A stretch of 64,000 bases of DNA from positions 71,486,001 through 71,550,000 of the forward strand of contig NW_024704744.1 in NCBI RefSeq assembly GCF_018977255.1. The letters run 5' to 3'. The notes beneath the pieces were generated by a model. The model saw only the letters and a list, made by a program, of their open reading frames with translations, was not told where the DNA came from and made no database searches. How positions within the stretch are numbered: position 1 is the stretch's first letter; each line of letters opens with the position of its first letter. Made by a program: the position numbers and the translations under genes. Shown piece by piece: positions 1-64,000 of this stretch. The DNA comes from Callorhinchus milii (lineage: Eukaryota).

Positions 1-846
1 ACAAAGTAATTCGGCAGATAAATTGATATATCAAACGCAAAGGATTATTGTTATTGTCCAGTGGTTTGAGATGTTTTGACATGAGGCATTACCCAGATAA
101 GAATGGTCATTAGTGGACAAACATCCTACACTGTTTGTAGGATGTTGCTGTCCACAAATTGGTTACCGCATTTGCCTACATAGTCACAACACTTCACAGT
201 AAAATCCTGTGAAGCACTTTAAATGTTCAATGATGTCAAAAAGCACTGTTTCGAAAAGTTTATCAAATACATGTATTATTTAATACTAAAATAGTACATG
301 GCTATAGAACTGATAAAATTAAATTTGATACCATAATTTAAACACAGTAAACTTTTAGACCACAAGTTCACGTTGCATTTGTGTTGGTCCAGTGAGAGAT
401 CCTACCCTATCACAGGGCAATGCACGCAAGTTTCCCTTTAATAAGGCTGATGTTTCAAAAGGGAAATAGATGCAGTAAATGTACTAACAATCTAACCTTA
501 TACAGCACATTTGATGCATTTTAAAACACTAGTGGTTTGCTGTGTTTTATCTTTTTGTAGAGGAAGTGTGCATTTTTGCAAAACGCTAATTTTGTGATAG
601 ACATAATTGGTAGAATGTGGCTATTCAGGCTTATTCCATGACTGTCGATGGTATAAGTAACTGGAGTTACTTTTGTTCATTTGGTTAGCTGCTAAACTCT
701 TATTCATAATACAAAGAGCTTGTTTCATCAGTAACAATGAACTGCATTCACGATGCAACAGATACTAAACTCATGAGTTCCACAATCATGAGCTTATACC
801 AGTTCAGTTTGAAAAGCCTCTGACCCTCATAACCTATACTAATAAA

Positions 847-863
847 GTGTGTGTGTGTGTGTG
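847..863 (+). repeat. (GT)n microsatellite
   Basis: gtgtgtgtgtgtgtgtg. Confidence 0.85.
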
Positions 864-1367
864 GTGGGAGCTGGTGTGGTCTATCAGCCAAGATCTCAAT
901 ACCTGATTGACATAGAGACATGATTTATACCTCATCGGAAAGGTCTTGCATGTACGAGTGTCGTAAGCATATTTGTTTGAAGGGATCTTCTATCGTTGAT
1001 GAGATATATTAAAAAATGCTTTAATTAAGCCCCAAAATATCAGGTATGCCTGCAACAAAGTAGCTACAGAGAAAACCATGGGCATTTTTGAGGGGGGATC
1101 TCCTATAGTTATATAAAGTATAATAATGTAATATAAGGTATAATAATACTGAAATCTGCATTCCATATGGGATCCTTTGGCTGCAATGGGTACAGCTCGT
1201 GACTAATAAAATACAAACAAAAAATTAATCTGGAGAAAGTTCAACCGAGGCCCAGAAAAAAAAAGCCTGTGGCCATCAATCAATAACTAACATTCAAGAC
1301 CAGAGAGGAGAGGATGAGGGGTGGAGGGAGCAGAGGCGCTTACTCAATGGCAGATATAAGAATACCA

Positions 1368-1562
1368 ATGTGCATTTATATAGAACCTTTCGCGTAGGTC
1401 TCAAAGCATTTTGCAGAGATGGTACTTGACACTGAGTAGGGAAGGTGATAAGAGGATGGAGGTGACCATTGGCTCAGTTGAAGAGGTAGGTTTCAGGAGT
1501 TAGAGAGGGGGTGAGCTGGAAGGTTTTAGGTAGAGAATTTCAGAGGGTTGTGGCATAATGGC
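1368..1562 (-). mobile_element. Degenerate L2 3' fragment
   Basis: tgcatttatatag...ctcaaagc tail followed by purine-rich L2-like sequence. Confidence 0.6.
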
Positions 1563-2369
1563 TAAAGACTTGAGTCATCCTGAGCTAGTCAGATATGAAT
1601 TGATATTGGAAATCTTCAGGATTGTCTATTTCATTTCAGAATGCTGTACCACAAATTACATATCCAGTGTAATTTGTGAAGGTACAATTATTTATCGGCT
1701 TTGTTTTCACTGGCCAGAACTACCATTACACTGCAGAATTAAATAATTGTACCTTCTTGAAGCAAATGGTTAGCATCAGCACTGTTAGCCAGAGCTATCT
1801 GGTTTTCTGTCCTATCAGAGCCTCCTCTCACACCATCCAACGTGCACAGCAGTCACCATTTGAGCACAGACAACATTGACCCCAGGCAGGCAGGCAGGCA
1901 GGCTTCAGATAGCCCCCACTGCAGGACTGACAGCTGGGTCCAGATTTCACAGACTAAGAGGAAAAGTCCCATATTACAAGATTTGGCCATGCTCAGTGCT
2001 ACTTTCTTGTGGCTGATGTATCCCACAGAGTTAGTGCCACTAAATTAGGTGAGAGCTTTTTTTAACCAACTCCACTGATATGATGTCACATCCACGATGG
2101 ATAATAGCAATCTAATTTTGAGATAAGAGGGTAGAAAAGGAAGATCAGGAACAGGGCCAAGGGAGCAATATCAGACAGGTTCAAGGCAAAAGTAATCAGT
2201 TCATATAAACTGTTTTTATTTTTCCGAAATGTAAGAAACTTAAGTGCAGTAGTTGTACTGTCACTGGAGACCACATTGAATCCTTTGATTTAATTTATAG
2301 GGGAGAATAAATTACTATAATTAAGTCTAAGCTTTGACATGAAAATGCACTTGTATTTCTTTATTTGAG

Positions 2370-3198
2370 GCTCACAGTGCCACAGAGCAGGCTGAAGGTG
2401 TCTGAGAAGAATCAGTCCATGAAGTCAGATGAATGGGAATTCACACCTCAGAGATATGAGAGATTTGATAATCCAGACTACAGGCCATTTTACACCAGTG
2501 AGCTTGATCTTGGACCTAAATCATCAACACTGAAAAGCGCATTGGAGGTTGACTCTGAGACATGCTGTAGAGAAACAAGGGGTTATTTTAACTCAAACAA
2601 AGCAAGATCCATCATAGGTCCATCATGTCCTATTTGTCCATCTGAGACCTATGCAAAGAATTTTCCTGCAGATTATAAAACTTTCCTGAATAGAGGGGAA
2701 GGAGAGCTGGGGCATGAAGAGCAGGAAACCTCTTGCAATCCTGATGATGAAGAATCCATTCAAAACGCCTCTCTGTTAGATCAATGCTCCTTTGCATCTT
2801 CTGATTCTAGCCTTGATGTACGTTTTATGAAAACATTAAACTACATTCCTGCAAGAGACCCTGAATCGACAGGGTGTTCTCTAGTACTCACGCCCAAACA
2901 CAGTGCCGTGGAAGAAGACACTGACGCCATCCACAAGCACCTTTGTTACGAAGCAGGTCATCCTGTGTTTAATGAAGCACAAACCGAGAATTACGCCAGG
3001 AACATTATGGAAAACGTTAAGATTCCAATTTCCTTATCATTAAGTAATATCGGAAGCCCTGCACTGAAAACTGAAGGAGCTTCCCTATCACAGATTAAAG
3101 GATCAATAAATAAAAGGCTGCAGAAGACAATCACCTCATCTTCAAGATCTGAGGTCGACAACAAACAAACAACAGATGTCTGGATGGAATTGGAAAGG
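2370..3198 (+). CDS. ARHGEF33: ARHGEF33 large internal exon (C-terminal low-complexity region)
   Basis: ORF 2365-3207. Motifs EWEFTPQRYER and DDEESIQNASLLDQCSFASSDSSLDVRF resemble human ARHGEF33 (DWELEGRKHER, ENCSPASSESSLDICF; recalled). Donor AGG|gtaatt at 3198/3199. Acceptor at 2369 is tentative. Confidence 0.8.
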
Positions 3199-3384
3199 GT
3201 AATTTAATTATTTTGGCTGTCTAATTTAATCATCCAGATTTACTATTGTTAAAATGGTGAAGAAATTCCAAACCAGTTTTACTGATATATTGATAACTAT
3301 ATAAATTTTGGTCAAATTTGGACCCTTTGATCGGAATATGCTTTTATCTTTTAAAAAAATTATCCTTTACGTATGGAGTGATAA

Positions 3385-3635
3385 TGTCGTTGTACCTCCA
3401 TCCTTCAACCACGCAAACCCACACCAGCCTCTCCCTTTACCCAGCAAACACCACCCTCCTTCATGTCCCTTCCCTATCCTCCCCATCATTGGCAGATGGG
3501 CTTTCCAACCATTCTGTATCCACTATCTGAAACTCCAACCTCGAGTCCCTCTGATTCCGATCTTCCCCTCATTCAACCACTCTTGAGACATTCTCCCAAC
3601 GTGAAAGCTATTATATAAATGTAATTTGTATTGCA
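3385..3635 (+). mobile_element. Degenerate L2 3' fragment
   Basis: ccccatcattggcagatgggctttc...acgtgaaagctattatataaatg tail. Confidence 0.7.
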
Positions 3636-4087
3636 TGTATTAATATTCATCTTATAGACCTCACCCAATAATAAGATGATTATCTTCTGTAAACACAATT
3701 GTCATAATAGAACATTTAAAAGATTTTTATTATTGTTTTTATTCTCAATTATATTTCAAAGAAATGTGCAGGTTTCGGTTTAATCTCTTATTTAAATAAC
3801 ATTTCTAACTCTCTTCTACTTGCCCTGTTAAACCATATATTTCAAGATACGATGCAATTATTATTATCCTTAACAAGTGTTATTTTAAAAGCACCTACAC
3901 ACAGGTGCTTTTATATATATATAAAACAAAGACAGCTGGCAGAGAGATTAAAGGAAAATGGCAGGAAAATATTATGACTCATTTTGTGACCCTACCCATA
4001 CAGTCGGTATTGGCTAAGATCAACACTTCCTGAATGGTTCACTGAGTAAACCCATGGTATTAAGGTATTGCACGTCAAGATTCAACA

Positions 4088-4848
4088 ATACTTACAACAC
4101 AAAATTACATTTATACAGGGGATTTCACGTCGGGAGGATGTCCCAAAGCGCAGGACAGTCGGGATTTGGAGCCAAGCTGGAGGTCGGGATTGGGGTGGGT
4201 GGAGGGCAGCCGAAGACTTAGTTGAAGAGGAGGTTTTGATACGCATCTTGAAGGAGGCAAGGGAGGGAGCAAGGCAAAGGGAATGCGGGATGGAGATCCA
4301 TAGGGCGGGGGCAGAAAGCTTGACTACCGGTGGTGGGATGGGCGTGGGACATGGAGCAGGACAGAGCCTGCTGAGAGGAGGGAATGGACAGGTTGATGTG
4401 GTCACCAGGTTGCAGAGATGGGGAGAGGCAAGGTGGTGGAGGGCCTTGAAGGCTAGGACAAGAATTTTACTCTATTCGCTGCATTTATATAGCGCCCCTC
4501 ACAGAGGTATAGCATCCCAGAACGTTTGACAGCGGAGCACGACGCTGAGCCAAGGGGACTGTGGGCACGGTCGAAGAGGATGGTCTTCAGGTGCAACCTG
4601 AAGACAGTGAAGGAAAGGGCTAGGTGGAGGGATGGAGGAAGAGTGTTCCAGAGTTTCAGGGAGTAGTGGCTGAAAGTGTGGGTGCCAATGTGGAAGAGAG
4701 AGCACAAGTGACCTGCAGAAGGCCAGAGCCAATCAAGTGGAGGAAGAGGGTTGTTGGTTATGCAGTCGGAGAGGTAGGGAGGTGCCAGGGATTTGAAAAC
4801 GAGTGTGAGGATCTTGAAATTGATCTATTCGACGATAGGGAGCCACAG
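4088..4848 (-). mobile_element. Two tandem L2 3' fragments (about 4088-4460 and 4470-4848)
   Basis: Two L2-type tails (at about 4110 and 4480), each followed by L2 ORF2-end sequence (LWNTLP, LKTILF). Confidence 0.85.
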
Positions 4849-5081
4849 TTCCTGCTCTCAATCATTCTGCAGTGATTAATCCTGGAACAGTGTTCATGTG
4901 TATGTTGGGTAAAGAAAGGATTGAGCTCTGATGACCGAGGATGAAAGACTCTGAATGTGAGAGTAGCTACAGCTCCCTACTTCCACACTCTTATCAGTCA
5001 ATAACAAGGCTCCTTGGAATCACCATAATGCACAACCTCACTGACGAGAAAAGGAAATGTTCTAATAGTGTGCTCTTCCAG

Positions 5082-5236
5082 GTCCAGAATTCTGGCACTG
5101 CCACATCAGCACAAATGGAAGACATGTGTAAACTCTACAAAAAGGAAGTGAATGAGCAGACAGCTTACAGTCACAGCAGAAAACAAGAACAAAAAGGAGG
5201 CTTTAGGAATTCCTTTCGGAAGTTGTTCAAGAAGAA
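5082..5236 (+). CDS. ARHGEF33: ARHGEF33 penultimate coding exon (VQNSG...QKGGFRNSFRKLFKKK)
   Basis: Acceptor ctcttccag|GTC in phase 0 with the upstream exon; donor AA|gtaag. GGFRNSFRKLFKKK matches the ARHGEF33 motif. Adjacent to SOS1 as in human. Confidence 0.88.
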
Positions 5237-5797
5237 GTAAGAAAAGTTCTGTACTGTGATCTTCTGAAACTTACGTGTGCACATGCTATTTTTTTTAATA
5301 CTTCAGACCTCAATCGTATTGCTAATCTTGCAAATATTCTAACACGATATCTTTATTAGTCCTCATTGCTATAATTGAAGAATATCCTTGTAATTTTAAT
5401 TACCTTTGCTAATGGTCATGATTATTCTTTGAATGTAGTTAGCCTTTATATAAATTGCACAAGAGGTGGAAGCTCAATCTTCATACTGATATTATGGTGA
5501 GATGAGGGGAGGTCTGATCTCTATCGTTGATTGCTTTTCTTTTTTAAAAATTGAGGCAAAACTAAACTGAGTAACCCGGGTGGTGTTCTTCCTCACATCT
5601 GCTGTCTGCAGGGCCTTGCTGTGCAGATTGGCTGCTGGCTGCCTCGTTCGTTTGTGCACAAATGCAGCCTCTGCCCCGAACAGCAGTTTGGGGATTTCTA
5701 TGTCATAGTGGTTAGCACTCTCAAGCAATAGGACCCGGGTTTAATTCCCGGGCAGCGCGAAACCTTAGGTGAGATGCGAAACCATAGCTGTGACCTT

Positions 5798-6103
5798 AAT
5801 AATATAATAATCCTTGTATTTGATATAGCACTTTCCACGTCTTCTAGACGTCTCAAAGCGCTTCACAAAATAAGATTATAAAGTGTATATTTGTGGGGAA
5901 AACGCGGCAGCCAATTGCGCACAGCAGTGTCCCACAAGCAGTCGATTGAAAATGACCAATTTATTTTTTTTTTGTTTTGGAGGGATTATTATTAGGCTCT
6001 GTGCGGAGTAAGGAAACTTGCCCAAGGTTTCGCCCTCTGCCTGGAATTAAACCCAGGTGTCTCGCTTGCAAGGCGAGTGCTCTCACAACTGAGCTACAGA
6101 ACT
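5798..6103 (-). mobile_element. tRNA-derived Deu-domain SINE with L2-like tail
   Basis: On the - strand: tRNA head, then tgtgggacactgctgtgcgcaattggctgccgcgtt Deu-like core, then gcgctttgagacgtc...gattattat tail. Confidence 0.88.
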
Positions 6104-6364
6104 CCTCAGCATGAGCAGAATAAATTTCAATGTAGATCACGCACATCTACGGCTATCTGATTCTTGTTTTCAACATAATTGTAATTGAAGCTAAATTTAA
6201 CCATGTCATTAAAACAAATGCATTATTACACATATACAGTATTTAAAGTCCTAAGGATAAACTAATATCTAATTTGCTTACAAACTCTACATAAGTTAGG
6301 CTTAAGTTTTGAAAGAGAACATGATCAGATTATATTTATTTTGATTTACTTGGACAGCATTAGA

Positions 6365-6580
6365 TAATAATCCTTGCATTTGATATAGTGCTTCTAGACA
6401 TCGCAAAGCATGCACAGAATATACTGTAAAATGAATTGACTTAATATTTGTGGATGAAACGCGGCAGCCAATTGCGCACAGCAGTGTCCCACAAACGGTC
6501 GTGGATTGAAGTGACCAATTATTGTTTTTTTTCTTGATGGATTATTATCAGGTGTGTGGAGTAAGGAAACTTGCCCAAGA
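6365..6580 (-). mobile_element. SINE, same family, head missing
   Basis: Similarity to 5798-6030. Confidence 0.82.
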
Positions 6581-6755
6581 TAAGTGTAATAGACCACCCA
6601 AGAAGGTGATGGTAACAGGCTACGTCAGTAAATTCAAGAGGGATTTGGATAGAATGAACAGAATTGATTGAAGTGTTTTCATAGGTCCTTTCCATTCCTA
6701 TGTTTCTATATGTGTAAAGAAATGGATCGCTGCTAACATCGTGACTATTTTTCAG

Positions 6756-6897
6756 ATCAAATCAAAGTTGCAGCAGTTCTGAGACAAAGCACACACCAAA
6801 TGAAAACCCTACCCAGGAAACCACAATGACTGCTGACCAAGAATTCCTTGCGAGGATTGCTCATGTGGATCATATTGACCGAGGCACTGCTGTTTAA
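6756..6897 (+). CDS. ARHGEF33: ARHGEF33 terminal coding exon (SNQSCSSSETKHTPNENP...DHIDRGTAV*)
   Basis: Branch-like tgctaac (6731) and tttttcag acceptor. Phase 2 matches the 5236 donor. Ends ...RGTAV TAA, like the recalled ARHGEF33 C-terminus (NENP...DQGTAV). Not in the ORF track. Confidence 0.82.
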
Positions 6898-8283
6898 ATT
6901 TTACATTCAAATTTTGTTTTCTACAACATCCTACAGGTTTCCAGAGAACCAGTTGTGGCTTTTAGTGGCAATTAATTTATTTATTTTGCAGATACTCAAA
7001 TTTGTTAGTCAAAGCAAGGCAGACGCTGCAAAATTAATACCTATGTTCACCTCCAATAATGTCGTGATCAGTTTATTCTGGATGGGTGAGGATTATGGAT
7101 TATATTTTTCTTTCAAGATAGATTATCCATGTTTAGTGCTCCTTTTTAACTACATGATTCTCCAGTTAGGATTTTTGTAAATGACAATCTATAAAATTAT
7201 AAATGACAATTTACAAAAATATACAGTCAATTCACTTTACATTCTGTGAAGTGCTTTGAGACGTGTCGAAGATGTGATAACCGCTATATCAAATGTACGG
7301 ATGATTATTATTATATTACTTGAGATCTAATGTTGACACTTAGGCATCCAGAAACTAGAATAAATTGTAGATATCCACGTGTTTGTTGTAAAAATTCTTG
7401 AATACTGATACTGTGTTTAAAATGCCTTTTGGTTACTCATCAATTGACAATACAGTAGAATGCCAGTCACCCACAAGCCAATCATCCACATGTCAGTCTA
7501 TCAGCAAAGGGATCAGAAGCAGAAGCATACATGGGGCCGGCCAAGAGGAACACCTCGCCCTAGTTGTGGGTGTTTATAACGTTATGTAAAATTACTGTTG
7601 ATGCAATTCACACATCTTTGCTAACTTTGCACACATACATATCTCAATGTTTGTTGTACCGAAGGTTAGATTGTTATAATACACTGTAGAGATAAAGGTC
7701 ACCAACAAAATACAGTGACTGCACTTTACAGTAAATTGTGTGAGGCACTTTGAGATATCTTCACAATGTGCAAGTCAGATTCAAGGGAGGCAGTAATTTT
7801 GTTGTTTTGTTGTGTGTGTCTATCGCTGTCTCTCTTTGTGCACGTACATGTCCTCCCTTTCTATGTACTTACTGAGATCAGATCTCTTCCACCTCGCTCT
7901 GCTCAAAAGAAAGCACAAACCAGGTTATATTGTGTGCAAGTAAAGTTCTCGCCTGTTAGGCAACAACTTCTGTATCAGAGAGACTAATTTTGTTTATGCT
8001 ATCAAACTATTATCCACTTATTCAGTTATTACCTTTATCAAATGAATGTGAATAATTCTTTATATATACACACGCATACAGTAAAGATAAAAAATGATAT
8101 AACTTTAAAGTTAATAATTGAAGTTATATAGTTTGAAGAGTCTCTGCAACCATAAGATTTCCCCAAGGGTAGATAGTTAAATAATATCCCTCTATTTAAT
8201 ACTTCAAAATTGTACACTTTCAACTGTCAAACTTCTAATAGTTTAGTACACAAAATAACTATTGTAAATATATATAGGTTCAA

Positions 8284-8289
8284 AATAAA
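8284..8289 (+). terminator. Probable ARHGEF33 poly(A) signal AATAAA
   Basis: Preceded by TGTAAATA (PUM-like site) and followed by a U-rich tract at about 8326-8339. Confidence 0.5.
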
Positions 8290-8294
8290 AACAA

Positions 8295-11200
8295 ACAATA
8301 GGTTTAAAAAGACTTTTAATATGCAGTTTTCTTTTTTTTATAAATTAAAAGGAAAAACAACATTTGACACCTGAAATTTATCATAACCATTTAAAGAGAA
8401 CAAAACCTAATTACATACAAAATTAGGCAAAAATAATTCCCATTGCAAAGCATTCAAGGATTTACATACCAGTTGAAAAAAATAAGACACTTAAACCTGC
8501 CTTAAAAATACCCCCCCCTCCCCCCAAAAGGAGCAATTAATCTGGTGCAATACATAAAACAACCCAAAAAATCAAGTCAGTCTAATACACTTTGGATAAA
8601 AGTTTTTAAGGCAAACCTTTTTTTTATTATTGTGTACATTTGCTGTGGCTTGTATTTTGTAAGCCATTATGCACTTGCTCCCATTCTTTCTGAATACTAC
8701 TTATTACTGTAATCAATACAAGGAAAACAAACAGCAATTATTATAATTTCAATGCAAAATGAATACTGTTATTCCTAGCATAGAATACAAAGTTCTACAG
8801 ACATGGTTGAAGTACACAGGTCATGTTAGATGTGCCAGGGGAAAAAAAAAATACCACTTTGTTCTTACATCTGGTCAGCTTCACTTAACTGTTTACATGT
8901 AATTGAAGCTAAATTTAACCATGCCATTAAAACAAATGCATTATTACATATATACACATACAATTTTACTGTCAATATGTACATTTATAGCTGAAAGGCC
9001 TGTTCTCTGGTGAATATAACTCCTTTCAAAAAAAATCTTTAAAAAAAAATCTGTTCAAAAAGAAAATGAGACTAAAAAGGCACATTTGGCGCTGCTAAAA
9101 CTGACGTGTGTGTCTGGCACAAACAGTACAGGACGCATTACTACATATTCAGTCACAATTAAATGACTTCATTTATAACCTTGACTTTCCAAACCAAGTC
9201 ACCCAGGGAGAGTCTTAGATTTTTAAGTATCAAAGGTCACCTTTACTCTTTGCTGTGACATGCTGCAGTTTACTCTTCTATGAAGGAAGGCTTGTTCAGT
9301 TTGCTACTCATTAAAAGCATTTACTCACAAACTACATTATAAAAGGCAATGTACTTTAAAGGAGACACTGTACCTTTTCCAGACATACAGTTAGATTTAA
9401 AGAAACGCATTTACACTTTTTTTTCATATCCCAAGCTCTCAAAGAATATAAAATTTAAAAATGATGGCAGTACTGTACAGAATTAAACCAGCCAATAACT
9501 CTTTGAACACAATTAAAACTATATTAAATTTGAATTTTAAAATGAACAATGTATACTTTAAACAGGCTGGTATTTACTTAAAGCAAATTGCATGGATTTA
9601 ATTTAATCCAGTCTACCTAGGCTTACAAATGGGATACAGTTTCTTTAGATCAGGTCGATGATGGGTGATGACTATGGAGTCCAGCCCATAGTTAGCTAAG
9701 CTTGCATGGTTAGGAAGTTTGGTTTTCAAGTGCTTTCTCTTAATTTCTAAATAGATCCAATTGGATGTGAAGAATGTTAACAGAACTGCACACTGGAATT
9801 GACAGTTTACAACTGGTACATATCCCTGAAAATAAAATCAACTGATCTGCAATCTCTTCCCCCAACAAACATTTTTCATTAAAATCTCCCTTTTAAGCAT
9901 TAATAAAATTAGGCTCTAAATTTAGCTTTCCGTCCATTTACTGCTCTCCATAATGGCAAAACTGTTCAATTTACACACATGCTTATAATTCACGGGTGGT
10001 TTAACATGTGTTGACAGGCTTAAAATATCAATAAACACTGCACAAGGTTAGTTGGCAAAGGAATAGGATAATTCTTAACCAAATGATGATGCATAAGAGG
10101 TTTACAAATTTATGAAACTAAAAATACTTTTTTTTGCCCAGAGATACTAAGTAAACAGCCTTAATACGACACCTTTGCGATTAAAGTATTAAAGTATTTC
10201 ATATCATGGTAACATATTTAAGACTGGTTTAACTTAGTTTTTGCCAAATATTTTTGTAAAAGAAATTGTTAAAATGTTGCCATTTTCCTTTCTTTGATTT
10301 AAAAAAAATTGAAAGATAAAAGGAAACATCAATAAGCCAAACTCTTGCTTAAAATAATTTAATGCTTATTTTGCTATTCTTGGGTCAAGATTTTGTAAAA
10401 GAAATACTAATTTGCCAGCCCTATCAATAGGTAAACTGAAACAGCATAGCCACTGATATGTCAAAGTGCTTAATGCCCTGTTGAAATGAGTTTTAGTATT
10501 ATTTGGATGACCCAAATATGCTACTGAAATATTTTGAAATAAAGCATAATAATCTACCAAAATGAACTCTATTTAGCTACAGTATGTGTAATAGTTCTAG
10601 GTGATTTATTTATTCACTGTAGTGGCAATAAACTGATTTATTTTAAAATGAGCATGCATTAAGTGTATTTGTTCAGATCACAACATGTAAGCTACTGGAA
10701 TGAAGACTTATCAAATAACCCAATTCAAAATATCAGAACATTAGGACTAATACCAAGATATGCTTTTAAAAAAAAATCAGTTCTGAGTTGATAAAAACAG
10801 CAATGGAAGGTTTGCAGTTATATCATGTGCTACATCTACCATTGCGTGCACTTTAAAAGCCTGACATTCCTGGTTCTGGGACTTGAAATGGTAGTCTATA
10901 GCATTAAAAACCAGGGAAACTGGTCAAACTTTTGTGACCTTAGGCTTTATAAGTATTTGTACTCAACAGGAGTACAACATGAAATTCATTTTGTTTCATA
11001 ACTTATATTATACTCTGAGAAGAAATGCTAATTTTGACAAAGTTATGAATGGAGCTTTCTGTTTGAAAAATCTACTCTGGACCAACAAAAAGTGATGCTG
11101 TTTTGTAAAGAGAAGGATCTGTGGGAATCAATGTCTGGAAGAACTATCATCTCTTGTTGCAACAACTCTAATTAGCTATATAGTCTTCCACACCCTCTTA

Positions 11201-12543
11201 CAAAGAGGTTGACATTTGAGGTACCGAGGCCGCTATAATGTTAATCGGGAACACAACACAAATTACTATATTTGAGAAGGTGACATTCCACTACACATTG
11301 TCTTTCATGCATTTTTCAGAGGATAATGTTGTAATGTTTCCTCCAATCTTGAATCACACTTTTATGGCTCTAAAGTCTATATTGAGCAATCCTAGATTCG
11401 ATGACTTCCCTCCCTCAAGTCCCACGAATGAATGCAACATTTTCCATTTTCACAGCACTCTAAAGGTTACTTACATTAAGCAACACAATATAGTCCTAAT
11501 ATAATTTGGGCTGTAAAGACTTGATTCTAATGCTTCTACTTAGTTTGGTTAAATCAGTGGTTGAAATTACAAAACAGTTAATCTATAGATATTAATATGC
11601 ACTATATAATTCCTTCCATTATGCCCTACAGACTAACCTGGCCCTAGGCATGTAAACATTTGCTCATCTGATTGGATGACAAGCCTAAGCTCTTACAAGG
11701 TATATCGCTTCTAAAAGTAAGGCATCTCTAATACATTTTGAATGTTGAAAACTTCAGATACTGCAAAGTTGATGCGATGGCGTAGATTATCTCGAGGCTT
11801 TACATCTTCTTTATAATAAAAGCACAGTTTAAAAGAGCAATATGTCAGAACTAACTGAAAATGTAAATATTAATATTCCACATTATGCTGCATCTGGGCT
11901 AAGTTCAGCTTGTTTACAGTGTAATAAAACCAGATCAAAATGTGTTCCCTTGTCTAATGAAGATGGGTGCTACATTTTCATTGAAGGATTTCTCCAGTAG
12001 AACTTGAGCCTCTACAAAGAACGCACCTCTTTGGTGTAGCAGGTACCCATATTCCAACACAAGTACTTCAGTTACTGTGGAGAGCAAACTTGTGTTTATT
12101 AGTCTAGGTACCGATAATGCATTTCCAGAAGTCTTTTTTTTTTGAAACACTTAAAATATTTAACCAAGGCATGATCATGTGAAACATCAAACCTCTTTAA
12201 GGTTGGAATGTGCAAAGCACTTTTGCACTAACCTCCTGTGGCTAGCTGATCCAGATTATTCCTCTTCGCTAAATATTACTTTATTACTGGCACTTAAAAC
12301 TACATCTGTATTATCAGTTACCAGTAAACTCAACATGATCCAGTTTTTAGGCACAACTGTTCAGTTTGTTTTCCATTGCTCCGATAAAAACAGAAGTCAA
12401 ATTGATGGAAACTCCACTTCAGTATTGACAAAACTCACCAGTTCAGGCATGAATATATCTTAGCCTAAAAAAAGTTTTCATTGTCCCATATTGCAATCTC
12501 AGCAATGTTCAAGAGACTGTAGTGTTTAAAAATTGCATCCAAA
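8295..12543 (-). other. SOS1: SOS1 long 3' UTR
   Basis: Repeat-poor, U-rich (on the - strand) stretch between the SOS1 stop codon and the candidate poly(A) signal. Confidence 0.55.
8315..8320 (-). terminator. Probable SOS1 poly(A) signal ATTAAA
   Basis: tttaat on the + strand. Downstream on the - strand is the GU/U-rich ttgtttgtttttattttg. Marks the end of a repeat-poor ~4.2 kb UTR-like tract. Confidence 0.45.
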
Positions 12544-13038
12544 TTAAGAGGAGTGAGCATTTTCAAGCAGAGGTGGCCCGTCTCGATGAAATGATGGATG
12601 TGTATGCTCCCTTTTGTATGTTTTTGGTGGAAGCTTTGGAATCGTTTGAGAAGTGGAGCTCTGTCTTGGTGGAACAGGTGGTCCAGCAGTGGTGGTGCCA
12701 TCCATATCTTGTGGCAAAGGAGTGGATGGAAGGTGCCTGCGAGTTCCCAGAGGAGAAGGTGTTTGAGGAGGAGGTGGAATAAAAGGTGTTGGCGAGTTAG
12801 GGAAGAAAGTGTTGGGGAGCTCGTTCTTTCTACCCAAGGGTGGAGGCTGGAGAGGTAAAGGTGAGCCTGAAAATACATCTGGAGTTCGTACAGGTTCTCG
12901 GGGTGGTAAACTGGGAGGGCTATCTGGAGGCTCTGATATGGAGGACCTGTCTGACATCGGGTACCTCGGTGAATAGACTTTTGTTGTTGGTTGACGGGGT
13001 GGAATAGCAGGTGGACTATCCAAATGTTTTGACTTGAT
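12544..13038 (-). CDS. SOS1: SOS1 last exon (human exon 23 equivalent), proline-rich Grb2 SH3-binding tail
   Basis: [15 protein letters not shown]...GPPVPPR...[11 protein letters not shown]...[14 protein letters not shown]. The C-terminus is diagnostic of SOS1 rather than SOS2. Acceptor atttcag; 495 nt. Confidence 0.97.
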
Positions 13039-14017
13039 CTGAAATGGACAAAATATGGGCATTAGATAACCCATTAATCTAAAATCTTAAGGATGTTCAT
13101 TATTCCCAAACTAATGAATTTAACTGCAAGCATGTTAAAACATGGCGACGTGGATTAATATAATAAACACAACACCTTGATTTCACTTTTTACTGACAAA
13201 CCAGTCCATTATTTCAGGAGAATTAGAGTCCCCTTTTCTTTTTATCTATGATAATTACTAAGAAACGTATAGATTGAACAGGAGTTTCTAATGTGCTATT
13301 AGTTCTACCCAGCTAAGCACTTATGAAAAGATTTATACCTACATAGATACAAATATTCACAGTGTGTTAAGAAGTACAGGAGGTTGAAGAAATGAGCCAA
13401 TACAGATCTCAACATTCAAATAAAAGGATGTAAGAATGCTTGTTAATCAAGAGGTTGTTCAAATCAGTTTGCCTAGTTTCATCTAAACCTAATTCTTAAG
13501 ATATAAAATTTTGATACGTCATTATCCTTTCTCAGAAAGTATTAATGCTGTGCCATAAAGCCTGAAATTCNAAAAAAAAGCATACAAATCAGTACCGAAC
13601 AAAGTCTGTTGTGTTAAAATGTCAGAGAGATTTAGAAAATGGCACAGGTTTGATACTTAAGATGTTTTGTAGATGTTTTTGTACTATCTTTTTCCATTTA
13701 GAAACAGTTGAATAGTTCTCGTAAACAGATGGTTGATGTGGTGATGTCAGACTGCAGGCTTCTTCACTTTTGCCATTGATAGCACTCAATTGCTGACAGG
13801 AGGTGTGACTTACTGACCTGCACAGCTCTTTTGCCTCAGAGATGAAACATTCTGCTACCATGCATTGCTCTCTAACAAGTCTAAATACCACTCAAGACTG
13901 AGATTTATTCCGTGAAAACCTGATAAAGAGCCCAATGCTCTGCTGCTGAGTGATTTAGGCTGTTCTAAAGTTTTTTAAAAAAAGTGAATTTCCTGTGTAA
14001 TGTTTTAGATAGCTTAC

Positions 14018-14139
14018 CTTGGACGGTGATGATTCTGCTGGAGCCGATTCAGGTCGTCTCCGTGGTGGAACAGGAGGAGGGATGTGAGCTTCATCAATAA
14101 TTTTATTGCAACTTGTTATTGAAGAGATAGATACTGACC
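14018..14139 (-). CDS. SOS1: SOS1 exon 22 equivalent ([21 protein letters not shown])
   Basis: cacag| acceptor, AAG|gtaag donor, 122 nt, phase-consistent. Confidence 0.95.
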
Positions 14140-14854
14140 CTGTGATAGATGAACAATTCAATATTACTGAAACTTTATGTGCTCAAACAGTAGGTCTTAA
14201 GAAGCAAATTAATTTTGTTAGCAAATCCAAAACTGCCTTCAAAATTTATTGACAAATAAGCACTGTGTTTCTTCTAATGCATGCACCAAGTTAGGCAACC
14301 TGCAATCTGAATTACACTACAAAACTAGAAGCGGCAATATACATGCACATTGATGTTAGCTTAAACTAATGACTGAACTAAAAAGATATTAAAAGCAATA
14401 GTAGAAGCTTGAGTCTAGGTGCAAGGACAGTGCTATTTAACAATTTACTCTGAAATGCAATATTTTCATAAAAACAGCTGTTACAGTTTAGGACATCTTA
14501 GGTGCTAAATGTATGTAATTTAAGTATATCATGCAATCTTATGTTAAAATTAAATGGGAAATAATTAATCTAACTTTTAAAAACTTTAAAATATACATGG
14601 GCATTTTTGAACAAGAATCATTCTTGTATGGTAAGCTTGTTATGTTATTAAAGTACAGTCCTATTGAGAGAAAATCCAGATGCATATGAAGTTATAGGCA
14701 TGAAGAAGAGCGAACATTTTTAATGTTCTAACATGCATGCTGTCATCTATGTTAAAATAAAGCAGCTTTTTTTTAGCACAAAGGACAGTGCATGGTCAGC
14801 TAGAAAAAGTCGTGCGGAGTGTTAAATATGCAACATTTAAAGCCCAATACTAAC

Positions 14855-14899
14855 TTGCGCCATGGGGCAGTGAAACTGGGGGAAATATGATATCACTGC
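14855..14899 (-). CDS. SOS1: SOS1 45-nt alternative cassette exon 21 equivalent (SDIIFPPVSLPHGA)
   Basis: ttcttccacag| ... A|gttagt; 45 nt, frame-preserving; similar to human NDTVFIQVTLPHGPR (recalled). Confidence 0.88.
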
Positions 14900-17800
14900 C
14901 TGTGGAAGAAAATAGAGAAAAACTAAGGAAGGTGCCATGATTTATCCATTTTCACCATTTGCAGATACAGCTATGTGCTTCTTGGTATTAAAGGCTTTTT
15001 AATTTTGTCCTCAACAAATCTGCTAACTGACATAGCGGCAATTCAGAGCCATTTCATTTAAATTTTAGCATTAGCAAATGCAGATGTATGAAATATAAGT
15101 AGACCAGCCAAAATATCTTGGGTTTGAATTTGAAACAAGTCAACCAATGGCACAAACAGATCCAATAAGAAGGGGATCTATGGCTGCAGAAGCACGTGGG
15201 TTGATTTGCTATTTGTTTCGCAGCACATCAAGTTACTATCACTGCAGTCCAGCAAAACAATTTCCCAATTTCACTTCATATCATTGTTTTCACTTTCTAA
15301 TTCCTAATGTGCAGATGACTACAATGACTAGTTGTTAGTTTTAGCATTTACACATTTTTGACAAGAACATAAAAGAGCCCATTGAAAGATGCATTTAATT
15401 TGCTGAGTATAGAATAAAGCTCGCAAACTCAAAGTCAGCAGATGATTTTCAATGTAATGGTGTATTAATATGCTCTGCAAGGGTACAAGTTAACTCCTGT
15501 GATTCCCCAAACCTCCTCATCTTTCATAGAGGGCGAGGACTAGCTAAACAGAGATACTGAGTTTCCACAGAGGCAAGGAAAACAAGTTAACTGAACCAAA
15601 CTTGGGATGCCTCCCCAAGGTGAAAATTTGCTAAATAAATATAATTTTGTTGATGATGAATTAAGCAGTTAATTCAAGAGAAGGGGAGTGATCGCCTGGT
15701 TATACTTTTAATGTACTGCCACACATTGATCCTCAGAGTAAAACATAAATAGGAATTCATAATGGCTTACTACAAATACAAATTCTGTATTTGACAGATT
15801 TCAGTGCATATTTTTCACTCATCTTCACACAGAAGTGCTCAATTTTAAACTCAGCAGCACATTATGAAATATTAAAAAGGTCAGATTTACAATCTTCCAC
15901 ACAAATTGTTAGAGTATTTCAGTTTTGTTGATTTACAGATCACAGAACAGTGGGTCTTAGACAAAACAAGGAAGTTGCTACTTAAGTTTGGAATCCTTCT
16001 CAATGCACAGCACCATCTATTGGTGCGGAAGATATTATAAATGTGACTCTCCTATAGAGATTAGCAAACTTAAGTAGGTCCCATAGTTTGAATGTATTAA
16101 TCCTTCACATACCTGACAACGGAGACATATAATGTAATGTTTGGGAGTTGGGGGATACTAAATATCATTAAGAAGTTTTGCAAGTCATTCTACTTCAACT
16201 GTACAAAATTCTCACTCACATACCCATCTACAGCCGCTTTTAGCAAAAGTGTGTACAGTACCATCTTAGGTGATACTTATTCAATTAAGAAATAATTTGT
16301 CTAAGAAAATATATCTGAAGCATTCCAAGTCAGTTAGCAAGATACGGTAGATGAAGGTTAAATTACTATTAAACATTTGAGAAAGACAGCACAACAAACA
16401 TGGAATTGTATTTAACTGTTTATTTCCAAGCTCAGAATATTAAGGAGGTTGGAAGCTACCTATTATTTGATGCTTAGGAGATGTCTTGCCTTAAGGATCA
16501 AAGCACTAAAATATCTAGGCAACATGGTTTAGTAATAGTGATTTCTCGATGGGCCAATTTTAAATAGAACCTAAAGATTTTTTTGTATTTGACACAAAAT
16601 GACATGGCTCATGTACAATAATAACCCTTGCATTTGATATAGCACCTTATCAAGTCTTTGAGACGCCTCGAAGCGCTTCACAGAATACTGTAAAATTAAC
16701 TGACTGTATATTTTGTGGGCGAAACATGGCAGCTAATTGAGCTTTTCAAACTGTTCATTAAATATATATCCAAAATATCTGAATATGCATTCTCAAATAA
16801 ATAAACTGCCTGGTAACTGGAGAGTGTTAACTAATGTTTTCCAACGAAACATTACCTTTTTTTTAACCTGACTTGATTTACAAAAATCTTCATCACTGTT
16901 AATAACAGAGCTGCAGACACAAGTAGGTAGTGAAATTAGGTGTTTGATTTTCAAGGAAAATTAACCCCCAAAATATTAGATAAAAACTTGGAATGAGCTG
17001 AAAGAATGACCAAGATCAGATACCAAATAAAATATCGTCCAGGTTCCTTTCACAAAAACAAATATGGGGGTGATGTCTTGGGACGTTTAATCCATGAAGT
17101 GAGAGCCTTCAGGGACCACCAGATAAATGTCATCAGTTAGTTATACAGCTCAGATTGTGTCACAAATAAAAACAAGATTGTCCAATTGTCAAAGTTTATG
17201 GCTGTGATTTTTTTTATTAGAAACCATAAATCTCTTCCACTTTTTTTTAAAAAAGAGTCAATTCTGGATTCTAAGGAATTATCCATCTTTTCCTTAACAG
17301 GCTGCTTCTGTTAAGAACCAAACCGTCCTGGGAAAGACTCAAAAGTAACAGTAAAGGACCCAACAGATTGCAAGAAATCTAGCTGCAAAAGATTATGATG
17401 TGCTAAAGCTTTACAGTGCACTGGACAGACTGCGCTATCAACAACAACAACAAAATTACATTTATGGAGCGCTTTGGGAGTACAACATGCATTTCTAATT
17501 CCGCAGGTTACTTCAAGTAATAAGAAGGATGAGCTTAGATATCTCAAGAGAGGATCGTATATGGGATGCACAGGATGTCTAACAGAATAATGAAGTGAAT
17601 CTGAAACAATCATTTCAGATACAACAAGGCAGCAGGAGAAGAGGGCAAAAGTTCAGGAGTGTGACGGGAAATACCAAGAAGTAATTCTTTAGACAGAGGG
17701 TAATTAACAGATGGAAAAGGTTACCATTAAAGGCGAAAGAGTATTGTACCAGGACACTAAATTCATTTAAGAAAATGCTATCATGAAAAGATAACCAGAT

Positions 17801-18832
17801 GGGTATTACAGGAACATAAGATTAAATGGAATGAAAAGCCTTTTTCATCTGAACCACACAATACACCCATAAGATAAATGAATCCTCCTTTGATTTGGGG
17901 GTATCCACAGTTCTTTTACACATACTATTAACAAACATCTTCAAGCAAATGCCCCATGATAATGGATGTAAATCAGATGCTTGGTAAAGGGCAGGTAGCA
18001 AGGACTTTTAATCTTCCAGTAAGGAATCATCATAGACATTAAAACCTTCTGGTACTATAGAAACGTTTAGTCAAATTACCATTAATAGAGATATAGAAGT
18101 AGACTTCTAGTGTAGGGATAGGAGAAAGGCGAATAATACTATCAAGTGAAATCTATTGGTGGATTTATAGAAAACAGATAATATGATCACCCTTGCACTT
18201 AATATTAATATTGCACCTTATGTGAAAACATCTCAAAACTCTCATAGTAATTACTGTTAAATGCAATGACTATTTGTAGACCAACTGGCAGTCATTTTGC
18301 AAAGCAATGTCCCACAAACAACAGTGAGGTGAATGACTAATTTAATTGGGAGAATTTGCCAAGGAGTTGGCCAAGACAATGGGAGAAACGCTTTTCTTTT
18401 TGAATATTCTCCTAGGTTCTTTAGAGTCCATCTGAACAAGCAGAAAAGACCTTAGTTCTAACGTCTCAACTGAAGTAAGGTACCTTCAACAATGTAGTCA
18501 ACAAATCCCTTGACACTGCAATGGAAAGTCATGCTAGATAGACTATGACAAAAGTCCCAGACTTAAACCCGCAAACGACTAACCTAGAGGTAAGAATGCC
18601 ATCAACGGAGTCAAAATTGATATTGTCTAAATAAAAAACATAATTAGAAAATTCCAAGGTTTAAGTCAAGTGGATAAAATGATCTACCATTTCAGTTAAA
18701 ATGTTGAAAGGAGATGCACGCCTGTTTAATGTTGTGTCTATTTGTAGGTCAACTGGCAGTGATTTTGCATAGCAATGTCCCACAAATCAGCCATGAGGTG
18801 AATACTATGAGGGTTTTGAAATGCTTTCATAT

Positions 18833-19092
18833 ACCGCCCCCACCATCAGCGGTCAGGCCTTCAGCTCTCTATCCTTACCCCTTGGAACTCCATCCCACAT
18901 TCGCTAAGCCTTGCTATCTCCCTTGTCTCCTTCAGGGCATGTCTCAAGACCCTACTTTTCGACTGTGCCTATGTCTACACTCCCTGATCCCCCCCACCCC
19001 CCACCCCCACCACTCAGGTCCCAATCTGACTGTCCAGCACCTTTGGACGTCTTTCCGACATAAAAGGTGCTATACAAATGTAATTTTGTATA
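18833..19092 (+). mobile_element. L2 3' fragment
   Basis: ccccaccatcagcggtcaggccttcagc...ggtgctatacaaatgtaatttt. Confidence 0.8.
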
Positions 19093-20428
19093 ATAAGGTG
19101 CAATATTAATTTTACTACATTTAGCAGTAATTTCTGAGGGTTTTGAGATGCTTTCACATAAGGTGCAATATTAATTTTACTGCAAATCTTGTGGTAGGCA
19201 AGAAAATGTTAGATTTTTCTGGCTAAGGAACTTTGATCTTAAGACTTCGTCCTATGCAGCTGAAAGATTAAGCAGCTAAATGATTACATTTTGGAGACAG
19301 AATAGGTTTAAACACAAAGCAGATATTTAAGAGTTCATTTTTAAGTAATCTCTAGAAATACGTTTCAAATTTAAGAATAAAAATAAGTGTCAGTATTCAT
19401 TGTTCTACTCATATTCAAATTCATATAAATTGGATTGAAACATTACTGTACCCCAGAAAAATATATAAATCAGATATGATGCATTAAAAGTAAACATGCT
19501 GTATTTTCATTTATATCTTTATAAAAATATATTAAAATTACGATTTTATAAAAATGTAATGATCAACTTCAACTTTTGAAAGCCCTAATATAGTATATCA
19601 TTTTTTGCAGACTAGACCCCAGCACACCTTCAATTTTATAACTGAAGATTGATTATATTTTTAAATGCATCATACTGCAAGAATCAGCTTGTTGCAGGTC
19701 TCCTGGAAAAGCAAAGTCTGTACAAAAACATCTTCAATTAAATTTTTGAAAGGATACGTTGATTGTTGAGAAACAATCATTTTTAAAAGATCATTTTAAA
19801 CTTGTGCTAAATATTTTGCATTACAAATCTATTTCCCATCAGGATCCACTGACTAAAAGTAGAGCATCCACTTTGGAGACTTTTTTTTTAAACCAAGCTA
19901 TCTTCAGCATTAAAAAGGTTCAGTTCAGATTAGAATACAATTGCTGAACTAAACATCATGTGATTGATATTCTTGAGTATCACTCACACCAGACTATGAA
20001 GAACATGAGCCTCAATACACATTTGCAGCCCAATACCAAGATTTATGATCAGTTATTAAGTTGCATATGGAAATCCCCAAAAGTTTGAATTGAGGTGGAC
20101 CTAATTCGATGTAGTATGGGGAATATTAGAAATGAAGGAAAAAGCTACAAACAGGAATGCTCCACACAGAAGATCAAATATAGTGCATTCGTTATGTCGA
20201 AACAAGAAAATATTCATGCTGAAGGGATGATTCTGCTGGATTTCTTGGGGATTTTTTGATGATAGATTAACAAATAAATACTTATTTAATAACATATTTA
20301 TAGAGAAATGGTTAAGTTCCTTAAATGCCACAGAAAGTCAACCATTTGCACATCTGATGTTTAGTTGCAAATCTGGTTTTGATTTTCTGAGGCCAAACGG
20401 TTCTAAAAGTTCCCGGTAAGTGACGTAC

Positions 20429-20708
20429 TTGAGTAGAATGGACTAGCTGGGTCGGAATCGCCAAACACGCTGCAGATGTCTGTGGAGCTTGATGCTGTAG
20501 AAGCAGGGGGTGGCGTCAGGGGTGTACGTGGAGAATTGGGTGCTGAAGCTATACTTTCGGTCTCATTGTCCGTGATTCGGCTATAACTAATTTTTCGTGG
20601 TTCCTGCTGTAGTGGTGTAGGATGTACACGGGGATTGCTTGATGCTGGATGTTTCGGGTTAGATGGTCGGACACCAGGAGACTTCAGTGAATAACTAAAC
20701 TTCTTTGG
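20429..20708 (-). CDS. SOS1: SOS1 exon 20 equivalent ([18 protein letters not shown]...[16 protein letters not shown])
   Basis: ttttacag| acceptor, A|gtacgt donor, 280 nt. Confidence 0.95.
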
Positions 20709-21015
20709 CTGTAAAACATTAGAGTTGTGGAGGTAAATTAGAATGAAGTACATGGTAAACATACAGCCAATGGAGCTATGGCAAACAAAACATCACTCCT
20801 AAAAACAAGTGTGGGTGGAATCCTAAACACACTTCTAGGTTTAATGGGTATTAAAACATATAAATTTTTAAAAATGTCTAATACACAATGTAAAACAGAA
20901 TTAGGAGCAAATCATTCAGTGTGCAATCAATATATTGGAGTTTATAAATTGCTTATTAAAAAATGTCAGTGTAAAGCTGCAGTGGGAGAAGAGAGAAAAC
21001 AATGGAGATGTGCAT

Positions 21016-21326
21016 TATAATAATAATCCTCGCATTTGATATGGCGCTTTTCACGTCTTCTAGACGTCTCAAAGCGCTTCACAGAATATACTGTAAAGTG
21101 AATTGACTGTACACTTGTGGGCGAAATGCAGCAGCCAATTGCACACAGCAGTGTCCCACAAACAGTCGTGGATTGATGTGACCAATTTATTATTGTTTTT
21201 TTTTCTTGAGGGATTATTATCAGGCGTGTGGAGTAAGGAAACTTGCCCAAGGTTTCGCCCTGCCGGGAATTGAACCCAGGTTTCTTAGTTGCAAGGCGAG
21301 TGCTCTAACCACTGAGCTACAGGACT
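21016..21326 (-). mobile_element. Full-length tRNA/Deu SINE
   Basis: Intact head (agtcctgtagctcagtggttagagc...ggttcaattcc), core and tail. Confidence 0.92.
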
Positions 21327-21779
21327 TCATTATCTTAATATATGCTTAAAATAAACATTAAATTTCTTTCTAATACTTATGTATGGTATAAGATGGTACG
21401 CATGGAGCTCATGAGGAACAACAAGCTCAGAGAAGTAATGACCTTAATATAAAGACAAAAGAAGCTTCAATATCGAAGGAGTATTGAATTGTTAAAGTGC
21501 CATTCTTTCAATGGGACATTAAACCCAAGTCTTGTTCTGTGGTTCAGTTGGGCAATAATATCCTGTAGCACAATATCAAAATAAAGCAGGGAATTACTGG
21601 CTAATATTCCTGCTTGATTCAAATTCATCAAAATGAGATTAAGTTCAAGTGAACTCACCTCATTACTGTCTATGGCTAATTAATTAATAAATCTAATAAT
21701 AGGAATTGACAACAGTCACTACACTTCAAAATAATTAGTTATCCTTCTTTCCCCACATCTGGTCCCTGACCAGAACTGG

Positions 21780-22379
21780 TTTCTTCCACCTCCGCCATAT
21801 TGCCTGACTCCAGCAATACCTCACTCCACAAACTGCCCAAATCCTTGTCCGCGCCTTTATCACCTCTCGGCTGAACTGCTCAAATGTCCTGCTCACTGGT
21901 CTCCCCTCCCCCACTATTCAACGCCGCCCGCACTAAACTCCGTACCCCAATTACCCCAGTACTTGCCAAACTCCACTGGCTCCCTGTCAGAGCAGATTGA
22001 CTTCAAGATCCTCACTCCAGTGTTTAAATCCCTCCATGCCTTGACATCCCCCTATCTTTCCAACCTATTCTTTTCCTGCACAGCACTACCCGCTGCCTCC
22101 GCTCTACTGGCTCTGGCCTCCTCCTTGTCCTTCAAATCCTATGCTCCACCATCAGTGGCTGTGCCTTCAATCACTATGCTATGGAACTCCCTCCCTCAAT
22201 CCCTTCACCTTGTCCCCTCTTTCCCCATTTTCAGGTTGTGCCGGAAGACCTTCCTCTTCGACCGCGCCTATGGTCACCTTCCCCCTCCCACTGGCTTGGC
22301 ATCAGGCTCCACCATTGTTAAGTGCTCTGGGACGTTGCCCAGCGTGGAGGGCGCTATATAAATGCAAGTTGTTGTTGTA
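21780..22379 (+). mobile_element. Older L2 LINE 3' fragment
   Basis: Degenerate copy of 22718-23335 with gcgctatataaatgcaagttgttgttg tail. Confidence 0.85.
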
Positions 22380-22717
22380 ATTCATTGTGTGACGTGCTGA
22401 GATGCTTCAAAGTGATGAGGCACGATATTAAATGCAAGCATTATTTTATTAAAGGTTGGATGCTGGAGGTGAGCTATTAGATAACAAGGTTGTCCTTTTA
22501 TCTTGTACAGGAGTGTTATGGAGATACTAGCAGATCCTCTCCAAATGAGAGTATTATTCAAGTCTTAAACACACTTATAGAGTTGAGTGTCATCAAGTGA
22601 AATAGAAGTGTTTTACATAAAAGGTTTAACCAAAGTTATTGCGATCAATAAATGAACACCCAACACTAGTACAACTATTAAAGATGAGCGACAATAACGT
22701 TTGGTTGGACTAGCAGA

Positions 22718-23335
22718 AGGTCCTCAGGCCACTGAAACTCTTGTTCATGCCTTCATCACCTCCAGGCTCGACTATGCAAACGCCCTGCTTGTCGGCCTTC
22801 CCAACTCCTCCCTCCACAGGCTGCAGATAATCCAGAACTCTGCAGCCCGTGTCCTCTGTCGCATCAAACTCCGTGACCCCATCTCCCCCATTCTCGCCCG
22901 ACTCCATTGGCTCCCTATCCTTCAGAGGATCCAGTTCAAGATCCTGGTCCTCACCTACAAAACCCTCCATGGCGTCGCCCCACCCTAACTCTCGACCTTC
23001 TAATCCTCTACCAACCCGCCTGCTCCCTCCGCTCAGCCGGCTCTGGCCTGCTCCACGTCTCCCCACCCACCTGCCCCACCATTGGCGGGAGAGCCTTCAG
23101 CCACTCTACCCCAAACCTCTGGAATTCCATCCCCCTATCACTCCGCCGCACCCCCTCCTTAGCCTCCTTCAAGTCCCGCCTCAAGACCCTCCTCTTTGAC
23201 CATGCCATCGGCCACCCCCCTTCCCTTCCCCTCTTCCCCGACCCCAGCTTGGCTCTGAAATGTTGTACACTGTCCAGCGCCTTGGGACGTCCTCCCGACG
23301 TGAAAGGCGCTATACAAATGTAATCTTGTTATTGT
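22718..23335 (+). mobile_element. L2-clade LINE 3' fragment
   Basis: LVHAFITSRLDYANALL...QNSAARVL...LHWLP motif; tail agcgccttgggacgtcctcccgacgtgaaaggcgctatacaaat. Confidence 0.92.
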
Positions 23336-23731
23336 AGTACAAAGATGGGTCTTCAAAGAATTGAAAAACAAGGTTTTCATTGCTCAGTTGAAGAAATCAA
23401 AACTTATTGATTTAACTATTGCAGCAAGGGGAATGAAGGCTACTGACACCAAAGGGGAATGCAATCTGAAGGGTACTGATAACAGCAGAATGAAATGAGA
23501 AAAAGAATCGTTAGGGCTGGATGATCATTAAGGAGCTATGGTGACAACAGGATTGAATGCTGCTGAGAATGGAAGCAAAAGTATGCTTCCAGAACAACCT
23601 GAATGGCTCCAAATTTAACAAAACAGTTTATATGTGCTTTTCTCCCATGTAGATAATTTATTCACCAGCATAGCTACAATGAATGAGAAAAAATGCTCAG
23701 CTCGTACTTTTTTTAAAGAAATAATACTTAC

Positions 23732-23848
23732 AAATCTAGGTAACGTCTTGGCATTTCGAGGTTCTATTTCCAATGACTTATTGAACAAGTAATCTGTAAA
23801 TTCTTTCTCCAAACTGCTTCCCATTGGATTTAAGTTTTCAAAAAATTT
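23732..23848 (-). CDS. SOS1: SOS1 exon 19 equivalent ([10 protein letters not shown]...PRF)
   Basis: 117 nt, canonical AG/GT, end of the CDC25 domain. Confidence 0.96.
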
Positions 23849-24560
23849 CTGTAAAACAAAGACACTCATTCAAGAAGAGTATTGAAAATAAATTTTGCAA
23901 CTGGCTGAAATGAAGTTTAAACAAGCATTGGCTAGTGAGTGGAAAAAGAAAAAAAATCAAACCAGTACTTTGCAAGAGAATGGGTGGGAGAACATTAAAA
24001 AAACATGTTTGTCACCCATTATATTTATAATATTTACTTCATATATATAACTAGTATCTAGTATCAAGCCTTCACTTATAATTAAACATTTATAAACAGG
24101 ATTACAGTGCTGAACACAGCTATCTGTTGGTTCCTCATCTCAACTGAGCAGCTTTGTCCATTCTGGACTCCACCCGGGAAATTTTTCTCTCATGGGAAAG
24201 GGTGTTCGCCTTCAGGAAAAACAGTAAACACGAACAACAAATGCTGGAACTTGCAATGGTTTTATGCAATCTCACCTCACAAATTTGACTGATACAAGTG
24301 CTCCAATGCTAGCAAGTTAGCAAAAAAAGGAAATAATTGTGGCTTTTAATTCCCCTCTCTACCACACAACAATTATTTCTATAATTTTGATTTTTTTATT
24401 GATCTGCTGCAGCACAAAATGTATTCTTTTTTCTTCCACTTCCCTTGGTGCATTGCTGTGTGCAAATTGGCTGCTACGGTTGCCAACAAAATACACAGGC
24501 ACACCACTTAACTACAAGACATCTCAACGACACAGGGCGCTATATCAAATGCAAGCACTA

Positions 24561-24773
<213 letters not shown>

Positions 24774-25496
24774 TTACTTGAATTAATCAGTTTTCATATA
24801 TGTATAATCAAATAGACATTCAAAACAATCTATGTAGATCTTCACATGAATGTTCAATGAATAAACGTCATTAAATAATTTTTCCACCATTATTTGTTAG
24901 AATAATGTTCCTTTGCTTTAGATCTTCCCTAGCTCCACACACCAAGGCTGATAAAATTAACCATTCTAGAACGGTTACATAAATAAGCCTCAAGTCCTCT
25001 TCCTATTCATCAGAACTTTCCCACAAATTATCCAGTCAATTTACTTTGCAGTATATTCTGTGAAGTGCTTAGAGACATCTCAACAGTGTGATAATGTGCT
25101 ATATTAAATGGAAGGATTATTATATTATCATCATAAAATCATTGTCCAAAAATGCATACAGTAATTTCAAATGTAGCCTTACTGATTTAATGGGTCCCAA
25201 GTTAAAGTAACTTGTTTTGGGTTGTACCCAAATGGTTTTGAAATGGAAATCCCCAGAATAAATGATTCATGTTGAGAAAATGTTCTATCCTACATTCCTA
25301 AAATAGTTATTCCACTTCCAATATACTTCTGACACCTCTTCTCCCCGGCCTGAGTCATTATTCTTGCAGCTTTTCTAGAATACTAAATCTAATAACATTG
25401 TAATTATCAGAAACCAAGTGTTCACCTACTTCTAAACTACCAATCAGTTCTCGTGGACTGCTAAGTATTAAATCTAGTATGGAACCCATCCCAGTA

Positions 25497-25938
25497 TCAG
25501 CCTGGCTCAGTTGGTAGCACTCTCGCCTCATGAGTCACAATGTTGTGGATTCACGTCTAATGACGGGACTTGTCACCCATATGGTTTAAGCTGACATTCC
25601 AATGCAATGCTGGGGTGTGCTGCATTGTTGGAGGTGTCGTCCATCGATTGGACATTAAACAGAGGTCTTGTCTGCCCGGTGAACATTAAAGAGAAAGGAG
25701 TTTCTCCCTGTGTCCTTGCTAACAATTCCCCAAATATAAATTGGTCAATCAATCACTCACTTCACAATTAATTGGGGATATTGCTGTGCAAAAATTGGTT
25801 GTCATGTTCACTCACAAAATACACATAGCCACACCACTTCACAGTATATCTTATGAAGTACTTTGTGACATCTTGAAAATGTCACAAGCCACTATATCAA
25901 ATGCAAGGATTGTAAGGATTGTAAAGATTATTATTGTT
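25497..25938 (+). mobile_element. Older Deu-domain SINE subfamily, full length
   Basis: ggctcagttggtagcactctcgcctc head; attgctgtgcaaaaattgg core; tatatcaaatgcaaggatt tail. Confidence 0.75.
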
Positions 25939-26037
25939 ATCAGAGAGGGAAACATATTGGGATGCCAATGTAACCAAAGTCAGTAATTGTGTTAACTGGG
26001 ATGGGTTGAACATAGAGAGTAAAGGAATAAAGCTCAC

Positions 26038-26155
26038 CAAAGAAAGGTACACATGGAGGGTTGATGGACCTGAGTTTGGCCAAGTACTTTTTATAGTGAT
26101 CCTCACTCAGTTCATGAGCTTCCTCTAAAATCTTCTTCTGTCGACTTGGTATTTG
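26038..26155 (-). CDS. SOS1: SOS1 exon 17 equivalent (QIPSRQKK...PPCVPFFG)
   Basis: 118 nt, canonical AG/GT, RasGEF signature. Confidence 0.96.
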
Positions 26156-27404
26156 CTGTGAACATAAGGAGTAAACAACATAAGAATGCAGAATGCAGAA
26201 AAGAGGGAAGTCCAATTGTCCAATTTAGTATTTAGGTCATTTTTCTAATCAAAACGTATCCCTGTAATGCTTTCTGAATCTAAACTGGACCCAATTCACT
26301 TATGAATGTTTTAATTGTCTCTACTTTCTGAAGTAGTCACGAATATAAAAGGATGTGCTTGATTTTAAGTTTGAATCTGACAAAGTTATTCTACATGCCA
26401 ATGTGTTGTTAGTACTCTTGCTTCTGAACGTTGTAAGTTCAAGACCCACTTTGAGCACGTAGTTTTGTCTGACATTCCAATTCAATGCTGTATTGTCAGA
26501 GGCTCTATCGTTTGGATGAGACAGCAAACTGAGGTCCAAATTACCTGTTCTGGTGACTTTAAGAGCCTATAGCATTATTTGAAGAGTTGTTCTTTTGGTA
26601 TAAACACTAACAATTTCCCAGGTGAAAAAAAAATGATTGTTCACTTTACGACTGCTCGTGGGACACTGCTGGGTGCAAAAAGGCTATCATGTCCACCTAC
26701 AAATACAGTCACTACACTTTACAGGAAAACTCTCTGAAGTGTTTCCAATTTGACATGGTGATGCGCTATATCAAAAGTAAGGATTTTATTATACTTTGTG
26801 GCTTCCTTGTCCTTTGGTTCTTACATCAACAATACATATTCCTAAACCCACCTCAACTATTCCCTTAGATATTTGAAAGCAATGAATCCGAATTAGAAAA
26901 GAGAGAATGAACTTCAATAGTTATTTGCTTTCCAGAAACCTTCATCTTGACTAAAAACACCATATCAAATTGCTGTCCTCTCAAAATACACTTTGAGGAA
27001 ATACATATTTCCTCAAATACAGTATGTTTACAAGTATGGTTACTTATTTGAGGAAAGATAACTAGCTTTCAAGAGAACGTTATTGATTGAACCCATTCTC
27101 CATTTTTAATATCAATATTTACAACATTTCTCAATATTAAATGCCATTTGTGATTCATCTGATCAGCTTCTGAATCTCCAGAATTCTCTTATTTGACCAC
27201 AAATCTTATTTAATTTTAATTCAACAACAACCTGCATTTATTTAATGCCCTTCACGTGGGAATGTTTTCGAGCGCTGAATACATTCATCTTTTAAAATAT
27301 TAGGAAAAATAATAGATTTCAGGGCTGATTCTGTAATTTTGTACTTTGGTCACAGCTGTCCAGTTAGAGGTAGCACAACATATGAAAGAAAAATCTTCTC
27401 CAGT

Positions 27405-27485
27405 TACATAGTGCTTGTCAGACCTCATTTGGAGCACTGTGTTCAGTTTTGGGAACCCAATCTTAGGCAGGATATACCAGCCTTA
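27405..27485 (+). mobile_element. Short CR1 ORF2 relic
   Basis: Translates LVRPHLEHCVQFWEP. Confidence 0.7.
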
Positions 27486-27789
27486 TCTGTCAATTTAGCT
27501 AGGTTATCAAGTGCATATCAAAATGTTTCTGCAAGTTTAGACATCAAATATCAAGCATAATGCTGTGATTCACCAAATTGGTTACATCTGAAGAATTACC
27601 ATTAAAGTTCAAATCCTTCATCAGAACGTGGTATTTATATTTTGTATGAAGTTTTGCATTCTGCTCATTCAAATATTCCTTGGCATCTCATCATACATTT
27701 TACACTTGTTTGAGCAGCATACAACAACAACATTACACTTGTATAGCCCTTTCACGTCGGGAGGACGTCCCAAGGCGCTTTGAGCATAC

Positions 27790-27952
27790 CTCAAAGGTGT
27801 GATCCAGCCTATAAACTGGAGATGAATTCATAGCGCTGACCACTTCCAGCACTCCATTAAAGTTGTTTACTTCCTGAAAAACTTGCAGGATTTCAATTAT
27901 TCGACTGACAACTGTGACTCTTTCTTCCAAGTTTTCAGTTTCTACAATACAT
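27790..27952 (-). CDS. SOS1: SOS1 exon 16 equivalent ([11 protein letters not shown]...RLDHTFE)
   Basis: 163 nt, canonical AG/GT, NNFNG motif. Confidence 0.96.
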
Positions 27953-28597
27953 CTGAAGAAAAATACACACCCTTCTTTTAATGACTTAAACATATACAAT
28001 ATGCTATAAGTTATATTAATAAATGATAAAACTGCAGTTAAAAATAACTTATCTTTTTTAACGTTTAATTAACTATGCCTACAGTATACAACTGTAACTA
28101 CATAACATCCAGTACTTCCTCAGTTAGGACTGCTTTCCCTGCCAGTTGGGGCTTAGGCTGGCAGGATTGAGAACATGTAAACACCTCCGAGTCTGATTGG
28201 TAAAACAGACAGGCTGGGCAATCATCAACCGTGCCTTTATTACTGCAAACTTACCTGGCTTTGCAAAGCCCATCTTCTCAAAGCCAGTTGAACTCCAAGA
28301 ATTTAAAAAAAATTCCAGACTAAAGTTGTGAAGATTTCTGTCCTATAGAATAGCTACAAAAGCACCTTCAGTAAGGTACCATGTAGAGGGTATATCCCGC
28401 ATACTGAATATAGTCAAGATTCTCAATTACCAAAGGAAAATATTTTTGTTGGCAAAATTCCCAGTAATTCTTTCCCAAATTCAAATTGTAGATTGCCTAG
28501 GCACCTTCAAATAACAAAATTATTTTAAGGTAACCAAAACATTGCCGCCAATACAGAATACATATATAAAACAATGTTTATACAAACTTATTACTTA

Positions 28598-28774
<177 letters not shown>

Positions 28775-29400
28775 CTATTGAATGGGCAGTAATTTAGAAA
28801 TGATCAGTTCATTTAATATTTTTTAATTTACATTGCACTTGATAAATGTCCCATAGGATCTCAAGAGTTTCACAGTAATTATAGTCACGAATACAGTTTT
28901 GTGAGCAAGCAAAGTAGCTATGTTGCACTCATTAATGTTTCGCAAATAGCCATGAAGCAAATGATCAATTAATCAGTAAGACTGGGTCAGCTGGGCACAT
29001 GGAGAAATTTTTGAAAAAAAACTTATTGAACAGTTTCAACTAAAATTAGTAATATGAAACCATAAATAATTTCCTGAACACTGCTTGCCCAGAAAAAAAA
29101 TCGAGTCAATGTTCTTAAGCAAAAGTAAAACAGTCTTCAAGTGATTGAGAAAACAAATTAGAAAATGATTGCAATTAATCTTTAAATTCATAATCATAAA
29201 TAATCTAAAACATATTAGCGAGTCAAATTAAAAAACTTTTGAACAAAAATGGGTATTTGTAATTTCAATTCCAGAAATTATTTTTATTAAAAAAATAAAC
29301 ATAATTGTTTTATACAGAGGATCACAAATTCTCTTGTTCTACTGTGTAACATATATGATAACATATATAGACCAAAAGCAATAAAAATAAAATGGTTTAC

Positions 29401-29623
29401 CTATAAAGGTCTGATTCTAATAATGTTAGCTGCCGTGCAATTTCTATTGGATGCAAAGTTAGCAGATCAAATAATTCAATTTGACCAGGCCTACTTATAT
29501 GCCATTCTATAGGAGGTGGCAATGTTTCAAATGTAATAGCATGGCCTGGTCCATTTGCTTGTGCTTGTTTTTTCCTCTGGATGATTTTAGTAATAGATTC
29601 AACCCATTTCTTCATGGCTTTAC
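29401..29623 (-). CDS. SOS1: SOS1 exon 14 equivalent (KAMKKWVES...LLESDLYR)
   Basis: 223 nt, canonical AG/GT. Confidence 0.96.
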
Positions 29624-29725
29624 CTGCATCAGAAAATAGAAGGAATCATATTGATAATCATGCTGCTTTTACAGTCAATGTATTTTTAAAGTTGCATGTA
29701 CTGATACCAAATCATGGCCCCTTAC

Positions 29726-29829
29726 CTCTTACTTTTCCAATGAAATTTTCTAGACGACTTAATAGTTCTGCGTCTCTTTCAAAGTCATAGAAATGATGTT
29801 CCACCCAATGCCGACATACATTCAGAACT
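29726..29829 (-). CDS. SOS1: SOS1 exon 13 equivalent ([19 protein letters not shown]...KVRG), REM domain; most 5' SOS1 exon found
   Basis: 104 nt, G|gtaag donor. Confidence 0.95.
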
Positions 29830-30250
29830 CTTTTAGACAACAGAATAAAAACATATTTAAATCTCATGCTCAAAAGGAAAGAAATTTGAAAATGCATTGT
29901 GATGTTGAACACACTCTCAATATAGTCCAAATACCTACAGAACAGTGACAACACATCTACTCTACTATATCAATGGAAAGAACCATAACATCTACCAGGT
30001 GACATACTATTGTACAGCGCAGGAAGGGAAAGCCACATAAACACCTTCAAAGTATTTGGACATCAAAAATGGGTTCAAGGGAGCTACTTCAGCAGTGATT
30101 CCCCAACATTAAATAATCAGAAAATATGCTTACATGTGAAGTCTTCTTGGAACTGAATTGGCTCCAAGGTGAAATAGCAAGACAATGTCAGATTTGAGTT
30201 AATCCTCAAGGTCTTAAAATGGGGACTTTCTGATGTGGGGAAAGCATGTT

Positions 30251-30456
30251 TGGCAAGCTTCCTGCTGCTTATCCAGAAATCAGACTAGTCTGGTCTACCA
30301 AATGGTTCCGTAGTGCTCCAGGCACTGCGGATGACAGATCAGATAACCAGGTTCATCGGTAGGACAAGGATTCTTCCAATTCAGCTTTTGGTAACACTGC
30401 AAGCTAAAGCTCTAAATAGGATAGTTCCAGCTGGATAAGCAGCAGGAAGCTTGCCA
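30251..30456. repeat. Perfect 26-bp inverted repeat with 154-nt spacer
   Basis: tggcaagcttcctgctgcttatccag (30251-30276) and ctggataagcagcaggaagcttgcca (30431-30456). Confidence 0.95.
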
Positions 30457-32042
30457 GAAAGTGCTTTCAACTCCAAGCTATGTGGTTTTAGCTGGTTAAA
30501 CTCGAGCAGAACTTTAATACATATTTACGGTCCCCACGTCTTAGGTCTTGCCAACCTCTGCCTAATCTTCTCTGGAATTAGGTAAATAGGATGCGCCCCT
30601 CTGGAGAGAGAGCCCTTTCCATTCTTGACATGGGAATTTCCACTTGTAGGTGGTATGCATGGAGTTAAATAATGTTCTTTGCACTTGATGCAGCGCCTTT
30701 TGCATCCGGAAGACTTCTCAAAGTGTTTCACAGGATTTAGTGTAAACGATAGTGACTAGGTTCTGGTGGTAAACGCCCTTGCCACTGTTCTTGTAGCAAT
30801 GTCCCACAAACAGCCATGAGGTAAATTACTAATTTTGTTTGGGGAGATTGTGGCCAGGATGCCCGGAGAAATTCCCTTCTTTTTCAGCTTGTGCCACCAG
30901 ATCTTTAATAGCCTTGTCTTTTCCCCCAACACCACTCCACACACGCACTTGCAGTAGTCTAGGTAAGGCTACAGTGTTCGATCTGCAGTGTTTCCAGGTT
31001 CCTCTCATTAGCCCTAGGACAATTTGAGTTGTAACCTCCATAAAGTATACTTATTCTCCAGTAATAGATTTGTAAGGTCAGTTGTGTATTTGTAATTAAT
31101 CTACGGCTGCAAAGTACAAAGTGTCTTCTGTTATCAACAAATTTATATAGACCTAATAAGAAATTGATTCAAGTAGGTTATTTTGTTAGGGATTTTTCCT
31201 GTGTTTGCATAGGTGTATGCGGATGCCAGTAAAATCATTTTTGTAAATGAGCACTACAGCCAATTTGTGCACAGCAATGTCCAACAAACAGCCATGAAGT
31301 GAATGGCTGATTTTATTTGGTGGATTGTTAGCCAGTTTAATGTTAGCCAATTTAACGTCACGTCTAAAGGATAGTGCCTCTGTCAATGTTGTGCTCCCTG
31401 GCACTGCATTTGAGTATCATTTTAGATGGTGAGTTTGCAGTCCCAATGTGGGGTCTGAATATACAACCTTCTGACTTTTAGGCTTGTGTTCCCGCTACAA
31501 ACCTGAGCATGATAACTGATCTCCTTTGTCCGACCTCTGTTCTCTGCTGGGATTACCTTAACAACCATTTGCAATGAAAGACGCTGACTAATTCACGAAC
31601 ACCCGGGAATGAGTGCAACTGACAATTGCATATAGTACCAAATGGAACAATTCTTATTGTACAATATTGCAATTTTTAAAAAAATATCCTTTGGCAATTT
31701 TCAATCCAATTTTTTTTCTTCACTCGATGTTGAAGTGATAGAATGTTTGACTCTCAAATATAGGAAGAAAGGTTCGAGCTCCTATGAGACTTATTTTTTT
31801 CAAGAAAAATTCTACAGAATTCTTACCATGAGAACTAGGTGAAAAGATTATTCTATTATTTTAGTGGTGGTTGAGAACTTCCCTTTCTTTTTTTAAAAAG
31901 GAAGTTTTCAAATGCCTTTAAATTGATTCCTAATGTATTTATTCAGATGGAGAATTAATAATAATAATAGTAATCCTTGCATTTGATAAAGCACTTTTCA
32001 AGTCTTCGAGACGTCTCAAAGCGCTTCATGGAATTGACTATG

Positions 32043-32063
32043 TATATATATATATATATATAT
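32043..32063 (+). repeat. (TA)n microsatellite inside a SINE tail
   Basis: tatatatatatatatatatat. Confidence 0.85.
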
Positions 32064-35000
32064 GTGGGCGAAATTGTGTGTTCAGTGAACGTACATTGTG
32101 ATGTGTTGCTGCCCACCATCCCTATGGTTATGTGCATGTGTGCTTCTCGTCTATCAAAGAATGCATTAAATGTGTGGATCTTTATACCAGTATTTTAATC
32201 TTTCAGTCAGAATGGGAGCACCATCATTGTTCAGGAAGTATGTGTAGCTTTTTTTTAAAAAAAACCTTGTTTTGAGTGTTGGTCTCTGAATGCACCATTA
32301 AAGGTTTTTATTTCTGAGCTAATAGCAAGTTGGGACTCAAAGGATTGCTGTTTAAAAGAGCCGGCACAGACGCAACAGGCTGAATGCCCAGCTTTGGACA
32401 ATAAATTTATATAGTTCTAAGATTTTCCCTTTGACTTCCCCCCCCACCCACCTGCCAAAAAAATGGAGCAAATTCTAGAAAAGTCAAACTCGTCTGTCTG
32501 GGGTTAACAGGCTATCTGTCCGTTATTTAAAACCAATGGATTACAATTCATAACTCTAACCCTCTTTCCTATTTAAGACATTTAGAAGTTATCTCTGAAG
32601 AAATCAGAAAGACTTGGATTTGCTCAGAGGATATTGTAAGCCTGTTGCTCTTGTTTTTCTTTCTTTTGCTAAGATCAAAGAAACTTTTTTTTCAGCTTGG
32701 TGAGTGAAAGCAAACTGCTTCTCACAGCCAGCTATTGTTTGTCTTTATAAGGTTAGTTGTCACGTCAGTTAACTGATAATTACAGTTTTACAGAAGTGAT
32801 CTTAAATATTCTTGTCCTTTTAATCGTTTGAGCTGCCTAAAAGCCACAGTCCATATCGGCATCAAATAGGTATAATTTTAAAGTCGATCATTTTAAAGTA
32901 CAGGAAAAGATGTAGAGAAGATAGCCATAAGTGTACCCCAAAGTAGGTTGTACTGACAATTGAGCAGTACACTCTATTTCTTAAAATTAGTTTCTCTTTC
33001 AGATGAGAGTTAAACCGAGGTACCATCCACGTGTTCAGCTGGACGTTAAAGATCCTGTGGCACTATTTGAGAAATGAAGTGAATTCTCCTGGTGTCCTGG
33101 CCAACGTTCCTCAAACTCAAATTGGTCATTCACTTACTTCATGGTTGTTCTGGGACTTTGCTGTGTGCAAATTGGCTGCCACGTTTGCTTACAAAATAGT
33201 CACTGCACTTTACATTAAATCTTGTAAGTTGCTTTGACATCTCCTTACCTGTAAGGCACGATAGTCAAATGTAAGGATTATTTTTATTTGGTTTTAGGCT
33301 ACATTTGAAAACTTGTATATTGCCATTAGGCAGGCTTATGTTTCGTGAATTCTCTAAACCTGAGAATTTGTACTTTTTTTAAAAAAAAATTCCGCTGTTG
33401 TATGTTACTTGATCTATTTTTACTTGATACAGTAATGCAATTTAAATGAAGTAGGAGCTTGTATAGTAAAGTTGCGTCTACATTGCATCCTTTGATCTGT
33501 GGAAAACGTGAACAGATTTTTGTTTAATGATTTTTGCTTTTAATGTAACCACAAATGATAAAACCGACAGGCAGACCAAAAAAGCATTATTAGGAGTTGA
33601 GGGCTAAATACTCGGTCTTCAAGAGAAGCTTCTTAGATGCTTGGGCTTTGCATCATCAGACCTCTTTGTATGTATAATCTCTGAAATTGGTTTCCTGAAC
33701 TTCGAATGCTCACTTTTCTCTATCCAATTCATTATTGACGTTCAAGTTGAAATATTAATTAGCCCATTTAGTTTGGGTAATTAATCCTTACATGTGATGC
33801 TTGTCTTGTGTTGTGAGGATATCTCAAAATGCTTAAGGGGGTTTACTTTGAAGTGTAAGAACTGTATATTTAGGTTGTTATTGTCAGCCAGGACATTGGG
33901 AGGAACATCCATCTCGCAGTCCCGATGTAGGTCTTGAATCTGTGATTTTCGGCCTCTGAGTTGAGAGTGCTACCGACTGACACCTGGACAAACTCTGAAA
34001 ACTTTTTTTCTCTCTCTCTCCCCTCCTCATAGTTGTTTGCTTACCTTCACTCCTAATATATCAAATTGTACGACATTGCTAACTATATAATTTCTTTGAA
34101 CAATTTTTCTTTGTTGCTTTTAAAGCGACCTTTGACTGGTGACATTTGACATGATTTGGATATTACCAAACCATAATCAGGGTGTTGATAAGGCTTGTCT
34201 GCTATTCAACTGGGCAATTTTAGTCAGGATATTTTTGACTCTACAGCTATAGTTGATTATTACTGTGAACTATAAGACCCAGAGTGCAGTCCAAGGTAAA
34301 ACATTTCTAATGTGTGCGAGTACTTTTTTTTCTAAATGTGTAGCGTTGTGATAACTACAGCAGTTGAGATCCATATTTATTGATATGTAAAATTTTGAGA
34401 GGAAGAGAGGTCAGTAAATGTTCCACAGCCTGTGATTTTCTCTTCTACACATGGAATATAGAACAAGAATCCTCGTTAGTCCAAAAATAAACTATTCTGT
34501 GTATGATAATTTTTGATCAGCGCTAAGTGCACACATTCAGGAACTATATATTTCAGCCGAGAGGGAATTCATGTCCTGTCGAAGCTGTTGCATCAAGGTG
34601 GCTTTGGCAGTAGAGTGAATCGATCAATTTGCTGATGCACCAGACTTGTACTGGGTTCCCTGAAAAGCACAAGTGAGCTGGGCCTTGAAAGATTACATAG
34701 AACGACATGCCACGGAAACGGCCCACTCAGCTCCTCCGTAGCCGTCCAGATGGGCCGAAGAAAAAAAAAAGTGCAAACCCTAAATGGTGATGATAGGTCA
34801 AACTTTCCAAAATGTCTGTTCTGCAGCAGGGAAAGAAGCCTGCTGCTCTAATACCTGTTTGGATAGAGGATGGTGAATTATTTTTAATGTCTTGCTTTTA
34901 GCCCCAGGCTCCTGTTCAACAATCCCATTCAATACAAATTATAGTTATGTAAATTCTTGTGAAAGGAAATGGGTTTTCCTCTTCCTTTCTCAATAAACGC

Positions 35001-36950
35001 TTTTCTTTCTGTCCCAATAGAGGTTAACGAGGAGGGGAAAACCAGATTGCTCGCTTATCACTTTTTAAAAAAAAAATAACCAACTTCCTCCGAAGTTTGG
35101 AAGCTTTTGCAAAGAAAAGAAAAAAAACTTGCTTTTTATTGCCCCTTATGTTAGCGCATCTCAATGTGCTGTACGTTGATTCTGCTGAATGTAGCGAATT
35201 TTTTATAGGCAACCCAGCAGCCATTTTGTGCACAAGTCCCAAAAATTGCTATGAAATGATTGAAAATGGATATGTAGGAGATACTGTAGGCCAGGACACT
35301 GGGACAAACTATCAGCCACTTTATCCACCTGAAGAGGGGGCAAGCAGGATTTCATTTTCATATCGTGTCTGAAGGACAGTACTTCTCTAGTACTGCAGTC
35401 AGGCTTGACTATGAGGGCTGACTTGGGGCTCGAAGCCAAGGCCTTCTAGCCAAGAGGCCAGAATACTACTATCTGAGCCAAGCAAGCACCCAAATATTTG
35501 AATGAATGTGTGGGTCTTGCAAGTGTGCTTTTTATGTGCTGATTGCAAGGTTTTGTTATTAAGATAGCAATATGCTAAACTTGGAAGAAAGAAATTGGAG
35601 GTAGGGTAAAGTGTGTAAACTTGTCACAGGCTTTAATTTCCCCTGAGATTCGTATAAAGCAGGTAGCCGTGAATTTTAAATGAAAGCTGGGTAGATTTAA
35701 AAGGCACAATCTGAATAGATAATCGGCTGACGCTGCTTTCAAGCTACTCACCCATATTTGGTAAGATTTTTTTAAATGTAAAATTGCATGGGTTTGGATT
35801 TTTTGCAGTTTCTCTTAAAAGGTTTGAATTCAAATAGGGTGACGCATGAGTGAGATGCAGAGTAAAGCTTCCTGCCCCAACAACCAACAATAAACCGCAG
35901 TCTGGAGCACGTTGCTGCAATGTGCCTTTCTTATTGAAGGGGTTGCATATTCAGTTCTGATACCTTTACCTTTCAGTAAATCAACAGTAGACTTGACCTG
36001 TATTCACTAAAATTCGCTCTTTCACCTAATTGTCAGAGCGACATGTAATCCTATCATCTGCCTTGGTATACTACTACATCCAATCCTAAAGGTTACTCAC
36101 TGAGCTTAATTTCTTTCTGCTTCTGTCCTTTGCACTTCCCTCCAGACCATTCTCAAGCAGGTGTTCAACGCAACTATTCTTACAAAGGATGGGAATCAGA
36201 CATTCCTTAGAAAAAGCAAATCAAGCTTCAAGTTTTGTAGTGTGAAAATGGAATGCACTCCACCTGAGGGCCTTGGAGATGGATAGGATACTTGAAGGTG
36301 GTCAGGTTGATATTGGGTATTGAGAAATGGCTATTGACTATTTTGATCTGTTGAAGAGTCGGTCACGAGAAGCCACAAATTGCGAATTTCCGTCTGAAGA
36401 GAAAAGAGAGGATTAGTTTATTTTTGATCTGCATGTAATCTTGTTGTTGTTTAGAACACAGGAAGCTATTTTGATCCTGTTTGAGGCAAGTCCATAAATG
36501 GCAATTTAAAGGGAATTTGATAATTGCCTCAGGAAAGATATGCAAAAAGACATGCGATTGGAGCAGAGATGTTTGATGGAAGAGTCAGCGTCGGTGTGAT
36601 GAGGCCAAATGCTTTCCTATAATAATAATAATCCTTGCATTTGATATAGTGCTTTTCACGTCTTCTAGACATCTCAAAGCGCTTCACAGAATATGCTGTA
36701 AAGTGAATTGACTGTATATTTGTGGGTGAAACGCTCACAAATATAATAATCTATAGTATATATAACAGTATAAATATAATAATAAAATATGATGTAATTA
36801 TAATATAATAATCCTTGCATTAGATATTGTGCCTTATCGCATTAAAATTATGTATTTTATATGTACATTTGCTATAAACCTGATTCTAAATGTCAGGATA
36901 GGAGGCTATTCATCTGATTTGTGCTTGTGCCAGGATAGTTTACCATTGGT

Positions 36951-36975
36951 NNNNNNNNNNNNNNNNNNNNNNNNN
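36951..36975. other. Assembly gap (25 N)
   Basis: Run of N. A single N also occurs at 13571. Confidence 0.99.
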
Positions 36976-37471
36976 GTGCACTGTAGGATATCCCTTTAAG
37001 AAGTAAAAGGCAATTGAGAGACAACAAGATAGACCGGCAATAGAAAGGGACACTGGGAGTGGGACAAATTGGTGTGGTTATGCTGAGTGAATTGGAGGGC
37101 TCTGAGTTGCTAATAAAGGAACCTAGTAAACCTGTGATATTTATTACATGCATTACTACCATTTCCCTTTCCCATACTCTTTCATTTTCAAGTGTATCCA
37201 ATTCCCTTTTTACCACTCAGTTTGCTTCCAATTCCCTGTTTTAATTGACTCACTGTGGCAATGTGTTCTGTATCTTAGTAATCATATTGTGCAGACATCC
37301 TTTTTTTGTTTGCTTTTAGTAATTTTTTTTGAAGCATCTTAGACCCCTCCCCCACCACCATATCCTCAGTAAATGCTGTCTCAGCTTCTTTCAGCCAAAA
37401 TGTTCATTCACCATTCTTAAGCTTTTGACTGTTGTTCCTTTTGACTGAAACTCGATTCCACAGCTGCTGGG

Positions 37472-37825
37472 TAATAATAATCCTTGCATTTGATGTAGCG
37501 CCTTATCATGTCTTCGAGACGTCTCAAAGAGCTTCACAAAATGTACCGTAAAGAGACCTGACTGTATTTTGTGGGTGAAATGCGGCAGCCAATTGGACAC
37601 AGCAGTGTCCCACAAACAGTCATGGATTGAGTGACCAAATTATTTTTTTTTAAGGAATTATTACTCCCGGAAAAATGATTCACCAATCGACTAACAGGGT
37701 TCCTACTCACTGCTGAACAGAGGCATCTAGAGTAAGGAAACTTGACAAACGTTTCACCCTGCTGGGAATCAAACCCAGGTCTCTCACATGCGAGGCAAGT
37801 GCTCTGACCATTAAGCTACAGGACT
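37472..37825 (-). mobile_element. Full-length tRNA/Deu SINE (long variant)
   Basis: Same head, core and tail, with an extra central segment (caatcgactaac...cctact). Confidence 0.9.
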
Positions 37826-39256
37826 CCACTCCCAATTCCATTGGGTACCCCAACGCCTTAGTTGATAGATACATTTATTGTGAGCTTTGGCAGTAAATAA
37901 TAATAATAATCCTTGCATTTGATATAGCGCTTTTCACGTCGGGAGGACGTCCCAAAGCGCTTCACAGAACACACTGTAAAGTGAATTGACTGTATATTTG
38001 TGGGCGAAATGTCTGTCTAGGCCAGTAGTGACCAACCCATTGGCCTGTGAGTCTGCTCTAAATCAATGGTTTGTTTCTAGTTTTTTTTTCTTGATTTGAT
38101 TTATGGCATAAATCGATAAGTATCCAAGGGGTGAGCTTGTTACTCTGGGTGGCAAGTTGGAGAAGAAACCTTTGCTGATGTTTTTCTTTTTATTCCTTTT
38201 CTTGCCCCCCCCCCCACTTCCATCAATACCCAGAGGTTTGCTGAGTTCAGCTGTAGCACTCCAGCTGCTGCCTCAGCTGAGAGCAACTAAACCAGTACAG
38301 CAAAAATTTGTCATTCTGGGTCTTTATGGTTCAGTGCTACAAGGCTTTGTTTGTCCACTAGGTCGTTGTGGGAGGCAGTCTCAAATTACTCAAGCTTTCA
38401 TAACTATCCTCTCATCACTGGTATTACTCTTGGGAGCTTCTCCCCAAGTGTGTGTCGGGCGTGGGGAGTAGGGTCTAAAATCAGAGTCTAAAAGTAAATA
38501 GCTGATTTTATATCTGCCTCATCTAGACTGTAATTTTATAGATTGTTTAAGCTGCTCCTAGCCATTCTTGACCTTCGGTTGAGAAGTGTGGTTTTCTGCA
38601 AATTTATGGGGTGAGGAATTATTTTGGAGAATTGTAAGTCTCATAGATGCTGAAAGTTTCAGTCTTGTGGTCTAGCAACAGATGTTGTGGTTTACATGAG
38701 CTTTTGGACACATGAAAACCGGAAATTGACTTCTGATTTGAACAGTTTACACATTCTCTGACTTGACCACTATTTTTTAACTTGTTGCATTAGTTTCAGC
38801 GACATTTCATACAGTTGAGCTTGAATAGTAATCTTATAATGTTTCCCTTGTGAAACTTTCAGGTTTGGCCCAGAAATCAAAAATTAAAGCTGGGAGTTTG
38901 CATAAAGTTTGGGTCAAGTAGTTCGATTTGATCACGAATAGGACATGTGACCAATAGATTGATTTTCGACTTGACAAAGAATATCAAGATGAGATATTGA
39001 CCAAATCCCTTATGAAAGAAGGTAGCCTGCATTGAAGTATCAGCAGAAGCTTTTTTTAAATGCTGTTCAATTAGTTTATTCCCTCCAAATCATTCCAAGG
39101 ATTCCTGAATGTTTGCTTCATACTAGTGGAGTGGGAGAAAGGGTTTCTTCGTGCATGGAATAAAAAGTTTGAAGTACCAGTTTAATAAAAACATTTTAAA
39201 AACATTTGAACTTTTACTGGGGTGAGAAGTGGTAAAGAGAGGCCATATAATGCCTA

Positions 39257-39551
39257 GATAATGTTGAGAGAGTGATTGTCAGAACTACAAAACATAAAAA
39301 ATGATCAATCTCCTGCACTATCGCATTGAGCAGTATTTAAATATTGAAATGAAGGATAATGTTGAGAGAGTGATTGTCAGAACTACAAAACATAAAAAAT
39401 GATCAATCTCCTGCACTATCGCATTGAGCAGTATTTAAATATTGAAATGAAGGATAATGTTGAGAGAGTGATTGTCAGAACTACAAAACATAAAAAATGA
39501 TCAATCTCCTGCACCATCGCATTGAGCATTTATTTAAATATTGAAATGAGG
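39257..39551 (+). repeat. Tandem repeat, 98-bp unit x3
   Basis: Units start at 39257, 39355 and 39453 (gataatgttgagagagtgattgtcagaac...). The first two appear identical; the third has a few changes. Confidence 0.97.
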
Positions 39552-40029
39552 AAGTCCTTTAATTTCCTCTTCCTGAATGATATGTGACCCATTAGATCAA
39601 ATCCGTCCTGAATTCTTGCACAGAAGCCAAATATCCTTTGGCCTTGCTAGCCAGAAAATCCGGACTGCATTCCCACAGAGAGATGACTGAATGTGGAATC
39701 TTCCTGACTTTGATCTTTCATATGGATGATGAGATCAAAGTGTGGGAGGGAAAGAAGCAGGCAAAGAAATTACTGGAAGATTATTAATGGTCATAGAAAA
39801 GTGGTGCTCCATACATCTTCAATACAAATAGAGGGGACTTTTATTCTCTTTCTCCCCCCCCCCCCCCCCCACACCAAAAAAAAATAGTTGAGTAGCAAGA
39901 TGGAATCTCAAAATAGACTGCAGGAAATTCTTGTGGATCAAATACTTTTTTCTTAAATATATTTAAAACGTTAGCGAAACTTTCCGTACACTCTTGTTTG
40001 GCGAAAATAAGGAGGACTAGACTTGGCCT

Positions 40030-40591
40030 GGGTTCTGGCGAGATGTTGGGCAAGTTTTCTTACTCCACATAACTCTGTTTACATAACATAACATGCAGGA
40101 GTAGGCCATTTGGCCCTTCGAGCCTGCCTCGCCATTCAATCATGGCTGATCTTCTAATCTAACTCTAACCCTGCCTTATCCCCATATCCCTTAATCCCTT
40201 TTGCAATAAGAAATATATCTATCTCAGTCTTGAATATGTTCAAGGACTGAGCGTCAACAGCCCTTTGAGGTAGCGAGTTCCATACATTCACCACCCTAGT
40301 AATACATGGGACCTGGTTGTTAGTCGATTGGTAGATTGCTTTTCCGAGAGCAATAATTCCTTTATATAAAAAAATGATAATTTGTCATTCAATCCATGAC
40401 TGTTTGTAGGACACTGCTGTGCACAATTGGCTGCCTTGGGCGAACAGTCCCAAATTATTATTATTTTTTCTTGAGGGATTATTATCAGGCGTGTGGAGTA
40501 AGGAAACTTGCCCAAGGTTTTGTCCTGCCAGGAATCAAACCCAGCTCTCTCGCTTGTGAGGCGAGTGCTCTAACCACTGGGCTACAGGACT
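40030..40591. mobile_element. Inverted SINE pair (+ copy about 40030-40440, interrupted by CR1; - copy about 40445-40591)
   Basis: gggcaagttttcttactccaca (about 40048) versus tgtggagtaaggaaacttgccc (about 40492). Confidence 0.8.
40081..40297 (-). mobile_element. 5'-truncated CR1 3' end, same family as 52178-55115, inserted into a SINE
   Basis: Near-identical to about 52178-52408 (gtaggccatt...cccttcgagcctgcc...ttccatacattcaccaccct). Confidence 0.9.
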
Positions 40592-43500
40592 TTACAATCT
40601 TAAGCACTTGCATAACAGTAAGTGTTAAATGGTGAAAAACGACACTTGGATTTGAACAATTAGCTTTTACAGTTGTGAAAATGTGAGAATATTGTCTTCC
40701 TCCTATAGTCTATTATTACCTTTAGCTCAAATGATGGTTGATCCCTTGCTAGGTCACAGATTCTGCATTCAAGTCCCAAATTGGTGCTTGAGTTGCACAC
40801 AGGCTGACACAGCAGTGCAGTGTGGGGAAGGCATTGTCATAAATACCGTACTTCAGATGAGAAATTAAATTGAGGTTTCACACTCTTTTGCTGTTCCCGA
40901 GGATTTATTCAATTTTCACTCTTGCTTTTGCTTACACTGTATGGAAAGCACTGCACAATAATAATCCTTGTACTTGGTATAGCGCCTTTCATATTGGGAG
41001 GACATCTCAAAGCACTTAACAGGACATACTGTAAAGCACAATATCTGAATTTTGTGAGAGAACACAATGGCTAATTCGTGTACAGCAAAGTCCATTTAGG
41101 TTACTGACTTTTATTTAACAATGTCAGTTGAACAGCTCTTGCCATTTGATGGGGTTGGTAAGATTGGTTCCTTCGGCCTAATATCAGCTGAGAGCTCATA
41201 ACTAGAAGACTTCTCAAAATATATTAAACTGGAATTGTGTGAAAGATTGACATAATGTATTTTGGATTAAAACCTGTGCCATCTCTTGATATCTTATAAA
41301 TGCTTAGTTTTTTTTTAATATTTCTCTATGGTGCAATTGCTATTTTTCCTCCTTGCCCCCCCACCAGAAGATGTGAGGAAGTGAGCTGGCAGTTGGTCAA
41401 AAGTATTCAAGCTGCAATTTCCTATAGACTACGGGAGGGAGAGGATCAAACTCAATGTACCGTTTATGTTCTTGAACATTTTTTCTCTCCTTGCGTCCGC
41501 TGGTCATTTGTTGACCAAAGACAGCCGGACGTCTTGCTTAGTGCCTTTCCATTTTCCTCCTCTTTCTCTTCTCCCAGCCTTGTTTAGCCTCTAGTTTCTT
41601 TAGTTTTGCAGAAATAGATTGGGAGCCTTTCATGTAGCATTGGGTTGCACCATTCCACGATGTCTTACATTGAACGTGTATATGTCTGTGTGCCTGTGCA
41701 CGCATACATTGGTAAAACTCTGCACTTCCAACTGGTGGAACACTGCTCAATGGACCGGGAATGTGTATCTTGGCTCCAGGCATGAAGGACGGTGGCAGTC
41801 CTCTTGCACATTTTAGGCTTAGTTGTGTTCTCACTGGGAAGCTTGCAGGGAATCCCTGATGCTTTCTAGCAAGGATGCAGCCCTGCGCTTATCGGATGTC
41901 TAATGACCAACTAGTGAGTATCCTAGGGAGGGGTGGGAAGTGAGGAGTTCTCATTCCTGAGCTGAGGCTGGGGGTTGGGTAGGATTCCAAGGTTCTCTTA
42001 ATCGCTGAATGCTCAGATGTCTTTGTCTGCAAGACTGGAGGAGCAAACCGGGGGCGGGGATTTTCCCCCTCCCATTCAGCTGATGCTCCTGTTAGCCCTG
42101 AAAGCTAAAAATCTTAGCTAAAAAGACAAGCAGTGGGAAGCTGCAGTTTTAAACTCCAGCAGTACCCAATACGCACTGTGGTCCCTAAGCCTTGGCTATT
42201 GCCATCCTTTGCCTATAGTTTCTGGGAATGTGGCACGAAGCACGCTCCTACAAGGAGATGATGTGTACTCCGTTCCAGATCAGTGGACATTTCCTTGCGT
42301 GCATGGAACATTCAACATTCAACTTAGATAATCTTAAGTATGGTAATGAGTTTCTGTTTGTCGAGCCACGGAAAGGCAGATCACTCTATTCTCACCTTGT
42401 AGGAAATGATGGCTCAGTCCCACATGCATAGAACAATGCATTTTCGTCAGTAATTGAATTGAAAAATGATTATGTAACTTTGCAATAACTACTTCCTCTT
42501 GAGCTCAACCCCTGCAAAATGCAAACGCTAAAATTGTTTATGCAGAATACAAAGTCTCTCTTTCTGCCCAAACTTGTATCTATGTAGCAAATGCACCATT
42601 TCTACTAATCTGGTCCTTAATAATAATCCTTAGGTTTGGTATAGTGCCTTATCATGTTGAGACATCTCAAAGCGAAATGTGGCAGCCGATTGCACACAGC
42701 GAAGTCCCATCGACAGCAACAGAGCGAGCAATTTTATTTGGGAGATTATCGGCCAGGACACCAAGAGACAAAAAATGTCCTTCTCTTTTCGAATTGTTCT
42801 TTTCCTGCGTTTGCTTCAAATGCCACACACTTATGCAGTGCAGTCACTTTACAGTATATCTTGTGAAGCAATTTGAAACATCCTCTCAACTTGAACGGTG
42901 CTAAATCGGATGCAAGGATTATTATTTCCCAACCTGCCCTCCAGTACCTTGCCTGAGTAGCTATTCTGTGTTTGAATGCTCCAAGTCGAGTACTGGCCAA
43001 ATTTGACTTTGAGAGCTGATATAGTATAAATTTACATTTATATAGTGGCTTTCACATCAGGAGGACATCTCAAGGTAGCCCAACATGTGTATCCTTCTTG
43101 CAGGTCTTTTCAAGGCAGGCAGGCATGTTGAGCTAGAATGTGTTGATCTGCAGCTTCATAAACCTTTGACAATATGGTTAGATAATGGCATCGTGGAGCC
43201 CTTTTATAGGATGAATATCAGTGGATATAATGCACCGTGGAACTGTGTGCAAACGGGGACAACTTGTCATGAGAAATTTACACAGAATTTTTTTTAGAGT
43301 CACTCTGGGTCCTGGTATTTGCGTCTTTGACTTTCATTGAAGTGTTTGAGAGCCGGACTGATCAGCCACTTCAGGCTGATTGTTGGCGGTTGTTTGTCGC
43401 ACGAAGAGGCTACTTGTAGTTTAAATTTCAATGTATTTGTACATCTATTTTAAAACAGCGAGTTGATTTAGTGTCTGATTACAGGGCTTGCGCAAAATGA

Positions 43501-44082
43501 AAGCGTTGCAGTGTGTGGATCTTTATATATAATATTCACATTTGTATCGTACTTAAATATACACATTCGTAACTTTTTTAACCAAAAGCCGCATAGACTT
43601 GTTTCCTTTGACCCATGCGTGTGGTTCTGTCTTACTTCACCATCTGCGTGCTGCCTTTTTAACTTGATGATCATTCCTCTGAAGATGGAGAAATTAGAAC
43701 AGGACTAAAATTGAGAAGCAAGGGAGGGAAGCTGGAACTAGACTATGAAATCGGATTTTTCTTTCCCGCTTAATAGTAAGCGGGTAAATGTCGCATCTCT
43801 AGAACACTTTTTTTTTAAACATTGAATGAGTGCAAACTGGTCTGCACAGTCTCTTTTGTGGCTTTGACTTGGGTGGCAGCCGGGCAGGGGCCAACACTTC
43901 CTGTTACCAAGAGAGGCTTCAGGTGGTCAATTGATGGAGTGGGTCTGGTAGTCTTCAGAGTTCTTGTTTTGTTTTGTTCCACGCTTGCTTTTTTTCAACA
44001 CAGACCGTGTGGTCGGTGTCTGCTCTTTTCCAGCTATGTTGCGACAGTATGGCTGCAGTGTACAGAATTATATTCTTTGAGT

Positions 44083-44266
44083 AGTCCTGTAGCTCAGTGG
44101 TTAGAGCGCTCGCCTCGCAAGCGAGAGACCTGGGTTTGATTCCTGCAGGGCGAAATGTTGGGCAAGTTTCCTTACTCCACACGCCTCTGTTTACCCTGCA
44201 GTAAGTAGGAATTTGGCAGATCGCTTTTCTGGGGGTAATAATTCCTTCATAAAAAAACAATAATAA
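44083..44266 (+). mobile_element. tRNA-derived SINE 5' half (A and B boxes)
   Basis: agtcctgtagctcagtggttagagcg...gggtttgattcc...gggcaagtttccttactccacac. Confidence 0.88.
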
Positions 44267-44772
44267 AGGCTGCAGATAATCCAGAACTCTGCAGCCCGTG
44301 TCCTCTCCCGCACTGGGCTCCGTGACCCTATCACCCCCATCCTCGCCCCACTCCATTGGATTCCCATCACATAGGGGATACAGTTCAAGATCCTGGTCCT
44401 CACCTTCAAAGCCTTCCATGGTCTTGCTCGCCCTTATCTCTGTGACCTCCTAAACCCCTACCACCCTACTTGCTCCCTCAGCTCAGCGGGCTCTGGCCTG
44501 CTTCACGTCCCCCCACTCACTCGCCCCACTATTGGCGGGTGGGCCTTCAGCCACTCTGCCCCCGCCCTCTGGAACTCCATCCTGCAGTCCCTCTGCCTTG
44601 CCCCTTCCCTTGCCTCCTTCCAAGACCCATCTCAAGACCCTCCTCTTCAACCGTGTTTTTGATCACCCACCTTTCCCCCCCCCCCCCCGCCCTCCACCCT
44701 TCCCGATCCCTGACTGTCCAACGTATGTCCTCCCGATGTGAAAGGCGCTATACAAATGTAATTTTGTTGTTA
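44267..44772 (+). mobile_element. L2 3' fragment fused directly to a SINE 5' half
   Basis: High similarity to 22818-23335. Confidence 0.88.
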
Positions 44773-45334
44773 TATGGTGTAATGCACAATGTAATATAAT
44801 CTATCCGATTTTGATCCCTTAAATTGTATTCCAGCTTTCTTTGTACTAGACCTTGGGTTACCTGCTTCTTCACGCAGAACTATAAAAAGTCTAGGACAAA
44901 GGAAAGGTTAGCTGCAGCTTTAAAATTAATGAGCTGGTGTAATTTATCAAGACACTCGAAACTACTGTTGAGCTTGTCTCATCCATTGGAATAATTTCTG
45001 TATTTGCATATCTTCAGGTTTGTTGTACCTTTATGGTGTTTACTTCCAGATAATATGATATGCTTATTTCATTCTGCATTTTTTATGTCAATAAAACTCC
45101 GGGGGAGTTTTGATGACACAAACCGTATGAATTGATGCCCAAAACACCATATAAATTCGGCAGCATACAATAGCAGCTATTGGTGTTTTTGCTATGGCAT
45201 CGATTTGCACTTTTCTATTTTAAATGCCGGTAGAATGAATCAATTCAGTATCCACACAAAAAAAATCCTTTACAAGTTCCAAAGGACTGCTTACAATGGG
45301 CTGAGGTTAAGTTCTGAGATAAGAATCATATCGA

Positions 45335-45619
45335 GTCGGTAGCTAATAGCTGTTTATTTCGCCTCATAGATCTGGGTTCAATTCCCGGGCAAAGAGAAAC
45401 CTTGGGCAAGTTTCCTTAGTCCACATGCCTGATAATCCCTCAAGAAACCAAAACAATAATAATTTGGTCACTCAATTCACAACACTGCTGTGCACAATTG
45501 GCTGCCGCATTTCGCCCACAAAAAATATACGGTCAATTCACTTTACAATATATTCTGTGAAGCGCTTTGAGACGTTGTGAAGACGTGATAAGGCGCTGTA
45601 TCAAATCAAGGATTATTAA
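45335..45619 (+). mobile_element. tRNA/Deu SINE
   Basis: B box ggttcaattcc, core and tail. Confidence 0.85.
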
Positions 45620-46297
45620 TGGCTGCAAGTCACAGCAACGTGAGGGGTGGCTGTGCTGAGGAGATGCTTGTGGATTTAAATCCCAATCCCAGTTTGAGGA
45701 GGCTTGCAAGAGATGGTCACTGATTCTTCCATCTAGTGCTGAGACAAGTGGCGTGACCTGACCTTGGGTGATTGATTAAAACAGGGGATGAAAATGTACT
45801 TGATACAATTGCAATAGTTATTGGAAAAACTAGGGAAGCTGGAAATCTAGAATCCAAATGAAAAATGCTGGGACTTGATGGCACAGCTAGACAGTGGAGC
45901 TTAGTTCACCTATCTTTAGGTGCTGATTGTTTCCTTTTTTAAAACTATTTGCAGCAACGTATTTGGACACGCAGGCTACCTGGTACTGCTGGCCTTATAA
46001 ACCAATGTCTACAGTGGTGTAAGGCTCACCAGACTTGCTTACCCAATACATGATTAGCTAGCCTGATCATGGTCTGTTTGTAAATCCTATAATAAAAGGC
46101 TCGATTAAAGTGTTACTTTCTGATCGATGCAACTGAAGAGTTCTGCATTAAACTTTTCCCAGATTTTTAAGATCGACAACCATCTCCCTTGCCAGATATA
46201 AGGTTCAAATATCAAAATGAATGCCTTCATGAGTACCTACAGTAATTGCAGAATAAAAATGTGCGTTGTGCTGATGGAGCTTATTTCCGTTGTTTAG

Positions 46298-46416
46298 GAA
46301 CATGCTGATGACCGGTACAAGACCTCGCCTTCCCTTGTGGTCCATGTCAGGGGTCTCTGCGATGGTGTCGTTGAAGCAGATTTAGTGGAGTCTGTCGAGA
46401 GGTTTGGACCCATAAG
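46298..46416 (+). CDS. hnRNP L-family gene (HNRNPL/HNRNPLL-like) exon 2, RRM1 start (EHADDRYKTSPSLVVHVRGLCDGVVEADLVESVERFGPIS)
   Basis: tgtttag| acceptor, AG|gtaagt donor, 119 nt. Confidence 0.93.
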
Positions 46417-46639
46417 GTAAGTGAGTCACTTGTGAATTGTTGCTTATCTGAGTTGCTGGTTTTGGGTCAGTGAGGTGTCGGCTGCAATTTGTTGGATTTT
46501 TTCTAATGCTGATTCTTGATGGTAACCTAATAACCTTATAAGATCACAAGATTGTTTGGGGTGAAGAATGCACCCAATGTCATCCCTCCAGAATACCACG
46601 CTGCTATTTCTATCCCCCACCCCCATCACAACATCAAGC

Positions 46640-47040
46640 TACTTTTTAAACTAGTCCAGCATCCTCGCTTCAACCACCCTTTGTTCCAGTCATTAATTGC
46701 CCTCTGGGTAAAGAAAAACTTCATGGTATCTGTCTTAAAGCTGCCTTTGCAACTCTAATCTCAATGGATTGTTCTGGGTTTAAAATGTACACCTCTGAGG
46801 TCCCCTCTGACTCTTCTCTCAAGACTGAAGATCCCTACTTTTCTAGTTGTTGCTCATTCCTTGAACACTGGGGATCATCCTTGGTGCTCTCCTCTACCTC
46901 TAGGCCCTGGACAGCCCCCTTATGTTACAGTGACCAGGGCTGTACACAGTACTCTGTGTGGTCTGACCAGAACACTGTACAACCTGAGTGACATTTGGAG
47001 ATATAAACAGCGATTTAGCAATGTAGCCCAGCAGCCAGCT
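46640..47040 (-). mobile_element. Old CR1 fragment
   Basis: ccagtcattaattgccctctgggtaaagaaaaac and cagtactctgtgtggtctgaccag resemble the CR1 ORF2 end. Confidence 0.6.
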
Positions 47041-48942
47041 GGCTGTATTTATGGGCATATAACTGAGCCAATGTCTCAGTTGGACCCATCCAGTGAGATT
47101 TCCCTGTGGTATAATGGGTGGTGAGCACCCCATGTTATAGATCAGCATAGAATAACCTCATGCTGTTCTCCAGCTCAATGCAGGCTACAAACCAGGCTAC
47201 AAATATATCCACCCAATTGGTCTGTGTGGGATACATGTTTTGCTGAACTTAATAGTTCTTCTCTTGGGTGAATAGGATCTCTGCATGTGAGGTTTGTAGG
47301 TTTATTCAAATGTTGTCTGTAGAAAACTTAATCCACCTTGAAATGATCAATTTTTCAGCAAGATAATGGAGTGTGGTTTGCTATAAAGAAGGCACCCTAT
47401 CCTGCAGTATCAGCCAGTAAATACCAATGCCACATCTGCTTAATAGTGTTGCATTGCAAGTGGGAATCTATTCATATTCACTACGCTATGATAGGTCAGT
47501 AAATCAGCCATATTCTGTATGGAATAGAAACGAAAATTGTCAAATCTTAAAAAAAAAGACTATCCTCGTGCACCATATCCGAACAATCTGCTGGGAGTTG
47601 CAGCTGAACTGCTTCTGTGGTTTGAGATAAGGGTTAAACTATTCGAACTTCAGTTTCCCAGTTTGATGATCCTTTAACTCTTGTGGCCCCATAAACCATT
47701 ACAGACTTCAATCTGCAGCTGCAGTATCAGATATTTTGGTGTAAAACACTCTTTACTTGCAAAGCATAGATAGGTGGAAATCCAGAAAAGCTCAAACAAG
47801 TGGATATAAAATATTCTATTCAAAAACGGAAAGGAGTTTCTCCAGGTGTCCAGGCCAACAATTTCTTCTCCCTTCTCTCCCCACCTCCACCCAATAAGAT
47901 TGGTCATTCACTTCATGGCTGTTTGTGGGACGTTAACGGGAGAATATTGATGTGTGTAAATGTACTGCCTCGTTCAACTATAAATACAGTGGCTACACTC
48001 CACAATAAATCCTGTAAAATACTTTGAGGCATTTCAATGCGATGAGGTACCCCATCAATTGCAAGTATTTTAAATAATAGTATTCAAATTTGCCAAATTG
48101 ATTATAAGAGTCACAGTTTACCCAAAGCTGTGACAACTGACCTGATGGTTTAAGCTGATTCCCTTGTAGGGTTTCATGCTTGTTGCATCAGGTACTGGTC
48201 CAAATAATTTAACCCACAACAGCAACTTGCATTTATGTAGTGCCCCTCATGCAGGGTAGCGTCTCAGAACTCTCAACGGGTAGGAGCCTAATGCCGAGCC
48301 AGGAGGGAGGTGGTGACAGGAAACACGGTCGAATAAACTAGTAGTATGTTCTTGTAACACAGAAATGCAAACTGACATCTATACTGTAACGTGTAATTAA
48401 AATTACAATTTAAGGCTCTGATTAATTTATTAAACATCACTTCTTGCTGTCTATAGAAATTATTCCTTTCACAAGATAAAGATTGCTATACTGCTATTTA
48501 ACAATTGTGGTTGGATAAAACACTGCAATGGTTTCCCCAGTTTTGCAGGATTCGGTTCTATTTTTGGGTCATTATTTGGACTTTTATTTTAAATTACAAA
48601 TCGGGCTCTTCCTCTTTCATATATTTTGGGCCGTTAAACCTACATACAAAGTCTAAACAAGTACAAAGCATGACCATTATCTCTGATTATTTTTGGAAGA
48701 CACTTCCTTTTAATATGAAACCGGCTCTCTTTTGTTATAGTCATCTTCAACCAGAAGCTGCAAAGAATTTGGCTTGCTCCGTTCAACAAAAACTTGTTAA
48801 ATGGCTGGCGGGGGCAGAATGAGGAAGAGGCTACAGTCCAAACTTAACTCTACATAATTGTGCAAATGTATTGCTAAATACTGTTACTTATTCCAAAGAA
48901 ATGTTTAGATCCAAGTGGTTATAACTATTGTTTTTGTTGTAG

Positions 48943-49180
48943 CTATGTGATGATGTTGCCAAACAAACGACAAGCACTGGTAGAGTTTGAAGATTTGGAT
49001 AGCTCCCAGAGCTGCGTTACCTATTCAAAACGTCGGGTTATCAACGTCTCGGGATTTCCTGCGTTTTTTAACTTCTCCACCAGCCAGAGGATCACTCGCC
49101 CCGGGGGTGCCGAAGACCCCAAGAACGTCAACAACGTCCTCTTTTTAGCCATTCAGAATCCACTCTATCCAATTACCACG
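48943..49180 (+). CDS. hnRNP L-family exon 3 (YVMMLPNKRQALVEFED...IQNPLYPITT)
   Basis: 238 nt, canonical AG/GT, phase-consistent. Confidence 0.95.
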
Positions 49181-51704
49181 GTATGTTCATTCACGGTGAA
49201 TAGTTCTACGTTTGCCAAACTTGTGTGCTGGTTTCGCTTGTGAACTGCGTGGTTTGGACCCAATCGTACATTGTCTCTGAGGCCACATTGTGAAGTGAAA
49301 CTCGAACGGCTGATTATACCAGAAAATATGCCCCCTTTTCCAGCTGTAGAATGAGTTTGAAGCGGGGAACTGGATTTATACTTCCAGAGCTTGTTATGGA
49401 CTAGCTCTGCCTGTCTGCTCAGTGCTCAGTCACTTGTGTTAGGTTTTTAAATATTGTTGAAAGTGGTGTTTTGAGGCCATCAAAAAATTGTTAAAGACGG
49501 TTTGTGAACAGGCCTGAATTTTTTTGTGTGTGTTGCCTGCATTTCTACTCCAGTGTTGTAAATCAACACCTGGTGAAACCACCTTCTTGCAGCTGGCCTC
49601 CAACTGCACTATATTGTGACCACTCAACTCATCCAGTTTAAACTGTATTATCAGTATGTTGAACAAGCTAAACTAAGCTTAACCAAGTGTTGTCAAAGTT
49701 TGCTTTTATTTATACGATGATGGTAAGGATTCAACTCCTATGGCAATCATGATCGGGCATTTCCAGATCACGTAGCAGAAGTTTTATTTGCTTCAGAGCT
49801 TGTGTACAGGTACAGAATCTTTGCACAGTTTTATATTTTCTAATATTTTAACCATGATGAGTTCCTAGATACTCGATTTCACGCTACAAAAGCTCGCCTC
49901 GTTATACCAGTAAGTGGAGTAGAACTTATCCATGCGTTATAGATTCAGACCAATATTACTGCTCAATGCTGCTGTTCTGGTGCAGCAACGTTCTTTCGTA
50001 ATCATGTGCTGTGCAAGCTGCACGAGCTGTTAGTACCTTTTATAGCCCTGGCTCTTGAGCGAGATGTTGTGTGTGCCCATCTATGAAGGGGAATTGTCAA
50101 CTTATGGAAGAGCATTGAGATGTAAACTAGTAAAACCTAACATTTATTAAATTACATTTTAAGCATCTTTAAGAAGGGCGGTCATTTCTGAAACATTGGA
50201 AAAATGCCTTTTAAATGACTTAATGGTATTTAATTTATATTTGTAAAAGAGCATATGGTTCTATCTCAGGCTTACGATGCATTCAGAAACTGCAAACTTC
50301 TGCATTTCCGAGCATCTTCTTGATACCCTTTCCACAGATATTTCTATTTTGGTTCAGTAATTCTTTAATTAATTCTGTGGTTCCTGGAGTATTCAGAATA
50401 TGGGTAAAACTGTTATTTGCCTGTTTAAATTCAGTTTTAACTAAAGAGTTCATTGAAATCTACAACCTTTTCCTGTGGCGGATTCCAAATGAAAATGTTG
50501 CTTCATCATTGGAAAACGTTATGATTGAGAGTTTTTTTTAAAAACAAGTTAAGCAAATGCTTAACTCTGAATTAACTATACAATATGTCCAAGAACAGTT
50601 TGCATTTATATAGCATGAAGGGTGCTACATAAATGCAACTTGTTGTCCTTCCTGCAGAGTAGCACCTCAGAGCACTTATCAGCGACGGAGCTTGATGCCA
50701 AGCCAGAAAGAGAGGGGAGGTACTGTCGGAGTGTCTTTGCCCGCTACTGAACTGAGCACAGACCCTCCTTTAATTGAGAACAAGATGCTGTCAATTTAAT
50801 ACTTGCAAAACAAATTGAGCGTTTTGGGCTGGAAACATCCGAAAGAGATGCCGAGCATTTTAAAAAAAAGTCTACTGTACAAGTGCAATTCACAGCTGTG
50901 TTCCTGCAGCTTTCTTGGTTGATATTTAGAGCATCTTTAAGAAGGGTGGGCACATCTCAAATGCCTTTTAAGTGACTTGATGGAGTTAAAAATGTGGCAT
51001 TTGTTATAAACACAATTGGGGTTGATGTAGCGGGTTGGAACAGATCTGCATGTTGCAGAGTTTGCATTTTGTTGACCTTGGCAGGGAACAGGCTGTGGTA
51101 TAGCTACGTCAGCTTCATCTCGTCTTTTTCTTGCTCGAACCTGTTGTGCGCAGCCGGCCACCTCCGCTGAGGAAATAGGGACATGTTTCGATATGAATGC
51201 GCTGACTTGCCTTTCTTTCACGCTTATAAGGGATAGTGACGACAGCAGGTTCTGTTTGAGGCTGAGGTGCAGGGACCTGCAAGAGGGAGAATTTTTAGAG
51301 CCAATGGTGCAGTCGCTGGACTGTACAGTTGCTTGTATAGATTGTAAAATTGTGTTCTTCCTCTTCATACACTGTGCCTCTCCCTGCACGTGGCGCTAAT
51401 AATAATTATTTTGTACAATTGCGTTGGCACCTTTCATGGATGGGGCCTGTTTTCAGGCTGCAGTCCGGTAGAGATTACATTTTAAATTTGTTGTGAGTAT
51501 CTTGGCTTCACTCAATTTATTAAAAAAAAATCCACTGTATAAAGATGTGTAAGCTGATGTGGCTTCACTTGGGATTCTTGCTAGTCATCAAGAAATGACG
51601 CAGCCCACCTGTACAATTTTTGCTCTGTGTCTGTACCACCTGATCTCATTGTTTTTTTAAAAAAAACGTGCACCTGTCACATTAAACTTTCTGTCTCATT
51701 TCAG

Positions 51705-51790
51705 GATGTTTTGTACACTATCTGCAACACATGTGGTCCAGTCCTGCGCATTGTAATATTCAAGAAGAATGGTGTGCAAGCAATGGTTGA
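51705..51790 (+). CDS. hnRNP L-family exon 4 (DVLYTICNTCGPVLRIVIFKKNGVQAMVE)
   Basis: 86 nt; ends at the U12 donor ATATCCTTT. Confidence 0.95.
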
Positions 51791-54700
51791 ATATCCTTTT
51801 TCGTATACTTAAAGAGCCACACAGTTCACACAAAGAGAAGCATTGCGTTCCTTTTGGTGGTGTATTGCAGTGCTCAGTCCTGCAGAGTGCTGAGCCACAC
51901 GCTCACATTGTCGAGACATCTCAAAGCGCTTCACAAGATTACCGTCACACACCCTGAACCTGTGCCCTCTTGTCCTCCATCCTTGATGTGTATTAGGTAT
52001 TTGGGTGTTTATGCTTTCGATCCCATTTACCATTTTATATAAGGTCTCATCTGGCACTTCTCTTTTCTGCTTTGTAATATTTGAAGGACAACCTTGCAAT
52101 TTTGTGAGGCAGCTTCAGACGAATATCAAGGGAATGCCTGAACTTCCTGCTTTTTTCTTAGTGTAGCCTTTGATATTAACATAACATGTAGGAGCAGCAG
52201 TAGGCCATTCGGCCCTTCGAGCCTGCCCCGCCATTCAATCATGGCTGATCTTCTGATCTAACTCCAGCTAATAACCTAACCCTGCCTTATCCCCATATCC
52301 CTTAATCCCTTTTGCAATAAGAAATCTATCTATCTCAGTCTTGAATATGTTTAAGGACTGAACGTCAACAGCCCTTTGGGGTAGTGAGTTCCATACATTC
52401 ACCACCCTTTGAGTGAAGAAGTTCTTCCTCAACTCAGTGCAAAAGGGCTGTCCTCTGATTTTAAGGTTGTGACCTCTGGTTTTAGTTTCTCCAACCAGGG
52501 GAAACAATCTCCCACTATCTACTCTATCATGCCCTTTGATGATCTTATAGGTCTCTATGAGATCCCCTCTAATTCTTCTATATTCTAGAGAATTGGTCAG
52601 CCTATCCTCGTAACTCATCCCCTTCATCCCTGGTACTAACCTAGTAAATCTATGCTGCACCCCCTCCAAGGCAAGTACATCCTTCCTTAAATAAGGAGAC
52701 CAAAACTGCACACAGTATTCCAGGTGTGGTCTCACCAGGGCCCTATACAGTTGCAGCAAGACTTCCCTACTCTTATACTCTAATCCTTTCATAATGAATG
52801 CTAACATACCGTTCGCCTTCCTAATTGCTGCTGCACCTGCAGACTAACTTTCTGTGATTGGTGTACAAGGACACCCAAGTCCCTCTGGACACTAACACAT
52901 TCCAATCTCTCCCCTTCTAAAAAATAACCCGCTCTACTGTTTTTGCTACCTAGGTGGATGACTTTGCACTTCCCTACATTATACTTCATCTGCCACCTAC
53001 CTGCCCAATCACCTAACCTATCTATGTCTCGCTGCATTTTTTAATGTCATCCTCTGTGTTGACACTTCCTCCTAGTTTTGTGTCATCCGCAAATTTAGAT
53101 ATATTAACTTCGATGTCCTCATCTAGATCGTTGATGTAGATGGTAAATAGCTGAGGCCCAAGGACTGATCCTTGTGGCACTCCACTAGTCACATCCCGCC
53201 AATCTGAAAAGGACCCGTTTATCCCTACTCTTTGTTTCCTACCCGTTAACCATTCCCCAATCCACGTTAATATGCTCCCCCCAATTCCATGGGCCCTTAT
53301 CTTTTGGACTAACCTTTTATGCGGCACCTTATCGAATGCCTTCTGGAAGTCCAAATAGACCACATCCACTGATTCACCCTTATCTAGTTTACTGGAAATA
53401 TCCTCAAAAAACTCATCAAACATGACTACCCTTTTGTAAAGCCATGTTGACTTGGCCTAATTATATTGTGCTCCCCTAAATACCGCATCCTTAATCAATG
53501 ATTCTAAAATGTTTCCTATCACTGATGTGAGACTAACTGACCTATAGTTCCCCATCTTTTCCTTTCCACCTTTTTTAAATAGTGCTGTGACATTTGCGAT
53601 CTTCCAATCCATGGGGACTGTTCCAGAATCCAAGGAATTTTGGAAGATCAGACATAAGGCCTCCACTATCTCATAAGCTACCTCTTTTAAAACCCTGGGA
53701 TGCAAGCCATCCGGACCAGGGGATTTGTCACTTTTTAGTGCTAACAGTTTCCCTAGCACCAATTCTCTACTAATGAAAATTTCCCTAAGTTGCTCCCTGT
53801 CCTTATCCCCTTGGTGCATCTCTATTGTTGGCAGACTTGTTGTGTCTTCTAGGGTGAAGACAGATGCAAAGTACCCATTTAGGGACTCTGCCATGTCCTT
53901 ATCCCCCATTACAACTTCTCCCGTCTCTGACTGAAGTGGACCTACATTTACCCTCACTAGCCTATTCCTCTTAATATATTTGTAAAAACTTTTACAATCA
54001 GACTTAATGTTCCTAGCTAGCTTACCCTCATACTCCTTTTTCTCGCTCTTAATGAGTTTTTTAGTTTTATTTTGCTGGTTTCTAAAACTCTCCCAATCTT
54101 CAGATTTGCTGCTTTTCTTGGCAGTTTTATAAGCCTTTTCTTTTAATTTGATGCTTTCCCTCACTGCTCTAGTTAGCCACGGATGAATTGCTTTCCCTGT
54201 GGTACTCTTATTCCGCAAGGGAATATGTGACCGCTGAGAATTTTGCACTACATCCTTAAATATTTGCCACTGTTGGTCTACATTTTTACCTCTTAATCTT
54301 ATTCTCCAGTCTATTTTACCTAAATCTTTCCTCATACCTACAAAATTAGCCCTATTTAAATTCAGAACACTTGCCTCGGATTTAACTATATCCCTTTCTA
54401 ACTTAATGCAGAATTCAATCGTATTGTGATCACTGTGCCCTAGAGGATTCTTAATACCTACACTGCCAACTAGCCCTGTTTCGTTACACAAAACAAGGTC
54501 TAGGATGGCCTGTCCCCTAGTTGGTTCCTCGGCATGCTGCTCTAGAAAGTTATCTCTCATACACTCAATGAACTCTTCTTCTGACCTACTTTTGCTGATT
54601 TGGTTTTCCCAATCTGTGGAGATTGAAATCACCCACTATTATCGCTTTACCTTTCCTACATGCTCCACTGATTTCTCGATTGATACCGTGTGCTATATTG

Positions 54701-55313
54701 TGATCACTATTTGGGGGTCTATAAACCACTCCCATTAATATTTTCTGCCCTTTTTTTTATTTCCACCCATATTGTCTCGACCACCTGGTCATCAGATTTC
54801 AGATCCTTCCTCTCCACTGCTTTTATTTCATCCCTAATTAACAGGGCTACTCCCACCTCTTTTCCCACAGTGCCTATCTTTCCTGTAAACTGAGAACCCT
54901 GGAATATTTAACTCCCATCCTAGATCTTCTTGTAACCATATTTCAGTGATGGCTACTAGATCGTACCCATATGTGTCCATCTGTGCTTTTAATTCATCAG
55001 TTTTATTCCGAATGCTTCGCGCATTCAGATATAACATTTTTAATTTCCTACCATTTCCTCTACTCTCTGATTCCTTATCTACTTTGCCAAGCTTCTTACC
55101 CCTAGTTAACATATTCCTATTGGAATATTAGGAACATATGATTTCTTTCTTGCCCACTCCCCTCCCCCCTGAAATTATATCTGGGATTGAACAGAGTTTC
55201 TGTTTAACATTCGTGACTTTCAGTGTTCTGAGCGTTATTAGTATTGTTAATTCACCCAAATGCTGTGCCTGTAATACTTGAATAACGTCTCTTGTTTCCT
55301 TAACCATTCTCAC
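51791..55313 (+). other. U12-type (minor spliceosome) AT-AC intron
   Basis: 5' site ATATCCTTTT at 51791; branch site TTCCTTAAC at 55296-55304; ends CAC at 55313. Splicing restores GA|A TTT GAC (EFD). Confidence 0.93.
52178..55115 (-). mobile_element. CR1-clade LINE, nearly complete ORF2 (APE endonuclease plus RT), frameshifted, ORF1 absent
   Basis: ORF pieces: YLNARSIRNK...VAITEIW (endonuclease); KSPGPDGLHPRVLKE; [33 protein letters not shown] (RT); VRPHLEYCVQFWSP; then 3' UTR with a short tandem tail. Confidence 0.95.
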
Positions 55314-55410
55314 ATTTGACTCAGTTCAAAGTGCCCAGAAGGCGAAGGCTTCTCTGAACGGTGCAGATATTTATTCTGGTTGCTGCACACTAAAAATTGA
55401 ATATGCTAAG
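55314..55410 (+). CDS. hnRNP L-family exon 5 (FDSVQSAQKAKASLNGADIYSGCCTLKIEYAK)
   Basis: 97 nt, AC acceptor, AAG|gtaagt donor. Confidence 0.95.
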
Positions 55411-55506
55411 GTAAGTGTGTTAACCTGCTCCAGGGACCTTTGTCATTGCCAATTTAAGCAATTTCACACTTCTAAATGAGCTTTTGTTTTTCAATCCCAC
55501 AACCAG

Positions 55507-55579
55507 CCTACTCGACTGAATGTCTTCAAGAATAATAGCGAATCGTGGGACTACACTAATCCTAACTTAACCAGAGGAG
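55507..55579 (+). CDS. hnRNP L-family exon 6 (PTRLNVFKNNSESWDYTNPNLTRG)
   Basis: 73 nt, ccag| acceptor, G|gtacag donor. Confidence 0.93.
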
Positions 55580-56384
55580 GTACAGTACACCCTTCCTATT
55601 TGTGGTTGCTCTCTCTTCCCCCCACCCCCGCCCCCCCACCACATACTTATGTGCAGATGAAGAATCCTGTGTCCCATGTTAGACCCCCAGCAACAATCTC
55701 TTTCTGTTTTAACAGTCTGGGGCAGGATAAGCAGCAGATAATGTATTGATGCAGTAATGAAATGGAAATCTGTCCAGATCTGACACTTGATAGGATGCCT
55801 CTCAAAAGTTGCAATAGTCTGTACTGTGTGAATAGACGCTTTCATTTGTGTTGTGTGCACATGAGGCAACTTTTTTTTAAACCGTGCTATTTTATCTTTT
55901 ATACAATCAGCAACTACTTGGCATTCATTATCTAGCTTTGCTTTGTGACAAATGTAATTAAGCAATCTCTGCAACAAATTGTCAACATGAGGGTAGCAGG
56001 TTGAATCTGCTGGGTGATGATAACGATGCTGTGGTTGGGGGATGTGTGTCACTGATCTAGATAGAACATTAGCCAATGGTCTTTTTCTTTCTCTGTGCAA
56101 CTCCCTTCTGCCCGTGATTCTGAGGCCTCCTGCTGGGAACTGCACCTGTGGTTATATTGGGTGACCATAAGATCAGACTCCTTTGTGATTGCCCATCAAA
56201 AGTACTGTTCTTGATGCACAGTACTTTTCTGAACTATTGTAACCAGTGATAAATTCCTTGATGGCTTTTATATTTGTACAGCCATTTGCTGGTAGTCTAA
56301 CATCTGTTCCAAAGAGAACGTTTTGAAGGTTTTAAACTGCATACGTTGAGCTGTGGTGTACTCTGCTGGATGTTGACTAGCAAC

Positions 56385-56830
56385 ACTGTACAAGCACTGT
56401 AGTTGCAGCTCACCTACATCAACTACATGCAAACCAGGCTCCTGCACAGAAAGTTGCAGCTTTCAAAGCAACACTCAGTACTGCAGAACATTCTCACTGT
56501 TAGATGGAAAACAAAGAACCAAGACTTCAATTACAGAAATATTTTCAAAATCTTCAAAAAGCTGCAGACGCACATTATCTTCAGTGTGGAAAGACTATTG
56601 ATTTGTTTGCCCCCCACACTACTGGAGCACGGCATTGATTGGCAAGGACAGGCATACCAGCAAGAGGGAGCACCACAGAGAAGAGGGAAGCCAGGCAAAC
56701 TAACCACTTCATGCACCAGCGCCAACGATTGCCTGCATAAACCAGTAACAACTGACAACAGCGCAGCCTTCCGACTCTTACTCAGCTCACCCAGACTGCA
56801 CGCAAACACATCCTCAGGAAACTGATCAGG
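56385..56830 (+). promoter_or_regulatory. CA-rich intronic cluster (candidate hnRNP L-binding splicing enhancer)
   Basis: Island of CA/ACA/CAC-rich sequence on the sense strand within an otherwise T-rich intron 6, upstream of a candidate poison exon. Confidence 0.5.
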
Positions 56831-57182
56831 AAGGACACTTTTCATTCATCGGTGCAAGGCGAATATGTTGCAAGTCGCAATTTAAGACTGTAAAATGAAA
56901 CTCTATTTGAAATGTTTTGTAAAATTAAATGAGATTATTCTAAACCTAAAATGCAGCCACTGGGTGCAAGAGTCCACTTATGATGACTGCTGCAAACCAA
57001 TTCCCTTGTGGAGATTTGTACAACTGTGTTCTTAAGCCTGCAGTTAAAATTGTTTTTGGACAAACCAGACAACTGGTGAGGTGCATGGTCGATGGATTGA
57101 ATGCTTTTTGAGATCCACCGGTAACGGTTGTGTTTTTTTGTTGGCTTTTCTACGAAAGTTGCTCTTGCAATAGCTGAATTTG

Positions 57183-57452
57183 GCAGGGCGAAGCCTTAAG
57201 CAAGTTTCCTTACTCCACACATCTATTACCTGGCAGTAAGTAAGCACTCAGTTGTTAGTCGATTGGCAGATTGCTTTTCCGGGGGTAATAATCCTTCAAA
57301 AAAAATAATTTGGTCACTCAATCCACGACTGTGGCTGCTGCGTTTCACCCACAAAATATACAGTCAATTCACCTTACTGTATATTCTGTGAAGTGCTTTG
57401 AGATGTCTCAACGATGTGATAAGGCGCTATATCAAATGCAAGTATTATAATA
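57183..57452 (+). mobile_element. SINE (head truncated)
   Basis: gcaagtttccttactccacac...gcgctatatcaaatgcaag. Confidence 0.85.
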
Positions 57453-59224
57453 TAGTGAATCCTTGGTCAGTCCCATATTTTAAACAGTGAAATATACTCC
57501 CTGTGCACTTAACAATATGCATGACTTAAGGTCTAAATACTGTAATATCAGAAGTTTTGCAGCAGTTCTCGTAATGTGCTTTTGTTACTGAGATTTAAAT
57601 TTACAAAAACCTTGTTTTTTAAACAAGACACGACCTAGAAATTGTACAATGTAAATGTATTTGTTTTAATAAGTTTATTTTAAAAAAGAAATCCAGAAAT
57701 TGCTTAAGCTGATCAGATCAGTACAATGAAATTTGTTATGTGAATGTTATTCAGAAAACAAAATAACTTGAGGACAATTGGGTGATCTGCTATTACTAGA
57801 TTGATGGGAGCTCCTGTGGATCTTGTTGGATATCACCATGGACTGCTGAGTTCACCCGCAAAATAGTCTTGCCACTTTGTCTGTCCTGCAAAGGAATTTG
57901 AAGTGATCAGGTGCGATAACAAATGGGAGGATTATTATATTATAAATGCATCAATGGTCTGGTCCTCAGCCATACAGAGTAAAATGGTGTGACTCCCTGA
58001 GTTAGCTGAAATAGTGGGCAGGGGAGAGAGAGAGAAGTTGCCATTTGTCCGTTGGACCTAAGGCGAGAATCTGGTAAGAGTTCTGCTCCTTGTATGTTAA
58101 ATGTTGCTACCCACGGCCAGTCACGGATGATCGACTCTGATCTCCTTGACCTTTGGCACTTTCTCAAGCTATGAGGAGGGTTGGGTGTACCAAGAGCAGC
58201 ATTACCCTGATCCAGTGAGGGACACTAGGACTATGAACAGGCAAGGGTGTAAGGCAAGAAGTGGATAACTAATATTGGTCTGGACAGGGGAGAGTAATGT
58301 GTGCTCTTGAGATTGACCTATGTTACTGACTTCTTAACCTTTACTTTGGAGGATGTAATAATTGAGTCGGTATTTCATAAATTCATGGACAGTGGGGATG
58401 GAAAAAGTAGTGTTTTCAGTATTTGGTACAAAATAATGATGGGGTGGGAGAAACAATGTGCTTCAACAACTTTTCTCCCTTCCCTACCCTCACGCAAATG
58501 CATTCTTTCTATCAGAAAAGATTCAAATTGAAACTAACTCAGAATTAGCCCAGTGCATATTTTTTCTCAGCTTCAGAAAAACAATTTAGATGGATTTGAT
58601 GTGTCCATTTTTAAAAACTGCGGTGGAGGGTGGACTGGTTAGAGAGGGAGGATAATTGATATACTTTTAATCTGTTTACTTTAGCTATGAACTGAAGGCA
58701 GTGTAATTATTTAAGTACCAATGTCCTCTGCATCGCTCCCATCCCACTACGTTCCCAATCTTAAACCACTTTATTGTGAGAAATTGTCTCATAAATGTGC
58801 ATTTCGTCTGTTGTCCAGAGTAATCCCCCATGTCTTGATAATTTGAAGATCTAAACTTCTCTTATTACCCTTAACAATTTCTGGATTTCAAGAAAAGCTA
58901 TGTTGTTTGATGCCCCCCCATAGCATTGATTGACCAATTCCATGTCTAAAAGGTGCTTTTGACATTAGATCTGAAAGATGACCGTTCTGTGCAATTTTTT
59001 TGCTACAGTTCTGAATGTTTGAACTATTCAGATTTTTATGTCGTTTTTATGTAACCAGTAGATTTTTTTTTAGTTTTGGTGAAGTTTAATCCTAACTTAT
59101 TGGAGTGTTTGGACTTGGTCAACCAACAATGTTCATGAGTGACCATCAATTAAAATGTTACATTTATAACTCTGTATGTTCATTTTCAAATCCTGTATTC
59201 ATTGATTGTAAAACTGTAATGCAG

Positions 59225-59314
59225 GGGCGAAGTATCTCGCTTTTGCTGAATCCTCCTGCAAGTTGTTAAGAAGGCCTCTTTGACACTGCTCTATGTTGCT
59301 GTTTGAAGCTTATG
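59225..59314 (+). other. Candidate poison (NMD) cassette exon 6A
   Basis: tgcag|GGGCGAAGTATC...TGTTTGAAGCTTATG|gtacaa; in-frame TGA at 59281-59283 when joined to exon 6; ends resemble the recalled human HNRNPL exon 6A. Confidence 0.62.
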
Positions 59315-59545
59315 GTACAAAACACCAGGTACTGTTTTTCAAAATTGTACTTTTTGCTCAACTGTTGACCAAATGTGCAATGCTGTATGATGTGTTGATG
59401 TATACGTGTAGCTTGTGTGGGGTTGGTGGGTTAAAGTAGTGGAGTAGAGAAAAATGGCTGCTGAATTTAAACATTTGTATAATTTTTACATAATGGAGGT
59501 GCACTATTTAAATTTCTCCTTTTCCCCTTCCCCCTCTGATTTCAG

Positions 59546-59617
59546 ATGAAGGGAGAATTTTCAGGCAGCCGGCACTTTTGGGAGATCATCCGTCAATATA
59601 CAGCGGTAACGGATATG
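59546..59617 (+). CDS. hnRNP L-family exon 7 (DEGRIFRQPALLGDHPSIYSGNGY)
   Basis: Polypyrimidine tract plus ttcag|, G|gtaagt donor, 72 nt; RQPxLLGDHP motif. Confidence 0.92.
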
Positions 59618-60398
59618 GTAAGTGTTCTTATAGCTAGATATGGAACTGCTTGTTCCAACTCTTGTTTTACTTCCAGTTCTTCTGACTGGCTCATGACTAA
59701 ACCATAACCTGTAAACATTGTGATCAGGAATGCTAAATATTAATAGCAAAATAAGTCTGGCTACTTCTGGAAAGTGATTCCAATCAATAGCTGTCGAGGC
59801 AACTCTCAAACTCTTGCATAGCTACTTGATCAACAGATAATGGGAATACAAGTGTTTTTGTCTTTTTTAAAAAAACAATGTATTGTGCTTTTTAAAGTAC
59901 AGACAACAATATTTTAGTTTGAGTTTTGGAATGAAGTGATCAGTATTTTTGGAATGAGATTCCTCTGGCTATTTTGGTGCCTTTGGAACTGTTTCCGGGA
60001 AATATTACTACTTTCAGTTTGGGAGAGAAATTTGGGAAAAGACTAAATATTCCATTATCAGCAACCCAGACAACCAAGGATAATATATAGAAATCTTGTT
60101 GCATTTTCATCCACATGTGTGGATGGCTGCAAGTCTCATGACCCTGGGAATTCTCCAAAGTTTTGGCATCACTGATCCATCATTATACTTTTTGCACGGA
60201 ACAACTCAGCTCATCCTATGTACCTTGTTTCTAAATTACCAGTGTTTTAATCCTCTTCTTGATTGATTTTTGCATTGCCTGATGCATTGCCCTGATGCAA
60301 CTGATCCATGATTTTTCCAGGTTGCTTAAATTTGTATGTGTGTGTGCGTGTTGCGTATGTTTGGATGTAAAAGGTAATAGAACAATGTCTTTGAACAG

Positions 60399-60634
60399 GC
60401 TATCCACACTCAGCGGGTAGCAGTCGGTCATTAGAACGCAGAATGGCACCTCGCCCATCCAATAGCAAGTCCTCAGTCATGCATCATTACCCTCCATCAC
60501 CACCACACATGGCATCGCAGCAGCATGGGTCTATGCGCTCCAGCAAAGTTCTAATGGTTTACGGACTTGTTCCGAACAAAATCAATTGTGACAAAATCTT
60601 CAACCTTCTCTGCTTGTATGGCAACGTTGAAAAG
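60399..60634 (+). CDS. hnRNP L-family exon 8 (linker plus RRM3 start, VLMVYGL...CLYGNVEK)
   Basis: aacag| acceptor, AAG|gtacgg donor, 236 nt. Confidence 0.9.
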
Positions 60635-60748
60635 GTACGGTTGGTATTTTCGGCGCAAATTGTGTTGGAGACATAGTGCAAACATCTCACAGTGATGTGT
60701 CGCATTAACCACTGCGAAATTTGTCTTTTTGGTTTACTACAATTAATT

Positions 60749-61104
60749 ATAATAATTGTTGCATTTGATATAGCGCCTTATCGCATCTTTGAGATGTCTC
60801 AAAGCGCTTCGCAGAGTATACTGTAAAGTGAATTGACTGTATATTTTGTTGGCAAAATGCGGCAGCCAATTGCGCATAGCAGTGTCCCACAAACAACCGT
60901 GGATTGAAGTGACTAATTTATTATTATTTAAGGAATTATTACCCTCGGAAAAGCGATCTGCCAATCGACTAACAACCGGGTTCCTACTTACTGCTAGGTA
61001 AACAGAGGCCTGTGGAGTAAGGAAACTTGCCCAACATCTCACCCTTGTGGGAATCGAACCCGGTTCTCTCACTGGCAAGGCGAGCGCTCTAACCATTGAG
61101 CTAC
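60749..61104 (-). mobile_element. Full-length tRNA/Deu SINE (long variant)
   Basis: Head, core and tail all present. Confidence 0.9.
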
Positions 61105-61467
61105 CTGTCGGACGAGTATATTGTGTGCGTTTTTTTAAATCTGAAATTGACCGGGTTCGACGGAGCAGTCACTGTTCCTTAATTTGAGAAATGTAGGAGG
61201 TGTCACCTTTCTAATCTAGTGTATTGTTCAGTAAGTGTTCTACCTTTTTGTTTAAATAACAAGAAAATAAAAACCTTACTAGTACAGTAGAGCCAGTCAT
61301 CTGAATTAATCATCTGAAAAGAACCTGGAAAAAGGGGAGGAAAGTGAAGTTGATGAACTGTTCAGAGCTGCCTGTTGAATTTATTATTATGTAGCTCTTC
61401 AGGATACCATTTTTTACCCTACATTGACCTTTGAGTCTCTCTGTTCATTGTAACCGGTTTACTTTAG

Positions 61468-61589
61468 GTCAAGTTCATGAAGAGCATGCCAGATGCTGCG
61501 ATGGTTGAAATGGGTGATGAATTTTCTGTGGAGCGGGCTATCACCCACCTCAATAATGTCCATATGTTTGGAAAGCCGCTCAGCTTGTG
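61468..61589 (+). CDS. hnRNP L-family exon 9 (VKFMKSMPDAAMVEMGDEFSVERAITHLNN...)
   Basis: 122 nt, canonical AG/GT. Confidence 0.94.
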
Positions 61590-61680
61590 GTAGGTGGCCA
61601 AGATTTCCACGTACGCTTAAAAAAAAGTTAACTACTTATGCTGTGGACATTTATAATTAAGGGTGTGTTCTTGTGTTTAG

Positions 61681-61882
61681 TGTCTCCAAACAGCACACAA
61701 TTATGCCGAGTCAGTCTTATGAACTGCAAGATGGCACCAATAGTTACAAGGACTTCACTGACTCCAGGAACAATCGCTTCTGCAACCCTGGACAGGCTTC
61801 CAAAAACAGGATCCAACCTCCTTCCAGCGTACTCCATTTCTTCAATGCTCCAATTGGAGTAACAGAGGAAACATTTCAACAG
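61681..61882 (+). CDS. hnRNP L-family exon 10 (VSKQHTIMPSQSYELQDG...TEETFQQ)
   Basis: 202 nt, canonical AG/GT. Confidence 0.95.
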
Positions 61883-62606
61883 GTAAGCTGTCTGAAAGCT
61901 AAAGTGGGCTGTAACCAATAGGTTAAAATTCCCAAGTAAATAATTGTGGGTGTTTCATACATCTTTTTCTTTTAAAAAAACGTTTCATGCCAAAACTTGG
62001 TCTATTCACTGTAAGGTCTATTTATGCTGGTTTTCTTTGTTAGTGTGAAAATCTCAATGTTACATGGCAAACAACACTTAGGCATGCGTACTGGAGCCTG
62101 TCTGACTGATCTACTTGGTTTTGGTATCCGCACCAGTTTAGTATAAATGTAGGCATTTTTGTACATTAACACCTTGGGATTCCCCAGCGCCTTGGAGTGT
62201 ACTCCCCACGTGAAAGGTGCCATACAAAGTTGTTTGGGAAACCTTGCTGGCAAAAAGTGGGTGTTGTGTTTGCCCTGCACTTGCCTGAATACCTGTGAAA
62301 CACTTTGAGACATTTCAATGTGATGAAATGCTTTCGTTAAAAAACAAAAGTATTCTTCACATCCTGTGAATTCAACTCGTCGCTGCGAATGAGATTTGTG
62401 GGTGACTGAAATAAATCCTGTTTCTTGCTCCAACACTATTGCTTAAAGGACACTCACTATTTGATACATTTTCATTATGGAGAGCCTAGGATCTGTCTAT
62501 TAGAATATTGCTTTTTTTATTCACTAAGAAGATCGTTTAATTGCTGTATGATTTTTTTGTATCTCTGTCCAGTTAAAGTGTAACATGTCTTTTGCCTTTC
62601 TCCTAG

Positions 62607-62664
62607 ATGTGTGAGGATTCCGATCTGAAGTCTTTTCTGACATACAAAACATTTTCTGGAAAAT
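62607..62664 (+). CDS. hnRNP L-family exon 11 (MCEDSDLKSFLTYKTFSGK)
   Basis: 58 nt, tcctag| acceptor, T|gtaagt donor. Confidence 0.88.
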
Positions 62665-63471
62665 GTAAGTAATGCGATGACGGTGAACAAACTGATTCAA
62701 AAGTGCTTTCAAAATCTTTAAGTTGTGATGAAACTAAGTTGTTAACTTGCTTATCTACTATGGTTAAAAGAAAAAAAAGGGAAAATATCATTTATGCCAG
62801 CTGTCTGACTTGTGGAAACCCATTATAATGCTTGAGAATATCCAACCCAGACAGTTCCACATATGTATACAACTTGCACATTGTGTGCTTATTTAAGATC
62901 TGTTATCATTCAATCAATGGCAAGTAGAAGTTAAAAGAAGTTTTTGTTGGGATATTGTAGTAGAAATTAAAATATCAAACTTGCCGATTCATTTATAAGT
63001 CATAGTAAATGGCACTTTGAAGTCGCTGGATCCTGCAAATTCTGAGATTGTGTGGTCACAGTCTATGGGACATGAAGGGTGTAGCTAGAACTTTAGGAGT
63101 GTAGAGTATGGAAGTATAGCCCAGCACTCAATGATCTGTAATGCTTCTGGTTCACTTGAATACATCAAACAGAATTTTCATTTGTTTTAGAGATTATTAA
63201 ATTTCCTTTGATCTGATTTTTGAATAGGTAGAAAACTGGACTCCAGATGGAGAAATAAACACTTTGTGGGCTAAGATTATCAGTTTGGATTGAAGTTTCT
63301 CTAAGACTGCTGTATAAAACCAATATAATATGATCGGTTTGAAATGAAATGCAGGTGATTCAGTGCTGAAATGATTGAGTTGACACCTGATTGAGCTTCT
63401 CTCAGAGAATATTTTTCCTTTTCCTGAGCGTGTAGATGATCTAATTTTTTAATGTTCTGTTCCCTTTTTAG

Positions 63472-63567
63472 CTGACCGGAGTTTATCGGGCTTGTTGGAA
63501 TGGCAGTCGAAAGATGAAGCTGTGGAGGCGCTGGCCATGCTGAATCACTACCAGATAAAAAATCCAA
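63472..63567 (+). CDS. hnRNP L-family exon 12 (SDRSLSGLLEWQSKDEAVEALAMLNHYQIKNP); last exon lies beyond the window
   Basis: 96 nt, canonical AG/GT, RRM4. Confidence 0.93.
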
Positions 63568-64000
63568 GTAAGTGATAAAAATTACAGCTGGAATTCCTGA
63601 AGCAGACTGGAAAATATGGCTCAATAAATTTTTATTTCCATTAAATTGTTATCCACAGCCAGTCACATATTTCATAAAGCTACACTTGGGATGGGATTTG
63701 TATTCTTGATGAAGATCAAGATGTCTTGTTTTCAAACTGAAATGATCTGAAGTCGCCAAGAGGAATGGTTTTAACTCAGCACAACCTCCATCATTACGGT
63801 CGAGCATGTGTGATTGATGATGTTACTCTTTGCAGATTTATCATCGTGGTCACTTAGTAGTACTGTGGCCTCTGGATCAAAGTGATGGGCAAAAGGCTAG
63901 GCCGATAGTCTAGGCTAACATTCCAGGGCAGTGCTATGGCAGCACTGGATTGAGTCTTCACATGAAATGTTAAATTGAGGCCCCATCTGCCTTTTTTCAG

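What the first reader, a model, noticed from the sequence alone, without database searches (positions are those of the whole stretch)
29830..46297. Two headless genes back-to-back: probable inversion breakpoint, misjoin or chimeric junction near 30.1-30.7 kb
Seen: SOS1 exons run regularly up to the exon-13 equivalent (29829). I find no exon 12 (FEIPEPEP...), no large PH/REM exon and no DH or histone-fold exon anywhere further on. The hnRNP L-family gene starts at exon 2 (46298) with no first exon or CpG island upstream. By eye the + strand changes from A/C-rich to T/G-rich at about 30.1-30.7 kb, well before the N gap at 36951. Recalled human order: HNRNPLL(-)...ARHGEF33(+), SOS1(-). Inference: one inversion with breakpoints in HNRNPLL intron 1 and SOS1 intron 12 gives exactly this layout, and the reciprocal junction would join the two 5' halves. 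Alternatives are an assembly misjoin, an artificially joined window, or nesting of the hnRNP gene in a giant SOS1 intron.
Basis: partly seen in the sequence, partly recalled or inferred. Interest (0 to 1): 0.82.

Follow-up and report, generated by a model that had tools for sequence, protein, structure and literature searches.

The report
Two truncated genes joined by misassembly
In the elephant-shark reference assembly the back half of the SOS1 gene is butted head-to-head against an hnRNP-L-like gene that lacks its first exon, but older gene models and DNA from other fish show that this join is peculiar to this one assembly, so it is most likely an assembly error (or at most a private variant of one fish) and not a feature of the species.

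Summary
The window (elephant shark, chromosome-level assembly) carries SOS1 exons for residues 664-1316 on the minus strand, ending at 29829. It also carries an hnRNP-L/LL-type gene on the plus strand from 46298. No SOS1 exon for residues 1-663 lies anywhere in the 64 kb, and I found no credible first hnRNP exon or CpG island in 29.8-46.3 kb. The strand-composition switch is real: repeat-masked AT skew is +0.045 on the SOS1 side and -0.066 from 30663 on, with the change-point at 30041-30650.

The biological reading is not supported. Older elephant-shark gene models give a full-length SOS1 (1316-1322 aa) that joins exon 12 to exon 13. The current RefSeq model on a 99-Mb record is a 665-aa stump that starts in intron read-through at 29867. 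Contigs from 3 of 3 informative public runs (2 studies) match the window from exactly 30663 rightwards. Leftwards they carry 485-624 single-copy letters that do not fit the window.

So the join lies in a repeat cluster (30030-30910), 6.3 kb before the N gap, and is specific to this assembly. Most likely it is an inverted or omitted block with a closed gap. A private inversion or deletion in the sequenced fish is the main rival. Nesting is effectively excluded. The scan noted several other gene-breaking "inversions" in this genome.

The parts
12547..13038 (-). SOS1 last coding exon (P0337 residues 1153-1316)
   Evidence: exact match, 0 mismatches. 89-92% identical to shark SOS1 tails but only 67% over 46 residues to the species' SOS2.
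14018..28720 (-). Eight further SOS1 exons: 14137..14018, 14897..14856, 20708..20427, 23848..23732, 24752..24579, 26155..26036, 27951..27790, 28720..28598 (residues 773-1152)
   Evidence: 1 mismatch in total. RasGEF domain hits for 27736-27999 and 24561-24773.
29400..29624 (-). SOS1 exon-14 equivalent (residues about 700-773)
29720..29829 (-). SOS1 exon-13 equivalent (residues 664-700). It encodes only the last 30 of 106 positions of the RasGEF_N (REM) profile, so the gene is cut inside the REM domain.
29830..30029 (-). Remnant of SOS1 intron 12. RefSeq XP_042189067.1 starts here, at 29867, with 12 intron-derived residues.
   Evidence: P0334 begins [12 protein letters not shown], which is window 29867..29832. 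X5 contig 25 runs from exon 13 to 30465.
30030..30465 (.). Low-copy repeat (about 4-9 times single-copy depth) holding a perfect 26-nt inverted repeat, 30251-30276 / 30431-30456. It is still attached to the SOS1 side.
30466..30662 (.). High-copy repeat 'R' with no other copy in the window. The join lies in it or at its right edge.
   Evidence: summed depth above 3000 in bin 30430-30629; no in-window homologue
30663..30910 (-). tRNA-derived SINE copy whose 3' end is at about 30663. This is the first base that contigs of other samples share with the window.
   Evidence: aligns to SINE copies that end at 37472, 21019, 6360, 60749, 33285; records 9, 17, 26
30663..36950 (+). Segment with plus-strand-type skew. 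Contigs of other samples tile it continuously from 30663 to 35829. It is probably HNRNPLL intron 1; alternatively it is a flipped piece of SOS1 intron 12.
36951..36975 (.). 25-N assembly gap. It is not the composition switch. Continuity across it is untested.
36976..46297 (+). Intron sequence upstream of the first conserved HNRNPLL exon. It contains SINEs with tRNA heads at 37754-37825, 40520-40591 and 44083-44153.
46298..46417 (+). First conserved exon of the hnRNP L/LL-type gene (start of RRM1; 'exon 2' by recalled human numbering)
46418..64000 (+). Rest of the hnRNP L/LL-type gene. Exon-bearing ORFs at 48947-49240, 51627-51809, 60443-60673 and 61673-61918 match profile positions 32-435.

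Best explanation
The head-to-head join of a headless SOS1 and a headless HNRNPLL is a property of this one assembly. That assembly is IMCB_Cmil_1.0 (PacBio CLR, Falcon, Dovetail Chicago + Hi-C, HiRise). The join is not a property of the elephant-shark genome. It sits in a roughly 0.9-kb cluster of repeats (30030-30910), and its right edge falls exactly at 30662|30663, the 3' end of a SINE.

The most likely history is inferred, not shown. A contig ended, or was broken, in this repeat cluster inside SOS1 intron 12. The scaffolder then placed it against sequence from HNRNPLL intron 1. That could happen in two ways: a block running from HNRNPLL intron 1 to SOS1 intron 12 was put in backwards (inversion-type error), or the block carrying SOS1 exons 1-12 and HNRNPLL exon 1 was left out (omission-type error). 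The gap at the join was later closed through repeat sequence.

Shown: the layout, the position of the switch, the conflict with older gene models, and the conflict with other samples' contigs. Inferred: the mechanism, and which of the two error types applies.
For: 1. Older models of the same species are full length and join exon 12 to exon 13: XP_007892574.1 (1316 aa), XP_007892573.1 (1207 aa) and Ensembl/UniProt A0A4W3H6X9 (1322 aa). Such models need collinear exons in the older assembly.
2. The only current NCBI member of that protein cluster is XP_042189067.1. It is 665 aa, lies on a 99,087,298-bp record, and starts in intron read-through at window 29867.
3. The 11 exons here differ from the old model at 1 residue and have no stops, so this is not a decayed gene half.
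4. Three contigs begin to match at exactly 30663 and carry 624, 586 and 485 further letters to the left that do not lie on the window: X2 record 9, X3 record 17, X5 record 26. Their mean word depth is 6-12, so those letters are single-copy DNA and not the high-copy repeat that the window has there. The runs are 3 samples from 2 studies. A fourth run, X1, has no listed piece at that place.
5. Rightwards, single-copy contigs tile 30663-35829 with breaks only at repeats.
6. The join lies wholly in repeats, and its edge coincides with a SINE end.
7. The composition change-point at 30041-30650 agrees with the read-based edge.
8. Full-length SOS1 exists in other cartilaginous fishes: P0222, P0223, P0215.
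9. How the assembly was built comes from Table 1 of PMC12952989 (passage seen) and a results passage of PMC8302630.
10. Earlier notes of this scan list several other gene-breaking, gapless 'inversions' in this genome (unchecked). So many in one fish fits a systematic artefact better than natural variation.
Against: 1. The join is gapless and lies inside what looks like continuous long-read sequence. With 68-fold PacBio coverage a 0.2-0.9-kb repeat should not mislead a contig assembler. Chicago/Hi-C checking did not break it either. Both points fit a rearrangement that is real in the sequenced fish.
The reciprocal junction and the whereabouts of SOS1 exons 1-12 are therefore unknown.
3. Contigs show presence, not absence. 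A window-like junction at low frequency in X1-X3 or X5 cannot be excluded.
4. I did not see the unmatched contig letters themselves. They could be a diverged (under 95% alike) relative of the window's sequence.
5. That gap closing was applied to this assembly is my inference, from the odd gap lengths (25 N here, 30 N in note s1-905933). Supplementary Note 1 of PMC8302630, which describes the assembly, could not be read.
Confidence: 0.62

Rival explanations
1. A real but private or rare structural variant of the sequenced fish. It could be an inversion with breakpoints in SOS1 intron 12 and HNRNPLL intron 1. If the two genes are truly head-to-head neighbours in this species, it could instead be a deletion of their 5' parts. 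Either would arise by breakage or recombination at the SINE / repeat cluster. The long-read contig would then have taken that haplotype faithfully.
For: The junction is gapless and sits in long-read sequence that survived Chicago/Hi-C checking. The edge falls exactly at a SINE end, as in SINE-mediated rearrangements. The exons on both sides are intact, as expected for a young allele. The other samples and the old models would simply carry the normal allele.
Against: It would be a null allele of two conserved genes at once. It was seen in none of the 3 informative other samples. The scan's earlier notes list many similar gene-breaking inversions in this same assembly (unchecked), too many to be natural in one fish. 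The contigs of other samples match the window's SINE almost perfectly from its very first base (0-1 differences). That leaves no room for a crossover inside the SINE, so classical homologous recombination is not supported.
Confidence: 0.27
2. A variant of the assembly-error reading. The 6.3-kb piece 30663-36950 is a small piece of SOS1 intron 12 put in backwards. The true SOS1/HNRNPLL misjoin, or a missing contig, is at the 25-N gap.
For: If flipped, the piece's AT skew (+0.066) would match the SOS1 side (+0.045) as well as it now matches the HNRNPLL side. The piece is bounded on the right by the only real gap. Small-piece orientation errors are a known weakness of proximity-ligation scaffolding (recalled, not from a call).
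Against: It needs two errors instead of one. There is no N gap at 30662|30663. There is no composition switch at the gap in the present orientation. I count this inside the 0.62 of the best explanation, not in addition to it.
Confidence: 0.15
3. A fixed, species-level inversion that really split both genes, or true nesting of HNRNPLL inside a giant SOS1 intron 12.
For: Only the layout itself.
Against: Full-length, collinear SOS1 models come from the older assembly of the same species. Other samples lack the window's sequence left of 30663. No SOS1 exon 1-12 lies in the 34 kb to the right. The genes after HNRNPLL are a STUM-like gene and ATL2 (note s1-903967, unchecked). RefSeq could not link upstream exons. 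The strand skew flips at 30.0-30.7 kb, whereas one intron transcribed on the minus strand would keep its skew.
Confidence: 0.03

Closest known systems
Scaffolding or gap-closure misassembly (inverted or omitted block) in a long-read plus proximity-ligation assembly
   Same: The junction lies in repeats. It conflicts with an independent assembly's gene models and with contigs from independent samples. The exons on both sides are intact. The annotation pipeline produced a truncated model.
   Different: There is no N gap at the junction itself; the only gap is 6.3 kb away. So an extra step, gap closure or a chimeric contig, has to be assumed.
SINE/Alu-associated structural variants (inversions or deletions) that truncate genes
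   Same: A breakpoint sits at a SINE end inside introns. Two genes would be truncated at once. The coding sequence is otherwise unchanged.
   Different: It was not seen in any other sample. No reciprocal junction was seen. There is no evidence for a crossover within the SINE.
Nested genes inside large introns
   Same: A gene on the opposite strand lies where an intron of another gene should continue.
   Different: The host gene's upstream exons do not reappear beyond the putative nested gene, and the strand skew does not behave as one intron would.

Membership tests
SOS1 (Ras guanine-nucleotide exchange factor) | RasGEF (CDC25-type) catalytic domain | tested here: met
   PF00617 hits for exon ORFs 27736-27999 (E 5.5e-16) and 24561-24773 (E 4.5e-05)
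SOS1 (Ras guanine-nucleotide exchange factor) | Complete REM (RasGEF_N) domain, plus DH-PH and histone-fold N-terminal half | tested here: not met
   Only positions 77-106 of 106 of PF00618 are encoded. There is no tblastn hit for residues 1-663 in the window. The locus holds a gene fragment, not a whole SOS1.
SOS1 (Ras guanine-nucleotide exchange factor) | SOS1 rather than SOS2: the proline-rich C-terminal tail | tested here: met
   The tail is 89-92% identical to shark SOS1 (P0222, P0215). Against the species' own SOS2 (P0208) it is 67% over 46 residues only. The match to the old elephant-shark SOS1 model is exact.
hnRNP L / PTB family (HNRNPLL) | Ordered match to the family profile with its RRM domains | tested here: met
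   TIGR01649 positions 1-29, 32-135, 129-161, 271-334 and 368-435 occur in plus-strand order. Each exon alone scores below the whole-protein cut-off, as expected for pieces. The exons were not joined.
hnRNP L / PTB family (HNRNPLL) | LL paralogue rather than L | not tested
   The first exon's best solved-structure hits are hnRNP L RRM1. The LL name rests on the recalled chr2p22-type neighbourhood (SOS1, ATL2) and on recalled sequence motifs only.
Biological chromosomal inversion | Both junctions present, and the junction carried by reads of the individual and/or other individuals | tested here: not met
   Only one junction is in the window. 3 of 3 informative other samples lack the window's left side at 30663. 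The reference individual's reads were not available.
Assembly misjoin | Conflict with independent assemblies and reads, at a repeat | tested here: met
   Old full-length models against the new 665-aa stump. Contigs diverge at 30663. The repeat cluster spans 30030-30910.
Assembly misjoin | The junction is not spanned by the reference individual's own long reads or linked reads | not testable with these tools
   The one read-laying run used other samples' contigs. No run could be identified as the assembly's source.

The most novel reading that the evidence does not exclude
The sequenced elephant shark really carries, probably in one copy, a rearranged allele that beheads SOS1 inside its REM domain and HNRNPLL after exon 1 in a single event. 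The event would be an inversion of the HNRNPLL-to-SOS1 block, or a deletion between head-to-head genes, made at a SINE end next to a 26-nt perfect palindrome-like repeat. That would be a natural double knock-out allele segregating in a wild fish.
Probability: 0.25. Interest if true: 0.35.

Novelty: not a real feature. Interest (0 to 1): 0.12.

Why it matters
Mainly as a warning. The current RefSeq annotation of the elephant shark gives a 665-aa 'SOS1' that begins with intron-derived residues and lacks the histone fold, DH-PH and most of REM. HNRNPLL probably also lacks its true start. Anyone using this assembly could be misled at this locus, whether for synteny breakpoints (this lies in a paralogon used in whole-genome-duplication reconstructions), gene-loss calls or domain evolution. 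Together with the other gapless gene-breaking 'inversions' that the scan noted in this genome, it suggests a systematic class of local errors worth checking against the raw reads. If the junction proved real, it would be an ordinary, if neat, private structural variant.

Tried and rejected
1. Missing exons in the window. tblastn with four full-length SOS proteins, the species' own included, found none. This rejects the idea that exon 12 hides in 30-46 kb.

2. Misjoin at the N gap. The skew does not switch there and the flanks do not overlap. It remains only as the 'flipped 6.3-kb piece' variant.

3. Partial duplicate alongside an intact SOS1 elsewhere in the new assembly. The protein cluster holds no full-length current NCBI member, only the 665-aa one. 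This makes it unlikely, though not excluded.

4. Search for a separate N-terminal-half SOS1 model in the new annotation (P0339 residues 1-600; candidate lengths 607-1930). No elephant-shark entry is among the best 120 of 899. This is inconclusive because of the length filter and clustering. It weakly favours the 5' half being absent from the annotated assembly, that is, omission rather than inversion.

5. HNRNPLL exon 1 by homology. This was not possible. I used an ORF/donor/CpG heuristic instead.

6. Naming the left-hand ORFs 2365-3204 and 4941-5237 as ARHGEF33. Pfam and NCBIfam gave nothing. For 2365-3204 the protein atlas gave nothing convincing either (best score 0.81, unrelated families).

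7. Rfam scan of 29000-47000. It found only three tRNA-like SINE heads and nothing at the junction.

8. Long inverted or direct duplications that would mark a fold-back artefact. None reached 300 bp apart from transposable elements.

9. Reciprocal junction or neighbouring genes in the scan's notes. The words SOS1, sevenless, ARHGEF33, MAP4K3, GALM, DHX57, SRSF7, CDKL4, GEMIN6, headless, misassembly and misjoin met no finding.

10. Papers.
- No paper in the library links HNRNPLL, GALM and the elephant shark (0 papers).
- A search for Callorhinchus milii + misassembly + inversion + HiRise listed 10 of 50 papers holding at least 3 of the 4 terms. None of the 10 holds the species name (listing only).
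- The search (elephant shark, HiRise, Falcon, Chicago) listed 3 papers and added nothing.
- PMC12241362 mentions the assembly only as 'higher-quality' (passage).
- I claim no more than that these searches found no report of this error.
Full report
WHAT THE WINDOW IS.
Earlier notes of this scan name the genome as elephant shark. The proteins agree. The minus-strand exons between 12547 and 29829 match residues 664-1316 of XP_007892574.1 (P0337, 1316 aa, Callorhinchus milii SOS1 of an older annotation), with one mismatch and no stop. The current RefSeq protein XP_042189067.1 (P0334, 665 aa, seen on a record of 99,087,298 bp) begins [12 protein letters not shown]. That is the read-through of the intron from window 29867 down to the exon at 29829. 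The window therefore comes from the chromosome-level assembly. According to Table 1 of PMC12952989 (passage seen) that assembly is IMCB_Cmil_1.0: PacBio CLR, Falcon, Dovetail Chicago and Hi-C, HiRise. A results passage of PMC8302630 gives 68-fold PacBio coverage and a contig N50 of 1.6 Mb. Its Supplementary Note 1, with the assembly details, could not be read.

CHECK OF THE OBSERVATION.
SOS1. A first search with one exon (window 29400-29615) gave full-length SOS proteins. tblastn of four of them found all exons for the C-terminal half and nothing better than E=0.33 for the N-terminal ~660 residues. The four were a caecilian SOS2 (P0005), bamboo-shark SOS1 (P0222), and the species' own SOS1 models (P0224, P0337). 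The search covered the whole 64 kb in all six frames. The gene is SOS1, not SOS2: the tail is 89-92% identical to shark SOS1 and barely alignable to the species' SOS2. The last exon before the break (29829-29720) encodes only positions 77-106 of the 106-position RasGEF_N profile. The cut is therefore inside the REM domain.

hnRNP gene. The exon at 46298-46417 is preceded by an AG and followed by GTAAGT. It matches positions 1-29 of the hnRNP-L/PTB profile TIGR01649, and later exons follow in order to position 435. It also aligns to the start of hnRNP L RRM1 in solved structures. The LL assignment itself was not tested. Between 29830 and 46297 I found only two ATG-to-donor reading frames of 25 codons or more in the right phase. 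Neither looks hnRNP-like by eye, and one (40396-40617) lies on a tRNA-derived SINE copy. I found no CpG island. This is a heuristic test, not a homology test.

Composition. Cumulative A-T peaks at 30460 and the combined skew at 30124. I masked in-window repeats and the LINE. The AT skews are then:
- SOS1 part: +0.045 +/- 0.010
- 30663-36950: -0.066 +/- 0.017
- 36976-46297: -0.093 +/- 0.016
- hnRNP gene body: -0.068 +/- 0.011
The change-point plateau is 30041-30650.

The gap (36951-36975). No switch occurs across it, no exon lies at it, and its flanks share only SINE tails. Whether the two sides are truly continuous was not tested with reads.

WHAT THE JUNCTION LOOKS LIKE.
From left to right:
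- Exon 13 ends at 29829.
- 29830-30029 is unique intron.
- 30030-30465 is a low-copy repeat, about 4-9 times single-copy depth in four runs. It contains a perfect 26-nt inverted repeat (30251-30276 / 30431-30456).
- 30466-30662 is a high-copy repeat with no other copy in the window.
- From 30663 there is a copy of the tRNA-derived SINE that litters the window. Its 3' end is at about 30663, because it aligns with copies that end at 37472, 21019, 6360, 60749 and 33285.
- Unique sequence resumes near 30910.

INDEPENDENT DNA.
Ten runs of the same species label hold part of 29830-35829. Four of them (X1-X4; one study of 2025; four samples; 0.89-0.96 Gb of contigs each) hold 73-82% of its words. I laid X1, X2, X3 and X5 (X5 from another study, of 2022) on 29830-35829.

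Right of 30663, contigs of single-copy depth tile the window up to 35829. Breaks occur only at repeats (31984-32074, and about 33070-33324 in X1). Two contigs, X2 record 16 and X3 record 24, run on about 810 letters past the stretch. That would end them near 36640, where the next SINE starts in the window.

At the junction, three contigs start to match at exactly 30663:
- X2 record 9: 786 letters, of which letters 625-786 lie on 30663-30824.
- X3 record 17: 748 letters, of which letters 587-748 lie on 30663-30824.
- X5 record 26: 975 letters, minus strand, of which letters 1-490 lie on 31152-30663.
I worked out the strand convention from records 8 and 4. Their remaining 624, 586 and 485 letters lie to the left and do not fit the stretch. 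Their mean word depths (12, 6.3, 7.4) are single-copy. Those letters therefore cannot be the high-copy repeat that the window has at 30466-30662. X1 has no listed piece there.

On the left, X5 record 25 (666 letters) runs from 29 letters inside exon 13 to 30465 and ends there. X1 and X2 show no depth at 29830-30029 and X3 next to none (0.76). The tool warns that this can come from its filter for conserved, human-like records, so I draw nothing from it.

I did not see the unmatched letters. Only the longest pieces of about 38,000 are listed. So I cannot say what lies left of 30663 in those fish, only that it is not what the window has.

INDEPENDENT GENE MODELS.
The protein cluster of elephant-shark SOS1 has seven members. 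Six come from the older annotation or from Ensembl/UniProt (1103-1322 aa). At least the 1207-, 1316- and 1322-aa models contain the DH, PH, REM and RasGEF parts in one chain. They read ...EYVQPVQL|RVLNVCRHW... across the exon 12/13 boundary. Such models are built on a genome and need collinear exons, so the older assembly had an intact SOS1. The seventh member, and the only one from current NCBI, is the 665-aa stump. Other cartilaginous fishes have full-length SOS1.

INTERPRETATION.
A fixed inversion or a nested arrangement is contradicted by the older models, by the other samples, and by the skew. What remains is a junction peculiar to this assembly.

I favour an assembly error (0.62). The junction lies entirely in repeats. 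Its edge coincides with a repeat boundary. The exons on both sides are pristine. The scan has also noted several other gapless, gene-breaking 'inversions' in this same assembly (unchecked by me), more than one fish should carry naturally. The irregular gap lengths (25 N here, 30 N in note s1-905933) suggest to me that a gap-closing step followed scaffolding. That could turn a wrong join into gapless sequence. This step is inferred from recalled behaviour of such tools, not shown.

Two forms of the error are possible, and I could not separate them.
- Inversion-type. A block from HNRNPLL intron 1 to SOS1 intron 12 was put in backwards. That order is recalled, not tested.
- Omission-type. The two genes are truly head-to-head in this species, and the block with their 5' parts was left out. 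The failure to find any N-terminal-half SOS1 model from the new annotation leans slightly this way, but it is inconclusive.
A third variant places the main misjoin at the N gap and treats 30663-36950 as a flipped piece of SOS1 intron 12. The skew fits that equally well.

The main rival (0.27) is a real private inversion or deletion in the sequenced fish. In its favour are the gapless long-read sequence and its survival through Chicago/Hi-C checking. Against it are the double gene knock-out, its absence from three other samples, and the near-perfect match of the other samples' contigs to the window's SINE from its first base. That match leaves no room for a crossover within the SINE.

LIMITS.
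- All three wide protein searches went to SOS1, so HNRNPLL exon 1 was not tested by homology.

VERDICT.
The striking biological reading is most probably an artefact. The practical value is as an erratum for the SOS1 and HNRNPLL models of this assembly.

Noticed in passing
window 30240-30468: A perfect 26-nt inverted repeat (37-38 nt at 92%) with a 154-nt spacer sits about 200 bp left of the junction. It lies inside a stretch that has about 4-9 times single-copy depth in four runs, so it is part of a low-copy repeat, perhaps a small transposon with terminal inverted repeats. It was already noted separately by the scan (s1-904296).
   Followed up: partly
window 29832-29867 (-): RefSeq XP_042189067.1 (665 aa) starts with 12 residues ([12 protein letters not shown]) translated from the intron upstream of SOS1 exon 13. 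This is an annotation artefact caused by the missing 5' half.
   Followed up: yes
window 52268-55313 (-): A LINE-type retrotransposon lies in an HNRNPLL intron. It has ORFs of 391, 133, 78 and 179 aa with reverse-transcriptase-like text, broken into pieces. It gave one weak endonuclease-reverse-transcriptase Pfam hit, E 0.0034, below the cut-off. It dominates the GC skew of 52-56 kb.
   Followed up: partly
window, many places (e.g. 37472-37828, 60749-61104, 21018-21329, 5804-6103): A tRNA-derived SINE family of about 355 bp has many copies or fragments in 64 kb. Three copies have heads still recognised as tRNA by Rfam (37754-37825, 40520-40591, 44083-44153). Summed contig depth at one tail fragment (31830-32029) reaches about 270,000 in whole-genome-like runs.
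   Followed up: partly
Pfam and NCBIfam gave no hit for either, and the protein atlas (2365-3204 only) gave nothing convincing (best 0.81, unrelated families). The name is unconfirmed.
   Followed up: partly
window 22818-23336, 44267-44774, 4099-4468: A second repeat family of about 400-520 bp is present, 70-78% alike between copies. It accounts for the only CpG-richer patches near 44.0-44.8 kb, which are therefore not a promoter.
   Followed up: no
window 13571: A single N lies in the intron just upstream of the last SOS1 exon.
   Followed up: no
window 27790-27951 (-): The one amino-acid difference between this assembly and the old SOS1 model lies in this exon; by eye it is Val here against Ile (RVTVVSRI against RVTVISRI). 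It is either a polymorphism between the sequenced fish or an error in one assembly.
   Followed up: no

Follow-up and report, generated by a model that had tools for sequence, protein, structure and literature searches.

Whether intron 6 of an hnRNP L-family gene in Callorhinchus milii hides a poison exon is the question raised by this locus, and with it come the questions of which family member is involved, how old the exon is and what use is made of it in RNA. The original prediction placed there a 90-nt segment bounded by AG and GT, with a stop that would send the mRNA to nonsense-mediated decay (NMD). We analyzed the window, meaning the whole 64,000-nucleotide stretch of DNA, together with contigs from 7 of 14 listed runs; runs X1 to X5 were treated as RNA because of the splice joints in their contigs, no RNA label or library type being on record. 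Our best explanation, which we regard as probable, is that the segment belongs to a 104-nt poison exon 6A of HNRNPLL, likely controlled by hnRNP L, and that its acceptor also feeds a likely 412-nt circle. The features on which this explanation is built are as follows.

46298 to 63567, plus strand: HNRNPLL exons 2 to 12 (1399-nt stop-free open reading frame, tblastn and tree)
55507 to 55579, plus strand: HNRNPLL exon 6 (RNA joints)
59180 to 59224, plus strand: acceptor region of exon 6A, conserved and pyrimidine-poor (pyrimidines at 9 of 20 positions, compared with 18 of 20 ahead of exon 7)
59225 to 59328, plus strand: exon 6A as used in RNA, 104 nt (X1 and X5 join donor 59328 to 59546; in X5 the acceptor receives the exon 8 donor)
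59225 to 59314, plus strand: ancestral extent of exon 6A, 90 nt (paralog alignments; no use of donor 59314 seen)
59546 to 59617, plus strand: HNRNPLL exon 7, part of the likely circle (RNA joints)
60399 to 60634, plus strand: HNRNPLL exon 8, part of the likely circle (back-splice of its donor to 59225 in X5; present once in the assembly)

The gene that hosts exon 6A is the HNRNPLL ortholog, and HNRNPL is ruled out. In a tree of 17 proteins with lamprey and hagfish as the root, the window gene and a skate protein cluster with HNRNPLL with a support of 100/100, and placement of the two in the HNRNPL clade is rejected with a p-AU of 4.35e-5 (the tested group was chosen after inspection of an earlier tree, and the same grouping appears in both trees). 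The downstream neighbor in the window is atlastin-2 (ATL2, 99%), and protein records for HNRNPLL and ATL2 come from contigs of equal length, and so apparently from common contigs, in skate, coelacanth and narwhal, the narwhal locus tags being consecutive. The true HNRNPL gene of the genome sits elsewhere, on G000 C577, adjoining a second, partial HNRNPL-type gene. The identification follows from the tree grouping, the AU rejection, the ATL2 neighbor and this separate location of HNRNPL; the family assignment of the original prediction thus stood, with HNRNPLL and not HNRNPL as the member. Exon 10 of the gene is identical to the Callorhinchus milii protein P0003. A third, shark-only hnRNP L paralog was also considered for the window gene and is ruled out by the tree and the neighbors.

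Several other observations were made on the family and on the surroundings of the gene. In the 17-protein tree a long stem branch (0.57) leads to bony-vertebrate HNRNPLL once the cartilaginous-fish copies have split off, and the latter are about equally similar to L (about 60%) and LL (about 59%). The second HNRNPL-type gene is divergent and lies in tandem with and upstream of HNRNPL (G000 C577, 7204-12485; L005, L006). Intron 4 of HNRNPLL (51791-55313) is a minor-spliceosome AT-AC intron with textbook-like donor and branch motifs, which we take to be of the minor-spliceosome type; a contig of X4 joins 51790 to 55314, and the UniRef model P0003 reads differently through this intron. Exon 13 lies just past the window end, and exon 1 was not found in an uninformative search of the window. 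A RasGEF neighbor gene, presumably SOS1-like, occupies 12544-29969 on the minus strand; its 5' half was not found in the window, nor was any long exon of it in the 110 kb downstream. The absence of both HNRNPLL exon 1 and the RasGEF 5' half would be explained if a scaffold piece were misoriented at the N gap at 36951 (region 30000-46297). A head-to-tail repeat of about 98 nt was spotted by eye at 39255-39500.

As predicted, AG precedes 59225 and GT follows 59314. These bounds alone are uninformative since intron 6, with 3966 nt, holds 544 YAG..GTR pairs spaced 50 to 200 nt apart. Such an abundance of exon-sized pairs is what one would cite for a chance segment without any role, a reading whose probability we put at practically nil, refuted as it is by homology in three paralogs and by RNA splicing at both ends. 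The reading frame behaves as had been claimed: in phase 1 after exon 6, exon 6A reads GAKYLAFAESSCKLLRRPL*, with TGA at 59281-59283, and the stop sits 831 nt upstream of the exon 12/13 junction, the last in the mRNA, the threshold for decay being more than 55 nt. The TGA is unaffected by whether the exon is taken as 104 nt or 90 nt. In its 104-nt form the exon starts 3645 nt past exon 6 and ends 217 nt ahead of exon 7.

We next compared intron 6 with its counterparts in the same genome. Of intron 6, nothing but the exon 6A segment aligns to the corresponding intron of HNRNPL in this genome (score 69), and none of 300 dinucleotide shuffles reaches this score (mean 31, maximum 44). When intron 6 was scanned in pieces, the best piece on exon 6A scored 76-80 against at most 39-40 for 113 others. 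The acceptor side (59180-59235) matches HNRNPL intron 6 with 79% identity over 58 nt and an E value of 8.5e-6. In HNRNPL, intron 6 carries an exon of 70 nt that is bounded by AG and GT and has a stop in frame; we call it 6A by gene, place and length. The tandem HNRNPL-type paralog carries a 103-nt exon 6A at G000 C577 6571-6673, also with an in-frame stop (phase 1 assumed, its exon 6 being off the contig). The window segment aligns to both paralog exons over the acceptor, the 5' end and a 3' motif, matching the 103-nt exon at 72 of 90 nt and the 70-nt exon at 48 of 90. Because the longer exon is the closer one, the alignments suggest that the 70-nt form derived from a longer exon through a 33-nt deletion.

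The segment is therefore an exon 6A homolog with an in-frame stop. All three hnRNP L-family genes identified in the genome contain it, which implies, by sequence comparison, that the element dates back at least to the HNRNPL/HNRNPLL duplication. An ancient homolog in the same intron was what the original prediction had proposed from resemblance to the mammalian exon; the alignments to the genome's own paralogs bear this out, but the published human HNRNPLL case is one of cross-regulation and not of autoregulation. A scan of metagenomes for the shared acceptor motif gave nine hits, none with an hnRNP L match.

RNA evidence confirms the exon and corrects its 3' end. Contigs that splice exon 6A to exon 7 come from X1 (depth 10.8) and X5 (depth 48.3), two of the seven runs, which belong to one study, P1. 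Both contigs are continuous across 59314 and leave at 59328 (joint 59325 to 59543, cut +3, GT..AG, 217 nt skipped). Acceptor 59225 and the reality of the exon thus held, whereas the predicted donor did not, and neither did a length divisible by 3, the spliced exon having 104 nt. Donor 59314 aligns with the donors of both paralogs, which retain a strong donor where it has decayed here: of 11 positions in the U1 consensus it fits 5, whereas donor 59328 fits 7. The proposed exon bounds also hold, 55579 being the last base of exon 6 and 59546 the first of exon 7; contigs of X1, X3 and X4 carry the skipping joint between the two. The predicted junctions 55579-59225 and 59314-59546 both went unobserved in the RNA contigs. 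Among the joints listed, exon 6 is joined to exon 6A in none of the four runs with contigs over exon 6, and contigs drop rare forms. Neither of the contigs of X1 and X5 that carry exon 6A enters it from exon 6; that of X1 runs on upstream into the intron, and X1 has no back-splice. X2 to X4 have no contig across exon 6A and are not counted as evidence, and X6 and X7, with no contig on 58880-59800, exon 7 included, are uninformative.

Two further observations concern intron 6 itself. Its 5' part is covered by contigs in all four runs (region 55645-59325; DNA carry-over is possible), and one contig of X1 still includes 1.5 kb of intron upstream of exon 6A although splicing at 59328 has taken place. 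Intron 6 may be slowly removed.

The same contigs, together with the weak ancestral donor and the unseen exon 6-6A joint, could also mean that the linear poison role is decaying and that exon 6A is now kept chiefly for back-splicing, as an acceptor, or because it ends a retained intron. This we find highly doubtful: the acceptor, the 3' motif, the in-frame stop and a CA-rich cluster upstream are all retained, and human HNRNPL exon 6A is, according to the available text of PMC10123112, almost undetectable unless NMD is blocked, so that absence of the linear form from contigs, which drop rare forms, is to be expected. We keep to exon 6A as a predicted poison exon of the linear mRNA.

The only use of the 6A acceptor observed in RNA is a back-splice. 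In X5, and in this one run of seven, the exon 8 donor at 60634 is joined to the 6A acceptor at 59225, both canonical splice sites. Ahead of 59223 the X5 contig has 27 loose letters, and these have a unique match at the end of exon 8, 60606-60632. A closed 412-nt loop of exons 6A, 7 and 8 predicts contigs with exactly the two lengths found in X5, 161 and 311 nt, and with the 30-nt overlaps by which each end of one meets the other. Since the 161-nt contig is continuous at the acceptor, no other entry into exon 6A is retained in X5. We conclude that the joint is likely to represent a 412-nt circular RNA of exons 6A, 7 and 8, whose longest predicted open reading frame, of 78 amino acids, spans the back-splice joint. 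The circle-specific contig has a depth of 48.3 against 58.6 for the shared exons 7-8, a weak hint that the circle is abundant in X5.

The same joint would arise from a linear repeat, whether from a tandem duplication in the animal sampled, from trans-splicing or from an artifact of reverse transcription, and contigs lack the power to separate a circle from a linear repeat; moreover, the joint comes from a single run of unrecorded library type. We nevertheless hold a linear repeat to be quite improbable. The assembly contains exon 8 and the 6A region once each, the joint falls exactly at both splice sites, which have only AG/G in common, the internal introns are spliced out, and an inverted repeat pair flanks the block. 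A linear repeat would also have a stop at 59267 and hence be a decay target, a poor fit to the depth. The circle remains the preferred reading of the joint. Full-text searches, judged by titles, abstract openings and selected passages, gave no report of a 6A-7-8 circle or of a cartilaginous-fish exon 6A, and unread supplements and circRNA databases may list one. HNRNPLL does not occur in 11 of the 20 supplement files that accompany PMC8355340, nor in 8 that accompany PMC8516421; a 6A-containing circle may be listed in the remaining files.

The flanks of the circle contain a candidate cis element, an inverted pair of repeat copies, and a CA-rich region lies further upstream.

56380 to 56879, plus strand: CA-rich cluster, candidate hnRNP L/LL binding region (CA count; binding putative)
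57200 to 57452, plus strand: SINE-like repeat copy, 5' arm of the inverted pair (repeat matches)
60748 to 61030, minus strand: inverted copy of the repeat, 3' arm of the pair, 113 nt past the exon 8 donor (78% over 283 nt, E 9e-64)
61047 to 61104: tRNA-like head of the 3' repeat copy (Rfam tRNA match)

Rfam gave six matches on the window, all tRNA-like, and the repeat was called a SINE because of its tRNA-like head and its copy number. Among the 23 inverted matches listed for HNRNPLL introns this pair is the best (236 bits), and its predicted duplex has an energy of -350 kcal/mol, against -88 +/- 7 for shuffled arms. Inside the arms, 6A has the first exon acceptor after the 5' arm and exon 8 the last donor before the 3' arm. 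Two of 158 placements of the same geometry in 174 kb, which overlap one another, reach the score of the pair; inverted pairs of at least 200 bits occur in 5 of 158, and direct matches are about as frequent. The pair is thus supportive of, but not proof for, a role as driver of the back-splice.

These frequencies bear directly on what the circle is for. An ordinary conserved poison exon whose circle is real, yet a functionless by-product of two SINE insertions, is a reading that we put slightly above even odds: pairs this strong occur in 1-3% of placements, the circle appears in one of seven runs, and the primers for mouse circ-Hnrnpll lie, on our own reading of them, in other exons, so conservation of the circle is unsupported. 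Only the depth of the circle contig in X5 speaks against it, and that as a weak hint of abundance. This reading is compatible with our best explanation, from which it differs on function only, and it is the likelier view of the circle's function. The more ambitious reading, in which two SINE insertions turned an ancient poison exon into a back-splice acceptor, so that an hnRNP L-activated 6A yields a stable 412-nt circle as a regulated second feedback arm, we consider rather unlikely. If it were true, much HNRNPLL pre-mRNA would end in a circle instead of a decay substrate and the circle would record hnRNP L activity.

The CA-rich cluster stands out by its CA content, with 71 CA per 500 nt against 35.1 +/- 6.8, the maximum of the window (none of 635 windows of that size is as high), and more modestly by ACAC/CACA, with 10 against 4.0 +/- 3.1 (34 of 635 as high, the top 5%); the segment was picked after the data had been viewed. 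It lies 2.3 kb from exon 6A, compared with 0.15-1.1 kb in the HNRNPL gene, and it does not align with the HNRNPL cluster (score 31, equal to background).

Under our best explanation, these elements would work together as follows. hnRNP L would bind the CA-rich cluster and activate the weak 6A acceptor; mRNA with exon 6 joined to 6A would carry the stop and enter NMD, and the degradation of this linear product may account for its being missing from contigs. The SINE arms could pair and bring the exon 8 donor to the 6A acceptor, giving an untranslated circle that would evade decay and accumulate. Both the decay route and the circle route would divert pre-mRNA from protein production. By analogy with humans, control of HNRNPLL exon 6A by hnRNP L is likely in Callorhinchus milii, and we infer, as the original prediction did, that the feedback circuit is still operating in the elephant-shark gene.

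Exon 6A is already known since 2009, when Rossbach et al. (PMID 19124611) reportedly described the human HNRNPLL poison exon 6a as cross-regulated by hnRNP L; the back-splice use is the new part, resting on one run. The presence of exon 6A in a cartilaginous fish extends a known circuit and is unsurprising. The circle is the more useful part: it would show a regulatory poison exon, itself conserved, at work as a back-splice acceptor, and both a cis element and a trans factor can be proposed as candidates.

In the accessible parts of PMC10123112 and PMC7764535, inclusion of human HNRNPLL exon 6a is promoted by hnRNP L and the product is degraded by NMD; from the coordinates given in that part of PMC10123112 we computed, for this exon at chr2:38805062-38805144 of hg19, a length of 83 nt and distances of 3910 nt from exon 6 and 387 nt to exon 7. 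The shark exon resembles it in lying in the orthologous gene, in the same intron and near exon 7, in its similar size and in its internal stop, and differs in its 104 nt, in a donor shifted 14 nt downstream and in the use of its acceptor for back-splicing. The autoregulatory exon 6A of human HNRNPL has 70 nt in the sections of PMC6547761 and PMC10123112 at hand. The HNRNPL gene of Callorhinchus milii likewise has a 70-nt exon with an upstream CA-rich cluster, and the window exon aligns with it, whereas the window gene is a paralog with a longer exon and a more distant CA cluster, a SINE lying between the two.

For the circle, comparison can be made with exonic circRNAs driven by SINEs, described for Alu pairs and, in the case of ciRS-7, for MIR pairs (PMC7371899, as far as accessible). 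A long inverted repeat pair in the flanking introns and a back-splice at canonical sites are common to both; here the repeat family is a chimaera one, the acceptor is that of a conserved poison exon and the pair is a candidate driver. A circHNRNPLL has been reported in mouse and cattle (PMC10932347, PMC7056934 and PMC7312917, in their available portions). The gene is the same, and the mouse primers, read by ourselves against P0072, fall in exon 7 with exon 2 or 5, thus including upstream exons, and not in 6A-7-8.

Finally, stop-carrying exons are enriched in mammalian circRNAs, for which an escape from NMD within circles was proposed, according to the part of PMC8355340 available. The chimaera case is alike in that an exon that would trigger NMD in the linear mRNA is predicted to persist in a circle. 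Compared with the exons treated in that part of PMC8355340, it differs in being a deeply conserved regulatory exon that itself supplies the back-splice site. The locus therefore offers a compact system for asking whether circularization replaces NMD as the off-route in splicing-factor feedback, an idea already present in general form in the same text.
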